From Hyaloraphidium curvatum SAG 235-1 (taxonomy: Eukaryota > Fungi > Monoblepharomycota), in the NCBI GenBank assembly GCA_025558095.1, contig JAIVFI010000024.1, forward strand, positions 434,001-498,000: a stretch of DNA of 64,000 nt, written 5' to 3'. Below, piece after piece: positions 1 to 64,000 of this stretch (its first letter is position 1; every line of letters starts with the position of its first letter). Made by a program: the position numbers and the translations under genes. The notes under the pieces were generated by a model, which saw nothing but the letters and a program-made list of their open reading frames with translations, was not told where the DNA came from and made no database searches.

Positions 1-298
1 AAGCTGTAGCTTTCTGATGTCGAGTCTCAACAGCAAACCCCGAATTCCGCTCTGCTTAGTGGCTTCGCAGGCCGAGGACGAACGCTCCATGCGCTGCCAT
101 CCGGATGGGAGACGAGTGTTCCTCGACTTGAGGGCTACGCTGCAAGACATGCGTTTGTTGGAATTGCGAATGGCGCCGCACGCAAATCCGAGGAGCTGCA
201 ATGAGCTGCGTAGCATTCGAAGCTTGTTCTCAGAGCTTCTCCGTTCCCTCGAATGGCCAATCATGCCGCGAAATGCACTCAGCACGTGGTTCGGAAAG

Positions 299-1215
299 CT
301 ACACATTTGTGGCGCCCGACTCGGCGCGATCCATCTCCCCGTCGATCGCCTCCTCGTCCTTTCCCTCCTCCGCCTCATCGTCCTCCAGGAGCGCCGGCTC
401 GCTCAGCGGCCTGATCGGGGCGCGGCCTTTCGAGAGCAGGTAGGCCTCGTACTTTGCGCATGCGGATTCGAGGCTCGAAATGAACCTGGGCAGTCCATTT
501 TTCGCAGCCCAGTTTATGAGCGCCTAAGGTAGGTTTGGTCAGCAGACGGCGCGGTCGACGCACGACGGCGGAATCTTACCTGGGGAATGTTGCCGCGGGG
601 GTTCTCGTGGTAGACCATTTCGATCTCGGTCCCCTTGCCATCGCTCGTGGGGGTCATGACGATGGTCTGACGATAAGGATCGACGACGACGTGCCCGGAG
701 GAGAGGTGCGGAAGCCGGAACCCGGTCCCGGTGGGATCGATCGAGCGGGCCAGGATGATGTGAAAGCGGCGGTCCTTCCTTCGCACCGTCTTGCGGTGCA
801 TCGCGAAGTGGTACTCCCGGGAGGCCATGAACAGCGGATCTGGCGACGGAGGCGGTGAGCGGCGTCAAAGCATGGCCTCGAGGGCGCACAGACATTTGAG
901 GCCGTAGAAGGCGACGAAGGAGTGGTCCGGATTGTCAAAAGGATCCCAGGAGCCCACCACGGGTTTCACAGCCAAGACGTTGGCATCCCAAGCCGGTCTG
1001 AACTCATAATCCAAGTACACGCGCAGCAACAGCTCTGTGTCGATGCGCGGAAACGTCCCCCGGACTTTGTAGTCATACAGGCCGCTGTCCAGAGGCCTCC
1101 TCTCAAGGTCCCAGACGTCTGCAATTCTCAGAAAACGTTCGTAAGGAGCTCCGCTTGTCCCCGTTTCGAACTGCCTGAGTGCCGACAGAAAGTCCTCCTT
1201 GGGGAACGGAGACAT
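299..1215 (-). CDS. START-domain lipid transfer protein (PCTP/STARD7-like), 3 exons
   Basis: YLDYEFRPAWD, SREY, YHENPRGNIPQ|ALINWAAKNGLPRF START motifs across ORFs 865-1215 and 514-828 plus a last exon ending TAG at 299-301; GT-AG introns. Confidence 0.8.
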
Positions 1216-1650
1216 GTTTGCGTTCCGCGAACTGGCGCGATGAAGTCAACGCCTGGGCGTGGGGCGCCGTTCGCTGCTCCGTTGCGGACGCCAAAGCAGT
1301 CGGGCTCTCCAAGAGTCCGCGGTCCGAGCACGACGAGGGCCGAGCGTCCTCGGACTGGTTACCAGTGTCGACCTGGCTGATTGGACCCCGCCGAGCCGTG
1401 CGGAAAGGCGCGGGAGGACGCGAACAGCTGCGGTCTATCGTTTCGCTTCCCGTTACCCTCTCCCTCCGTGAGTAGCCGTGGAGGACACGGCGCGAGGCCA
1501 GCAGCGTTTTCACGCGCCGAGTGCGCCGCCTGGCCGCCGCCGCGCGAGCGTGAGGGACGCAGCCGCGCGCCCCGCCGGCCCTCGCGCGCCCTGCCGGCCC
1601 TCGCGCGCCCGCCCTCCGCCCTCCGGCGCTGACGCCCCCGCAGCGCCGCC

Positions 1651-3850
1651 ATGGCCCTCCGGCTGCTCGCCGGCGCCGCCGTCCTCGCGCACCTCGCGTT
1701 GGGCGCGCAGGCGTTCTACCTGCCTGGTGGGCCCCCGACTCACCCGCGACACACACACACGCTGACCCGCTCCAGGCGTGGCGCCGCGCGACTACAAGCG
1801 CGGCGACAAGGTCGACGTGTGGGTAAACGCCTACTCGTCGCCAGACACGGTCATCCCCTACGACTACTACTTCGAAAAGTTCCACATGTGCCCGCCGGAG
1901 GGCGGCCAGCGGGGCAAGGGCGAGTCGCTGGGCTCGATTTTGTTCGGGGACAGGCTGTACGACTCGCGCTTCGACCTGCGCATGTCGGAAAACACAACCT
2001 GCAATAAGCTGTGCACCGCAGAGGTCACCATCCCCGCCGCAGACGCCAAGTTCATCAACGAGCGGATCAAGGAGGAGTACTCGGTCAACTGGATCGTCGA
2101 CGGCCTGCCCGCCGCGCGCATGGGCGAGGACCGCAAGACCGGAAAGACCTTCTACTCGATCGGCTTCGAGCTGGGCACAATGGGCAAGAACGGCAGGCCG
2201 TACCTCAACAACCACTACGAGATCGCGATCCAGTACCACACCGTGGACGACGAGAACTTCCGCGTCGTCGGCGTGCTCGTGTGGCCCTTCTCGGTGAAAA
2301 AGTGGCCTGCCGGCGACGAGTCGACGTGCTACCACCCCGAGGACGCGATCGAGCGCGTGTCGCTGGACGAAAAGGCCGACAACAAGGTCCAGTTCACTTA
2401 CAACGTGAACTGGATCCCGTCGGCCATCAGCTGGGCCACCCGCTGGGACAACTACCTCTACGTGTTCGACCCCAAGATCCACTGGTTCTCGCTCATCAAC
2501 TCGGTCGTCATCGTGCTCTTCCTCTCGGGCATGGTCGCCATGGTCCTGCTCAGGGCCCTGCACAAGGACATTGCCCGGTACAACAGCGCCGAGGTGTCGG
2601 AGGACGCGCAGGAGGAGTTTGGCTGGAAGCTCGTCCACGGCGACGTGTTCCGCCCGCCGCCGCACTACCAGTTCCTGAGTGTGCTGGTCGGCAACGGCGC
2701 GCAGCTGTTCCTCATGGCTAGCGTGACGCTGGGTGAGTTGTTTCCGGCGCGTTGAGTTTCTGGGCGCGCCTGACCTTTGCCTCCCCAGTGTTTGCCGTGC
2801 TCGGCTTCCTGTCGCCCTCGTCGCGCGGCTCGCTGTCGACCGTGATGCTGGTGTTCTACGTCTGCTTCGGCTCCGTCGCGGGCTACGTGTCCGCGCGCAT
2901 GTACAAGATGTTTGGCGGCGAGGACTGGAGGATGAACGTCATCCTCACAGCGTTCCTCGTGCCTGGGTGGGCATCGGCCCGTCTGCTGTGGACGACACCG
3001 CGTTCTGACCCGCCTCTACCAGCGTCATCTTCTTCATCTTCGTCATCCTCAACTTCTTCCTCATCGGCACGCAGTCGTCCGGCGCCGTGCCGTTCGGCAC
3101 CATGCTGGCCCTGATCTGCATGTGGTTCCTCATCTCGGCGCCGCTGTGCATGGTCGGCGCCTACTTTGGCTTTAAGGCCGAGGTGCGTTCGACGGCATTA
3201 GCGGAATCGCCGAGTCTCCTCTGACCGCCGACGCCCCGCAGCGCGTCGAGCCCCCGGTGCGCACCAACCAGATCCCCAGGCAGATCCCCGAGCAGGCCTA
3301 CTACCTGCAGGCCATCCCGTCGATGCTCATGGGCGGCGTCCTGCCCTTCGGCGCCATCTTCATCGAGCTCTACTTCATCATGAACAGCATCTGGTACCAC
3401 CGGATCTACTACGTTTTCGGTGCGCATCCGTGCTATTCTGGGTGTGGAAACTCCGCTGATCGGCGTTCCGCGCAGGCTTCTTGTTCCTTGTCTTTGCCAT
3501 CCTCATCCTGACTTGCTCGGAGGTGACCATCCTCATGTGCTACTTCCACCTGTGCGCCGAGGTGGGTTTTGGTATGCTCATTCACTTCCTCGGTTCTAAC
3601 GCCCCTGCAGGACTACCGATGGTGGTGGCGCGCCTTCTTCACGTCGGCGGCTTCGGCCATCTACGTGTTCCTTTACAGCATCCTCTACTTCACCACGAAG
3701 CTTTCCATGGCGGGCTTCGTCAGCGGCGTGCTTTACTTCGGCTGGTCCATCACCATGTCGCTGGTGTTTGGGCTGCTGGCCGGGACGATCGGCTTCGTGG
3801 CCTGCCTGGCCTTTGTCATCACCATCTTTGGGGCCATCAAGGTCGACTAA
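1651..3850 (+). CDS. EMP70: Transmembrane 9 superfamily protein (Emp70/TM9SF2/4), multi-exon
   Basis: Signal peptide then FYLPG|VAP, ESLGSILFGDR, IHWFSLINS, GWKLVHGDVFRPP, VRTNQIPRQIP, DYRWWWRAF, C-terminal IKVD*. Confidence 0.97.
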
Positions 3851-4025
3851 TGGGAGCAGTGTAATTTAGGCCTCGGCAGCCGCATGCTGAATGAAATACG
3901 CCTTAGAATGTCTCTTGCTTGCCGTGGTCTGGAGATCGAATGAATGGGGAGACGACGGTTGAGGCCGCAGGGGTTGAGGCTGTCAGACCAGTCCCGCCCT
4001 CCGATGCCGGCCTAACGCCGTCTGA

Positions 4026-5624
4026 ATGTCCCTCCTTACGCCGAAGCAGCTCGGCGAGCTGAATGCGGCCGTGCTGGACTACCTCGTTTCGCGCGGCCAC
4101 GCCAAGGCCGCGGCCGCGCTGCGCGCCGAGGCCGGGATCGAGGACGACGGCGGCAAGGCCGCGGGCCTGCTGGAGAAGAAATGGACCTCGGTCATTCGGC
4201 TGCAGAAGAAGGTGCTCGACCTCGAGGGGAAGGTCGCGCAGCTGCAGGAGGAGCTGGCGGCGGGCCCCGCGCGGCGGCAGGCGGGGACCGGGGACTGGCT
4301 GCCGCGGCCGCCGGAGCGGCACGAGCTGCAGGGCCACCGGAGCCCCGTGACCCGCGTTGCGTTCCACCCGGTGTATACGGTGCTCGCGTCGGCGAGCGAG
4401 GACACGACGGTGAAGACCTGGGTGAGCGTCAGTTTGGGACGGGAGGGGCGAGGAGGCATTCCACGCGATCTTGGCCATCGGAGGGGAAGAAGTGGCGATG
4501 CAGGTGGCCTTTTGTGGTTCAAGAAGCTCGGAAGTCGCTTCGGAGCTGCTGTTACGCGTCGAGGCTCGGTTCTTGTTCTCAATCTCGGACGTTGACGGAT
4601 CCTTTCCCAGGACTATGAGTCGGGCGAGTTCGAAAGGACTCTGAAGGGCCACACGAAGGCCGTCCACGACATTGCGTGGGACCCGAAGGGGACGCTCTTA
4701 GGTGAGTCTTGGTTCTTGCTATTGGGATCGCTTCCTCACGGGGAGCTACCAGCGTCATGCTCTGCGGACCTCACAATAAAGCTGTGGTCGGTTGCGGACG
4801 ACTACAAGAATACCCGGACGCTGTACGGACATGACCACTCGGTCTCCTCCGTTGTCTTTCTCCCGTCGGGCGACTCCCTCGTGTCGGCGTCGCGGGACAA
4901 GACCATTCGGGTCTGGGAGGTGGCAACCGGCTACTGCACAAAGACGTTGGCGGGACACGGGGACTGGGTCCGTATGGTTGCTTGCTCCGAGGACGGCAAG
5001 ATGGTTGTCAGCTGCTCCAACGATCAGGTGGGCCGGGCACCGCTTCGTCCTTCGCCGCTCCAGCTAACGCACAATTTCCGCTAGAGCGTGCGAGTATGGG
5101 ATCTCGCGTCTGGGGAGTGCAAATCGGACATGCGTGGCCACGATCACGTCGTCGAATGCGTCGCCTTTGTGCCTGCCAAGGCACATCCTGCCATCCTGAA
5201 ACTCATCTCCTCCACCAACGCCTCCGTAGGTTCACCGTTCTTTGGGAGGCGGTCTTGCTTATCGTGCTTGCAGGCCAACGGCTACAAAGAATCCTCCCTC
5301 TCCCCCGCCCAATTCGCCGTCTCCGCCTCGCGCGACAAGACCATAAAGCTCTGGAACGCCCTGTCGGGCGAATGCCTCCACACCTTTACCGGCCACGACA
5401 ACTGGGTCCGTGGCCTCGCTTTCCACCCCAGCGGCCGCTTCCTGTTCAGCGTTTCGGACGATAAGTCGATCCGTTGCTGGAACCTGGAGAACGGACGGTG
5501 CGCAAAGACGCTGGCGGACGCGCACGCGCACTTTGTCAGCTGCGTGGCGGTGGGGATCGTGAGCTCCGTTGTGGCAACGGGGAGCGTGGACACGACCGTG
5601 AAGGTGTGGGAGGGCGGGAAGTGA
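4026..5624 (+). CDS. PAC1: LIS1/NudF/Pac1 dynein regulator (LisH, coiled coil, WD40)
   Basis: [15 protein letters not shown] signature, [17 protein letters not shown]40 repeats ([18 protein letters not shown]); about 4 introns. Confidence 0.97.
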
Positions 5625-5717
5625 CGTGGTCTAAAGGTTGAACGGACGAAAGTGGCTTATTCACGGGGACGGAAGAGCGTATACCCTGTAGTACGGCTCT
5701 ATTTTCTTGGGCTGATT

Positions 5718-8700
5718 TCACAAGCGCGGTGCCGGCAGCTCCTTCACGACAGTGTCGTCGGCCGGCGGTTGCTCCGTCGCCGTGTCCTCCGCAACCTGAT
5801 TTCGACGCCGGGCACGGAGCTGCTCCTTCCTGTCTTTCACAAGAGACAGGTACCAGTCCACGCAGTACCGCTTCTTCGTAGCGTCGAACGCCCGCGAAGA
5901 GCTGATCGCGTTGAACACAAAATTCCAGAGAGGGCTCCCTTCCCCTTCCAGCACGTCCGTTTGCAACATCTCGTCCCGGATCACGTCGAGTACTTCCGGC
6001 AGCAACTCCAGGGTCACGGAGCGGATCTGGTCGATCAGAACGACCATGAGCTGGCCCCGCTCGGCCACGATCCGCGTGGGGTCGCTCTTTGGCAGGCGGA
6101 GGAACTTCGACCAGGCGTTCCCATCGTCCGAAGCCCGGTCGGCCGGCGCAAAAGCCCCGTTCCGAACGGCTTCGATGATCTGGAGAAGAAACTCGGCGTC
6201 CTTCCGGCGCGCTTCTTCCCAATCCTCGGCGTTTGCTCCAGTCCCCTCCTTCATTGCCCTAATGGCGGAGGTGCGACGGTCCACCTCCCCGTACAGTCGT
6301 TCGAGGCACAGTCGCACCACGTCAGTTTGCGCTGCATCCATCTCGGCAGCTTCCCCCGTTTCGTCGGGAGGAACTTCCTCCGGAGCATCCTCTTCCGCGG
6401 AGGAACGAGCGTCCGATTGCGTAATGTCGATGTCTTCCCCAGCGGCGACCGAAACACCGAACGAAAGACCGCGAATAACGGCGGTGTAGGATTGGCGCAG
6501 GAGGTCCAAGTCTATCCGTGTCGGGTATCCCTGAAAAGCGAGTCCCGTGACTTCCACGACAAACACGCGGTGTCTGCCAGAACTTACGTCGAACAATTGA
6601 GCAACGTATTTGGGTGCAAACGTCGCGGTCGTCCTCCTGAATCTCGCGGCATGCTCGAAGAGCAGCCTCGCGATCCCATGCGACACTTCGAACAGGTCGA
6701 GATCCTCGGGGAGGAACGCGGCTTCGGCAGGGGGCGAAGCCGTGTACCGTTGCATCCTTGGCAAGACGTCGGCAGCCACCAGGGGCTCCTCCAGCACAGG
6801 AAGCGTCTGGCGGGCATACAAGAGGCAGAACAGCTCCTGGCTCTTCCTGACGACGTTGTCTGCAAGGAACACGCTTCACAACGACCTCGAAGCTGCAGAC
6901 GACGTTCGCGCTTACCGTCAAGCGCGGAAATGATGCCGCCAAACAATGCCCGTGCAGAGTGTTGGATACCCCAATCCTCGGCCGAAGCCTCCCCGCGCGA
7001 GGAGCTTGTTTCCGCGGCGCGATCGGCGAACCAATCCGCAATATCCACGATGACCTCACGCCAAGGACCGAAGCCCTCGCTGCCGAGTCTCGACGCGACA
7101 AAGTGCAGATCCCGGAACGTCTCCAGGATGCTGACGAAAGTCCTGGCCGTGGTAGCGTCCGCCGCCATGACGGTCGCCGACGCGGAACCCGCCCTCCTTG
7201 GGCTGGCGATCTCATCCCCGACCAACGTCCGCGTCATCGAGACGACAGAGAAGAGGACGGTCTTGAAATACTCCCAGAACAAGGTCGACGTTTGCTCGAA
7301 GGCTTGCGCGCCCTGCGTCTCCGACCGCGAAAATGGACAACCGGCCCAGGATTCGCAGAGGCCACAGGCAAAGACACGCAGCCGTTCGACCGCGCGCAAG
7401 ACCGAGTCGTGCTGTCCGGACGCCCAGCACCTCGCCATCAACAGCCCGATCGATCGCGATATCCTGCCCACTTCGGCGTAGAGCACCGGCCGGGGCCCTG
7501 TGCCGGCTTTTCTGTTCAGCTTCTGGTGCGTTTCGCTGGACGAAAACACCTTGTCGGCTGATACTGAGGCCAGGAAATCCCGGTGATCCCGGGCAACGGC
7601 TGCAAAGAAACCAGAGCCGAGTCCTAAGGCGTCTTCATCTTCGAGAATGGCGGCCATGCACATCTGTAGTATGTCCTGTTTCAAATCGAACGCTCAGGGG
7701 ACCGATCAGCAGAAAAAGGTACTCTTGGCCTCACCGGCAAAGCTTCGAAAGGCTGGGCGACACGGATTCCAAAATCGGGCGACGACGCGAGGCACTTGTT
7801 CGCGCAATACAGAACTGCACGTTGCGATGCTTCAGATCCGTGTTGCAACGAAGCCTGCTCGAGCCCTTTTTCGCCGTCCGGAGCGGGACGAGAGGCTAGA
7901 GCGGCCAAAAGTCGCCATGCGAGGGCCTCGGACCTGCGGTGGATGTCGTGACCTCCAGATGCCCCAGTTTCCCCGGCAAGGTGTGAAGCGCACGCCCAGC
8001 TAATGCAATACCGTGGTCAGTTCAATGAAGCTCGTGCGACTGTGCGCGAAACAAACTCACAAAAGGCCTGTCGCAGCGTAACACGACGCCCGCATAGAGT
8101 TCAATGGTTCCGAACCGACCGTCTCCACGGAGCCGACTAGGGCGTCCGCTTCAAACAGATCCAGGGCAGCGGGCTTGTCCGAGCGAAAGAATCGTGAAAG
8201 CCGCGAAAGAAAGCCGGTCTTTTGGATTTCTCCACCCTTTGGTCCCAAGCGGTTGAAGAGGGCTACTTGGAACAGTTGGCACAGCCTGACGCCTTCATCG
8301 AGTCCGACAGCTGGATCCTTTTCCCCAACAAGGACGAGACCCCGGCACAAACGCTCGACTGCTGCGACGTTGGAGCAAGCGACAAGAAAGTGTGCGACTG
8401 CCGCAGCTCCAGCTTCCGGAACGATCACACTAGGGAGCCGGTGAGAGCAGTCGCAAAAGACGCATGTCAAAGCTCACCTTTCTGTCTTCCTGCTGAGTGC
8501 CACCAGCTGCGCGATCCGTTCCGCATTCCGTTCTTCGTCTTCCGCCGGGCTCCGTCCGGCCGTGCTGCATAGGCTTTCGACGATGGGCAGGATCATCTCG
8601 CGCTGGTCCACTGCAGTGTTTGTGAGCTTGGCAAGCGACATGAGAAAGTCCAGTGCTTCCTGCACAAAGCCCTCGGTCCTCTCTGAACAAAGTCGTCAAA

Positions 8701-9863
8701 TCGACGAACAGCCCGTGTGAGCCACGAGCGCACCTGCTTTGCGGACGTACGCCGCGAGCAACGTCGTTGTGGAGCTTCCTATCCTCAGCCATTCGTGCGA
8801 CAGCGGGGCAGAGGCACCAGCTTCGACGCCAGCCTTGTACTGAAGGCCCAAGCTGAGGAGCGCAGAAGCGAATGCTGGGGAATACCAACGAAAAGGGATG
8901 TGCGTAACGAGTTCGGCGAGAAGCTCCAGATTGGAATAGCACTGCGAGGTGCCAGCTGTTCAAAGGTGACTCCCTCGCGATGGGGCTGTCAAACATTACC
9001 ATCCATGTGCTGGAATCGACAAAATCCTCCACGGTCAAAATGCTGGATTGAATCCAGACAGCGAGCTTGCGCAGGTCGTCGTCCGGCAGCTGAACGTTCT
9101 GCGCCAACTGTGATGTGATCCTCGTCCAATCGGGAGACTTGAACAGCCACGCCAGCCGAACGTGCTCAAGCCATTCGTTCAGCATAACGTTCATTGGCAA
9201 AGTCCGCCCTCCTTCGTCGGAGCAGCCCAGGAACCTGAGGGTCCGGCCTTCGAAGGAAAGACGCCAAAACTCAGGCAGGTTCGCCGTGGCGGGCATCTTG
9301 TCTGGCAATCCGTCCCCGCCATACGACTTCAAGTACTGGAGCACGAAGAATAAGCTCTCAGTTTGCGCCTGGTCCGGAGGCGGCGACCCTTGCTCGGTCC
9401 TGTTTGTGTGGGAGACGGTTCGGACCTAATGCGAAAGCAAGAGGACAGTAGCAGACCCCACCTCTTCCGGATGAACGAGGACACCGCCTCCAGAGACACA
9501 GGGCCATCGGATGCCAGGAGTTTGGCCGGGTCCAAGGTCCGAAGCAGGTTGTGGACCTCGTGGCCGTGGAACATGTCCGACACGTAGTTGACGCTCGGGG
9601 CCCTTCCACCTGCGGGAGGCACTCCAGCTCGAGATCGCGGACCAGGAGCACTTCTTGTACTTACTCTGAATAGTCCGCACGGAGGGAACCGCCTCCACCT
9701 GCCGCAGCACCTCGATGACGCGCTCTATCCGCTGTGCCTCGGACGCGTGGAGCGTCACGAGCTCTCGCAGCTTCAGGAGCCATCTGCCGATCACGGCGGC
9801 CTTCGTGCCGGCTCTTTCTCCGCCAGTCCACGCATCGTACGGCGCGAACAGGGTCCGATGCAT
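5718..9863 (-). CDS. Large multi-exon hypothetical protein (~1200 aa); C-terminal part possibly Pex8-like, ends in PTS1-like -PRL
   Basis: ORFs 5718-6872, 6584-7684, 7681-7908, 8057-8470, 8474-8665 join through phase-compatible GT-AG introns; joins further 5' (to 9863) are less certain; C-terminal FDATKKRYCVDWYLSL...APRL. Confidence 0.5.
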
Positions 9864-10046
9864 TGCCGACACGTCGGCCGAACGACGCCCGGCGTGATCG
9901 CCACCGGCCCGCGCTCTCGCGTCCAAACAGTCCTTCCTCGACTCACGCGTTTCGCAGTGCCGGCAATAGGGCAGGCCTGCGTAAAGCGGTTCTCGAATCG
10001 CTGATTGTCGGACGCCGCATCGGCCACGTGCCTTCCGCACGACACC

Positions 10047-10658
10047 ATGTCTACCGACCGGGAACCGTCGCTGCAGGACCTGGAGGCCGCCCTTCGCGAC
10101 CACAAACTGACGCCGCGGGAGGAGCAAATAATGCGATCAGTCGTCAGAAGCTTCACTTACTCGGTTGTCGGAGGCTGCTTTGCTGGCATTGGAGCAGCGT
10201 ACTACGTCTCCAAGACGCGTGGCTTCACCGGCGGGAAGAAAGTTGGGGCGTACATCGCGCTCAGCATGTTTGGAACGTACACTGGCGCCATGCTCGGCAT
10301 TTCGTTGAGCGTCAAGGGCCTGGAGGAACTCAAAAGCGAACCGATCTGGGACGCGATGACTGCAATGATGCGTGCCAAAGCTCAGGAGGGCGCGGCGAGG
10401 CGTATCCTGGACCCCCACACGGCTCCGGAGCTACCACCCGCAGCGAGGCCGACCACGCCATTCAAGGGCGTCGCTCCCCTGCCCGGTGTGTTTGGCCCGA
10501 ACCCCGGAAACGGTGCCGGATCTTTTGGACCTACAACTCCCTCGATTGGCCCGAACCTGGGAAGTGCAGCCGGACCTTTTCGGCCCGCGACACCCAACCC
10601 CGCACATTCGACGGAGCCGGCCCCTAAATTCAACAAGTGGGGGGACAAAATCGAGTGA
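10047..10658 (+). CDS. Hypothetical small membrane protein (two hydrophobic segments, Pro-rich tail)
   Basis: Single ORF with two Gly-rich hydrophobic helices; ends KFNKWGDKIE. Confidence 0.7.
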   Translation: MSTDREPSLQDLEAALRDHKLTPREEQIMRSVVRSFTYSVVGGCFAGIGAAYYVSKTRGFTGGKKVGAYIALSMFGTYTGAMLGISLSVKGLEELKSEPIWDAMTAMMRAKAQEGAARRILDPHTAPELPPAARPTTPFKGVAPLPGVFGPNPGNGAGSFGPTTPSIGPNLGSAAGPFRPATPNPAHSTEPAPKFNKWGDKIE

Positions 10659-10737
10659 GCGTGACCCGGGCGCCGAGCGCGGGCGTTGGATCGCGGCGCC
10701 GGCGAATGGCGCCAGCCGCACCGGGCCTATTGCAAGT

Positions 10738-12704
10738 CTATTGGGCGAGCAAGCTGGTCCCCTCCATTTCCTCTGGCGCAGCGAGACCCATTACGGCCAA
10801 GATAGTTGGTGCAACGTCGCAGAGGGCCCCGATTTTGCCGGGCTGGAACTTGAATTCGTTCGAAGTCATAATGAAGGGCACTACGGGGAAACGGTCGAAG
10901 AGTTAGGCATGGAAAACTCAATAACACTTGGACGGACCTCGTGCGGTCGTGTGCGCCGTGAACGGCTCTTTGCCGTCGTCGCTGATCATCTTCTCAGCGT
11001 TGCCGTGGTCTGCCGTGATAAACAGTGTGTAGCCATTCTTCTTGCATGCCTCGTAGACGATCCCGATCGCCTTGTCCGTCGCCTCCACGGCCTTGACGGC
11101 CGCCTCGTAAACGCCGGTGTGGCCAACCATGTCTGTGGTCGCCGTCAGCAACACCTAGTGCAACCGAAAGAAAGCCACTGACCGGGCGGAGCAAAGTTCA
11201 GGATTATGAAGGGGTGCTTGCCCTCGTTTAGCCGCTCCGCCGTCTTTTGCGCGACCTCGATGCAGCTCATCTCGGGCTTGAGATCGTACGTTGCAACCTT
11301 CGGACTCGGGATGAGGTCCCGTTCCTCGCCCTCGAACTGCTTCTCCTGCCCTCCGTTGAAGAAGAACGTGACATGTGCGTACTTTTCCGTCTCCGCGATG
11401 TGGCACTGCGCGAGGCCGTGCTTGGACAGCCACTCGCCCAGCACGTTGTCCATTCTCTGCGGCCCGAAGACCACCGGGAACGGGAACTTTTCGTTGTACT
11501 GCGTCATGGTGAGCTGGTGCTGTGGGAGGCGTGAGATCTTGCTGGGGCGGCCGCGGTCACACCCTTCCCACCACTTTCGGCTGCACCTTCGTCTCGAACG
11601 GGATCGGGGGAACGCCGAAAGCCTGGTTGATTTCGCGCATGCGATCGCTGCGGTAGTTGAAGAAGATGAGGACGTCGTTGTCCTTGATGATGCCTTGCTC
11701 GTCGACGACGATCGGCTTAAGGAACTCGTCCGTCTCGTCCTTGGCGTACCGCTCCTCTATCGCCTTTAGGGGATCCGTAACCTTCTCCCCGATGCCCTGG
11801 GTCAGCATCTCGTAGGCAACCTTGACGCGCTCCCAGCGCTTGTCCCGGTCCATCGCGTAGTAGCGGCCCACGATCGTCGCGAGCTTGCCGTAGTGGATCG
11901 ACTCGAGGTACTCTAGCAGCTGCTTGCAGTACGTTTCTGGCCATGATCGTTGGCGAATGAACAGAGCGGCGGAGTACGCCGACGCGAACCTGACGACCTC
12001 GGCGCGGTGTCTCGCCCGTCCCCAAAGAAGTGGACGTACGCCTCCGGCACTCCGGCTTGTTTGGCACAGTCCAGCAGAGCAAACAGGTGGTCAATGTGAG
12101 AGTGCACACCGCCGTCGGAGATCTGTAGAGCCGTCAGTGAGTGCACGCCTCGCCTCGCGCCCGACATTCCCACCAGCCCGGCGAAGTGGACGCGCTTCGT
12201 GTTTGCCTTGGCGTAATCGAAGGCCTCGACGAGCGTCTTGATCTCACCGAGCTTCTTCTGCTTGATCGACAGGTCGATTCGGACAATGTCCTGCCGGCAA
12301 GAGCTCAGCCCAGCCGTCCGACGTTCAGCATTCCGAGCAACATGCCTGGTAGACGATGCGTCCAGCCCCGATGTTGAGGTGTCCCACTTCGGAGTTTCCC
12401 ATAAGGCCTTCGGGCAGGCCGACAAACAGGCCGTGGGCCTCAACCTCGGTCACGGAGTTGGGGTACTCCTTCGCAAATCCCGCCATGACCGGGTGCTGCG
12501 CGTTGCGAATCGCGTCCCCGGTGGCATCAGGTTTCGGCGAGATGCCCCATCCGTCGATGCAGATGAGGCAGGCCTTGTTCTTGGGCTGCAGGTGTCAACG
12601 GTGCGCGAGACGCGACGGAGGTGGCGGGACGCGCATTCCGGCTTCAGCGTCCAGGCCGAGCAAAGACACGAGGCCCGTCATCTGCTCACGGTAACCTTCT
12701 CCAT
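10738..12704 (-). CDS. gpmI: 2,3-bisphosphoglycerate-independent phosphoglycerate mutase
   Basis: [75 protein letters not shown]; multi-exon. Confidence 0.97.
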
Positions 12705-12817
12705 GGCGACCAGTGGAGCTGGACGGGAAGTGTTGTGGCGCGAGCCCTGCGCAGACACCGAAGCTGCGATCGTCCCTGATGAGGACCCCGTTCCCGAGCG
12801 CCAAACCATTTTTCACC

Positions 12818-14755
12818 CTACACCACGACGACTCCGTCCCCGAGTCGCCAGATCGCTTCCCCTCCCTTCGGCTCGAGATGCTCGCCGTGCGATATGCGGA
12901 GCCAGCCGGTCCCATACCCGGACAGATCGTCCATCAGGCGGGAAGCCATCTCGGAATCGATCGATCCGGTGGACTCATCCATCACGACAAACGGCAGTTC
13001 CCCATCGCGCCTGCTCTGCAGATGAAAAAAGAGGCGACTGAATCCGAGCCGCTGGCGTTCTCCCGGGCTCATGATCCGCTCCCACGTGTTTGGCAGCGCC
13101 GCTGTGTCGACGCCGCCGTACTCCACGCGAGTCCGATCGAGGAGATCGCCCAAGCCGACGGATCGCAGAAGAGATTCAAGCTCGTCGTCAGGGAGCAGCT
13201 CCTCCGTGCCAGGCAGAGGATACGTCACGAGCGACCTCAGAGAACCAAACGGAAGGTAAGGCTGCTGCGGCACGAACAGCAGAGGGCGAGAATCGCGGGG
13301 GGCAGTAGACCAGCTCTGATCCGGCATGGTGACGGTGCCGCCAGCTGGGGTCCATATTCCAGCCAAAAGGCGCACGACAGAGCTTTTCCCTCTGCCGTTG
13401 CTGCCGACCAGCAGGATCCGATCGCGTTTCGCAATCGCGGCCGTCAGATCGCGAATGAGCGTCCGCGGAGGGATGGTGGGCGTTGCGATAGAGACGGAGG
13501 AGAAAGAAATGAATGGCGCTACCCCTTGTGCTTGCTCAGAGCCATGAGCCACTGGCAACGCCGGTTCGACGACGACGTCAGGCTGTTGACCAACATCTCC
13601 GTTGCTCATCGATTCCCACAGCGTCCCGAGCCGGTTTGCGTAGCCCGCAAGATCCGTAATCTCCTGCGCTTGATTCAGGATCCCAGTGAGCTTTGAAGAC
13701 AAGTAGATGCACGTGAACGTTTGCAGACTGATGATCTGCGAAAGCTTATCGGCGGGAACATCGTCATACTCGTGCGTAACCAGAACAGGAATAGCAACGA
13801 TGACGTAACACAGAATGCCGCCCATCGAGGCCAGCACCGCGAGTCCCGCGCTGAGGATTGAGTCGCGCCAAACGACGCTGCGCTGGACGTCGAGCACCCG
13901 ATACAGCGCGTCATCCAGAGCGTTCTGCTCTGCAAGATTGCCACCTTCGAGGCTGATGGTCTCCGAATAGTCTCTGACGTGCACGTGGAGATACCGATAG
14001 TCGCCCTCGGCGCGGTCTTTGCGGAAGATGAGCGGCACAAGGGGTGCCATCAGGCCGTACGAGACGAGGCCCGATATGGCGTAGAAAAGGTAGATAATGG
14101 CCGGACCGAGCCAGCCGCCGACTCGCCACACCATGAACGTGTAGAACGCAATCGTCAGCGGCGTGATGACGAGTGCCTCCAGCACCGTCCGGAGCTGAGC
14201 CGTCAGCTTGTCCACATCCTGGCAAATGCGCTGATCCGGATTGTCCACAACGGTGCTGAAGGGCTGGGTCTTTGTTATCCTGTAGAGGTTGTCGGGGGAA
14301 ACGAGGGAAACCTGAAGCATCTCCGACAGCTTCCGCCTCGCTTCGAGGGCGAAGAAACCCCCCGACAGCCTCGAGCACCCCTTCAGCACTGCTAGGAGCA
14401 TGAACGCACCCAGCAGAATCCCCGTGTTGGCAAGGAAGCCTTCCAGATTCCGCAGCAAGAGGTACTGGAAGAACAACGAGATGCGCATCCCGACAAAGTA
14501 GACGACGCACTCCGTCACGGCAGTGAGAATGAACAGCGCCGAGTACGCAGCTACGATGACGCGGCTCCGGCTGAGGAGCTTGACGATCGCAAGGAGGCGA
14601 GAAAAGGCCTCGCGATCGAAGCCAGGGTTCTTCGGCTCCTCTGTCCGGCCATCGTCGTCCCGGTGCCCTCTCCCGAGAAGCGGGGTCTTTTCTTCAACGC
14701 CATGAAAGAGAAAGGACGCGTCGGAGGGCCGCCCCGGGCCTACAGTCGCTGCCAT
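12818..14755 (-). CDS. ABC half-transporter, subfamily D (ABCD4-like), intronless
   Basis: DNPDQRICQD, EAA-like AEGDYRYLH, Walker A GSNGRGKSS, signature MSPGERQR, Walker B VVMDEST. Confidence 0.9.
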   Translation of the reverse strand: MAATVGPGRPSDASFLFHGVEEKTPLLGRGHRDDDGRTEEPKNPGFDREAFSRLLAIVKLLSRSRVIVAAYSALFILTAVTECVVYFVGMRISLFFQYLLLRNLEGFLANTGILLGAFMLLAVLKGCSRLSGGFFALEARRKLSEMLQVSLVSPDNLYRITKTQPFSTVVDNPDQRICQDVDKLTAQLRTVLEALVITPLTIAFYTFMVWRVGGWLGPAIIYLFYAISGLVSYGLMAPLVPLIFRKDRAEGDYRYLHVHVRDYSETISLEGGNLAEQNALDDALYRVLDVQRSVVWRDSILSAGLAVLASMGGILCYVIVAIPVLVTHEYDDVPADKLSQIISLQTFTCIYLSSKLTGILNQAQEITDLAGYANRLGTLWESMSNGDVGQQPDVVVEPALPVAHGSEQAQGVAPFISFSSVSIATPTIPPRTLIRDLTAAIAKRDRILLVGSNGRGKSSVVRLLAGIWTPAGGTVTMPDQSWSTAPRDSRPLLFVPQQPYLPFGSLRSLVTYPLPGTEELLPDDELESLLRSVGLGDLLDRTRVEYGGVDTAALPNTWERIMSPGERQRLGFSRLFFHLQSRRDGELPFVVMDESTGSIDSEMASRLMDDLSGYGTGWLRISHGEHLEPKGGEAIWRLGDGVVVV

Positions 14756-14835
14756 TCTTGCTGTTTTGGTCGGTGATTGACGACACGGCCGGCAATCGGG
14801 GAAGGAAGCAGGAACAACCGGCCCGAGGCACCGTA

Positions 14836-15943
14836 ATGGCATTCAGCTTCTCGGCGGCGGCGCCAGCCGCGACGGCGACCGTTAGCACCGGTGCGCCACA
14901 GCCAGCGGCCTCAGCGAGGTGCTCCCTGTCCTTGCGTCGCCGAAACGCGTCGGACCTTGACACGATCCAGCCTGGGGAGGACAACCAAGTTCCTGGATCT
15001 GCCCATGGAGATTCGCGCTCAATTTGAGAAACTGGAGTCGGTTTTGGCTACTCTTCTGCGTCAGAGGCACCGTGACTTATCGTGGGACGCGTGGCAGGGC
15101 GGCAATACAGAACGAGCGGGACCTGGCGGAGACGGTTCGGAACAGCGGCACCTTTGCCGCGATAAGGAGGATATCGGAAGCCAAGGAGCAATTGTCGTCT
15201 GTCAGTAAGCCGTTTCGCGTTCGGTGGGACGCGCCAAAGCCCGTGCGGACCGCAGAAAGTCGATGCCGTCAAGAGCCTTCTGGACGGGGATGGGCGGCTG
15301 ATCGAGGACCTGAAATCGAAAGTCAACAACGAGTTGCGGAATGCGGAGCTTGTTGCGCGCCATATCGACCGGATGAAAGACCCGGCGAAGGCGCGAACGG
15401 CGTCTATTGCGGCCCAAGAAGCCACCGCCGAGTGAGGATCACTTGACGAGGGACCTGGCAGTGTTGATGAACGCGTTTCCACTCAGTTACTTCCAACGAT
15501 TGGCCGGGACATACGAGGAACGCGTTCGCCAGTACCGTGTGCTGATCGAGGAGATCGAACGAAATCTGGAGTCCTTGGAGAGCTCGGATCGCTTCGACCC
15601 GAAAGGTGAGCTTTCCGACACCTTAGCCGCCTTTGCGTACTGAAGCGCGGCGATAGCATTGGGCGACATCATACGTGCGCAGAACGAGAGCTTTATGGGC
15701 CTGGCAACTAAAGTTGCGGCCGTGCACGACGAGATTGCACGGCAAAAGGCCATTTGGGAAAAGGGACATTCTTCCTCCATTCAGCCGCTAGCTGACATCG
15801 CGGCCACTATGGCCAAGTCGATTCAGCCGCCTGCGCCGGCCGCGGCACCTGGAGCGGCTGCCCCCGCTCCCGCAACGACGAGCGCCATGCCGGCTTTCTC
15901 CACGTTCGGCGGCGGGACCTTCACGAGCAACAAGCGAAGATAG
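14836..15943 (+). CDS. Nucleoporin Nup58/Nup49-like
   Basis: MAFSF low-complexity start, RTTKFLDLP, YEERVRQYRVLIEEIERNL, QNESFMGLATKVAAVHDEI coiled coils; multi-exon. Confidence 0.8.
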
Positions 15944-16062
15944 CGTCCCGCGATGTGCGCGTAGCTTCGTGGTGCAAGCCAGCTCCAATCGTTCCTTGCC
16001 GCCGTGGCAGTCGCAGGGAAGCAGTCCAAACGGTCCCGAGCGTGACAGTACGACCGAATCAT

Positions 16063-16411
16063 TCAGGGCGGCTCAATGTAGCTCTTGAGCTCCTTCAGAA
16101 GCTCCTTGCATTCCGCGAGAGAAGCCTGGATGTCCTCAAGACGAGCGTCCGACTCGTTGAGCTTCTTGCCATCCTCGACAGCCACTTCCTTCATCCTGCG
16201 CCACAAGCGGTGAGCTAAGCTATCTCGACGTGCCAAGAAACGAAGCTACGCACAAGGCAAAGGTCTCCACGATGTCCTTGTCGTTCTTCGGGAGTGTGGC
16301 CGGAATCTCGCGGGGCCCTTGCTCCGGACCGCCCTGGGAAGCCGACTTTGCCCCTTCGTTGCGCTTCGCCAGCTCCGCAACGTCCTCCAGGATCTCCTTC
16401 AGCGTCAGCAT
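16063..16411 (-). CDS. Small coiled-coil hypothetical protein, 2 exons
   Basis: ORF 16220-16411 spliced (TT|gtgcgt...gcag|G) to MKEVAVEDGKKLNESDARLEDIQASLAECKELLKELKSYIEPP*. Confidence 0.55.
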
Positions 16412-16494
16412 TCTCTGCCGAGGTCCGCAACCGCGCCTGGGTGTTAAGTGGAAGCGCGCGCGCAGCGGATGATATCTCAGTCAGCCGCGCGAGT

Positions 16495-17644
16495 ATGTCG
16501 ATCGCGGCGGCAGCGATTCGCGAGCTGCTCGCGTCGCTCGGATCTCGTGTCTCTGCTCTAGCGGCTGCCAGCGATCTGTTCGACGAGTCCAGATTACGTG
16601 CCGCTGTGGAACTGCTGTCGGAAGTGGAATCGGCGCTCAAGCCGACCATCGGACGCGATTCTAATCCGGCCACGGACGAATCGAAACCCAGCAACGGCTT
16701 AGAAGTCGCCGGTGAAGCTGTCAGGCTCGCGAGCATGCTCGCAGCCGCTCGGACGAAGCAATCGAACTTTCAAACCGAGGAATACGGCGTCTTTGAGACC
16801 CAAGAGATGGATGAGGATGGGCTTCCGCTGATGGAGATTCGGGAAGAGGCCATGGACCGACCTGCCGAGCGGAACCTGGTTGGGGAGACCAGCCTTCTCC
16901 ATCTGAAGATGGTTACGCCGGCCAAACGAACCTTGACACCGGACGACGTGGATTTCATCGATCATTTTCGAAAATGGGAAGAGATTGAGGCGGCAGAGGA
17001 AGCCGGGGCGATCGCTACGGTTGCAGAATCCGCCGCTTCGCCCCGGGGTGCCGCACCTTTTGTTTTCAGAACTCCTGCAGACATTCACCGCTTTATGGCG
17101 CAGCGAGAGAAGCCTGTGGATGATATGCCGAGGGAAGCGCGGACTGAAGCGGTGTCCGAGCCGACGCCAACGGCCGCAAAGTCTTCTCCCAAGACTGTTC
17201 GCTTCGCGGACGTTCATGCCCTTGAGACGGGACCTCGCAAAGCCACAGGGGGTGGAGCGGACCATGCTTCCAAGGTCTCTGGGGTAGTGGCCGAGACGGT
17301 AGTCGAACACGAGGGCGAAGAACCCCCCGAAGAGGAAGATCTGGATGCCTTTTTTGATTTCAAGGAGGTGTGTTTTACACCTGATGAAGTCCAATGTCTG
17401 CCCAGGTCTGATTGCTTCACAGGCTATGCAGAAGTATCACGAGACCAGACCGAAAATCCTCGGTCATGACTCCAGCCAGCCCGTTGAACTTGCTCAGGAG
17501 ATCGATCTCCCATCAACCAAGTCGTCGGACGCACCAGCCGGTGTGGCGGACACGCCACCGGTGGTGACTGGAGCTGCAGATCGGACGGAGAAGAAACCTT
17601 CGCGGTTCAAGCTCGCCATGATGAAGGATAGGTCACGGGTTTAG
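16495..17644 (+). CDS. URI1/Bud27-like unconventional prefoldin RPB5 interactor
   Basis: DEDGLPLMEIREE motif, FRTPADI, C-terminal KKPSRFKLAM; intron ~17368-17422. Confidence 0.7.
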
Positions 17645-19193
17645 TTACACGGTGACAAAAAAGCCGAGTTTCGGCGTTGCCGTCATCCCGCTGCGATCCC
17701 ATGCTCCGTTCGGTCCGCGCAGCTGGAGACTGAGCCCCAAACTCACGACGGCTCCGCGCCACCGGCCCTCATAAAGCAACGAGAGTCCATCGCTGAGGCA
17801 GAGGCGGGCCTTCATCATCTGGTCCGAGTTTGGCGGAGCGTACTCGATTCCCAGGGCCAGATCGGACTCCTGGGAATACAGGTTAAGGTCGTACCTACAC
17901 GCTACGTCCATGCCCCGCCGTATAGTGGAAACATACGCCAACGAGAGGTGGCCCATCATCGGGTTCACCAGCGTGGTGAAGGTGGAGTGGATCGGGATGC
18001 GATTGGTCCGATACTGAGGATAGAGCTGGCGCAAACGAAAACCCAAGGACACTGAGGGGAAGCGCATGTCGGCGATCGCATCGGATGGCGCTAAAAGCAC
18101 CCACGGCCGCCAGTCCGTTCCTTTGCTGCGTAGTAGAGCTCGCCGCCGAAAGCTATCCGGCTGTAAGGATTGTCCTGCCCGAACGGGGACTGGAAGCTCG
18201 CCATAGACGACCACCCAATCACTTGGCCATCTGAATCATACGATAGCTCGCTGCACATCCCGGGGCCCGGGGTGTACATGACCTGCGTGCGCAGCTGGAA
18301 AATCCATTAGCGTTTGAACGTTCGGATGCTATTGGCGACCGACTCACGTGGGACTTTGCAATCTGCCAGGTGCTCCGGCCAGCCGCGACGGCAAGCCAGT
18401 TCCTGTGGAGCCGTTGGCTGTACAGAAAGTCGACCGAGCCGTCCTGGAAGACCTGCCCATATGCCATCACATCCCCGAACCGCGTCTTCGGAGATACAGG
18501 AGGTACGGTTTTGCGTCCTGCCAGGGTGTCTGACAAGCTGGCAAGCGCTACAGATCCCCGAACCGACGCGTCTGGTGTCTCCGAAAGTTCCTCCCAGCCT
18601 TCGTCGAGGCCCGTGTCCGCGTCCCTTTTGCCCGGCGCCACGGGTTTCGATTCTGTCGCAGTTTGTCCGGTCGCAAGCGCAACCATGTGCTCCCAGCTCC
18701 AGTTGGCAGGGCCGACAGGGTCCTTGTGCCGCGACGAATGCTTTTGTCGACGTTCGGTCTGTCCAGAAGCCTGTGCGGTGGCATCCTTGCCACCGTGAGG
18801 CTCGGCGGGAGCAAAAAGATGCCCTCTTTGTCGCTGTTCGAACTGCGCAACCGCTTCCGTCCACGAGCAGCCCAGCCGCGTCTCCATGTCCTCCGTGAGA
18901 GCTTTGGCAGCACCATAGAAAAGCGACTCTCTGGAGGACCCAGCTGACGGGTCCGACAGTGGCGCGTTGAGGAATATGGCCCCGAGGGACTTGCGGTCAG
19001 GGACGATGCCCAGGAGGTACGAGGTGTGCAGCCACGGAGACACGTTCTTGCCCAGGGTGACGGCGATGCCGTCCGGCACCGTGAAGTCCAGCACAGCGCG
19101 TGCCGACGCGGCAATGTTCGAGTAGTATCGGTCTTCGTTCCATTTCGTCGCGATGTAGTGGTTTCTCACGGCCGATTCGAGGCAATCGAGCAT
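17645..19193 (-). CDS. MDM10: Mitochondrial distribution and morphology protein 10 (ERMES/SAM beta-barrel)
   Basis: ATKWNEDRYYSNI, LDFTVPDG, GGELYY, LVNPMMGHLSLAY, RYDLNLYSQESD. Confidence 0.92.
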
Positions 19194-19301
19194 GTTCTTT
19201 GGAGCCCCGGCGGGAGCCACGGCGGGGAGTCATCAGGCACACGGATTATCAAGACCATGTTAATTGCGATACTCCGAGTCGCCTCCAGAATCCAAACTCC
19301 A

Positions 19302-20461
19302 CTACACGACCGCCTCGAAGCCAGCATCGACGTAGACCGTCTGGGCGGTGACCGCGCGCCCGCCTTCCGAGCAGAGGAATGCCGCCATGGCCCCAATGTC
19401 CTCCTGGGTCGCGAGATCGGGCAGCGGCGAACGCTCCTTGTAGAGCTTCTGCATGTCGCTGAAGTTGGCAATGCCGCTGGCTGCCCTCGTGGAGATTGCA
19501 CCGGCAGAACTGGGACATAGAAGGTCAAAAGCCCATTCGCGACGCCGATCGGCCATGCTCACATGGCGTTGACGCGGATGCGTTTCGGGCCAAGGTCCAC
19601 GGCGAGAGCACGAGTGACGCTTTCGAGAGCTGCCTTCACGGGGCCTGGAGAAGGGAAGCAAGTGATCAGTGAGACTTCAGGAGACGGTGGGCACCCCCGA
19701 GCGCACCCATCATGCCGTAGTTCGGAACAACCTTCACGGCGCCGAGCTGAGCAAAAGACCCGATTAGCGAATAACATAAGCGGGAGCAATGGGGGAATCC
19801 CACGTAGCTAAGTGTCAGGCACGTGCCACCATTCTTCATAAGGGGCTCGGCGAGCTTGCACATCCGAATGAAGGAGTGGGCCGAAACTGGCGAGGTTCGC
19901 GGGTCAGCAAGCGGCATCCTCGGTACCGAACGACTGGCGGCTGCCCACCGTCCATGGCGAGAGTCCACCCCTCCAGCGAGCAGTCCACCACGCGGCCGTG
20001 AAGATCAGAGGCCTTGGCGAAAGCGATGGCGTGAAGGATGAAGTCCAGCTAAACGAAAGGAGGTGAGACGGCAGCGAGAGGCAATCAGGAGCGGCAGCAA
20101 TCACCTCGCCCCACTTGGATTCAATCTCCTGGTACACCGCCTCGAGCTCGCCCGGCTGCATCGCGGCGATTAAAGGCAAATGAATTCAGATCCGTGTCCG
20201 TAACGGGCCCGTCCGGGGTCTCCCGACCTTCTGCACGTCGCACTTGATGATGATCTCGGAGTTGACCTGCTCCGCCAGCGGCCGCACGAACTTCTCGGCC
20301 TTCTCGTTCAGGTACGTGCAGGCGAGCGTGGCGCCGGCCGCGTGGAAGGCCTTGGCGCAGCCCCACGCGATGGACTGCTCGTTCGCGATACCGATGACGA
20401 GACCCTTCTTTCCTTGAAGAGCGAGGGACAGCGGCGCGTCCGTGGCCATCGTGGCAGGCAT
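19302..20461 (-). CDS. fabI: Enoyl-[acyl-carrier-protein] reductase FabI (SDR), 7 exons
   Basis: GKKGLVIGIANEQSIAWG, LDFILHAIAFA, DLHGRVVDCS, SAHSFIRM, catalytic YGMMGPVK, IRVNAISAG, TRAASGI. Confidence 0.93.
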
Positions 20462-20897
20462 TCAGAGGAGCGATGAGCCAATGAGTCGGGAGGGAGCTCC
20501 GTCAGACGCCGGAGGATCGAAGAGCAGAGGCAGAGATGGCTTGAGCTCGGGTTGTGATGCGGCGGGCCAGAGGTGGCGTTCCGCTCCGACCCGACAGATG
20601 AGCCCCAAACACTTCCAAGATCTCTGATATGGTGATCGATGTACATCTCCCTTTGCTACTCCCCCGAAGCTTACAAGTTAGACCGGCGTAACTTCCCGCC
20701 GGTTTTGCGCCCCCCCGCCCCGAACACCCTCCAGCTTTGCTCCCGCCCGGTGTGAACCGGGTCCCAATGATCGAGCTCGAACCCTATTATCTCCCGCGGG
20801 TTGGCTCCAAATAGATCTCTTCCCGTCGGCAGGCGAAAGCCCTGGCCGCACTGTGTCGGAATGCCGTCCGAGGTCTTGACGGACGATCGTCCCAACT

Positions 20898-23800
20898 TCA
20901 TCCAGATCCGTACCTGCCGTCGCCGGGGGGCGGCGCTTTGAGCGTAACAGGCCGGCTCTGCCGCGGCGGCATAGGCACCATGCCCGCGGGACCGTCCGCG
21001 GGCCCCCCGAAAGCGACGTTCGGCCCAGCCGCGTAGTAGGGCGGCGCGTAGGCCGGCCCGCTCGACATCGGGGGCATGTAGCTGGGGCTGACCGACCTGC
21101 CCCCGTTGGCGTAGCCGTAGTCGACGGGGCTCGGTGCCATCGGCGGTCCCGGGGCGTACGAGCCGCCGTACATGGACGCGTCGCCGGGCACCATGAGCCC
21201 GTTCTCGGTCATGAAGACCATCTGGCCGGTCGAGGTCATCATGGGCTGCACGACCATGCCCCCGGCGGTGTAGAACGTCGGCTGCCCCGGCGGCATCGGC
21301 GCGAGGGGCATGCCGTACGCCACCGGCGCAGGAACCGGCGGGGGGCCCGGCTGCGCCGCAGGCTTCGGCTGCCGGTAGGCCCGGCGCTGCTGCTGCAGCC
21401 CGTTTGCATACTCCTCCTCAGGCGGCTGTTGGTACTGTGCCTGGGCAGGCGGTGCGGCAACGGCGACCGGCTGCGGTTGCTCTCCCTCTACGGCAGCCGC
21501 CTTGACCGGTGGTGCGGGCCTGTTGGCCGCATCCGAGGGCCGGGTAGCGGGCGTCGCCGGCGTCACCGGCGTCGGCGTAAACTCGGGTGCTTCGACGGCT
21601 GAATGGAAAAGCAGGTGAGCCGCAAGAATCCCATGGCGACAGCAGGGCAGCCCACCACTCATGAGTTCCTCCTTGGCCCTCACCTCCCTCTCATGGGCCC
21701 GCTTTTTCTGCTGCTCCTCCTTCGCCTTGCGTTCCTGCCCGCGTGCCTGGGCAGCGGCGGCCAGGGCCTGGAACATGGAGTTGCCTTGGGGAATGATGCT
21801 CGGCCGGGTGCTGGACTTGGCAGGCCCGCCCGAGGGGGCAGCAGGCGCGTCGGCTGCAGCAGCCGCCGCCGGAGCCGCATCGGCCGAGACCGCAGGCAGC
21901 ACCTGGGGCACGCCGGCTGCCGCGGCACGGGCCGGGTTTCGCTCCGGAAAGCCGCCCAGAGATCCGCGGACGCCGCGGCCCCTACCGCGCCCGCGCGCGG
22001 CAGCGTGCGGCAGGGGTTCGCCGAGCGGGGCTTCCGAAGGGACGGCGGCAGCGACGGGCGCGACGCCGGCCTCCATGTCCTTGAAGTCGACCACGATCTC
22101 GGGCTCCTCGTCGGGAACCGCGGAGGCCTGCACACGGGCCGGGTCCGGGCGATCGGCGGCCTGCACGCCGTTCTGGGCGTTTTCCTTTGAAGATTCCTGC
22201 TCCGAGGATGGCCTCGGCGGCCTCGCGGTGCCGCGTACGGGCTGGTAGGTGCCCCTGGCTGCCCTGGCACCGCGACCTCGGCCGCGAACGGGGGCTCCCG
22301 CATCGCGGCGCGCCGGTTCCGGTCCGGCGTTGATCTCCTCGAAGCCGTCATGGGGCCAGCGCTCCTTGAGCAGCTTCTCGTCGATCGGATCCCAGGCCTG
22401 GTAACGGCCCCGGCCGGACCCGCGCGGGCGGCCGGCGCCGAGCGCAGCCCCGCTCCCGTAGGGGATCTCGTCGAGGGAGAGCTTGGCCGCGGCCTGCGGG
22501 GACTGCGACCTTGCGCGACCCGCATCCGAGCCACCACCCTGGGACTTGACTTCGTCGCCTTCCTTTGCCTCGCCCCCAGCCGCGGTCGGTGCCGGTCCAC
22601 CGAAGGCGCCCCGACCCCTGCCCCTGCCGCGGAATCCTCCCCTGCCCCGCTCGTCACCAGCCGGAGCAAAGCGATCATCGTGGCCCCAGAATTGGCGGGA
22701 AGGAGGCAGGGACGGAGGGAGTGCATTGGCAGAGGCCTCGTGCGAACCAGCAAAGGGGCCCAGGCCGCGACCCCTGCCCCGGTAACCGCCGGCCACATAA
22801 GGGCGTGTCCCGCGCGTGGGCACGGCACCTGACGGTGCGGTGTCGGCGTCGGCGTTGGCCGCGGCTTTGGGAGCGTCCGCGGCGGCAGGCGGACCCTCCT
22901 CCTTGGGCTTGCGGAGGATCTCGATCTGCAGCGGGGCCGACGACCCGGCGGCTTGGTAGCCGCCGCGACCGCGACCGCCCCGGGTGCTTTGAGTGGGAGC
23001 ACTGCCGCGCGAAGCCAGCATGGTCTTGGACGGGAAAGCGGGCACGATCGCGCCGCGGCCCCTGGTGCCGGCGCCTCCGCGGCCCCTCTTTGGGGCCGAC
23101 ACGGCCACCGGCTCTTCCGACGGCGGCGACGGCACGCGCTCGTCCGCCCAGCTGGTGATGCGCTCGTCCGGCGGCACCAGGGCGGCGTCCGAGGGCAGGA
23201 TGTCCGCGACGCGCCTGCGCAGCACCACGACCCTGTAGTTTTCGCCGCCGTTCGAGTCCCACTCTTCCGTGCCGTCGTCCGCCGTCAGCCGCAGGGCAAA
23301 CTCGAGGACCTTGCGCGACTCGTCGCGGTCGCCCGTGTCGAGCCAGCCTGCGTCGCGGTCCAGGTGGATGTCGGCGACCCACGCCTCGCCGCCCTGCACG
23401 TCGAGCTGGCGGGCGTCGTCGTAGCGGGCGGGCCACTCGACGACCGAGCCGTCCCTCCAGCCGTCGGCCGAGCCGCGCACGGCGACGCGCTTGCCGGGCG
23501 CGCCTTGGCGGTCGACGCGCAGCAGCGCCTCCAGCGCGGGCACTTGCGGGTCGGGCAGCACGAGCGCCGCGAGCGAGACGGGGCCGGCGGCGCGCGTCGG
23601 CGGCAGGTGGAAGTTTGCCGGCTCGAACGTGTGCTCCGCCGTGAAAGCTGCCCCGCCCCCGTCGCCCTCTCCCCCCGCCCCCCCCGCCCCTTCCCCTCCT
23701 CCACCGCCCCCCGCCCCGCCCCCATCCGGCTGCCGCTCCGCCCCCGCCGGCGCCGCATCCGCGCTGTCGCCGCTGTCGTCCGACGCGTCGCTGTCGGAAA

Positions 23801-23912
23801 ACGACGAGTCGCCGTCGCTCGACGACGACGACGCGGCCGCCACCGGCGCGCCGCCGTCCTCGCCGAGGTCGTCCTCGCGCCGCCGCCGCCGCGCGTGCCG
23901 CCGGCCGGACAT
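20898..23912 (-). CDS. CBM21-like domain + Btz/CASC3 (MLN51)-like RGG-rich protein
   Basis: [12 protein letters not shown]...LEFALR...[11 protein letters not shown]; Btz motifs FWGHDDRF and RWPHDGFEE; many RGRG repeats; probable in-frame intron ~21599-21655. Confidence 0.72.
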
Positions 23913-24018
23913 GCCGCGATCCTTCCTCAACCCGCCGCGGTGTTGCGATTTAATCGGCAGCACTACATAAAAGGAAAGCCCTTGCCGCCACGGAGTTCCG
24001 CACTCGTGCGCTTCCACA

Positions 24019-25451
24019 ATGAAGCGGGCGCTGGAGTCGGCCGGACGCGGCCTCGGGGCGGCTGCTGCGTCCTCCGGCTCTGCCGCTGGCCGGCTCCCCG
24101 CTCCCCCGGGTGCTGCAACGCCCCGGTGCGGAATCGCGCCCCCGTCTCCCGCACGAACCGCCACCTCCCAGCGGTCCTTTGCGACCGTGGTGCCGCCGCA
24201 CCGGACGCCAAAGGTGGCCGCGATGCGCAGCTCCCTCTGGAATGGGAGCCTGACCCCCGGTCGGCACAGCGGGACCCCAACTTTGTCAAGATCGTCGACG
24301 TGTCCCCCCGGGACGGCCTGCAGAACGAAAAGACCCTGATCCCGGTCGAGGTCAAGGTTGAGCTCATCAACAGGCTCGAGGACGCGGGGCTGAGCTACAT
24401 CGAGGCCACGTCGTTCGTGTCGCCGAAATGGGTTCCTCAGGTAGGCTGGCCCCGACCCGCCGCCAACCGTTGGAGACTCACGGGCCGTCGAACGACAGAT
24501 GGCCGACGCGCCGGACGTGCTGCGGTCCATCCGGGTGGACCCCCACGTCACCATGTCGGTGCTCACCCCGAACGTCAAGGGGTTCGAGAGCGCCATGGCA
24601 GCGGCCGAGAAGATGCACGAGGGCAAGAAGCACCTCGAAGTCGGTGGGTGGTCACCCTGTCGTCACTGCCCCCGTTGGAAACCCCTGACGGCACCCCCCA
24701 GCAATCTTTGCGGCCGCGTCCGAGAGCTTCTCGCGGAAAAACATCAACTGCACCATCGCAGAGAGCCTGCAGCGGTTCGAGGACCTGATGAAGCTGGCCA
24801 AGGAGGCGAACGTGCCCGTCAGGGGGTGGGTCGGAACGTCTTGGCAGCGCCTGCCGAGCTCACTCCCCGCGCCTCAACCAGCTACATCTCGTGCGTCCTG
24901 GGCTGCCCGTTCGAGGGCGACGTCAAACCCTCGGTCGTCGCGTCCGTGGCCGCCAAGCTCATGGACATGGGCTGCCACGAGGTCAGCCTCGGGGACACGA
25001 TCGGCGTCGGCACGCCCGGCAAGATGAAGGCGCTCATCGACGAGGTCCGGCACGCGGTGCCGGTGGAGAACCTGGGCGCGCACTGCCACGACACGTACGG
25101 GCAGGCGCTGGCCAACATCCTGATGGCGGTCGAGGTGCGTTGCTCCCCGGGTGGTGCTTGCATTCCTCCAGTTGACGTGACGTTCTGGTCCAGAACGGGG
25201 TCCGCGTGGTGGACAGCTCGGTCGCGGGGATCGGCGGCTGCCCGTACGCGCCCGGCGCCACGGGCAACGTCGCGACGGAGGACGTGGTGTACATGCTGCG
25301 GGGCATGGGCTTCGAGACCGGGGTCGATCTCGACAGGCTGGTGGAGACTGGCAACTTTATCTCGCAGAAGCTGGGGCGGCGCACGCTGTCGCGGGTGGGC
25401 AACGCGATCAACGCGCGCAAGGCGCGGGCGGAGGCCAAGGCCAGCGCTTGA
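24019..25451 (+). CDS. HMGCL: Hydroxymethylglutaryl-CoA lyase, mitochondrial
   Basis: [68 protein letters not shown]; Arg/Ser/Ala-rich presequence. Confidence 0.97.
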
Positions 25452-25532
25452 ACTCGTCGTAGCCGTGTTTGATCGAATGACCTGTACTGCGGCCCTCACC
25501 CCACCACACCCCGAATCAAAACGGGCCCCACC

Positions 25533-26870
25533 ATGCAGGCGCACCGGAGCCGGATTCCCTCCGCGGCGGGCGCGCCCGGCGACACGTTCCAGAGCAAGCT
25601 GGAGCGGCTCGAGGAAATCCGGCGGCGGCGTCTCGAGGTGCGCGCGACGCCGCGCACCACGCACCGCGCTCCCCGCTGACCCGCCGCGCAGCTCGAGCGC
25701 TCGCTGTCCGCGCTCGCGGCGCCCGCCGCCCCCGCACCCGCGGTCTCCGCACGGCCCGCGCTGGCGCCGGCCGCCGCCGTGCTGAATGCCGCGCCGCCGT
25801 CGCGCATCCCCGCACCCGCAAAGCGCGCGACCGCGCTGCCGCTGCCGGCGCTGCCGCCACCGAAACCCGTCAGGCTGCTCTTTGGCAAGGAGAACGTGGG
25901 GGCAGCACAGGCAGTAGCGCCCGCCCCCGCGGAGGCCGCGAAGCCGCCGGCCGTGCCGGCCCCGCTCCCCACTGCTGAACCCGAACAGGAAGCTCCCGTT
26001 GCTCCCCCCGCAGACCCTGCGATTCCCCCGTTTGAACCCCTTCTTGCCGATGTTATTGAGCCGGCGGCCGAACCGGACCCCGAAGGAACGCCGTCTGCGG
26101 ATTCTATTTCGGAGGAGCCAGCGATACTCGAACCGTCGTCGCAGACGGAAGAGGCGGAGGAGGTTCGCGAACCCGAAAGCCCCCCTCAGAGCCCCGCTCC
26201 CGCGGTTCTAACCAGCCCGCCCAAGCCTCTCATCCCTCCCGCGGGCCCTTCTGGCGGTGGTCGCGCCAACGCACGTGCCAGGGCTCTGCAGCACGAGCAG
26301 ACGCCCTACCACAGCCGATCGCTGCGCCTGCGGGCCTTGGCCGCCGCGGCCGATCCGCCGCAACCAAAGGCCAAGACGGCCTCGGACAAGGCCGACGAGT
26401 GGGCCGCCGCCACGCGCAAAAACACCATGGCCAACAAGGGCCACCACGCGAAGCTCATCATCACGCTGGTGCATCGCGACGGACCCCGGCCGCCGTCCCC
26501 CAGCCAGGCGCTCCGGGAGCGCAACTTGGACTTTAGCGCTCTGAAACTTTCCCAGACGGAGGACGATCACGGGGTGCACGACGGGGCCCCGGCCGCGGAC
26601 GGCAAGAAGCGGGTCCGGTGGACCGCCAACGCGGTCATCGAGCCGACGCCTGCCAAGGCCCATCGGCCGGCCCGGAAGGAACCGACTGCTGCCGAGAATG
26701 CGGCCCAGCGATCCTGCCTGCGGCAAGCGGGCGTTGGTGCGGATGGGGCAGGCGCTGGCGCCGACGTCCCGCTTTCCCCGCCGATCGTCACGGTGCAGCG
26801 CTTTATTTGGCTCGAGCCGGCAGCTCCGGTACAAGTGGCGCCCGCATCGGCGAAACGAAAGAAGACATGA
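25533..26870 (+). CDS. Pro-rich hypothetical protein with RVxW motif
   Basis: Short first exon spliced (GAG|gtgcgc...cgcag) into ORF 25779-26870; TRKNTMAN...GPRPPSP, KKRVRW, basic C-terminus. Confidence 0.65.
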
Positions 26871-26945
26871 CAGAGGAAATAGAGCAAATCGTCAGCGATC
26901 TTGTGTGTGGGTATAGTCAGCTGGGTATCTCGGTGCATGTCCGTC

Positions 26946-29900
26946 TTATGGCGCGCGGAATCCAATGGATCTCCCTGCGAGAAACCTTAGCAACGGCCGC
27001 GAAAGCCAGCGTGGCAAGCGGACCTTCTTCGTACATCTCCTCCAAGACGAGCATAAAGTCCTCCATGCTGCTGAGTTCCTGGTACTTGCGATACAGTGCG
27101 AGAGCCTATTGGACAACATGGTGAGCCTGGCCAACGCGTACACCGGGCAGCACGTACCGTCCGGGCGTCCTCAATACTGTCGTGAGACTGCGTCTGGATC
27201 TTCTCTTTGAGAAAGTACCAAGACAGGAAGCGCAGCGACAGCTTCCGCTGCCGATTGCTGAGGTAGTAGATGTCTACGGTGTCGATTACTGGGGAGGGGC
27301 GTTAGTCCAGCTTCGCGGGACATGGGCAATGCGAAGAACCTTGGCGAGGAGGGACAAGAATGTCTGAGGTTGATGCAGGCTATCAGCGACGATCATGCGC
27401 CCAAGAAACGAACTCACTGATAGTGCGGAAGTCTTTCGTCAGACCGTGGCCAACGAAAACGAAGCCCAAGTCGACAAGAAGGCGCAATTTCTTGTAGGCC
27501 GACTTCAGAGTCACAAGCGAATGCTTAGACGTCGCAGGGTCGAGATCCGTAGCTGGCAAGACGCAAGTCAGCCGCGGGCTCCGAAATGGCACGAAAAGAC
27601 CCACGTTTGATGCCAGAAAACTCGGTCAGGTAGTCGATGATTGGCTCGCTGGTGACCACGTAGTCGTCGATGAAGGGCAAGGCCTCTTGCGGGCCTTCCC
27701 CGCGGAGCACGCTGACGCGGGCCAAACCGAGGCGCGACGGCCGGATGATGGACCGCGTCCCGTCGCTGTGCACCTCCGACTCCTCCTTCGTCAGGGCAAC
27801 GAACTCGGCATCGATGGCAACGAGCTTTCCGGCCGGATTGGATAGCTCGTAGGGACGCAGCTTGACGTAGGAATTGGTGTTTCCCTTCTTTCGGCTGCTC
27901 AATCGTACTGGTTAAGCCCTGAGGTCAGCACGATTTGCGAAACCCACTTGACGACGTTTCCGTCCTCCGTAAGCAAGCTTAGATCCAGCGACTGCGGTAG
28001 CGGGGAGAAGTCCGTGATCTCCGGGGTATCTTGTCTGATGTACGTGACCGTTGCGGGGTTCTGGCGTTGCGAGGCTTAGCACAAGGGAACCGTGCGTGCC
28101 CAATGATATCCTACCTTCCACTTTGGGTACTGAAGCACCTCTGCCTCGGGTATCTTGCGCACGACGAAATCGTTGAAGAGATACCATTCCGAGGCGGCGA
28201 CGTCGTCAGTTGCGGCAACTAGGCATCGATCCACGTCAGTTGATCGTAGCAGGCCAACGTCCGCCAGCCGCACCGTTTATGCTCGTGACAAGGTGAGGCG
28301 GCCGCTTTCCGTCGTCGATCTCCACAACAGTTGACTGCAGCAGAACTCAGCAAAGGAGGTGCCGGCAATCAAGAGGACAACGCACATGCAACCGATAGAG
28401 TGCCGCAGACTCGCTCCACGTCTGATCGGCAACCGTTGACGGGTCCACCTCCTCCAGCACAACGTCCCCGTCGCGGATCGTGGCGACAAACGCCGAGGGT
28501 AGCCACGAGCCTTCCCGCCAGAAATCGACCTCCTCGTCAAGAACAACCGCCGCATTGATGCTGAACAGGCACGGCAGATTGCGCAAGTACCGCGTCTGCG
28601 TCGTTACCTGGTAGTCACCGCAGGTATCGCACCATGCCTTGGTCGTGTTCTGCCGCCGGATGCTGGCGGCGAGGATTTCCAAGAAAGGTGCCCGCACAGC
28701 TGTGGCGCCTTGCTTGTTCGCCTGCAATGCCATTTAGCCGAGAAGCCGGAGGTTGGGTCGAGCCCGCCTCTCTACCTTTCGCGGGTATTTCAAGTCGACT
28801 ACGAAGGGCGTGCTCGGTTTGGAAGGCGAAGAGCCGCAGGTCTGGCACTTGCTTTCCACCGCCATTTGCAGGCCGTACGTCTGCTGAATCGGAGAAGGAA
28901 TAGCCTTACCCTCCGTCCAATCCGGAGGACCCAGGGCCACGAGTAGAGGATTGCCCGCAGAAGAGTTGGATTCGAGGTTGAGCTGTTCCAGGATGAAGCG
29001 GTGGAAGTTCTGGATAAGCGCCGAGTAGGATATCGTCCCTTTCGGAAGGGCGTGCTCCGGTTGGACGAGACCCAACGCCGTCGCTGCAAAGCACATTAAG
29101 ACCACGAACGCCGCAGAAAAGGAGGGCAAGACCTTGCGGGATCGTACGGAACGCGCGAAGGAAGTTTGTCGCCTGACAATTCAGTCCCTTGGCGTCCTCC
29201 AACATGCCTAAAGGCGAAGGCGTCGTAAACCGTGGGACTGCAACCGTCGAATCTGCAACCCACGAAACAGGAAGCCCAGTTCGCAGCACAGGCAGTATTC
29301 CTTCAGGCAGTTGAGGCGCATGTGGCCCTTGCAAACCTCGCACATGGGTTTCGAGTGGAACAGGGCTTGCAGAATTGCGTTGCAGAACGAGTTGGCAATG
29401 TGCGTCTCGAGACCGCCGTACAAGGTCTTGTTGTAGTAGCTGCCAGGGTTTGTGAGAAGAATGCCTCACCTTGCCTCATGACGAGCCCACCCGAAATCGA
29501 AGTCCTCGACGCCGAACTTGGAGTACTCGATCTCGACCTGGCGGTAGTGCGCCGGCGGCTCGACGCCGCCGGCCGCCGCCTTGACCTCCACCTTGTCATG
29601 CTGCCCGTGCGCGTCGCCCTTGCCCAGCAGCCGGTCCTTCTCCTGCTCGCTCCTGAACTTGGGTTTGGCCGCGCCCTTGCCGGCTGCGTGGCCGACCTCG
29701 TTGCGCAGGAACCTGCCCGGATTCGTGGCGTACCCCACGAAATCGACCATCTTGACGCTGGCGAGGATGTCGGCGGGTATGCGGGGCGTCGGGCGGCCGA
29801 CGGTGACCGCGAAGTTGCGGGGCCAGTTAGCGGAGGAAAGCCGCTCGCTGTAGTACGGCATGCCGACGAGCGACAGGGGGCTTTCATGCGCGGCCGCATC

Positions 29901-31346
29901 GTCAGACGGGTCCCTTCATTTGGTGGTCCAGGGACGCCTACTCATTGTCCGTGATCTTGACGGTCGTCCGCTCTGGTATCGTGCCCCACTCCGACGGCCG
30001 GGAATACGCGTTGACGTGGGCTTCGCTCTTGTGCACCCACTCGTGCACGATCCCGGCCGAATCGCCGAAAGCGAGCACGTCGCCGGAGCTGGACATGTCC
30101 AGGCAGGTAATGAACTGGCCCATGGTGTCCGTCTGCGGCGGTGGAGCGCATGATGCAGGCCAGAATGCCGAGCAAACACGAATTACGTACCTGGAACACG
30201 TCGGTGCCGCCGGATGTTATGCTGATGTCGATCACCTGGAACAGACCGGTCTGCGAGGTGACAATCGCCGTGGACGACATTTTGGGGTGGAACCGCAACA
30301 GCGACGGTCCCGCCGGGAACGCGACGGGAAGGAGCGGCCTCATCATGCGGATGTCGTACACCTTGACGAGGGGATCCACCACCATGGTTTCGTTCGTGGA
30401 TCTGAAACACCGGGCCAAGGTCAAACTCTCTTGCGGGAGGATACTGCACGGCGCAGGATCCCACCTCCTCGAAAAGCCGCAGGTAATGAGGTAGTTGTCC
30501 GACACGTCGAGATCCGAGATTGTTCCCGTGTGCGCCGACACGGTGTGCTCCACGCGCAAGGTCTTGGGGTCCCGCAGCGTGACGACGCCCAGACTGGTCC
30601 CGCAGCAGAGCATGCGGGCGCGCTTCATGATGACCGTGCCGACCGCCCCAGAAGACTGGCTGCCGATTCAGCCGGTGCCTTTGCCGGTCTTCATCGAACG
30701 CAGCCCACCTCGCGCATGACGGATCCGGTGTTGGCATTGACGCTTATCATGTTGTCCTGGCTGCCGGCGAGGAACACTTCCGAAGCCGACGCACCCAGCG
30801 ACATGCAGTACAGATCCCTCATCGAGTCCGTGCTGGTATCCAGTGCCATGAGACGAATGCATGCCCGTACCGTCCAGAAGCCCCACCTCGAAGTCCATAT
30901 TGGCAACCCCCGGCGGTTCGTGAGCCGCACCTCGGAAGCCGTGAGCGAGATTACGCCGTGGTCCGCGATCAAGAGCTGGCGCACGACGCCGGCGTGGGAT
31001 CGGAACGCCGTGTACCGTTCCGCTGTCGGGCAGAACATGGACGAAACCCGGCCCTGGCGGCGGCGATCGCGTCTCCAGCACGATCGGGGGCGCGTCTGCG
31101 GTTCGCGTCACCTTCTCGCCGCCCAGCCACAGGAGCTCCTCGAACGGATCGAATGCGATGCTGGACACGCTCCCGTCGCGCGCCTGGTTCCACACCGGCA
31201 CCTTCGGTAACGGGGGCGGGAGCGGGAGCGCAACAGTGTCCGCGTGAGGCACCGAGACGTGGCCACGCGTCGGGCGGCCGCACCTGGGCCGCCAGCGTCC
31301 AGCCATCGGCCTGCGGACTGGCCGGTGGGTTCGCCGACGCGTCCAT
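26946..31346 (-). CDS. PAN2: PAN2 poly(A) nuclease catalytic subunit (WD40, UCH-like, DEDD exonuclease)
   Basis: [70 protein letters not shown]. Confidence 0.96.
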
Positions 31347-31483
31347 CCCGCGGACGTTTGGGGAGTGTTTGGGGCACTGCCGTATTTACGCGTGGTCGCG
31401 GTGTGGTGGGTGCGCCCAGACCGAAACACCCCGAAGACAAGCCCCAGCCCCGCCCCTCCGCGCCGCGTTCCCGTGTTAGCCGC

Positions 31484-33460
31484 ATGGCGTCCGGCCGCGT
31501 CATCGCGCGGCTGCCGCAGCCGCGGGCCGGGCTGCTCCGCGCGCGCGCGCCGCCGCAGCCGCAGGCGCCCGCCGACGACGGCAGCGGCACGGCCCCGCTG
31601 GGCGCCGCCGGCGCGCACCCGCCGCCCCGCTCCTCGTCGTCGTCGGCGGCGCAGTCGTGGAAGGCGCCCGGCTCGGCCGCATCGGACAGGCGGCCGGACC
31701 TGAAGCGGCCCGCGCCCGCAATGGGCGACGAGAACTCGTACAGCGGCTCGCGAGCCTCGCGCCGCTCGGACCGCAGCGAGGACGCGTACGAGCGGCCGGC
31801 AAAATTCCGGGCCGTCGACGTGCAGCGCACCAGGGTGCCCGGCGACAGGGCCGGGGCTCCGGCCGCGGGTGCCATCCCCCGGCGAGCGGACATGGATGTT
31901 GATGTTCGGGACGACCGGGACGACCGGCGCAAGCGGCCTGCGCTCGGGCATCATGCCGTCGTGCCCACGGCGGAAACACGGCGGCCACAGCAAGCTGCGA
32001 CTGTCGCATCTTCTGCTTTGGCGCCCCTGGGAACTTCGCGCGTCCCCGAGCCCGCCAGCTACCGCGCGTCCACAGTTCCCTCCGCGGCGGCTGCTCCGCC
32101 GATGCCAAGTCGCAGTTTGGCATCGGGGCACTTGGAATCTGGCCGCGCTGTCGCAGAGAACCGCTTGACCGTGCGGCCGCGCAGCCCGCACGCGGCGAAC
32201 CGGACGGACGACCCGAAGCGCACTCACGTGGCACCCCTTGCCACCGCGTCTTCTAGAGCGGCTCTTGCAGCCGTGGCGAACTATGTGCCTCGGCCGAGCG
32301 CGGCTCGCGCAGGACGGACCTCATTGCCCTCCCTCGGCACTGCATTGGTGCCGGTCAGCCCGCGGCGGATCCAGACCGTGCCCAAGCCGCAACCTGCCAG
32401 GGTGCGGCGGCAAAGAATAGCGCACGATCGCGATGCCGCGCCCGAGCGGGTGGAGCCCCTGATACGGCAGCCGGCTCTGGAGCACCGCTTCTCGTCGCTC
32501 ACGGCGCTGGGCCCCATGGTGGAGCTGGATCCCCTGATGGTGTCCGAGTATGCCGACGACATTTACTCCTACTGGCGGTCGCTGGAGCTGAAGCTCCTTC
32601 CGGATCCGGGGTACATGCACAGACAGCCGGAGCTGTCGTGGGACATGCGCGCGACGCTGGTGAACTGGATGGTGCAGGTCCATGGCAGGTTCAAGCTCCT
32701 GCCCGAAACCCTGTTCCTCTCGGTCGGGCTCCTGGACCGCTTCCTCTCCACCCGGCCGGTGATCCTGTCCAAGTTCCAGTTGGTCGGCATCTCGGCGCTC
32801 TTCATCGCATGCAAGTTCGAGGAGATTTACTTCCCCAGCATCAACGACTTTGTCTTTGCCTGCGACGGCATTTACACCGTGGACGAGATCCGCCGCGCGG
32901 AGCGCTACATGCTCGGGGGCTTGAACTGGGAGATCGGGTCCGCCGGCCCGCTCAACTTCCTCCGCCGGCTGAATCGGGCCGACAACCACGATGCACGGAT
33001 TCGCGTCCTGGGCAAGTACCTGCTGGAAGCCACGATCGTCGACCCCAGGTTCCTGGCCGTGCAGCCCAGCGCGATGGTCGCGGCGTCGGTCTGGTTGGCG
33101 CGCAAGATGATCCACTGGGAGGAGGCCAGGCAGAGGCGGGCCAGCGGCGCGAGCTCAAACGGCAATGGAGCCGGGAGGGAATCGTCGTCGGTCGAAATCG
33201 AATGGGTGGGTCCGACCGGATGCTGGCGCCTCGAACCATGACTCACGTCACATCACGCTTTCCAGACTCCCCTGCATTACAATCTCTCCGGCCAATACAC
33301 GGAACCCGAACTCATACCCTTGGCGCAGGCCATCCTGGACTGCGCCTCCAAGCCGCAGAACCACGCCGCCGTCTTCGAGAAGTACGCCGACCAGGCACAG
33401 TACTTTGGGGTCAGCGACTTTGTGCGGCGGTGGTGCCTCTCGAACGGATTCGCGAACTAG
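31484..33460 (+). CDS. B-type cyclin
   Basis: Cyclin box MRATLVNWMVQVHGRFKLLPETLFL, FQLVGISALFIACKFEE; D-box RAALAAVAN; intron ~33206-33265. Confidence 0.93.
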
Positions 33461-34105
33461 CCATGTAGCCATGGAATCAAAGCGGCCTTCACACTCCGTC
33501 AGTTCGATGATGTCTTCAGGCAAATGAACTCTCATGGTGGCGCAGGCGAGCGCCGAGACGTCCATGCACTCAGACGCAAATTACGAAACCATCATTCGGA
33601 GTACGAAAGCCTCTTCAAGACCATCATTCGGCGTACGAAAACGTCGGATCCGAGCCGGATGGCAGGACGATGAACCGAGATGCTGACAGTGACGACGGGT
33701 CTCCTGGAAAGACGGATGAGAACGAAGAAGCCGTTGCGATGCGGCCAGGAAACGCACCTCTTCGTGTACAGCTTGACATTACAGGACGTGAATTCTGGCG
33801 AGGAGCGTCAGCATCGGTCCGTCGCACCCCAGTGGACCTCTTTTCTTTCGAGGTCCTCAAAGATCTTGGTGTTTCGGTGTGTCCGCAGAGCCAACGGCTC
33901 GGTGTAGCGGTTTCGCTTTCATCGCAGGACCATAGTTGTCCGCGCAGGGAAGATGAACTGACCTAGCTATCGAATCGTGTGGCCAGAGGTGGACGTTGGC
34001 CCTCCTGGCCGTTGATCAGGCCGCGCGATCATTGATCGCGCGCGGCCGAGTGAGCATTGACACATTCGCGCCCACCGTCCTGCCGGCTCCGCCGAAGCTG
34101 CAACG

Positions 34106-35411
34106 ATGGGGAAGGTATGAACTAGCTCCGCGACCCTGCGCAAGCGCAGTTGTCGAGCCGGAGGAGCTTCCTGCCGTGGCCGGAGGCACCAGTGTTTACC
34201 GGAACTCCCGCTCCAGGAAATGACCCCCAAGGAGATAGGAAAGATGATTAAGGCCAAGGGCCTGCAGAAGCTCAGATGGTATTGCCAGATGGTGGGTTCC
34301 GCCGGCTCCGCTCGGTCCCCGCCCGGGTCTGACGGCCCTCCTCTGCGCAGTGCGAAAAGCAGTGCCGGGACGAGAACGGCTTCAAGTGCCACTGTGCCTC
34401 GGAAGCGCACCAGCGGCAGATGATGCTCTTTGCCGAAAACTCTCGCAAGTACATGGACACCTTCAGCACCCAGTTCAAGGACGAGTTTCTGAAGCTCTTG
34501 TCTCGGAGGTTGGTTGGCCCCGGTTGCGACCCTGTGCGTGCCCCCCCCCAGCTGACCTTGTTTGCCAGGTTCGGAACTCGCCGTGTGATGGCCAACCTGG
34601 TCTACCAGGAGTACATCTCGGACCGACACCACGTGCACATGAACGCCACGCAGTGGTCGAGCTTGACGGAGTTCGTCAAGTGGATGGGGAAGGAGGGCAT
34701 CTGCGAGGTCGAGGACACGGAGAAGGGCTGGTTTATCAAATGGGTGGATAGGAGGCCGGAAACGCTGGCCAGGAAGGAAGCGGAGCTGCGCAAGGCTCGG
34801 TCCGACCGGGACGATGAGGAGCGGCAGGCAAAGCTTTTGGAAGAGCAGATCGAGCGCGCGAAAGCACAGGCCGTCGAGGTAGAGACGGTGAGTTTCGACG
34901 AGTCCTTTTGGGAAGGCTGCTAATGATTTGGGATTCGCAGACCGCGACAGAGCTCGTCCGGACAAACGAGGACGAAAAGGTCAAGGTCGAACTCAAGCCG
35001 GCGTTTTCCATGAAGCCTCTTGCAGCGCCGAAGAAGCTGAACGCGCTGGCAATGGCTTCGAAGAAGAGTGCACCACCTGCACCCTCGACGGAGGCGCTGG
35101 GAATTGGCAACGGGACCAAAAAGCTAAGCGCCGTCGAAGCCATCATTCTAGAGGAGCAGGCACGGAAGGATCGGGCGGGGAAGATGGAGAGCAGGGAGTC
35201 GCGAACGGGCGCGGGACCACCGGATCACGCCTACGATCGTCGCCGCGACGAGCGGTCTGGCGACCGGCGTTCCAGGTCCCGCTCGCCGGTGGGCCGTTCG
35301 CGGGATGATTACCGGGACAGGGGCGAGCGGAGGGACTTCGAGAGGCATCGTTCAAATGAGCGCCCGATGGAGCGGGCAAGGTCGCGGTCTCCAGCATATG
35401 CGAGTGGATGA
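34106..35411 (+). CDS. KIN17: KIN17/Rts2 zinc-finger protein
   Basis: KAKGLQKLRWYCQM|CEKQCRDENGFKCH, HVHMNATQWSSLTEF, KGWFIKWVDR; first exons uncertain. Confidence 0.94.
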
Positions 35412-35522
35412 GATAGATTTCTCCTGATGGCAATCTGCCGACACAGTCTGAATGCCATTGCAGTGTGTACACATGTGCTAATTCGATGGGTATCTTTGTC
35501 ACATATGACGAGCGACCCGAGA

Positions 35523-36791
35523 TCATCCGTAGAACGCCGCCGGACCACGCATTCGCCGCTTGTCGCCGGAAGTGAGATTGAATCTGTCGGGAGTGGGGCC
35601 ACGTGAGGTCGAACCAAAACAGTGAACGAATAGAACTCACTTGTCGACAACGTCGCTGATGGCATTGCAACCCTTCGTAAGCACGGCCAGATACGAGGTC
35701 AGCAACACGTCGTTGACGTCCGTCAAGAACTCCTGTCGGAACTGTGGACTGTCTATCGTGGGCAGGCGGCAGCACAGGCTCGATATCTGGCGCATCATGT
35801 TATGGTCCCGCGCGACCTTGCCTGGGTTGGCGGGGTGAGCGGAAAGCGGGGAGCAGCCTGCGGTCCAGCGCACCGTCCTCGACGTCCTTGACGTACTGGT
35901 ACAGCAGGCCGATGCGAGAGTGCAGCATCTTGATGGCATTCTTCTGCCCCACGAGATGTTGAATCACTGAGGAAGATACCGTTGAGTGGGCGTAAACGTG
36001 CACGCGGAAGGGCGTCCGTACCGCCCGAGCCCTCCGACGCATCCGCGACTGCCGCCTTGGCGACATGGTTCACGGCTATCCGCTCCGCCTCCATGGTCTC
36101 CACCCGATACTGTGACCGGACAAACAACGTTTGCGCACGGCCGTCAACCAGGTCGATGACTGATTCGTAAACCGCGATGGGCAGGTCCTTGCTGGTCGCG
36201 ACGACGTTCGGGAAGAGCTGGACGTAAAGAGGCGATTCGTTGAATGTCAAGAACTGCTCGTGAACGTGGATTTCTGCCGCCGTCGGCTCCGGTCCAGTCG
36301 AGTACCATCCCAGAAAGTCGAAGTCTTTGAACACCTGTCGCACTTTGTAAAGGTGAGGTGAGCTCCCGGAAGCTCGCGAAGCCCATTACGTTGCTCTTGC
36401 TTCGTCGTGAAGTACGTCTTGTCGATCTCCATCTTGCCGTCGACGTCCTTGAACGGCACCTCGAAAGAATTGAAGATCTCCACGTCGCGTCCCTTCTGTA
36501 TCCCGAGCAACGCCCCAAGAACTGGTGCAGGCCATATGAGGCTACCGACCCGCGATGACTGAATGGTAGAAAGCGCTAACCTGTAGGCGAACTCGTCTCC
36601 GTCTGCGCTTTTGTCCTGGTGAAGTGGTCCGAGACGTTCATGATGACCAGAGGGTGCCTGCGCCGGTTGTTCGGCATCCGCGGCCAAGACGCGCCGCGTT
36701 ACGCAACTCACAGCGTGATGCTAAGACCGCTGCTGTTCGGCGCCTTGGAGACGACGCCATCGACGCGTCCGGCGGGCGGCTCGGCGGACAT
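35523..36791 (-). CDS. COPS6: COP9 signalosome subunit 6 (MPN)
   Basis: HPLVIMNVSDHFTR, EIFNSFE, FLGWYST, VETMEAERIAVNHV, NAIKMLHSRI, C-terminal RRMRG. Confidence 0.95.
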
Positions 36792-36945
36792 CGCGGCGCG
36801 GAGCAGCGCGCGGAGTCTGAGACGCGCACACGAAGCTCCTCATTACACGTTACGAAGCGCATGTATGATGGAAGACGCGATAGTCTCGCAGTCTTGAAGG
36901 ATCATCAATCGTTGGCTCAGACTGTCTGGTCAGCGTGATTCGGCC

Positions 36946-37889
36946 ATGGACCCGGCCTCTGGCAAGGTTACACGCCCTCCATCCCTGGCCTCGTCCGTGA
37001 CGGCGCCTCCCTTGCCTCTGCGGCCTGGTTCGGCTCCGCCCCCGCCGAAGCCCCCGCGGGCAGCTGCTGCCGGCCGATCAATCACCCCGTCCACCATCTC
37101 TCGTGCATCCGATCTACCCACTTCGGACGTTGTGCTGTACGAGAACGAGCGGCGGAACGAAGTCGGAGTGTTCAGCTCCTTGAACCTTTTGCCTACGGAC
37201 CCGCCAGCATGGTGCGACGCCTCGTCGCAACCGACACTTTCCGCGGACGCTCTGGAGTTGACATCGGGGTGGGAATGGGTCGGCAAATGGGTACCGGACT
37301 CTTGGGCGTACAGCAACCGCGTTTCCGGCCCGTGGGTCGACGCTGAGGGAGACTGCGTTTTTCGGAGAAGAAAGTGGACCCGCCGAAAGCGGAAGAAGCA
37401 CGCCGGCGCTGCGGATGCGGGTCCACGGGCCGGCGGAGGAACGCTGAGGCGTCAGACGAGGCTGGAAAGCATGTCGGTCACCGAGGCATACCAGCTCCTG
37501 CTGCGCGACGGGACGAGGATCGACCGCGAAAGGGTGGATATTTGTAGGCGTCTGGCGCAGACCGCCGAAATAGGGGCCACCGAGAAGCGGAACATTCTCA
37601 TCAAAGACGTGAGTTACACATAGCGTCGCAGCTTCTTTCTTAGCCATTGCCGCTGATTTTGGGTTGTCAGCTTCTTCTAATTCTCCAGAAGTTGGATCAT
37701 GACCAGTCGCGCATGGAATGCTTGGAGGGATTCGCCCCGGTCCTGACGTCCGGCGGCCCAGTACCAAAGGAACTCTGCGACCAGCTGGTTAAGACCCGGC
37801 TCACGTTCTTCTCGGATCGGCAGAGAGCGGCGGCATGGGTTGGCTATGCCATTACGCCGCAAGGTCTCGCTCCGCTAGTCTCGGCATGA
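36946..37889 (+). CDS. Dysferlin (DysF/Pex24-like) domain protein
   Basis: VVLYENERR, GWEWVGKW, WAYS, FRRRKWTR; intron ~37609-37670. Confidence 0.7.
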
Positions 37890-37947
37890 TGGTCGATCCT
37901 CCACGGTACATCTTGAGGGAAGAAAGATGGTTGACGCCCACCACGCT

Positions 37948-38657
37948 TCATTCGTCCGAATCGCTGTCCAGGGCCTTGTGCCGTTTGATCTTCCGCCTGC
38001 CAGGTTCGTCGTCGTCGGACGACCCGTCGCTCCGCCGCTTGTCCTCGGCAGCCCGTTCCTCCCCCGAATCTTCATCCTTCTCGCTTCTGCGTTCCTCGCT
38101 CAAATCCCGCTCCTGGGAAACCCGCTGCTGCCGCCTGCTCTCCTCGCCGTTGTCCCGTTCCGGGTCCCCCCGTCCACGATCTTCCTCCTCTCTGTCGCTG
38201 CCGTCCACGTTGTCCTGCGGCTTGTTGGCGGCGTCAATGGCGTCGATCCAGGCGTGATAGACGTCCGTAGCGTCCGTGAGACCTGGCGCGGACCGCGGCG
38301 TCACAGGCGGGCCGGGAGCCCGTGCACAACGATTCACAGACTTCCGATGGCCTGACTCCATTCCTCGTGGCAAACTGCACACCGAAGGCTGCCCCGCTTG
38401 ATCTTCCGGTCGCTGCGGGGTCCGTCTGTCAGGTCCGTGCCCGATGCCGACCCTGGACCCCCAAGGTTCGTTCCCGGGGCTCCTCACAGCTTGACCTCAA
38501 TGCAGCGCTCATGGTTGCAAAAGAGACAATTGAACTCTCTGTCCATGGAAATCTTGGCCTTCTTGACACTGGCTCAATTGACTGCAGTCAGGCCTCCCTT
38601 CGCTCGAGTTCGTGGCAGGAACGCGTACGGTGCTCTCTTGGACTTCCTTTTCCCCAT
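37948..38657 (-). CDS. ELF1: Transcription elongation factor Elf1/ELOF1
   Basis: MGKRKSKRAP, FNCLFCNHE, DVYHAWIDA, acidic tail; multi-exon. Confidence 0.9.
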
Positions 38658-38909
38658 TTCTAACTTCGCAACGCGTGCAGGTAACCGCGGTGCGAATGAC
38701 TGGAGTTCAGCTCGGCTGTCAGGCTGGAAGTTCAGATTGAGGTGGTGCGGGTCGCGGCGCCGCGGCCGCGGCGCGGGCGGTTTCCGTCGGTTCCTCCGCT
38801 CTTCCCTGTTTCCACTCCAGCCCGGGCCCGCAGCCAGTGCGAGAGACCCGCTCCTGAGCCACCAGTACGAAGTTCATTCAGCCGCGGAAAGAGGAGAAGG
38901 GAGAGGAGG

Positions 38910-39262
38910 ATGATCCGCGTCGTCGGGCTCACCGGCGAAGCGCTCGTTCTGGACGGATCTTGGGTCGAGAAACTACGCGGCGGCTATTCAGTTTCGAAAG
39001 TGCCGGCGGATTCTGTGAAGGAGGCAAAATGGGAGGATATCACGAGGTCGGACCGAATGAACCAGGAGTGTTCAGAGAGTAACGCCGACGCTTCCTAAGA
39101 CGGAAAAACGTGCTCTTTGGCCCGAAGGAAACCATCGTGCAGGTTCTGCTAAGCTTCTCCAACGGCCCCTTCTTGACCCTGCAAGTGCCGGAGGAGCGGC
39201 GCGCGGAGCTTGTCAGTCTTGTTGAGGCAATACTTGCTCACCGGAAACTGAGCACGACATAG
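38910..39262 (+). CDS. Small (~100 aa) hypothetical protein, 2 exons
   Basis: MIRVVGLTGEALVLDGSWVEK...; intron AG|gtcgga...cctaag restores frame to RKNVLFGPKE...HRKLSTT*. Confidence 0.5.
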
Positions 39263-39644
39263 TACTGCCAGCTCAACAGCAGATGCTTGCCAGCATGGAT
39301 GCTTGGTTGAACACGCATCTTTGGCTCAGATAAATGGTGAATCCATGCTTTGAAACCATACTTGGCTGAGCCAATCTGGCAAGCAGATGAACATGTGTAT
39401 TACTTATTCGATGTCGCAATCCAAGTTGTGTTGTATGTAAAGGACGGAGCTGGGGCTCAAGATATAGGTGGAAAACAACTCGCAAGCTCGTTGTGCACCT
39501 GGCCTTTTGACTATTCGATAGACCGTGCCTGATGCTTTGCAATGACCTTGGTCACAAAGTTGCGAAATAAAGCTGGCATGCAGGCCACAGGGTTGGAGCA
39601 TAGGACATGCTGGCTCAATTGATGATTGCTTATGGTGCATGCCT

Positions 39645-42101
39645 TAGAATAGAATAGTATTGGTGACCCGGACCTGCCCCTGGCTTGGCCGCTGTTACAC
39701 CATGAGTTTGCTGCTAATTGCAAAGTTCATCGTCGTCGTGTGTCTTTTTCATTTTCCCAGTTTTCCTGTCCTTCATGGACTTTGAGATGAAGCTGGCAAT
39801 GGAGTTGAGGGCCTTCTCCATCCTTCTGCCGCCTCGCTTTGATTGTGGGCTCGAACTCCTTGATGCTAAGAGCCCAGAGCCACGTCTCCATGTTCCACTC
39901 GCGGCCTAGTGCTTCCAATCTAGTCTGCAGCTTCTGGCGCCGCTCCGCATTTGCTGAGCAGTGAAACAGAAAGTGTTGTTCGTCTCCAATGTGCTCAGGG
40001 TCATGCTTGCACGTTCTCTGCTGCACCTCAAGTCCTTGGTGCCTGCCTGTCTCCACCTCCAGGTCGTGGGTAGAGCACAGCAACTTTTGGACATCCCTCC
40101 GGTGCTTCTCCACCCGGATCAGGGATGGTCCGATGTGGCCAAAGGTCATGTCACACATCCTCCAGAAGTGCAGCTTGTATCATTATCCTTGAGCTTCTGG
40201 GCATTGATCTCCCTGAACTTGCCCTTCACAAGATTCTCCACAGTCTCCTTGGGCCATGAGAAAGTGTCCTTCTCCCACATGCCGGTTGAGGTCAGCTGAT
40301 ACCCCAGAAGCTTGAAGCTGTCAACCCTCTTCAGCTCCTGGTCCCTGTACATGAGCTTTACACGGTGAGGTATCCTCCTGGCCATCCACTCTGTCTTGCT
40401 GACGTTGATCTCCAGCCCATTGGCACTGGCATATGCAGACAAAAGATCCAGCTGCATCCTGGCATCCTTCACCGTCTTCGAGATCAAAGTGGTGTCGTCT
40501 GCAAAGAACAGAGCCAGCAAGCTGACTATCCTCTCCTGATCCTCTTCCTCCTCAGACACCATGCCCAGATCCATCCCTTTTGCACCATTGGCCTCCATCA
40601 TGAAAGCAGTGATGTCGTTGATGAACAAGATGAAGAACAGCGACGAGAGAGGGTCCCCCTGCTTCACTCCGGTCAGGAACTTGATGAAGTCTGACTTGGT
40701 CCCGTCTTCATCCCGGAGCCGTCCCCACACGCGCCCGAACGCCATCTCGAACATGTCAACAACCTGTTTGGGTACACCCATCTCCTCCAGTTTCTGCCAT
40801 AACCTGGGGTGTTCCACCGTGTCAAAAGCCTTTGTGAAATCTACAAAGACCATGATCAGCTTCTCCTTGCGTGCCTTGGCCAGGGAGAAGAGTGCCTCGG
40901 CAAGGAACACTGCATGAAGGGTCAATCTCCGTGCACGGAATCCAAACTGCGAGCCTTCCAGCAGCTTGTTGCACTCAGCCCAGGGAGCTAGCCGAGCGTT
41001 CCAGACCAGGGAGAAGACCTTCTCCAGCGTCCTCTCTATGCTGATGCCTCGGTAGTTGCCAGCCACGTTCTTGGGCCCCTTCTTGTGCAGCATCACCAGC
41101 AGTGTCTGGCCCCAGTCATCCATCTTGACGCCATTGAGCACGTCGTTGAGGAGGTTGACAACAGCTTGCTTCAGTACTGCAGTCCCGTACTTGACGAACT
41201 CGAGCCGGATCCCATCCTCGTCCTTTGCCTTGCCGTTGGGGGCCTTCTTCAAGACCCTCTCCAGCTCCTTGAGGGTGATGGGGCGCAGCAGGTCTCCAGA
41301 AGGCGTGATCGTGGCCTTGGGAAGTGGTGGAAACGTGAGCCTTGGATCCTCCTCGATCTTGGTCACGTATTCGGCGCTGGCGACCATCTCCATGTGGCGC
41401 ACCAGCTCTGCAAAGGGCACGGGGTTGCCCTTGCGCCTTGCGTGAGCCTTTCCAAGCAGCTGGTAGTACCCCTTAGGCTCTCGCCTGAAGAGTCGCTCTA
41501 GCAGCTTGGAGTTCTCTCGCTCAGCAACCCTCCGCATCCTCTTCTCCAACTTCTTCCGCTCCTTCTCCAGCTCCCGCGTCTTCCCCTGGTACTCCTTCTT
41601 CCACTCGTCCTTCTCCATGAGGGATCGCAGCTCAAGAAGGCGTGACAGCTTCCGATCGATCTCGGCCCTCTCTGCCGAGTCCGCAAAGCCGTTGAGGAAC
41701 TTGTCCGCCTCTTCGTGTACGCTGACCTTGTCGTACTTCTTCTTTGCGACCTTGTTCACCGCTGCCATGATCTGGATGAGCCGGTTGCACTTGTCGGATC
41801 CAGCTTGAAGTTGCTCGTACTCTTGCATTGCCTCCTTGACCCAGGGCTCGTCGTAGAGGTTTCGCATTATTGCGAGGAAGTGGAAGTCGCACGGCACGGG
41901 CTTGCAGTGCGGCTTGTTCTCCTTCGCAGCTGGTCGCACGAGGTTGGCCTTGATGGTCAGGCTCAGGGCCATGTGGTCTGAGGTGACGACCCAGCCTTCC
42001 TTCACAAATGCAAGCTGGGTGACCGTCCCGTAGCGGCTCTGCGGCACGATTGCGTAGTCCAAGGTGCTGTCCCGCTTGCCATCCTTTCCTGCGCGAGTTG
42101 T
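39645..42101 (-). mobile_element. 5'-truncated LINE copy 1 (partial APE + RT) with internal deletion and 3' frameshifts
   Basis: NYRGISI, QFGFR, FVDFTKAFD, GVKQGDPLS, FFADD; near-identical to 50030-52668; (TAGAA)n tail at 39645. Confidence 0.95.
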
Positions 42102-42814
42102 AGTCCGCGTCCACGGTCCAACCCCGAGCAACCCCAAGCACCCCACGATAACCTGCCCGGGGGATAACAAGGGCCATTGGACCGGGTTCCGGGCAGCGTT
42201 CGGCCAAGCTCGACACGAAACGGCGATTTGTGGGAATTAAAGAAAAGGGATTGTCCTGCCGGGGGGAAACTTTTGACCCCAACCTCCTATTCTATCGAAT
42301 AGTCAAAAGGCAACACCTTCTCGTATGGCATGTGCCTGGCTCCAGCACCTCCGTTGCAGCATTGGCCCCATGAATGTCACTCTGGCCCCGTCTTCATTCT
42401 GGTAACCTGCCAGGACAGTGACCAAGATTGGTGAACCTTCAGACATGCTCGGATTGTAAACCTATGATCAAGAAAGTCTCTGCCATGGTCATTCGTGTGT
42501 TCGACCCCTACCCTCAAGCTCATGGTGCTCAGGCTGTCTCTTGCTCAGGTTGGAGGTGCAGCACAGCGGCTTCTGCAGGACCCAACCAACCCCCCAGCCC
42601 ATGTTCCCCTCCCCTTGTTAGACCCCTTCCCCTCCCCAATCTCATTTGAATGAAAGGATGGTAGTGGCCTTTGAAGCTCCAACAAACTCGGACACATTAG
42701 TGGATGGGGACCCACGGTGCCCAAGTCGAGTCCTCCAAGGGGTTGGGCACTACTGTAGACTGTAACACAGACAAACGATTGGCTCGAAAATGCATGCCCC
42801 TCAGTGGGCTTGAA

Positions 42815-43008
42815 TGCTGCCCAGTTCCAAATTCCTTTGAGGGCCCTGGCCTTATAGAGCAAGTAGAATGCCGCATCAACTGTCTTGATGCGCATGAGGA
42901 ACTTGAGAGCCGGCTCATCATGGTCATGAGCTGCAAGAGGGTACTGGTCAGTGATCGCATACAGACAAGCCAGGGAGGTAGATTTGGGCTGATGAGTGAC
43001 AGCACAAA
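42815..43008 (-). mobile_element. Old diverged fragment of the same LINE family
   Basis: MRIKTVDAAFYLLYKARALKGIWNWAAF resembles MCIKTADPALYLLYK...KGSWNWAAF at ~50690-50885. Confidence 0.8.
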
Positions 43009-43011
43009 GTA

Positions 43012-43148
43012 TAGAATAGTATTGGTGACCCGGACCTGCCCCTGGCTTGGCCGCTGTTACACCATGAGTTTGCTGCTAATTGCAAAGTTCATCGTCGTCG
43101 TGTGTCTTTTTCATTTTCCCAGTTTTCCTGTCCTTCATGGACTTTGAG
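43012..43148 (-). mobile_element. Severely 5'-truncated LINE copy 2 (3' end only)
   Basis: Matches 39650-39786 including the TAGAATAGT tail. Confidence 0.92.
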
Positions 43149-43541
43149 CCTCTGTTGAAACAGGGGACTCGTGCGAGGGGTGTCTCCCAGCGTCGGGCCA
43201 TGCCTGCTTCGTACCGCGGCTGTGCGTGAAGTTTCCTCGCGGAACACGCGTCTTGCCGAGGGCAACTGCGTAGCCTCAAGTGCAGGACGCTGCGAAGACA
43301 GGAAGGAAGGTCACTTCGCGAGATTTGATCCGGGGGAGCACTGCCGAGACGGAGCGGGCAGAACCCCCGCGCTATCACGGCCGGCCGGGACCGCGGCTTT
43401 TCCCCTGAGGCCACCAGCCTCGCCTGCGCAATGGTCGAAACGGGATCGGAGGTCGGAAGGCGGCGGAAGTGGCCCGTCCCACGGCGGAGCGAGCCGCAGA
43501 TGTTCTCCCGAAATGGTCGAGCCCGTCTGCCAATGAGTACA

Positions 43542-43758
43542 TGTTGCTGGCGATGGATGGATGTGTTTGGAGCCGTTGGATCGAGTTGGAGTTGGCCTTG
43601 GAGTTGGATGTTGGACTTGGATGGATGGGTGGATCTTGGCTAGACAATAACCTAGGAGGGCGGCTCTAAGAAAAGGGAGAATAACACAACAAACACCAGG
43701 AACGCCACCTGCTTCATCCGCACCTGTCTCTGGGCGCCTGTGACCAGGGGTCTTTGAG
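43542..43758 (+). repeat. 5' LTR (portion shared with the 3' LTR; true end may be slightly downstream)
   Basis: One mismatch versus 49817-50032; internal GTTGGA/GATG microrepeats. Confidence 0.93.
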
Positions 43759-43819
43759 ATTAAGAGTCTCACCTGCTCTGACACGTACCTGCTACCCCTG
43801 GAAGCCCGCCCGCGACAGG

Positions 43820-45124
43820 ATGACAGCCAATGATGCCGACAAGCCCATCCTGCTCAACACCGGTGATAACATGGTCCAGTGGGACCGCAAGGCCCCCATC
43901 TACCTCAACAAGCTCGGGGTGTACGAGTACGTCGTCAACAACGTCCTCAGCCTCGACTGGCAGCTCGAGCAGGCTCGCAAGCGGGCCGCTGAGCGCGGCA
44001 ACGCTCCAGGGCTGACCGACCGGCAGAGGGATGCCATCCTTATCGAGGAAGAGAAGGCCGCGCACGCGACCCTCACGGAACACAAGTTCAGGACGACGGC
44101 CGAAAAGGCCTACGGCGAGCTCATGTTGATGCTCGACGACGTCCTCCAGGAAGCATTCGACGAGCCCAAGACGGCCTACGACCTCTGGATCGCGATTCAC
44201 AAGAAGTTCAAGGTTGGAAAGGCGCGCCTGGTACACGCGTCCCAGGTCCGCGTAAACAAGTGGCAGTGGGACGCTTCAAAGACTGTGGACCAGAACTTCA
44301 ACGAGCTGCTCAGCATCAAGTCAGAGAGGGCTGCGCACAAGAAACCGCTCTCAGACTACGACGTGGCCCTGATGGTGACATTCACCGAAGGTTTTCCGTT
44401 CGCGGAGCTCCAAGGATTCTGGGGCCGAATCATTGACGAGGACGGACACTTCGACCAAGATGGCAAGAGCGAGAGTATAACGTTCTCGTTCAATGGCATG
44501 CGGGATGCGGCTAACACGGCCCAAGGAAACAAGAAACCGGATGCACCTGTCAAGATGACAGTCCCGGCGACGCTCCCGCCCCCTGCTGGATTTGGACCCG
44601 GTTTCGCTGCCTATCAGCCGCACCAACAAGTTCCCCGTGGTGGTGGCAACCCCAGTCGGCCTCCGCAGCGCCCCTGGTACGAGCACGGTCGCTACGCTCC
44701 GTACCCCAGCTACAGGCCGAGCGGCATGGCTCCTATCCAAGGCCAGGGCCATGATCCTCGGATGCGCGGCCGCGGGTTGGCACGTGGCGGAGGCCGCGGC
44801 TACTACCCCGCACCGAGGCCGATGGGCGGCCCAAGCTACCGCCCGGCTGGCGCTGCCGTTTGGAGGCCGGCTCCGGTGACCAGTGAGATCACCTGCCGCG
44901 AATGCGGCAAGCCGGGACACGTGGCATCGGCGTGCCCCGACAAGAAGTGCCACAATTGCAACGGCAAGGGGCACGTACAGCGCGAGTGCCCGTCACCGCC
45001 CCAGCAGCCGTACGCCATGCTGGCAGATGCCCAGATGGAACACAGCGAGGGTGAGAATCGGGGGGGGATCCTGGGCCGAGGTGCCCGCGCCGCGAAGGGG
45101 CCGCGGTGCTCGGCGCTTGGTTGA
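43820..45124 (+). CDS. gag: Copia Gag (unspliced form; possible spliced extension to 45858)
   Basis: TAYDLWIAIHKKF, RGG-rich region, CRECGKPGHVASAC and CHNCNGKGHVQREC. Confidence 0.9.
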   Translation: MTANDADKPILLNTGDNMVQWDRKAPIYLNKLGVYEYVVNNVLSLDWQLEQARKRAAERGNAPGLTDRQRDAILIEEEKAAHATLTEHKFRTTAEKAYGELMLMLDDVLQEAFDEPKTAYDLWIAIHKKFKVGKARLVHASQVRVNKWQWDASKTVDQNFNELLSIKSERAAHKKPLSDYDVALMVTFTEGFPFAELQGFWGRIIDEDGHFDQDGKSESITFSFNGMRDAANTAQGNKKPDAPVKMTVPATLPPPAGFGPGFAAYQPHQQVPRGGGNPSRPPQRPWYEHGRYAPYPSYRPSGMAPIQGQGHDPRMRGRGLARGGGRGYYPAPRPMGGPSYRPAGAAVWRPAPVTSEITCRECGKPGHVASACPDKKCHNCNGKGHVQRECPSPPQQPYAMLADAQMEHSEGENRGGILGRGARAAKGPRCSALG

Positions 45125-45287
45125 AAAGGAGGGCCGCGGGCTCCGCGTCGCGAAGGGCCGAGGGCCAGACGCTTGAAGAAGAGGGCCGCGGGCTCTGCGT
45201 CACGAAGGGCCGAGGGCCAGACGCTTGAAGAAGAGGGCCGCGGGCCCCGCGTCGCGAAGGGCCGAGGGCCAGACGCTTGAAGAAGAG
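45121..45287 (+). repeat. 52-nt tandem repeat, ~3.2 copies, then degenerate GGCCGCGGGCCC motifs to ~45410
   Basis: Units start at 45121, 45173, 45225, 45277 (ttgaagaagagggccgcgggc...gggccagacgc). Confidence 0.95.
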
Positions 45288-45858
45288 CGCCGCGAAGGGG
45301 CCGCGGGCCCGGCGTGTGGAGTGTGGGCCGCGGGCCCGGCGTCGCGAAGGGGCCCGTGTGCCCGGTGCCTGAGGCCGCGGTTGCCTGCCAGGAGGGGCCG
45401 CGGGCCCAGCGCTAGGTGTGGAGTTTGAGTGCGAGAAGTGACGGGACGCTGGGCACATCACCAGCCGCCGACGCGGGGGACCAGCGTCGGTGGCTGGTCG
45501 CGCACGAAACCTCGCACCCTCGTCCCATTTGATGCTGATCATCTTTCTCATCTTTCTCCTCCTTTCTCCTCTCGCCCATACTTGGTGCCATGCCTGCTCT
45601 TCCCTCCGATGCCGTTTCTTTTTGTTCATCCGGTAAGATGGCAGTGCCGCGAACGAAGGTAACTCACCCGCCCCGCACCCCGATCGCTCTTCATCGCAGC
45701 ATTGCCTGACAGCCTTTGGCTTCCTGGGATACGGCTCGATGCATGGTGACAGTGAGGGAGCCGATTTTGGCTATGTCGGCTACGACCAAGAGTCCGGCGG
45801 CGGAGTGCCTTACGGCGACGCCTTCGGAGCGACCTACGGCGACGGCTTCGACAACTGA

Positions 45859-48800
45859 CTACGTAGCGGCGGGGAGGCCGCTGCGATGCCGACCGTGACG
45901 GCCAACGCCGTTTCGGGGGAGGACATCGACGGCGGCATGGTACAAGCTCAACACGCTCGCGCGTACATCAACCATATTCGAGCCAACAACTGTGATTCCT
46001 TCTTCGATTCTGGCGCGAGCCGCAACTCTACCAATACCCTAAGCGACCTGACCAAAGTCTACTCGATACCCAAGTTCGTTGGCATGGACTTACGGGGCCC
46101 GTGGAGGTGTCACAGGCTGGCACCATGTACGTGCGTTTTCGCACGAGCGGACCCGTTGTTCGGCTTGACAACGTTCTTTTCATGCCGAGCACACCGTGCC
46201 GCCTGTTTTCGGAAACGGCATTGGCCGCCGCCGGCGTTCGATCCAGGAACTGCTACCTGGCTGACAAGGAGATGCAGAAACAGCTATACCTCGTGGACGG
46301 CACGGAGCTGTGCGTTCTTCCTCAGCAAAACGGCGTATTCCCGATGCCGATCGAGGTCGTCAAACCGGGGTCAACGTCGCAGGCCATGTGGGGACTCACC
46401 GACGCGGATTTGATCCGACTGCGAGGGGTACGCATGTCACGCCTCTACGATCGCCACCTGTGGCATGCCCGATGTGCGCACGCTCACATTGAGCGCATCC
46501 GGATAGCGCAGAGGTCGGGTGCGGTGCTTGGCCTTGAGAACGTCGATCTGGGCCCCGAGTCGGAGGTTATCGAGTGCGATGTCTGCCTGCGCGCGAAGCT
46601 GACGACCGCGCCGTTCCGCCCCTCGATGCGTGAGCACGTCAAGGACGTCATGGATCTCTGGCACGTTGATCTCAAGGGCCCGGTCGATATCACTTCCGTG
46701 CACGGCGACCGCTACTGGATGGACGTCAAGGACGAGTGGTCGCAGCAGCTTTGGTCGATCCCCCTGAAGACCAAGGACAAAGCAGCACCTCTCCTTCAGC
46801 ACCTCATCGTGTGGGCCGAGACGCAGACTGGGAAACGCCTCAAGCACCTCCAGTCTGACCAGGGTACCGAGCTCGGGCGGTGGAACGCGCGGGAGCTGGG
46901 CTGGTTCCAGACCTGGTTACGTGAACGAGGCACTCACTTCCGGGTCTCCATAGCCGATACGCCTCAACAGAACGCGGTACCCGAACGCGAGCATCGTTCC
47001 CAGGTCGAGGGGGTACTTGCGCTCTGCATCCAGGCTGACGTCGAGAAGCGTTTCTGGAACTATGCCCTCGCATACAAGACTGAGGTCCGCAACATGCTCC
47101 CAACGGTGAAGACGATGCAACGGGGCGCAAACGGAACGGTTACCACGCCGCATGAGCTATGGACAGGGACTAAACCCGACCTGTCACGCCTCCGCACGTT
47201 CGGGTCGGAGTGCTGGTACGGTATCCTCCCCAGCCAGCGCAAGGCTCTGGACGACCGTGCACACCGTGCGATCTTCCTCGGTTTCCCGAAGCACCTGAAG
47301 GCGTACACCTTGCTGGATCTAACCACAGGCAAGATCGTCCATGCGCGATCAGTGGTCTTCAACGAGCGCTATTCTAAACGTTCGCCCGGCTCTTTCCGCG
47401 ACATTGATGCGCTGGGCAAGCATCGCCCTTTTGCTCTCGTACCTCCCCGCCTTCCTCATCGGCTCTCAAAGCCGGCGGATGCGGCAGTCGACGAAGACAG
47501 CGATGACGATCAGCGGACACCACCAAGGGATGCGGGGACGGGACTTCAGGAACCTGCTCAGCGCAATGAGGCAGGAGAGGCGTACGAGTGGGAGCTTCTT
47601 GAGGAAGAGATTGAGTACCCGCTCGACGTGGAGCAGGAGGCAACGGACGCTGGTAATGGCGATGAGCTGGGTGCTGCGCCGCATCCCCTCGCTGGACCTG
47701 ATGATGGTCTGCCAGACCCTCTCATCATGCCCTACGCCATGATCGCCACTCCGCTGACGTGCTCTCCTTCCTTCCGCTTCCCAGCCTTCGAGATGTGGCG
47801 CATACCAGGTGCCAGCGCCCCTGACCCAGACACGAGCCCGGTGACCCTGCTGTCGGTGCACGATGTCACCGTTCCGCGCACATACAACGAATCGCAGAGG
47901 TCACCGCATGCGGCTCAGTGGGAGGAAGCGCGGCAGGAGGAGAACAAGTCGATTCTTGAGATGGGTGTGGTCGAGGAGACGGAACTACCCGCTGGTGACG
48001 AGGACAAGGTGGTGCCCTCGCACTACGTCTACGATGTCAAGAAGGACCAGAACAACAACGTTACGCGCTTCAAGGCACGCTTGGTGGCGGATGGAAACCG
48101 CCAGTCCGAGCAAACGTACTACGATACGTTCGCTGCCGTTCCTAACCAAGTTGTCTTCCGCCTCTTCCTCCTTCTTGTTGCCACGCTGGGACTCCTCTGT
48201 GATCACTGGGACATCAAGACGGCGTTTCTGCATGCTCCACTGGACTACACTGTCTACATCAGACCGCCTCCGGGTTGGCGGTTCCTCAAGGAGTCTTCCT
48301 CGCGCACGGTGCTTCGCCTGCTAAAGAGTCTCTATGGATTACGGCAAGCGATGCGCTTGTTCCTTGCAATGCTTGATCATTTCCTCCGCCAGGCTGGATT
48401 CGTGAAGCTGGCCTCCGAGAGCTGTCTCTACGTGCGCTTCGCGGCCGGCCGCATTATGATCATCTTTGTCTACGTCGACGACTTGCTGGTTGCTGCCACC
48501 TCACAACTGGAGATTGACGAGTTGTTTGGCAGCCTCAAGCAGCATTTCAACATCAACTCGCTGGGCTCTGTCACTTACTGCTTGGGCGTGCACATCCGTC
48601 GCGACACCGGCACCGGTACAATCTCGTTGTCGCAGACGGCGTACATCGACCGCGTCCTCCGCGAGTTTGGATTCACGCGTGATGTTCCCAGCAAGGAGAC
48701 GAAGTCTGCTCTCACGCCAATGCGACCGGATGCACTCCAGACGCTGCGCCCATTTGATCCCGCGGTGTTTGACAGCCTGCCGACGAAGATCCAAGACGAC

Positions 48801-49553
48801 GTCAAAAGTTTCAACTACAAGGGCCTGGTTGGATCTCTACTTTGGATTGCCATCACGACACGGCCAGATATTGCCTTTGCCGTGATCTTTCTTTCTCGCT
48901 TTGCCAACAGCTTCGGACCTCTTCACATCAAGGCGCTTCGAGATGTCTTACGCTACCTGCGCCGCACCCGTACCTATGGACTTGTTCTTGGCCGTCGTCC
49001 TGCGTCTGGCGATTGCTTGGATCTCTGTGCTTATGCAGATGCCGATTTTGCTGGCTGTGTGATGACCCGCAAGTCGACCACGGGTCTCGTCATCCTCATG
49101 GGTGCTTCCAGTATTGCTTGGCTGACCAAGCGGCAATCCATCGTTGCACAGTCTACTACGGAAGCCGAGTATGTTGCTATGGCGCATGCAGTTCGCAACA
49201 TTCTCTGGCTGCGCTCCATCCTGCAGGAACTTGGCTTTGCGTGGACGACACCTACGCGACTTTTCGAGGACAACATGTCTGCTGAACAACTCGCTCGTGA
49301 TCCTAAGTTTCACGAGCGGACGAAGCACATCGATATCAAGTACCACCTGGTTCGCGACACTGTGCAAAATGGAACGATTGAGACTGCACGGGTGGTGTCA
49401 GACGACAACCTTGGGGACGGCTTTACCAAGCCTCTAGCTCCGGCCCTTTTTGAACTTTTCCGTGCGCGCATTGGTGTTGTTGACCTTGATACGGGTTCGG
49501 CTGAGGCCAGCGTTCTCTGCGAGCCGGACCCTGCCGGGAATCTCTGCCCGTGA
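45859..49553 (+). CDS. pol: Copia Pol (protease, integrase, RT, RNase H) with one frameshift near 46080
   Basis: FFDSGAS in ORF 45886; then ORF 46101-49553: WHARCAH..CDVC, HVDLKGP/SDQGTE, DIKTAFL, LYGLRQA, YVDD, YADADFAG, TEAEY, HIDIKYH. Confidence 0.93.
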
Positions 49554-49805
49554 TGAGCCTGAGGCTAGCGGGCAGCCGTTCCTTGGCTTCTGGGGGAGTC
49601 TCCCCTACGTGTACCTCTGGATTGTATTGTTTCTTGTACTTTCTTTGCATGTATGGTCTCTGGGGGAGCTTTTTGTACGGAGATTGGATCGCCCGGTCTT
49701 GGGGGGAGGTGTCATCAGGGAGCCTGGCCTAGGCAGCCCAAGGAGCTCAATCCCGGGGCGTGGAGGAGCATGCGGTGGGGGACTCCACTCGATCCACTCG
49801 CCTCC

Positions 49806-49816
49806 AAATGGGGGAG
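49806..49816 (+). promoter_or_regulatory. Polypurine tract (plus-strand primer)
   Basis: AAATGGGGGAG directly before the TGTTG of the 3' LTR. Confidence 0.8.
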
Positions 49817-50032
49817 TGTTGCTGGCGATGGATGGATGTGTTTGGAGCCGTTGGATCGAGTTGGAGTTGGCCTTGGAGTTGGATGTTGGACTTGGATGGA
49901 TGGGTGGATCTTGGCTAGACAATAACCTAGGAGGGCGGCTCTAAGAAAAGGGAGAATAACACAACAAACACCAGGAACGCCACCTGCTTCATCCCCACCT
50001 GTCTCTGGGCGCCTGTGACCAGGGGTCTTTGA
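49817..50032 (+). repeat. 3' LTR, truncated at the junction with a LINE
   Basis: Matches the 5' LTR up to GGTCTTTGA, then switches to LINE 3' sequence; no terminal CA. Confidence 0.93.
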
Positions 50033-50079
50033 CCCGGACCTGCCCCTGGCTTGGCCGCTGTTACACCATGAGTTTGCTG

Positions 50080-53000
50080 CTAATTGCAAAGTTCATCGTT
50101 GTCGTGTGTCTTTTTCATTTTCCCAGTTTTCCTGTCCTTCATGGACTTTGAGATGAAGCTGGCAATGGAGTTGAGGGCCTTCTCCTTCTGCCGCCTCGCT
50201 TTGATCGTGGGCTCGAACTCCTTGATGCTAAGAGCCCAGAGCCAGGTCTCCATGTTCCACTCGCGGCCTAGTGCTTCCAATCTAGTCTGCAGCTTCTGGC
50301 GCCGCTCCGCATTTGCTGAACAGTGAAACAGAAAGTGTTGTTCGTCTCCAATGTGCTCAGGGTCATGCTTGCACGTTCTCTGCTGCACCTCAAGTCCTTG
50401 GTGCCTGCCTGTCTCCACCTCCAGGTCGTGGGTAGAGCACAGCAACTTTTGGACATCCCTCCGGTGCTTCTCCACCCGGATCAAGGATGGTCCGATGTGG
50501 CCAAAGGTCATGTCACACATCCTCCAAAAGTGCAGTTTGTCGTTGTCCTTGAGCCTCTGGGCATTGATCTCCCTGAACTTGCCCTTCACAAGATTCTCCA
50601 CAGTCTCCTTGGGCCATGAGACAGTGTCCTTCTCCCACATCTCCTTCCCATCTCCGCCACCATAGTATACAAGTAGTTCCCTCAGGAAGGCAGCCCAGTT
50701 CCAGGACCCCTTCAGTGCCTCGATCTTGAGCTCTTTGTAAAGTAGGTACAGCGCAGGATCCGCTGTTTTGATGCACATGAGGAACTTGAGTGCCGACTCG
50801 TGGTCATGAACTGCAAGGGGGTACTGGCCAGTGATCGCATACAGACAGGCCAGGGAGGTAGACTTGGGCAGATGAGTGACGGCACGAAGAGCCATGCATG
50901 TCACTTTGTCCCTGGTGCTTTCCCCGGCAAGGTACTCCTCCTTCGGCATCTCAACAATGAACGGGTTCCCATATTGGCCCACTGCCTTGACCTTTGTGTT
51001 GTAGAGCTTGAGCTGGAGGTCAGGACTCATCCCAGGCTGCTCCCTGAAGTCGCGGAGCCAGAGCCCATAAGCAGCGTTCATCTTGGCCTCTCTGCCATGC
51101 ACATGGTCCTTGCTCCGGCCGGTTGAGGTCAGCTGATACCCCAGAAGCTTGAAGCTGTCAACCCTCTTCAGCTCAGTGATGTCGTTGATGAACAAGATGA
51201 AGAACAGCGACGAGAGAGGGTCCCCCTGCTTCACTCCGGTCAGGAACTTGATGAAGTCTGACTTGGTCCCGTCTTCATCCCGGAGCCGTCCCCACACGCG
51301 CCCGAACGCCATCTCGAACATGTCAACAACCTGTTTGGGTACACCCATCTCCTCCAGTTTCTGCCATAACCTGGGGTGTTCCACCGTGTCAAAAGCCTTT
51401 GTGAAATCTACAAAGACCATGATCAGCTTCTCCTTGCGTGCCTTGGCCAGGGAGAAGAGTGCCTCGGCAAGGAACACTGCATGAAGGGTCAATCTCCGTG
51501 CACGGAATCCAAACTGCGAGCCTTCCAGCAGCTTGTTGCACTCAGCCCAGGGAGCTAGCCGAGCGTTCCAGACCAGGGAGAAGACCTTCTCCAGCGTCCT
51601 CTCTATGCTGATGCCTCGGTAGTTGCCAGCCACGTTCTTGGGCCCCTTCTTGTGCAGCATCACCAGCAGTGTCTGGCCCCAGTCATCCATCTTGACGCCA
51701 TTGAGCACGTCGTTGAGGAGGTTGACAACAGCTTGCTTCAGTACTGCAGTCCCGTACTTGACGAACTCGAGCCGGATCCCATCCTCGTCCTTTGCCTTGC
51801 CGTTGGGGGCCTTCTTCAAGACCCTCTCCAGCTCCTTGAGGGTGATGGGGCGCAGCAGGTCTCCAGAAGGCGTGATCGTGGCCTTGGGAAGTGGTGGAAA
51901 CGTGAGCCTTGGATCCTCCTCGATCTTGGTCACGTATTCGGCGCTGGCGACCATCTCCATGTGGCGCACCAGCTCTGCAAAGGGCACGGGGTTGCCCTTG
52001 CGCCTTGCGTGAGCCTTTCCAAGCAGCTGGTAGTACCCCTTAGGCTCTCGCCTGAAGAGTCGCTCTAGCAGCTTGGAGTTCTCTCGCTCAGCAACCCTCC
52101 GCATCCTCTTCTCCAACTTCTTCCGCTCCTTCTCCAGCTCCCGCGTCTTCCCCTGGTACTCCTTCTTCCACTCGTCCTTCTCCATGAGGGATCGCAGCTC
52201 AAGAAGGCGTGACAGCTTCCGATCGATCTCGGCCCTCTCTGCCGAGTCCGCAAAGCCGTTGAGGAACTTGTCCGCCTCTTCGTGTACGCTGACCTTGTCG
52301 TACTTCTTCTTTGCGACCTTGTTCACCGCTGCCATGATCTGGATGAGCCGGTTGCACTTGTCGGATCCAGCTTGAAGTTGCTCGTACTCTTGCATTGCCT
52401 CCTTGACCCAGGGCTCGTCGTAGAGGTTTCGCATTATTGCGAGGAAGTGGAAGTCGCACGGCACGGGCTTGCAGTGCGGCTTGTTCTCCTTCGCAGCTGG
52501 TCGCACGAGGTTGGCCTTGATGGTCAGGCTCAGGGCCATGTGGTCTGAGGTGACGACCCAGCCTTCCTTCACAAATGCAAGCTGGGTGACCGTCCCGTAG
52601 CGGCTCTGCGGCACGATTGCGTAGTCCAAGGTGCTGTCCCGCTCGCCATCCTTTCCTGCGCGAGTTGTTGCCCCCGGCTCGAGGCGCCCATTCAGGATCA
52701 CCAGCTCCTCCTCGTGGCACAGTGCAAGTAGCTGTTTCCCCCTCCGATCCGTGCGCTGCTCCGACCGGATTACACGCTTTCCGAAGCTCGTGCCACGCAC
52801 GTCGCTGTTTGCCTCGCTTATCCCCACATGTGCGTTCAGGTCCCCGATCACGATCGGCATGTCGCACCCAGCCACAATCCCTGAGAACCTCGACCACATC
52901 TCGTCCTGCGTGACTATGTCCTGCGTTGGCGTCGGCGGTATGTACGCCCCCAGCACGTTCACTCCGCCGACTTGGATCTGCACGACGTCCAGGATCGGGT

Positions 53001-53316
53001 CCAAGTCTGTCCGTACGGTGTGCGGTAGCTCCTTTCGCACAAAGACCGTCAACCCTCCTCCACCATGCTCCGAGCAGCTCTTCTCATAAACCTCGAACGT
53101 TTCCAGTACCGCGGCAACCTCTGCGCGGATGTCGGTGTTGCTCATATGCTCCTCCCAAGTCCGCTTCTCGCCTTTGCCCGTCCACCTTGCTTCAGCGAAA
53201 ACGACGATATCGTACTCTACAATGTGTAGCAGCAGCTCACGTATAAAGAGGCTCTTCTCGAGCTTCCGCTCGACGTTTTGGTACAGTATCTTGAGGCATG
53301 TCCGAGTCTCGCTTTC
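50080..53316 (-). CDS. LINE ORF2 endonuclease/reverse transcriptase, lacking the FADD segment
   Basis: Open from the ORF1 stop to 50080; first ATG at 53145; 270-nt deletion at 51174/51175. Confidence 0.9.
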   Translation of the reverse strand, partial: ESETRTCLKILYQNVERKLEKSLFIRELLLHIVEYDIVVFAEARWTGKGEKRTWEEHMSNTDIRAEVAAVLETFEVYEKSCSEHGGGGLTVFVRKELPHTVRTDLDPILDVVQIQVGGVNVLGAYIPPTPTQDIVTQDEMWSRFSGIVAGCDMPIVIGDLNAHVGISEANSDVRGTSFGKRVIRSEQRTDRRGKQLLALCHEEELVILNGRLEPGATTRAGKDGERDSTLDYAIVPQSRYGTVTQLAFVKEGWVVTSDHMALSLTIKANLVRPAAKENKPHCKPVPCDFHFLAIMRNLYDEPWVKEAMQEYEQLQAGSDKCNRLIQIMAAVNKVAKKKYDKVSVHEEADKFLNGFADSAERAEIDRKLSRLLELRSLMEKDEWKKEYQGKTRELEKERKKLEKRMRRVAERENSKLLERLFRREPKGYYQLLGKAHARRKGNPVPFAELVRHMEMVASAEYVTKIEEDPRLTFPPLPKATITPSGDLLRPITLKELERVLKKAPNGKAKDEDGIRLEFVKYGTAVLKQAVVNLLNDVLNGVKMDDWGQTLLVMLHKKGPKNVAGNYRGISIERTLEKVFSLVWNARLAPWAECNKLLEGSQFGFRARRLTLHAVFLAEALFSLAKARKEKLIMVFVDFTKAFDTVEHPRLWQKLEEMGVPKQVVDMFEMAFGRVWGRLRDEDGTKSDFIKFLTGVKQGDPLSSLFFILFINDITELKRVDSFKLLGYQLTSTGRSKDHVHGREAKMNAAYGLWLRDFREQPGMSPDLQLKLYNTKVKAVGQYGNPFIVEMPKEEYLAGESTRDKVTCMALRAVTHLPKSTSLACLYAITGQYPLAVHDHESALKFLMCIKTADPALYLLYKELKIEALKGSWNWAAFLRELLVYYGGGDGKEMWEKDTVSWPKETVENLVKGKFREINAQRLKDNDKLHFWRMCDMTFGHIGPSLIRVEKHRRDVQKLLCSTHDLEVETGRHQGLEVQQRTCKHDPEHIGDEQHFLFHCSANAERRQKLQTRLEALGREWNMETWLWALSIKEFEPTIKARRQKEKALNSIASFISKSMKDRKTGKMKKTHDNDELCN

Positions 53317-54681
53317 CTAGCCGCGCGCAAGACGCTCTCCAGCGTTCGCGCGTGCAGTCTGGCGCGTCTCCCAAAGCTCGCGCGACTTTGCTTCAATCTT
53401 TTCCATGGTGAGCGTCGTTTCCAGGCCTGTTTCCGGCGGCATGTAGATGATCTTCGGGCCGTCGCGGCGGAAGGGAATCCCATCCTTCTCCATCTGCTGG
53501 ACCAGGTGGTACTGCGCAGTAGACCGGTTCTTCTGCATCCACGTCTTCTCGCGGCTCGCGTACGCAGCCAGGTGCTTCAGGGCTCCAGCCTCGTTGAGCC
53601 GAATGAGCGTCTCGCGGTCCTCCTCGGTCGAGAACGTGAGCTGGAGGTCAAAGGTGCGATTTCCCGTGAGGTACCACTTGTCCACCACGATCTCCTTGAG
53701 CGCATCGGTCCGCTGAACGAGCGCCTCACGGTCCTTGTGGTCGTGCGGCAGGTCGAGGGCGCAGCGCTTGAGGAGGTCACGGGCGCCTTCTCCGGTCTTC
53801 GCACTTTCGGGCGCCCGGCGGATCCTCCCTTTGCACGCGAGCGTCTCCTTTATGGCACGCTCTTGATCGCGCTCTTCGGGCGTTTGTGGTCCGACGGCCC
53901 AAGGGTCCGGCTCAGAGATAGGAGCGGCGGTAGTCGGCCTCCGCGGGCCCCTCTTCCGAGTTGTGGTCCACCCCGTTCCCGCGGGCGCTTCTTCGGCGAG
54001 CAGAAGCGCTTCCTCGATCTTTTTCGTCTCGATCGCGGCCCACTGCGTGTTATCGGCGTGAACCTTGGCCATGTCGGCGAGTGCCTTCATCGCGTCCAGC
54101 TTGCGGTTGAGGCGGACCTCCGACTCGCGGTTGGCCTTCTCCAGCTCGCTTATCCGCGCTTCTTGCGCGCGAATCGTCGCCATCGCGTCTAGAAGCTGCG
54201 CGCTCTGGGCTCCAATGAGCGCTTCCTGAGCGTCCAGGCGAGACCGCATGTCGCGCATCCCGTCCGCGAGCTTCGCGATTTGATCCGCTCCTCCATTCTC
54301 GACGGGAGTGACGCTCAGCCTTTGAACATAAGTGCGGACGGTCGGCCGCCGAGCGGAGCCGGGTAGTTGAGGGGAGATTCGGGGCGGTTGGTTGTTTGGC
54401 CCCGCAACCGCCGTCGTGTTGTCGACCCGAATCTCGGCACAACCGGCGGGCGTTGGCCCCGCTGTTGCCCGCGGTGGTCCGCCGATACGTTTGGTGGGTG
54501 GTATAGGGGGTTGCGAGGGTTCCCGGGGGGGCGGTGTGTCTGGCGCTGGGGTCTTCGCGCCAGACTCGCTCGCGGGGTCGCGCTGAGAAGCACGAGACCT
54601 CGCAGCGCCCAGAGGTTGCTCCAAGACTCTCAAGCGGCCCAATGAGCCGCTTTGGAGGTTCTGGAGCTCCCTCAGAGCCAT
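53317..54681 (-). CDS. LINE ORF1 protein
   Basis: Long ORF with Pro-rich N-terminus and coiled coil (MRSRLDAQEALI...ISELEKAN); start uncertain. Confidence 0.8.
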   Translation of the reverse strand: MALRELQNLQSGSLGRLRVLEQPLGAARSRASQRDPASESGAKTPAPDTPPPREPSQPPIPPTKRIGGPPRATAGPTPAGCAEIRVDNTTAVAGPNNQPPRISPQLPGSARRPTVRTYVQRLSVTPVENGGADQIAKLADGMRDMRSRLDAQEALIGAQSAQLLDAMATIRAQEARISELEKANRESEVRLNRKLDAMKALADMAKVHADNTQWAAIETKKIEEALLLAEEAPAGTGWTTTRKRGPRRPTTAAPISEPDPWAVGPQTPEERDQERAIKETLACKGRIRRAPESAKTGEGARDLLKRCALDLPHDHKDREALVQRTDALKEIVVDKWYLTGNRTFDLQLTFSTEEDRETLIRLNEAGALKHLAAYASREKTWMQKNRSTAQYHLVQQMEKDGIPFRRDGPKIIYMPPETGLETTLTMEKIEAKSRELWETRQTARANAGERLARG

Positions 54682-54874
54682 GATCTTCGGGGTGGATGTG
54701 TTTGGAGCCAAGTGAGCTTCCAGAGTAGGCATACAAGCAATTGCTACAGCAAAAATCTGGTGGTGTAACATGTTGGAATACACTAGACCACTGGGCCAAA
54801 GAGTAGCGCACATCAGTGGCATCCAGTAGCCTAGGCATCTAAGGCGTGCATATTGTTACACATACTTCCCAACT

Positions 54875-54920
54875 AACACACAGCAGCCAAGCCAGGGCAG
54901 GTCTGGGTCACCAATACCTT
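54875..54920 (+). mobile_element. Diverged LINE 3'-end relic in opposite orientation
   Basis: cagcagccaagccagggcaggtctgggtcaccaatac is close to the reverse complement of 39657-39694. Confidence 0.8.
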
Positions 54921-54978
54921 GCTATTCCAGTAAACAGGTCACACAAAATGGCAAAAGGCACTGTGCAGCAAGAAGCTG

Positions 54979-55170
54979 GAGCTTCACACGGTGGGGCATC
55001 CTCCTGGCCATCCACTCTGTTTTGCTGACGTTGATCTCCAGCCCATTGGCACTGGCATATGCAGACAAAAGATCCAGCTGCATCTTGGCATCCTTCACCG
55101 TCTTCGAGATCAAAGTGGTGTCGTCTGCAAAGAACAAAGCCAGCAAGCTGACCATCCTCTCCTGATCCTG
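54979..55170 (-). mobile_element. LINE RT fragment containing FFADD
   Basis: VSLLALFFADDTTLISKTVKDAKMQLDLL; few substitutions versus 40354-40544. Confidence 0.92.
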
Positions 55171-55624
55171 TTGAGATCCTCCTCCTCCTCAACATCGATC
55201 AGGCCCTAGTTGTGTCAGGACCCCAAGGGTCTTCGATCAGGCCCCACACAGTATACGGATGTTGTCACATACAGTGAGTTGGTATGTGCACATGGACTTT
55301 GAGCAAGTGTAGGTCAGGTAGGACTCATCCCAGGCTGCACCGGATCTCTGCCTGCCTGAGCCCAAGTCAGCCAAGCTCGTGTGTCCCAAGGGCTGGCAGC
55401 CCACTCACTTGCTTGAAGCTTGCTGGACCACTTCATCTCTGGCCCAAGTGAATCGCAACACATGCTTTTGCACTAGCCTTCCGTATTGCTGATGCTAATC
55501 ATTTGGCCGTTTATATATCAAGCATCTAGCTGGACAGAGATAGAGTCAAGGGTGGCGATAGGGGCACTCGCGATCGCGAGACGCGACACTCTGTGGAGCG
55601 CGTCCTCCGCGCGTCTGTTCGGCC

Positions 55625-58600
55625 ATGGGGCCGCCTCAACGCGGCACCCGGACGCCCCGAGGCGCGGCGGCCCGTCTGTCGAATGCTCCGGGGGGCATGG
55701 TCCCCAGCGCGTTCGCCAGCGGCGGGGCCCGGGCGGTGGGGACGCCGGGTTCGCCGTCCGCCGGACGCGCGCCTCGCGGCGTGCGCATTTCCCGGCTTGC
55801 GAGCGGAGACCAGCTGGACAACGATGTTGTCCGCCATTTGCTTGAACCCAGCGTCCCTCTTTCTCCGGTCGCCCTGGCTACTTCGCGGTCCAACCCCGCC
55901 GCCGCCGCTCCCCAGGTCGCCGGAGCGGGCTTCGGGACGGGTGCCGCCGCTGCTTCGGGTTCCCAGCCTGCACAGGCGTCACAGGCGTCTGGCATCTCGA
56001 GCTTCATGCGCGCCGAGGCCGAAAAGGGGAGGGCGGACCGCTTCGCGAGCGACATCCAGCTCCTGTACAACAAGCTCAAGGCGGAAAGGGAGAGGAAGAG
56101 GGCAGAGTACATCCGACAGGGCAAGATTGCCGATCCGGAGGCGAAGCAACAACTGCAGGACGCCATTGATCTCGTGGGGGAGTGCCCGGACATGTGCCCG
56201 GAGTTTGAACGCGTCGACCGCGAAATGAGCGGTACGGTGGACCCTTTGGAAAAGGCAAGCTGCGGTGCACGGCTCGCTTCTCCCGGCGTGACGCCTCGCA
56301 CGCGCCGTAGGACGAGTTTGGCAACATTTCCGCTCAAAAGGCCGTGAAGAGGTTCAAGCGGTCCTCGGCGGGCGATGGACAGCCGCTCCCCTGCGACGTG
56401 CGCCCGCCGCCCGTTCTACTTCTGACCATCGACTACCTGATCCGGGAGGTCATGGGGAATCACCCTCTGGAGACGTGCCATCGATTCGTCGGGGATCGGC
56501 TGCGTGCTGTTGCAAACGACTTTATCGTGCAGAACTACCGCGGCAGGGAAGCCATACGGTGCACAGAGGTCATATCTCGGTACTACATAGTGGCTCTGCA
56601 CGCGCTGGGCGAGATGACGGAGGATCAAGGGGTCAGCCACAAGCAGGACTTGAAAATGCTGATGGACAGTGAGGCGACGGTGATGTGCCGCAGGACCGAC
56701 TCCGACCAGTAACCCCTTGTCGTCAGATCTGAAAACCCTGACGGAAATGTACCAAGACTTCCATGCCATGGAACCCGGCGAGGTGCTCGACAACGAGGCG
56801 GAATTCTACGGCTACTTTCTCCTCGCGCACCCGACCTCGCACTCCGATGTCGGCTTCTTGGAACGTACAGTCAGCCGTCGGATTCTTGTGTCTCCGGAAG
56901 TTCGTCTGGCCATCGAGCTCAGGGAGCTCATGCAGCGATCGCAGCGAGCCGCCGTGAGGGGATATCGGTCGGAAGGGAGCCACAGGTCCATGGCGACGTT
57001 CTTCAGGCGCTTGCGGGAAGACCCAAGGTCGACAGCGCTGGTGGCCATGGTCGCCGAACTGCAGTTTGGAGACGTCCGCCGCGACGGGCTCCAGGCGATG
57101 GATCGGGCATACAAGCCCTCGTACCATTTCCCCCTGCAGACACTGGCTGATTGGATGGGGCTCGACTCTGTCGAACAGGCCTTTGCGTGGGTCGAAGAGT
57201 GTGGCCTCGAGGTTTCGTCGGCCGCCGGATCGCCAGGAGGGTCGGCTTTGGCGCACGTTCAGTTCGGGGCCAAAGGACCCGAGGGAAAGAGCTCGTTCGT
57301 CTTCCCCGACGACGCGACCGTACGAAGGCTCAGCCGAGCTTCAAAGCGCATCATAGCATCCAAGGTCGCAAGGACCAGTTTGCCCGCGTTGGTGCTCGGC
57401 GAAGGCGTGGTTGCGACCTCGCCACCGCGCTTCACCACGGCAACGCCACCTTCGCTTCGGGCTCAGTCCCTGTCATTTACGCTTAAGGGCCCCCCTGCAA
57501 ATATCCTGCCCGCTGTCGAAGCGCCTCGCGTCGCTCAAGAGCCTGCAGTAGCGCCGTCGACCGTCCCAAAGCCGCTGGACGTTATGTTCCGCCAGCCACT
57601 GCGCCAGCCACAGAAAGTGTCGGCCGCCACGACATCCTTCGGCGAACGACCACCTTTGGTTGCGCCTCCCACCGTTGCCCCTCCGCCGGACTTGTTTGCT
57701 CCGCAGAGGCCAGCGTCGCCGCCGAACACGTTTGGCTTCGCGGTCGCATCAGCGACCACCCAATCAGGCCCGGCTCCGGTTGCGAAGCCGCATCCACCAG
57801 CACCGATTTTGGCTATCAAGGAAACTGTGGCGATCAGCCCTTCTCGCCCGGCGGAAGCGTGGCCCGCTGCGCGGGTCGATGCCGGGCCCGAGGAACTTGC
57901 GGCAAGAGCCAATCTCGTAGCCAGGGTGTCTGCGTCCATATTCGCGGAGACTTTGGTCCATGAAACGGTCTCCATCTGCAATGCTGTGGTCGCGGAAGCG
58001 TCAGCGGTGTGGACGAGCCTCCGCACGGTGTCGCTGGCCAATTTCCTCGCCGACAAAATGCTGGTTGTTGTGACAAAGGACCTCGCATCGCGCGTGCGCG
58101 CGTCGTCTTTGCGTGCCAGGCGCCTGCAAAGATGGGCGTTCCATCGTTGGAAGAGCCTCAACCGAGAGCGGCGCGCCGATCGCGCTCGCGAAAGGAACGC
58201 GGAAGAGGCTGCGGCTATGGAGCGGACGAAACTTCTGTCCGCCCTTGGATCCTTGACCCTCATGACGGCCGAAAACGTCAAGCTTAACTCGTCGTTGGAC
58301 GTGCGTCCCAGAACTCGGTTCGGGGAGCTGGATGGGACCGCGACCGCGCAGCAGGAAGCCGTACAGGGCCATTTTGTCGATGATTTGGCCGTCTCGATCT
58401 ACGCCGACTACAGGCACAGTCCCGTACATGCTCGAGGGGACGACGTTTTGCGGAAGTTGGTGGTTTCCACTCCGTCGACTCTCGCCCCAGAGTCCCAGGA
58501 GGAATGGGCCTTCACTCGCCAGCTTCTAGAGCTCTTCCGGCCCACGGACACGGGATTGCTGTCTGCACTTTCCGATGATGGCAAAACCGTGGTCGAGGAT

Positions 58601-59953
58601 TTGGTCAGGATAAGCTTTCGCGAGCCTGACTCGTTTACGCTCCACCTGCTGATCCAGCGTGTGGACTTTCTTCCCTCCGTTGCAACGAGCGAGCCTTTCT
58701 CTCAACATGGATTGATCACAGGACCGTCCGGGGCCCTCTTTATGCTCCCTCCCTCGATCGGCAGAGGCGGATCATGGCTTTCCGCTCGGCAGCGGCTGAG
58801 GCGTTTTCTTTCTTCGCTCCCACTGCGCGCATCGATCCCGCTCTTCGTTGCCGGGATCGATAAACGCGCTTGGGAGGACGGCTTCCGCAGCGAGCTCGTG
58901 CCTCTTATTGCCAGCGAGTTTGCATCCGTTGTCGGCGACGTCGCCATTCTTGGCTTGGACAGCAGTCCCGCACATGATGGAGAAGGGTTGGCAAGCACCA
59001 TCCGCGCCCTAGCGTCGGCCGCCAAACCCCAGCCGGCTCTGAAGTGCGTGTCCTTTCTCGACCTTTGGGAGGAAGCTATTAGGGACGTTTTCGACGCGGC
59101 ACTGCTCAGGATGTGTTGTGCCCTGCCGGGTGGTGGCAGGCGGTTGCTGGACGCTTTCGCGACGCTTCTCCGCTCCACTTTGGTGATCGTTGCGGATCTG
59201 ATTGGCGGAGAAAGGATTCGCGATGTATCTTTCCCTGCTGCCGAGTTTGTGGCGGACGACATGGCTGGCATTCCTCCAATGGGATGGAACGCGTCGGGTC
59301 GTTTGGATAGCATGTTGCAAGTACTGGAGGAGTTCGGGACGTCATTTCCCTCGACCGTCGAGCGACCAGGTGCCGCGGAGGCCGACGGCGGCGGGTCGTC
59401 TCTCTTGGACTTTGCGCGCGAAATGGGTTCGTTGATTGCGCACCACTTGGGCAACGATGGTTATCGCCTCTTTCTCGCCGAAGTCGCGACCTACCTGGGA
59501 CCCTTCGCAGGGCAGGACATGGAAAGTGCTGCAGTGGCTTCCATGGCGAAGTACGCGTGCCTTTCGCTGGATGCGGCCCTTCGGGCAGCTAGCGGGGCAG
59601 TACCACCTTGCATAGTCTTGAAGGACGACTTGGCAGCCGCCCGCGAGCAATTGCGCAGCCGGGCGGGTGCGATCGTTGCCGAGCTCCAGGACGCGTCTTC
59701 AGAGGTGCGACCTGCGGGGAAGGACCAGCGGACGGAAGCGCGTGTCGTAGGACTCAAACGAGGAGGCACGGCGGAGCTTTCTAGCGACAGCCCGAGCAAG
59801 CGGGCTCGCACGGCGGACTCTTCGGACAAGGGCGCGCTTTCGGCACTGCTCGCACGGCTCGCCGATGCGTCCAGCAACGTAGGAACACGGCTCTCATTGG
59901 GGAGTGACAAGGCCTCACCGGGAATACTTCCGAGACGCGGCGAGGCGCAGTGA
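55625..59953 (+). CDS. SAC3: SAC3/GANP family mRNA export factor
   Basis: LVGECPDMCPEFER, AVKRFKRSSAG, DVRPPPVL, FVGDRLRAVANDFIVQN, NEAEFYGYFLL; long C-terminal exon. Confidence 0.92.
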
Positions 59954-59978
59954 GGGGTTGAACGGTGTATGGTAATCA

Positions 59979-61841
59979 CTACACACCGTCCTCGACCGCA
60001 CCATCGGCAGGCGGCGCAGATTTCGCCTTCCCCTTCGTGTCCTTGCTGCTGCCCCCGGGCACAGCGCTGATCAAGACGACCTGCCCGTTCGACACCGTCT
60101 TGATCGGCGTACGCAAAATCGCTCCCATGTCGCGATCGTTCAGGATCGAAAACTCGGAGTGGACGTACGGCAGGGGCGGGCACGATGTGATCCTCAGGGG
60201 CATGGTGCTGTTCGGCGGCACCAGAACGGTGCACTTGAACTGAGCCACGTAAGCCGCGCTTTGGTCAAAGTAGACCGGATAAGGCTCGAGAAGATTGTGC
60301 TGCACGCACTCCAGAATGCCCAGCCTCCCGCGTTTGTCCTCCAAAGCCCTGCGAACGGATGTCAGCGCTGATGTCGCGCGCTTCCGCAGCCCGTGCACAC
60401 CGTATGGAAAAGGGGAAAACAGAAAACCGCTTGCTGATCTCGTTGTAGACCGTGCGGCTGACCTTGAGCTTCAGGTTGAAGGTCTTGTTCACGTTGCGCT
60501 GGTAGACCGTGGGCTTCACTTCGGCCTTCTCCTTCACTTTGCCGTCCCCAGAGCTCATCAGCACGTTCACAGTCCAGACCTGGCCGGCTTCAAAGACGTG
60601 GTCCTCGTCCTTCGCCCGGGTTTGAGTGGCTGCCGCAGGCTTCTGCTCCGCGGTGGCCCCGGTGGCCAAAGGCGCATTGGAGCCTCCTTGCCCTCCCTGC
60701 CCGCCTGGAGCTCCGTTTCCCGTCGCCTTGACCACCTGCTGCGCGGCATTTGCCGGTGGCACCGTCCCGTTGGTCCCTGCCACCGGCGTCGGTGCCCGAC
60801 TCGGCGATCCGGGTGTCCCCGCCGCGGCCCCCGTCCTCTTCCTCGTCTCCCGGACCTCGAGCACGTTCCTCCTCGCCTGCGCGATGGCCTTGTGCCCCGG
60901 TTCGATCGTGGTATGGCATTTGAAGGCTTGTGCGACCTTGCTCAACGCTGTCGTCACCTCGGAAACCTGCAGCAAGAATGAGCGACGGCGGGCCGGGCAG
61001 GCCTGCTGCCGTGGCAGACCTTGTTCCCCGCTTTGAGTATCCGCAACGCCACTTCAAGCCCAAAGTACGCCGCACAGACCACGTCCGCCGCCCGCCCGAG
61101 CACCGGTTGGTCCGGCTTGGGGTTGATCACAGTCGTGTGCGCCGCCGCCGCAACGTAGCCATCGATGTGAACAGCCAGTTCACTAGGTGGCGGAACCGGT
61201 TAGGTCCGCGCCTCCCGGGGCCGGCAATCGAAGGAGCTCCCACATCTTGACCAAGTCGCCGTGGTGTAGCACCTGCAGGTCGTCTTCCAGTGCCGAGTAG
61301 TTGGAAAGGCAGTTGTTCACCGCAATGCTTGTCGGCTTTGCGATCCCCTTCTCAACTCCGCTCTTTTTGAAGACTCGCGACGTCTGCGAGTTCCCCACCC
61401 GTCAGCGCAGTCTGGGCGGGCTACACCGTCACGGACCGATTCCAAGATCAGGCCGTCTCCGTAGGCGCACAGCTCGTACACCCTCCTGCCGGGCTGCACA
61501 GCCTCGACAACCCTGCGCATGACCTCGTTTGCGATGTCCGCGGCGGTGCGGTAGCGCACCATCACGTCGGAGTTTGCGAGCTCGGACGCGACCGGCGTCT
61601 GCAGAGGCGCGCTGGTCGGGGAAGGAGACGGGGCCAAGGTCGCCGGCGGTCGAGCCGGGCCAACGGCGGGCGGATATGGCACGCGGAACTCGGGCGTCTC
61701 GGGCCGCGCGTGGGAGTGGTCGCAAGATCCGTCGTGGTCATGATCCTCGTGCTCATCCGCCAGCGTCTCATCGGGCAGGTCATCCGGCGAAAGACCTTCC
61801 TCCGTCAACACGGCCGTCGAAGCGTCGTCAGGATCCGCCAT
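59979..61841 (-). CDS. PA2G4/Ebp1/Cdb4-like M24-fold protein
   Basis: RYRTAADIAN, KGIAKPTSIAVNN, VHIDGYVA, LKLKVSR, FSVFPFSIR, LGILECVQHNLLEPY, VAQFKCTVLV. Confidence 0.88.
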
Positions 61842-61919
61842 TCGTGTGGAGACAATGAGTTGGTTGTTTGTCGGACTTCCGCCGAAGACAAATCGTCAAA
61901 CTGCTCCGATCTCACACGT

Positions 61920-64000
61920 CTATGCCGCGGAACCGCTGTACACCTGCAGCAGATTGATCTCGGGCGCGCCGAGGTATAGCAGCCCCAACCAACCCGCGCT
62001 CTCTTGAGCGACGTGGCGGACAAACAGTGCGAGCGTCGAGAAGAGGTTCTGCCTCTTCGCCGGCCCTTCTACAACCCTGGTGCCATGCAGAACGAGATTG
62101 AACTGCGGAGGTGCTCGGGAGGATTGCCGTATTTGCACCGAACGCGTGGGATCTGGGCAAACGACCGGGTGGGTCAGCGTCTCCCGCCGCGAACATCCTG
62201 CACAACTCACCGGGCTTGCCGTCCGGGGGAACGAAGAACTTGCTTGTGAAGGGTGTTAGGCTCGTCACGGCAATACCGGCCATCTGGATCTGAATATCCA
62301 GAAACGTGAGGAGGCAATGGAGCACGAGCTGCACGCGAGACGCGGTGTGAGGCACACACGATCCCAAGAACAGCACTCATGCAAACCTCTGCATCCGTCG
62401 GCCGTTGCCGGGTCCACTCTTCCCCTCCGAATGCACCGCCCCCGTCCCACCGGAAGGCAGAGAGCATGCTACCGACGGCCAAATCGCGAATGCGCGCGAC
62501 AATGTAGTCCCGTGAGAAACGTGAGAACGTTTCGGTCGCAGGAAGGGTCAGGTACAGCTCCAGCAGCAGCCGCTTTCGCACGATAGGGTCGTTCGGCCTT
62601 GCGGTGTAGAGGGCGCCCAAGCTCCCAGGTTTCTGCGCCGGCTGTTGCGAAGCCGTGGATTGGAAAAAGCCGCCAAACGCCGAGGGTTTCGGCTGGAAGA
62701 GAGAAGTTGCCAAAGAAGGTGCCGGGGGCGGGGCGGCGTTCGGGGCAAGCATCTTGAGCCCGCCCTTGTTCAGGTCCACAATCCCCAAAAGATCGAGCGC
62801 AGGATAGGCCAGGTACGCGCTCCTCGTGGTCAAATGTGCCAGGCCCTCGGCCTCGAGCGACGTGTCCACCTCGTTGATGACGGCGGCAAGGGGCTCAAAA
62901 ATCATGGTCGACAGCCACCGCCGCATGCGCTCGATAGCCTCGTCCGACACGTCCGGTCCAGCGCCGAGGTCACGCGCGGCATCCACCGCCCCGGCAGAGG
63001 CCACGTGATAGTGGAGCGCAGGAGATGGAGGCGTCGTGCGACCGCCCAGGGGTGTAGACAAGAGGGGAGGTTGCGGCAAAGAAGGAGAGAAGAAGGTACC
63101 GTTGGCAGCCGGGCCCGGTTGGATCATCGACGGCCCCTGCGGCGACTGCAAAGGGCTGGTGAAGGAAGACGTGAACGCCGGCGCAACAGGCGACGAAACT
63201 TGGGCTGACGACCCGAGGGTGCTCGAGGGCGAGAAGAGGATGGGATCTGCCACTAGTTCGTCAGAGTGCCGAATGGATGGTTGCGATGTGCCTTACGGGC
63301 GCGAACGTAGCTCGCTTCCGGTGAAGAGAGCGTAGAGGCCTGTTGGAGCACACGTTCCAGCGCTGAAGTATGCAGAGAGGAATCGGTAAGTGGGCAGCTT
63401 GGACGGGCAAGCTTGGGCAACCGACCTCTCCCGTCCCGTACAGGTTCGCTGTTCGTGCCCATCCTGAGCAAATAATTGCTCAGCGGAGATATGGGGCTGA
63501 ACTGATCCGTTGCCATCGAGTTCGCCAGGGGCGTCGGCGTGTGCGGAATCTGCGCCGGCATCGCGGATGTCGGCGACGAGAGGGGCATCCGCGGCGGCGA
63601 CATCATAATGGCATCAACTTCCATGGTCACGGGCGTTCCGGCCCGGCTACCAGGAGGTGCCGCGGGCGTCGAAGCCAACTGCCTCTTTGCCTCCTCTGCC
63701 TTTCTCGCTGCCTCGGCCGCTGCCCAAGTCCTAAAGTCAGGGAGAGGTTTCGCAGCCCGTCCCTTGAGCAGCGGCGGCACGAGGTTGGACCCAAAAAGCA
63801 CACATGCGGCGAGGACGAGGTATGAAAGGAAGGAAAACGCCCCAGCGAACTGTAGACCAATCCAAGCGCCGGTCGCGACCACGAGGGCCGCACCGTTCGC
63901 CCAGGCAGCCGCTCTGTCCTCGTCCGTGACTGTCTGGGCTCTGACCAGGGCGTCATATTGATCCCAAAGGCGCCCAGACTGCTCGGCACGGGCCAACGGG
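61920..64000 (-). CDS. TMEM209-like nuclear envelope protein (5' end outside window)
   Basis: N-terminal hydrophobic segments, IERMRRWLS..IFEPL, YIVARIRDLA, FRWDGGG..W...PTDAE, VLHCLLTFLD, PPQFNLVL. Confidence 0.75.

Follow-up and report, generated by a model that had tools for sequence, protein, structure and literature searches.

The window analysed here is a 64,000-nt stretch of the Hyaloraphidium curvatum SAG 235-1 genome (GCA_025558095.1; JAIVFI010000024.1 434,001-498,000, forward strand), and it carries a member of a Ty1/copia LTR retrotransposon family of this early-diverging fungus. All features of the element described below lie on the + strand. The element is bounded by two LTRs of 216 bp, a 5' LTR at 43542..43757 (TGTTG...TTTGA) and a 3' LTR at 49817-50032, which differ from each other at 1 position, and the 3' LTR is preceded by a polypurine tract at 49805-49816. 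The sequence AAATGGGGGAG precedes the 3' LTR in every copy of the family, and the sequence directly after the 5' LTR, GATTAAGAGTCTCA..., is likewise kept in all copies. Between the LTRs lie a gag exon, an intron-like spacer, a short linker exon, a single in-frame stop codon and pol.

The evidence for this layout comes from the comparison of genomic copies. About 10 copies, drawn from three or more lineages that stand 10-17% apart, have this arrangement of gag and pol in common, and it recurs in every full-length relative within the H. curvatum genome, which is more than would be expected by chance; a spacer-free copy was not found among the genomic relatives of the window element. The proteins of the element were absent from the protein collections that we searched. 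Across the family, the LTR pairs differ at 0-2 positions, and three copies are flanked by perfect 5-bp target duplications (C1, GAATC; C43, GTTCT; C35, CTTAG). C1 combines identical LTRs and a target duplication with an open pol of 1215 aa. A target duplication is absent from the window copy, which has GTACA on one flank and CCCGG on the other, and also from C37. Judged by its copies, the family is active now or was so recently.

The unspliced gag ORF spans 43823-45124 in frame 2 and pol lies in another frame, which bears out the claim of the first-pass annotation that gag and pol do not form one ORF. The gag coding exon itself (43823..45050) comprises 409 codons plus 1 base. It encodes two CCHC zinc knuckles at 44891-44990 (Pfam zf-CCHC twice, E 9e-10) and gives a match to Retrotran_gag_2 in Pfam (E 1.5e-5) which, at 25 bits, falls just under the curated 27-bit cut-off; sequence searches detected no further relatives of the N-terminal Gag domain. 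Among the family copies, variable sites in gag are distributed 52/49/98 over the three codon positions, and the indels that separate lineages come in multiples of 3. The exon stops on the first base of a codon at a donor-like site, G|GTGAGA, with the GT at 45051-45052, exactly where it had been noted downstream of the zinc knuckles. GTGAG is kept in every copy, including the distant C23 fragment, and the two variants, GTGAGA and GTGAGC, resemble host donors. When gag is read through the unspliced donor, 24 extra codons follow in the window copy before a TGA at 45122-45124, and the corresponding tails range from 24 to 69 aa across copies.

Downstream of the donor lies a candidate spliceosomal intron (45051..45637), which measures 587 nt in the window copy and 564-713 nt in the others. 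In six lineage representatives this spacer has stops in all three frames, and its indels are not multiples of 3. Its 3' part occurs in three unalignable versions that are about 50% identical, compared with 85-97% for gag, linker and pol. It also contains a GC-rich tandem repeat with a 52-nt unit (45121..45294; 3.3 copies, TRF score 306), the number of which differs between element copies and the sequence of which is confined, within the genome, to the family of the window element. By all these measures, the spacer evolves as non-coding DNA.

Toward its 3' end, the spacer carries a pyrimidine-rich, AG-free tract. No AG-free tract in the element is longer, and only two on the + strand of the 64-kb window exceed it. 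The first-pass annotation had described a branch-like site followed by about 95 nt of such sequence; the site is present, as CTGAT at 45535-45539, while the tract proved to be 151 nt long (45485-45635). All three spacer versions contain a CTRAY motif, and in each of them 116-166 nt free of AG lead up to CGGTAAG, which is kept in every copy and in C23. It marks the first of two possible acceptors (TAAG|, AG at 45636..45637), which is the first AG downstream of the tract. Conservation returns about 15 nt upstream of this AAG, at TGTTCAT, with a conserved TTCAT at 45625-45629, 9-10 nt before the acceptor AG; the coding signature begins at the acceptor, and a TAA at 45634-45636 closes the frame upstream. 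The second acceptor, an alternative in-frame CAG at 45710-45712 with a TTCAT 19 nt upstream, is more host-like. In every copy, splicing to either acceptor would bring the linker into frame with gag: from the G of AAG at the first acceptor through the stop there are 222 nt (0 mod 3), with the second acceptor another 75 nt downstream. The earlier proposal that 45637 and 45712 each join gag in frame to a Gly/Tyr/Asp-rich segment therefore holds for both sites. As judged from sequence, either position may be the acceptor used, with the host-like CAG at 45712 competing with 45637.

To place these signals, host introns were read from the window (n=7). They are 54-60 nt long, invariably with CAG at the 3' end and a branch motif 12-20 nt before it, and their donors read GTGAGG, GTGGGT (three times), GTGCGT, GTGCGC and GTAGGC. 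The candidate intron is atypical of the host in size, being ten times longer, and in having AAG as its first acceptor, and these two properties call for caution in reading it as an intron. Taking the signals together, we believe that the spacer is quite probably a spliceosomal intron.

The Gly/Tyr/Asp-rich linker exon (45638..45855, frame 1) can be divided at the second acceptor into ext1 (45638-45712) and ext2 (45713-45855), and reads AFGFLGYG...YGDGFDN in the window copy. It is 65-73 codons long across copies, and its only indels, of 3 nt and 24 nt, are all in frame. Of the 23 codons of frame 1 that differ from C23, 8 have changed synonymously and 15 non-synonymously, while the corresponding counts for the other two frames are 2/21 and 0/22; within the family, variable sites fall 11/7/16 by codon position, a weak third-position bias. 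There is no Pfam match for the linker. Its pattern of change identifies the linker as coding sequence.

The linker ends at TGA (45856-45858), which is followed by CTA (45856..45861 in all) and, as had been read from the window sequence, is in frame with the FFDSGAS motif of the protease at 46000-46020. Aligning the sister copies that reach this region, as had been proposed, revealed the spacer in every sister and no sense codon at the stop. A single stop occupies the same codon between linker and pol in 10/10 copies, and CTA follows it in every one. It is TGA in five (the window copy, C37, C31a, C31b and C1) and TAA, a poor readthrough codon, in the other five (C30, C11, C43, C42 and C27). The codon has thus been maintained as a stop despite the G/A change, which we count in favour of a functional stop layout. 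Starting only 3 nt past the stop, a 9-bp hairpin with a GGGGAG loop (45862..45885) is found in both the MFE and the centroid structures. Over 6 distinct sequences, 98% of cells are paired, the pairing persists through three substitutions and one pair occurs as GC, GU and AU; 324/500 shuffles did equally well, so that this is not significant. A C, CU or CUA directly after UGA promotes readthrough in fungi, and at their gag-pol junction Tj1, Tosmo and Tcry of fission yeast strictly conserve GAA-TGA-CT (PMC10085805). Given an intron, we consider it reasonably likely that the stop is bypassed by readthrough.

Pol (45859..49553) shows the copia domain order of protease (DSG at 46006-46014), integrase, RT (RVT_2) and RNase H. 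Pfam matches in the window copy are RVT_2, rve and SH3_retrovirus, with rve upstream of SH3, and in the intact pol of C37 they are Pol_BBD (residues 49-126), SH3_retrovirus (436-505) and RVT_2 (715-942). After the stop, pol is open for 1231 aa in C37 and C31b and for 1218 aa in C30, and its variable sites fall 101/71/325 by codon position. In the window copy, the protease/pol frame is disrupted by a private deletion of 1 nt between 46081 and 46082, which leaves this copy dead; an extra T is present here in 9/9 sister copies. This deletion had been overlooked in the first-pass annotation. Among the relatives, C37 has a premature TAG in gag, and C43, C35, C11, C27 and C42 are broken or truncated.

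The third-codon-position bias of changes in gag and pol is seen between lineages that all bear the intron-like spacer and the stop. The presence of several young copies, together with purifying selection on gag and pol, argues that the layout is that of a functioning family and did not arise by decay, and the comparison of copies favours a working arrangement in which an intron precedes an in-frame stop. We propose that the unspliced RNA would encode only Gag with a short unconserved tail and would also be the template for reverse transcription, given that the intron is kept in every genomic copy. In the spliced RNA, gag would be fused in frame to the linker and would end at the conserved UGA/UAA, in frame with protease, integrase and RT. 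Production of Gag-Pol would then need splicing followed by translational bypass of the stop, most likely by readthrough, and each of the two steps would limit Pol relative to Gag. Three products and two acceptors, as first suggested, make up a candidate model. Taken as a whole, a copia family in which gag and pol are parted by a spliceosomal intron and then a stop bypass is, in our estimate, evenly balanced between right and wrong.

Several other readings of the same features have to be weighed. First, the intron could be real and translation could terminate at the UGA/UAA and reinitiate at the AUG at 45886, 27 nt downstream, which would make Pol a separate protein. This ATG (45886-45888) directly adjoins the 3' end of the hairpin stem and is kept in 9/10 copies and in the C23 fragment, and UAA in half of the copies is a hint that it makes little difference which stop codon is used. 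Moreover, the 9 codons from stop to AUG vary without codon-position bias (1/2/1), although a stretch of 27 nt is too short for a coding test. However, the one copy that lacks the ATG is C1, a young insertion by its identical LTRs, target duplication and 1215-aa pol, which has ATC instead, and a free Pol would need a separate route into particles. We regard reinitiation as unlikely.

Second, there might be no splicing, with gag and pol on separate RNAs, a pol mRNA driven by a promoter inside the spacer or the junction, and the spacer as intergenic DNA. The gag-pol junction of Tca2 holds a minor promoter (PMC2194720), the GC-rich repeats could be regulatory, and a spacer far beyond host intron length that ends in AAG and not CAG would be less surprising. 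Yet separate RNAs leave unexplained why a strict GTGAG stands exactly where the coding conservation of gag stops, why an AG-free pyrimidine tract recurs in three unalignable versions, and why both acceptors restore the gag-linker frame. They also leave unexplained the coding signature of the linker, which has no conserved start codon ahead of its internal Met at 45739, and even from this Met the stop would still lie before pol. This makes the proposal rather improbable.

Third, a second, alternative splice could remove the stop, with the CTGAC or CTAAC at the stop as its branch, and yield a doubly spliced Gag-Pol RNA that needs no recoding. The stop and the following C do spell the host branch-site motif CTRAC, and CTGAC is branch-like in 2/7 host introns. 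In addition, frame-preserving GT..AG pairs exist in all copies (45775-45876, 45775-45921, 45752-45946 and 45746-45946), and 'stop codon splicing' has also been weighed for Tca2 (PMC2194720). However, the pair compatible with this branch has the donor GTCGGC, with C at +3 where 7/7 host donors have a purine, and a GAG acceptor where 7/7 host acceptors are CAG. Past the branch, the first AG to occur (within TAG, 45864-45866) would not preserve the frame and has been lost from the TAA lineages. The remaining pairs lack a branch motif near the acceptor and would delete sequence after the AUG that evolves like coding DNA (6/4/14 by codon position). We therefore hold a second splice to be very unlikely. 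Finally, that the layout is a non-functional relic of defective copies mobilised in trans by another element or spread by duplication, as the broken copies and the missing target duplications of the window copy and C37 might suggest, is most unlikely, given that each defect is confined to a single copy and the intron and stop are common to all, that young insertions occur in each of three diverged lineages with purifying selection on gag and pol and open pol frames in C1 and C30, and that the other copia families of the genome, only 28-32% identical in pol, are too distant to be obvious helpers.

If the intron reading is correct, the need for splicing to reach pol seems to invert the strategy known from copia elements. 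Drosophila copia, barley BARE1 and Arabidopsis EVD (shGAG) resemble the H. curvatum element in belonging to the copia superfamily, in having an intron near the gag/protease boundary and in setting Gag against Pol through a mix of spliced and unspliced RNA. In these elements, the gag-pol ORF runs uninterrupted through the unspliced RNA, and the spliced message encodes Gag alone (PMC5580714, PMC3735527), consistent with the first-pass statement that splicing of Drosophila copia removes pol. In H. curvatum, by contrast, it is the unspliced RNA that would encode Gag only, as in every copy its frame closes after 24-69 codons of spacer.

Another parallel is offered by the Ogre elements of legumes. 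According to Steinbauerova et al. in 2008, these reportedly carry an intron between the gag-protease and RT/integrase ORFs, which is removed to join them, and their genomic copies are said to keep the intron, partial splicing having been proposed to set the Gag:Pol ratio. Ogre is a plant Ty3/gypsy element with its intron after the protease, whereas the intron of the H. curvatum copia element would lie before it, and we know of no report of an extra in-frame stop after the Ogre splice. The passing reference to Ogre in PMC3735527 cites it as an element that 'splices between ORFs'.

For the stop, the nearest copia counterpart is Tca2 of Candida albicans, which is also fungal and has one in-frame stop between gag and pol with RNA structure downstream, but differs in having no intron. 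Its organisation is gag-UGA-pol, and the source of its Pol is the gag-pol RNA driven by the LTR (PMC2194720). The first-pass annotation had taken Tca2 to use UGA readthrough; the UGA is there, but readthrough has not been demonstrated, since a 300-nt junction did not direct it in yeast and it was not reproducible (PMC2194720). Tj1, Tosmo1-3, Tcry1 and the MuLV-type elements share an in-frame stop followed by CT(A/G), and in Tj1 the stop is essential for transposition (PMC10085805). They differ from the H. curvatum family in being Ty3/gypsy elements or retroviruses, in being intronless before the stop, and in that their stop is always TGA, where half of the H. curvatum copies have TAA.

Tentatively, and with the balance leaning against it, we suggest a division of labour in which the RNA that retains the intron would serve both as genome and as Gag message, and a spliced RNA that is never copied into DNA would be the sole Gag-Pol message, gated once more by the stop. 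If true, this would be the mirror image of the splicing strategy that is conserved from Drosophila copia to plant copia. The repeat-rich intron might then hold a packaging signal, so that packaging would be limited to unspliced RNA, and the Gly/Tyr/Asp-rich linker, encoded by the spliced RNA only, might serve as an assembly or condensate tail.

The element at 43542-50032 is a Ty1/copia LTR retrotransposon, identified by two LTRs, a polypurine tract directly preceding the 3' LTR, and its protein domains. The LTRs are 216 bp each and differ at a single position. In Pfam searches the first ORF matched CCHC knuckles twice and copia-type Gag weakly, and the long ORF matched integrase core, SH3-like and RVT_2 domains; the sister copy on contig C37, whose pol is intact, has a Pol beta-barrel in the protease region upstream of the same three domains. 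A private 1-nt deletion (46081/46082), overlooked in the first-pass annotation, breaks the protease of the window copy, the extra T being present in nine of nine sisters, which indicates that this copy is dead. A target duplication is likewise missing. Apart from a 144-nt indel in the 3' untranslated region (~49554-49814), the window copy is 99.8% identical to the copy on C37 (DNA piece L023). Using exons and ORF pieces as separate queries, we found that the closest pol relatives are at most 36% identical. Gag had no match in a word-indexed protein search, and an exhaustive HMMER search with the gag exon gave zinc-knuckle matches only (query positions 350-395). No relative of the Gag N-terminal domain (43823-44890) could be detected when 1.84 billion representative proteins were searched, and in Pfam it has just a sub-threshold copia-gag match. 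As for its neighborhood, the 3' LTR adjoins the 3' end of a LINE-like (non-LTR) element with an intact 1021-aa ORF (50030-50152; element 50080-53145, minus strand); the same LINE end is duplicated as a 123-bp, 99% identical copy at 43026-43148, some 390 bp ahead of the 5' LTR. Given this and the missing target duplication, the locus appears to have been rearranged or recombined. Another LINE copy, this one broken, occupies 40146-42282. Elsewhere in the window, an ABC-transporter ORF on the minus strand (12818-14842) matches an H. curvatum NCBI protein at 100% identity, its next match being in Gonapodya, and a bacterial-type promoter and terminator scan was uninformative for a eukaryote.

The division between gag and pol proposed by the first-pass annotation is present in the sequence. 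Gag ends in frame 2 with a G/GTGAGA donor at 45051, a branch-like CTGAT lies at 45535-45539, and the AGs at 45637 (an AAG, hereafter acceptor 1) and 45712 (a CAG, acceptor 2) each join gag in frame to a Gly/Tyr/Asp-rich linker that closes with a TGA (45856-45858) in the reading frame of the protease motif. The AG-free pyrimidine-rich tract was likewise found, although at 151 nt (45485-45635) it exceeds the length first given; no other run of this kind in the element is as long. Across the 31.9 Mb and 55 contigs of the genome, about ten family copies extend to the gag-pol junction region. Four are near-identical (the window copy, C37 and two on C31), others diverge by 10-17% in gag and pol (C1, and C30/C43/C11/C42/C27), and C23 carries a fragment of about 70% identity. 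The donor, spacer, CGGTAAG block, linker frame and stop are common to all. The spacer is present in every one of the roughly ten copies, and a sense codon replaces the stop in none, so both sister-copy comparisons suggested by the first-pass annotation favored its finding. Its observation is confirmed, and its interpretation, splicing followed by readthrough, is supported in part.

The family bears marks of recent movement and coding constraint: LTR pairs show 0-2 differences in six copies from three lineages, and perfect 5-bp target duplications flank the copies on C1, C43 and C35. Between lineages that all carry intron and stop, changes at the three codon positions number 52/49/98 in gag and 101/71/325 in pol, a third-position excess. 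Defects are confined to single copies, namely the window frameshift, a premature TAG in C37 gag, and deletions in C35 and in C31b, one of the two copies on C31. From these comparisons we infer that the intron-plus-stop layout is functional and not a product of decay. The other copia families of the genome, whose pol is 28-32% identical to that of this family, have single ORFs of 1643-1755 aa, so that within the genome the split layout is found in this family alone. The copy on C30 is a mosaic, its spacer 95-98% identical to C1 and its gag and pol 96-97% identical to C43, which indicates recombination between family lineages, as expected for co-packaged retroelement RNAs.

Several copies have been rearranged. 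On C31 (L024, C31:203500-213499) two copies lie head to tail, the first with its 3' part (element ~4034-6493) inverted in place and the second with a 394-bp gag deletion. The copy on C35 (L032, C35:152000-158000) lacks element positions 1645-4785, from inside the intron repeats into pol, and retains identical LTRs and a perfect CTTAG target duplication; possibly it was still mobilized as a non-autonomous derivative. Copies on C15 (L034, ~5861) and C2 (L033, ~6734) are interrupted by other elements at the identical nucleotide, corresponding to window position 45888/45889, directly after the hairpin and ATG that follow the stop. The C15 insert is another copia family, with the remainder of the interrupted element 5.6 kb off and a 5-bp overlap. 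The shared interruption point may reflect an insertion hot spot or common origin.

Judged on sequence evidence, the spacer (45051-45637) is quite probably an intron. It ranges from 564 to 713 nt among copies with no preference for multiples of three, and in six lineage representatives it has stops in all three frames; the unspliced gag frame continues for 24-69 unconserved codons before its stop. The 5' two-thirds are 75-77% GC and hold a 52-nt tandem repeat of variable copy number that occurs, across the genome, only in this family. The 3' third exists in three versions of about 50% identity, in pairs whose gag, linker and pol are 85-97% identical, and all three versions keep a CTRAY branch-like motif and, over 116-166 nt, a pyrimidine-rich zone free of AG that runs up to the same AAG. 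This is what a 3' splice region with a remote branch point looks like, preserved while the sequence itself turned over. Conservation returns about 15 nt upstream of the AAG at TGTTCAT, which could be a proximal branch site, 9-10 nt from the AG.

Within the sequence itself, what speaks most against an intron is the comparison with host introns, which we sampled by frame continuity in window genes only (an HMG-CoA-lyase-like gene, a cyclin, a SAC3 gene and one more; 24441-25193, 25638-25691, 33206-33265 and 56669-56726). The seven are very uniform: 54-60 nt long, with donors GTGGGT (three times), GTGAGG, GTGCGT, GTGCGC and GTAGGC, an NTNAC motif 12-20 nt upstream of the acceptor, and CAG as acceptor in 7/7; the cyclin intron is 60 nt, in frame, and contains one stop. 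The element's donor is consistent with these, whereas its roughly tenfold length and AAG acceptor are unlike the host. Both features could equally belong to an intron built for inefficient splicing. A short alternative intron of host type, running from GTAAG at 45634 to 45699, was rejected, as it requires a 150-nt unconserved AG-free upstream exon. Further ideas were rejected as well: special stability of the intron's fold (z = -1.58); the spacer as a repeat or insertion in its own right, since its repeats are confined to this family; and translation through the spacer or ribosomal frameshifting, given the stops in all frames.

Every copy has an open linker frame of 65-73 codons, counted from the G of the AAG as far as the stop, with indels of 3 nt and 24 nt only. 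The third-position excess within the family is weak (11/7/16). The linker's first 34 codons give a gap-free alignment to the C23 fragment (61% identity), and among 23 changed codons eight are synonymous in the linker frame, as compared with two and zero in the other two frames, which also hold stops. By this signature the linker is coding, which favors use of acceptor 1 at least part of the time. Acceptor 2 is in frame, is a CAG and has TTCAT 19 nt upstream, and is thus nearer to host introns. In C23, a decayed fragment and a single case, the linker frame starting from the TAA of GGTAAG reaches the protease without any stop.

The stop is TGA in five copies and TAA, a poor readthrough codon, in five, and CTA comes next in every copy. 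Immediately after it, pol is open for 1215-1231 aa in C1, C30, C37 and C31b. In fungi, a C, CU or CUA after UGA is an established context for readthrough, and GAA-TGA-CT is strictly conserved at the gag-pol junction of fission-yeast elements (PMC10085805). A 9-bp hairpin (45862-45885) begins 3 nt past the stop and finishes directly before a conserved ATG (45886); over six distinct sequences 98% of cells pair, one pair occurring as GC, GU and AU, with a shuffle control that was not significant. If the spacer is an intron, we lean modestly toward readthrough of the stop; the UAA codons and the Tca2 precedent described below count against it in its simple form. Reinitiation at the ATG after the hairpin is a live alternative, although the young copy C1 has ATC in its place. 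A second splice might instead remove the stop. Since stop plus C spells CTGAC or CTAAC, a host branch motif, we listed conserved frame-preserving GT..AG pairs that would do so, but these have poor donors or acceptors or would delete sequence evolving as coding. Selenocysteine or a reassigned stop is out, as TGA and TAA both occur and ordinary genes end normally. Under splicing plus readthrough, for which we put the chances at about even, Pol production would need splicing first and then passage of the stop as a second gate.

Retroelements are known to make much Gag and little Pol, a classic problem in the field, by frameshifting, readthrough, protein degradation or, in copia, a spliced Gag-only message. 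Drosophila copia, BARE1 and Arabidopsis copia elements encode Gag-Pol in their unspliced RNA and obtain the Gag-only message by splicing (PMC5580714; PMC3735527); the splicing logic of the H. curvatum family would be the reverse. For its intron the nearest analogue is the plant Ty3/gypsy element Ogre, where splicing occurs between ORFs according to a citation within PMC3735527, and for its stop the nearest are Tca2 and the fission-yeast Tj1 group, although Tca2, the closest copia precedent, showed no readthrough in reporter tests (PMC2194720). We found no description in the literature of splicing combined with a stop in a copia element. If true, splicing required for pol with the stop as second gate would be a new combination among the means of Gag/Pol control. 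ORF-based annotation tools see such elements as 'broken', and yet they are probably functional. To our knowledge, the mobile elements of this host, a chytrid-grade fungus, are almost unstudied, and the family would offer a natural test case for intron retention through reverse transcription, for spliceosome handling of an intron ten times the host norm, and for UGA-CUA and UAA-CUA readthrough in early-diverging fungi.
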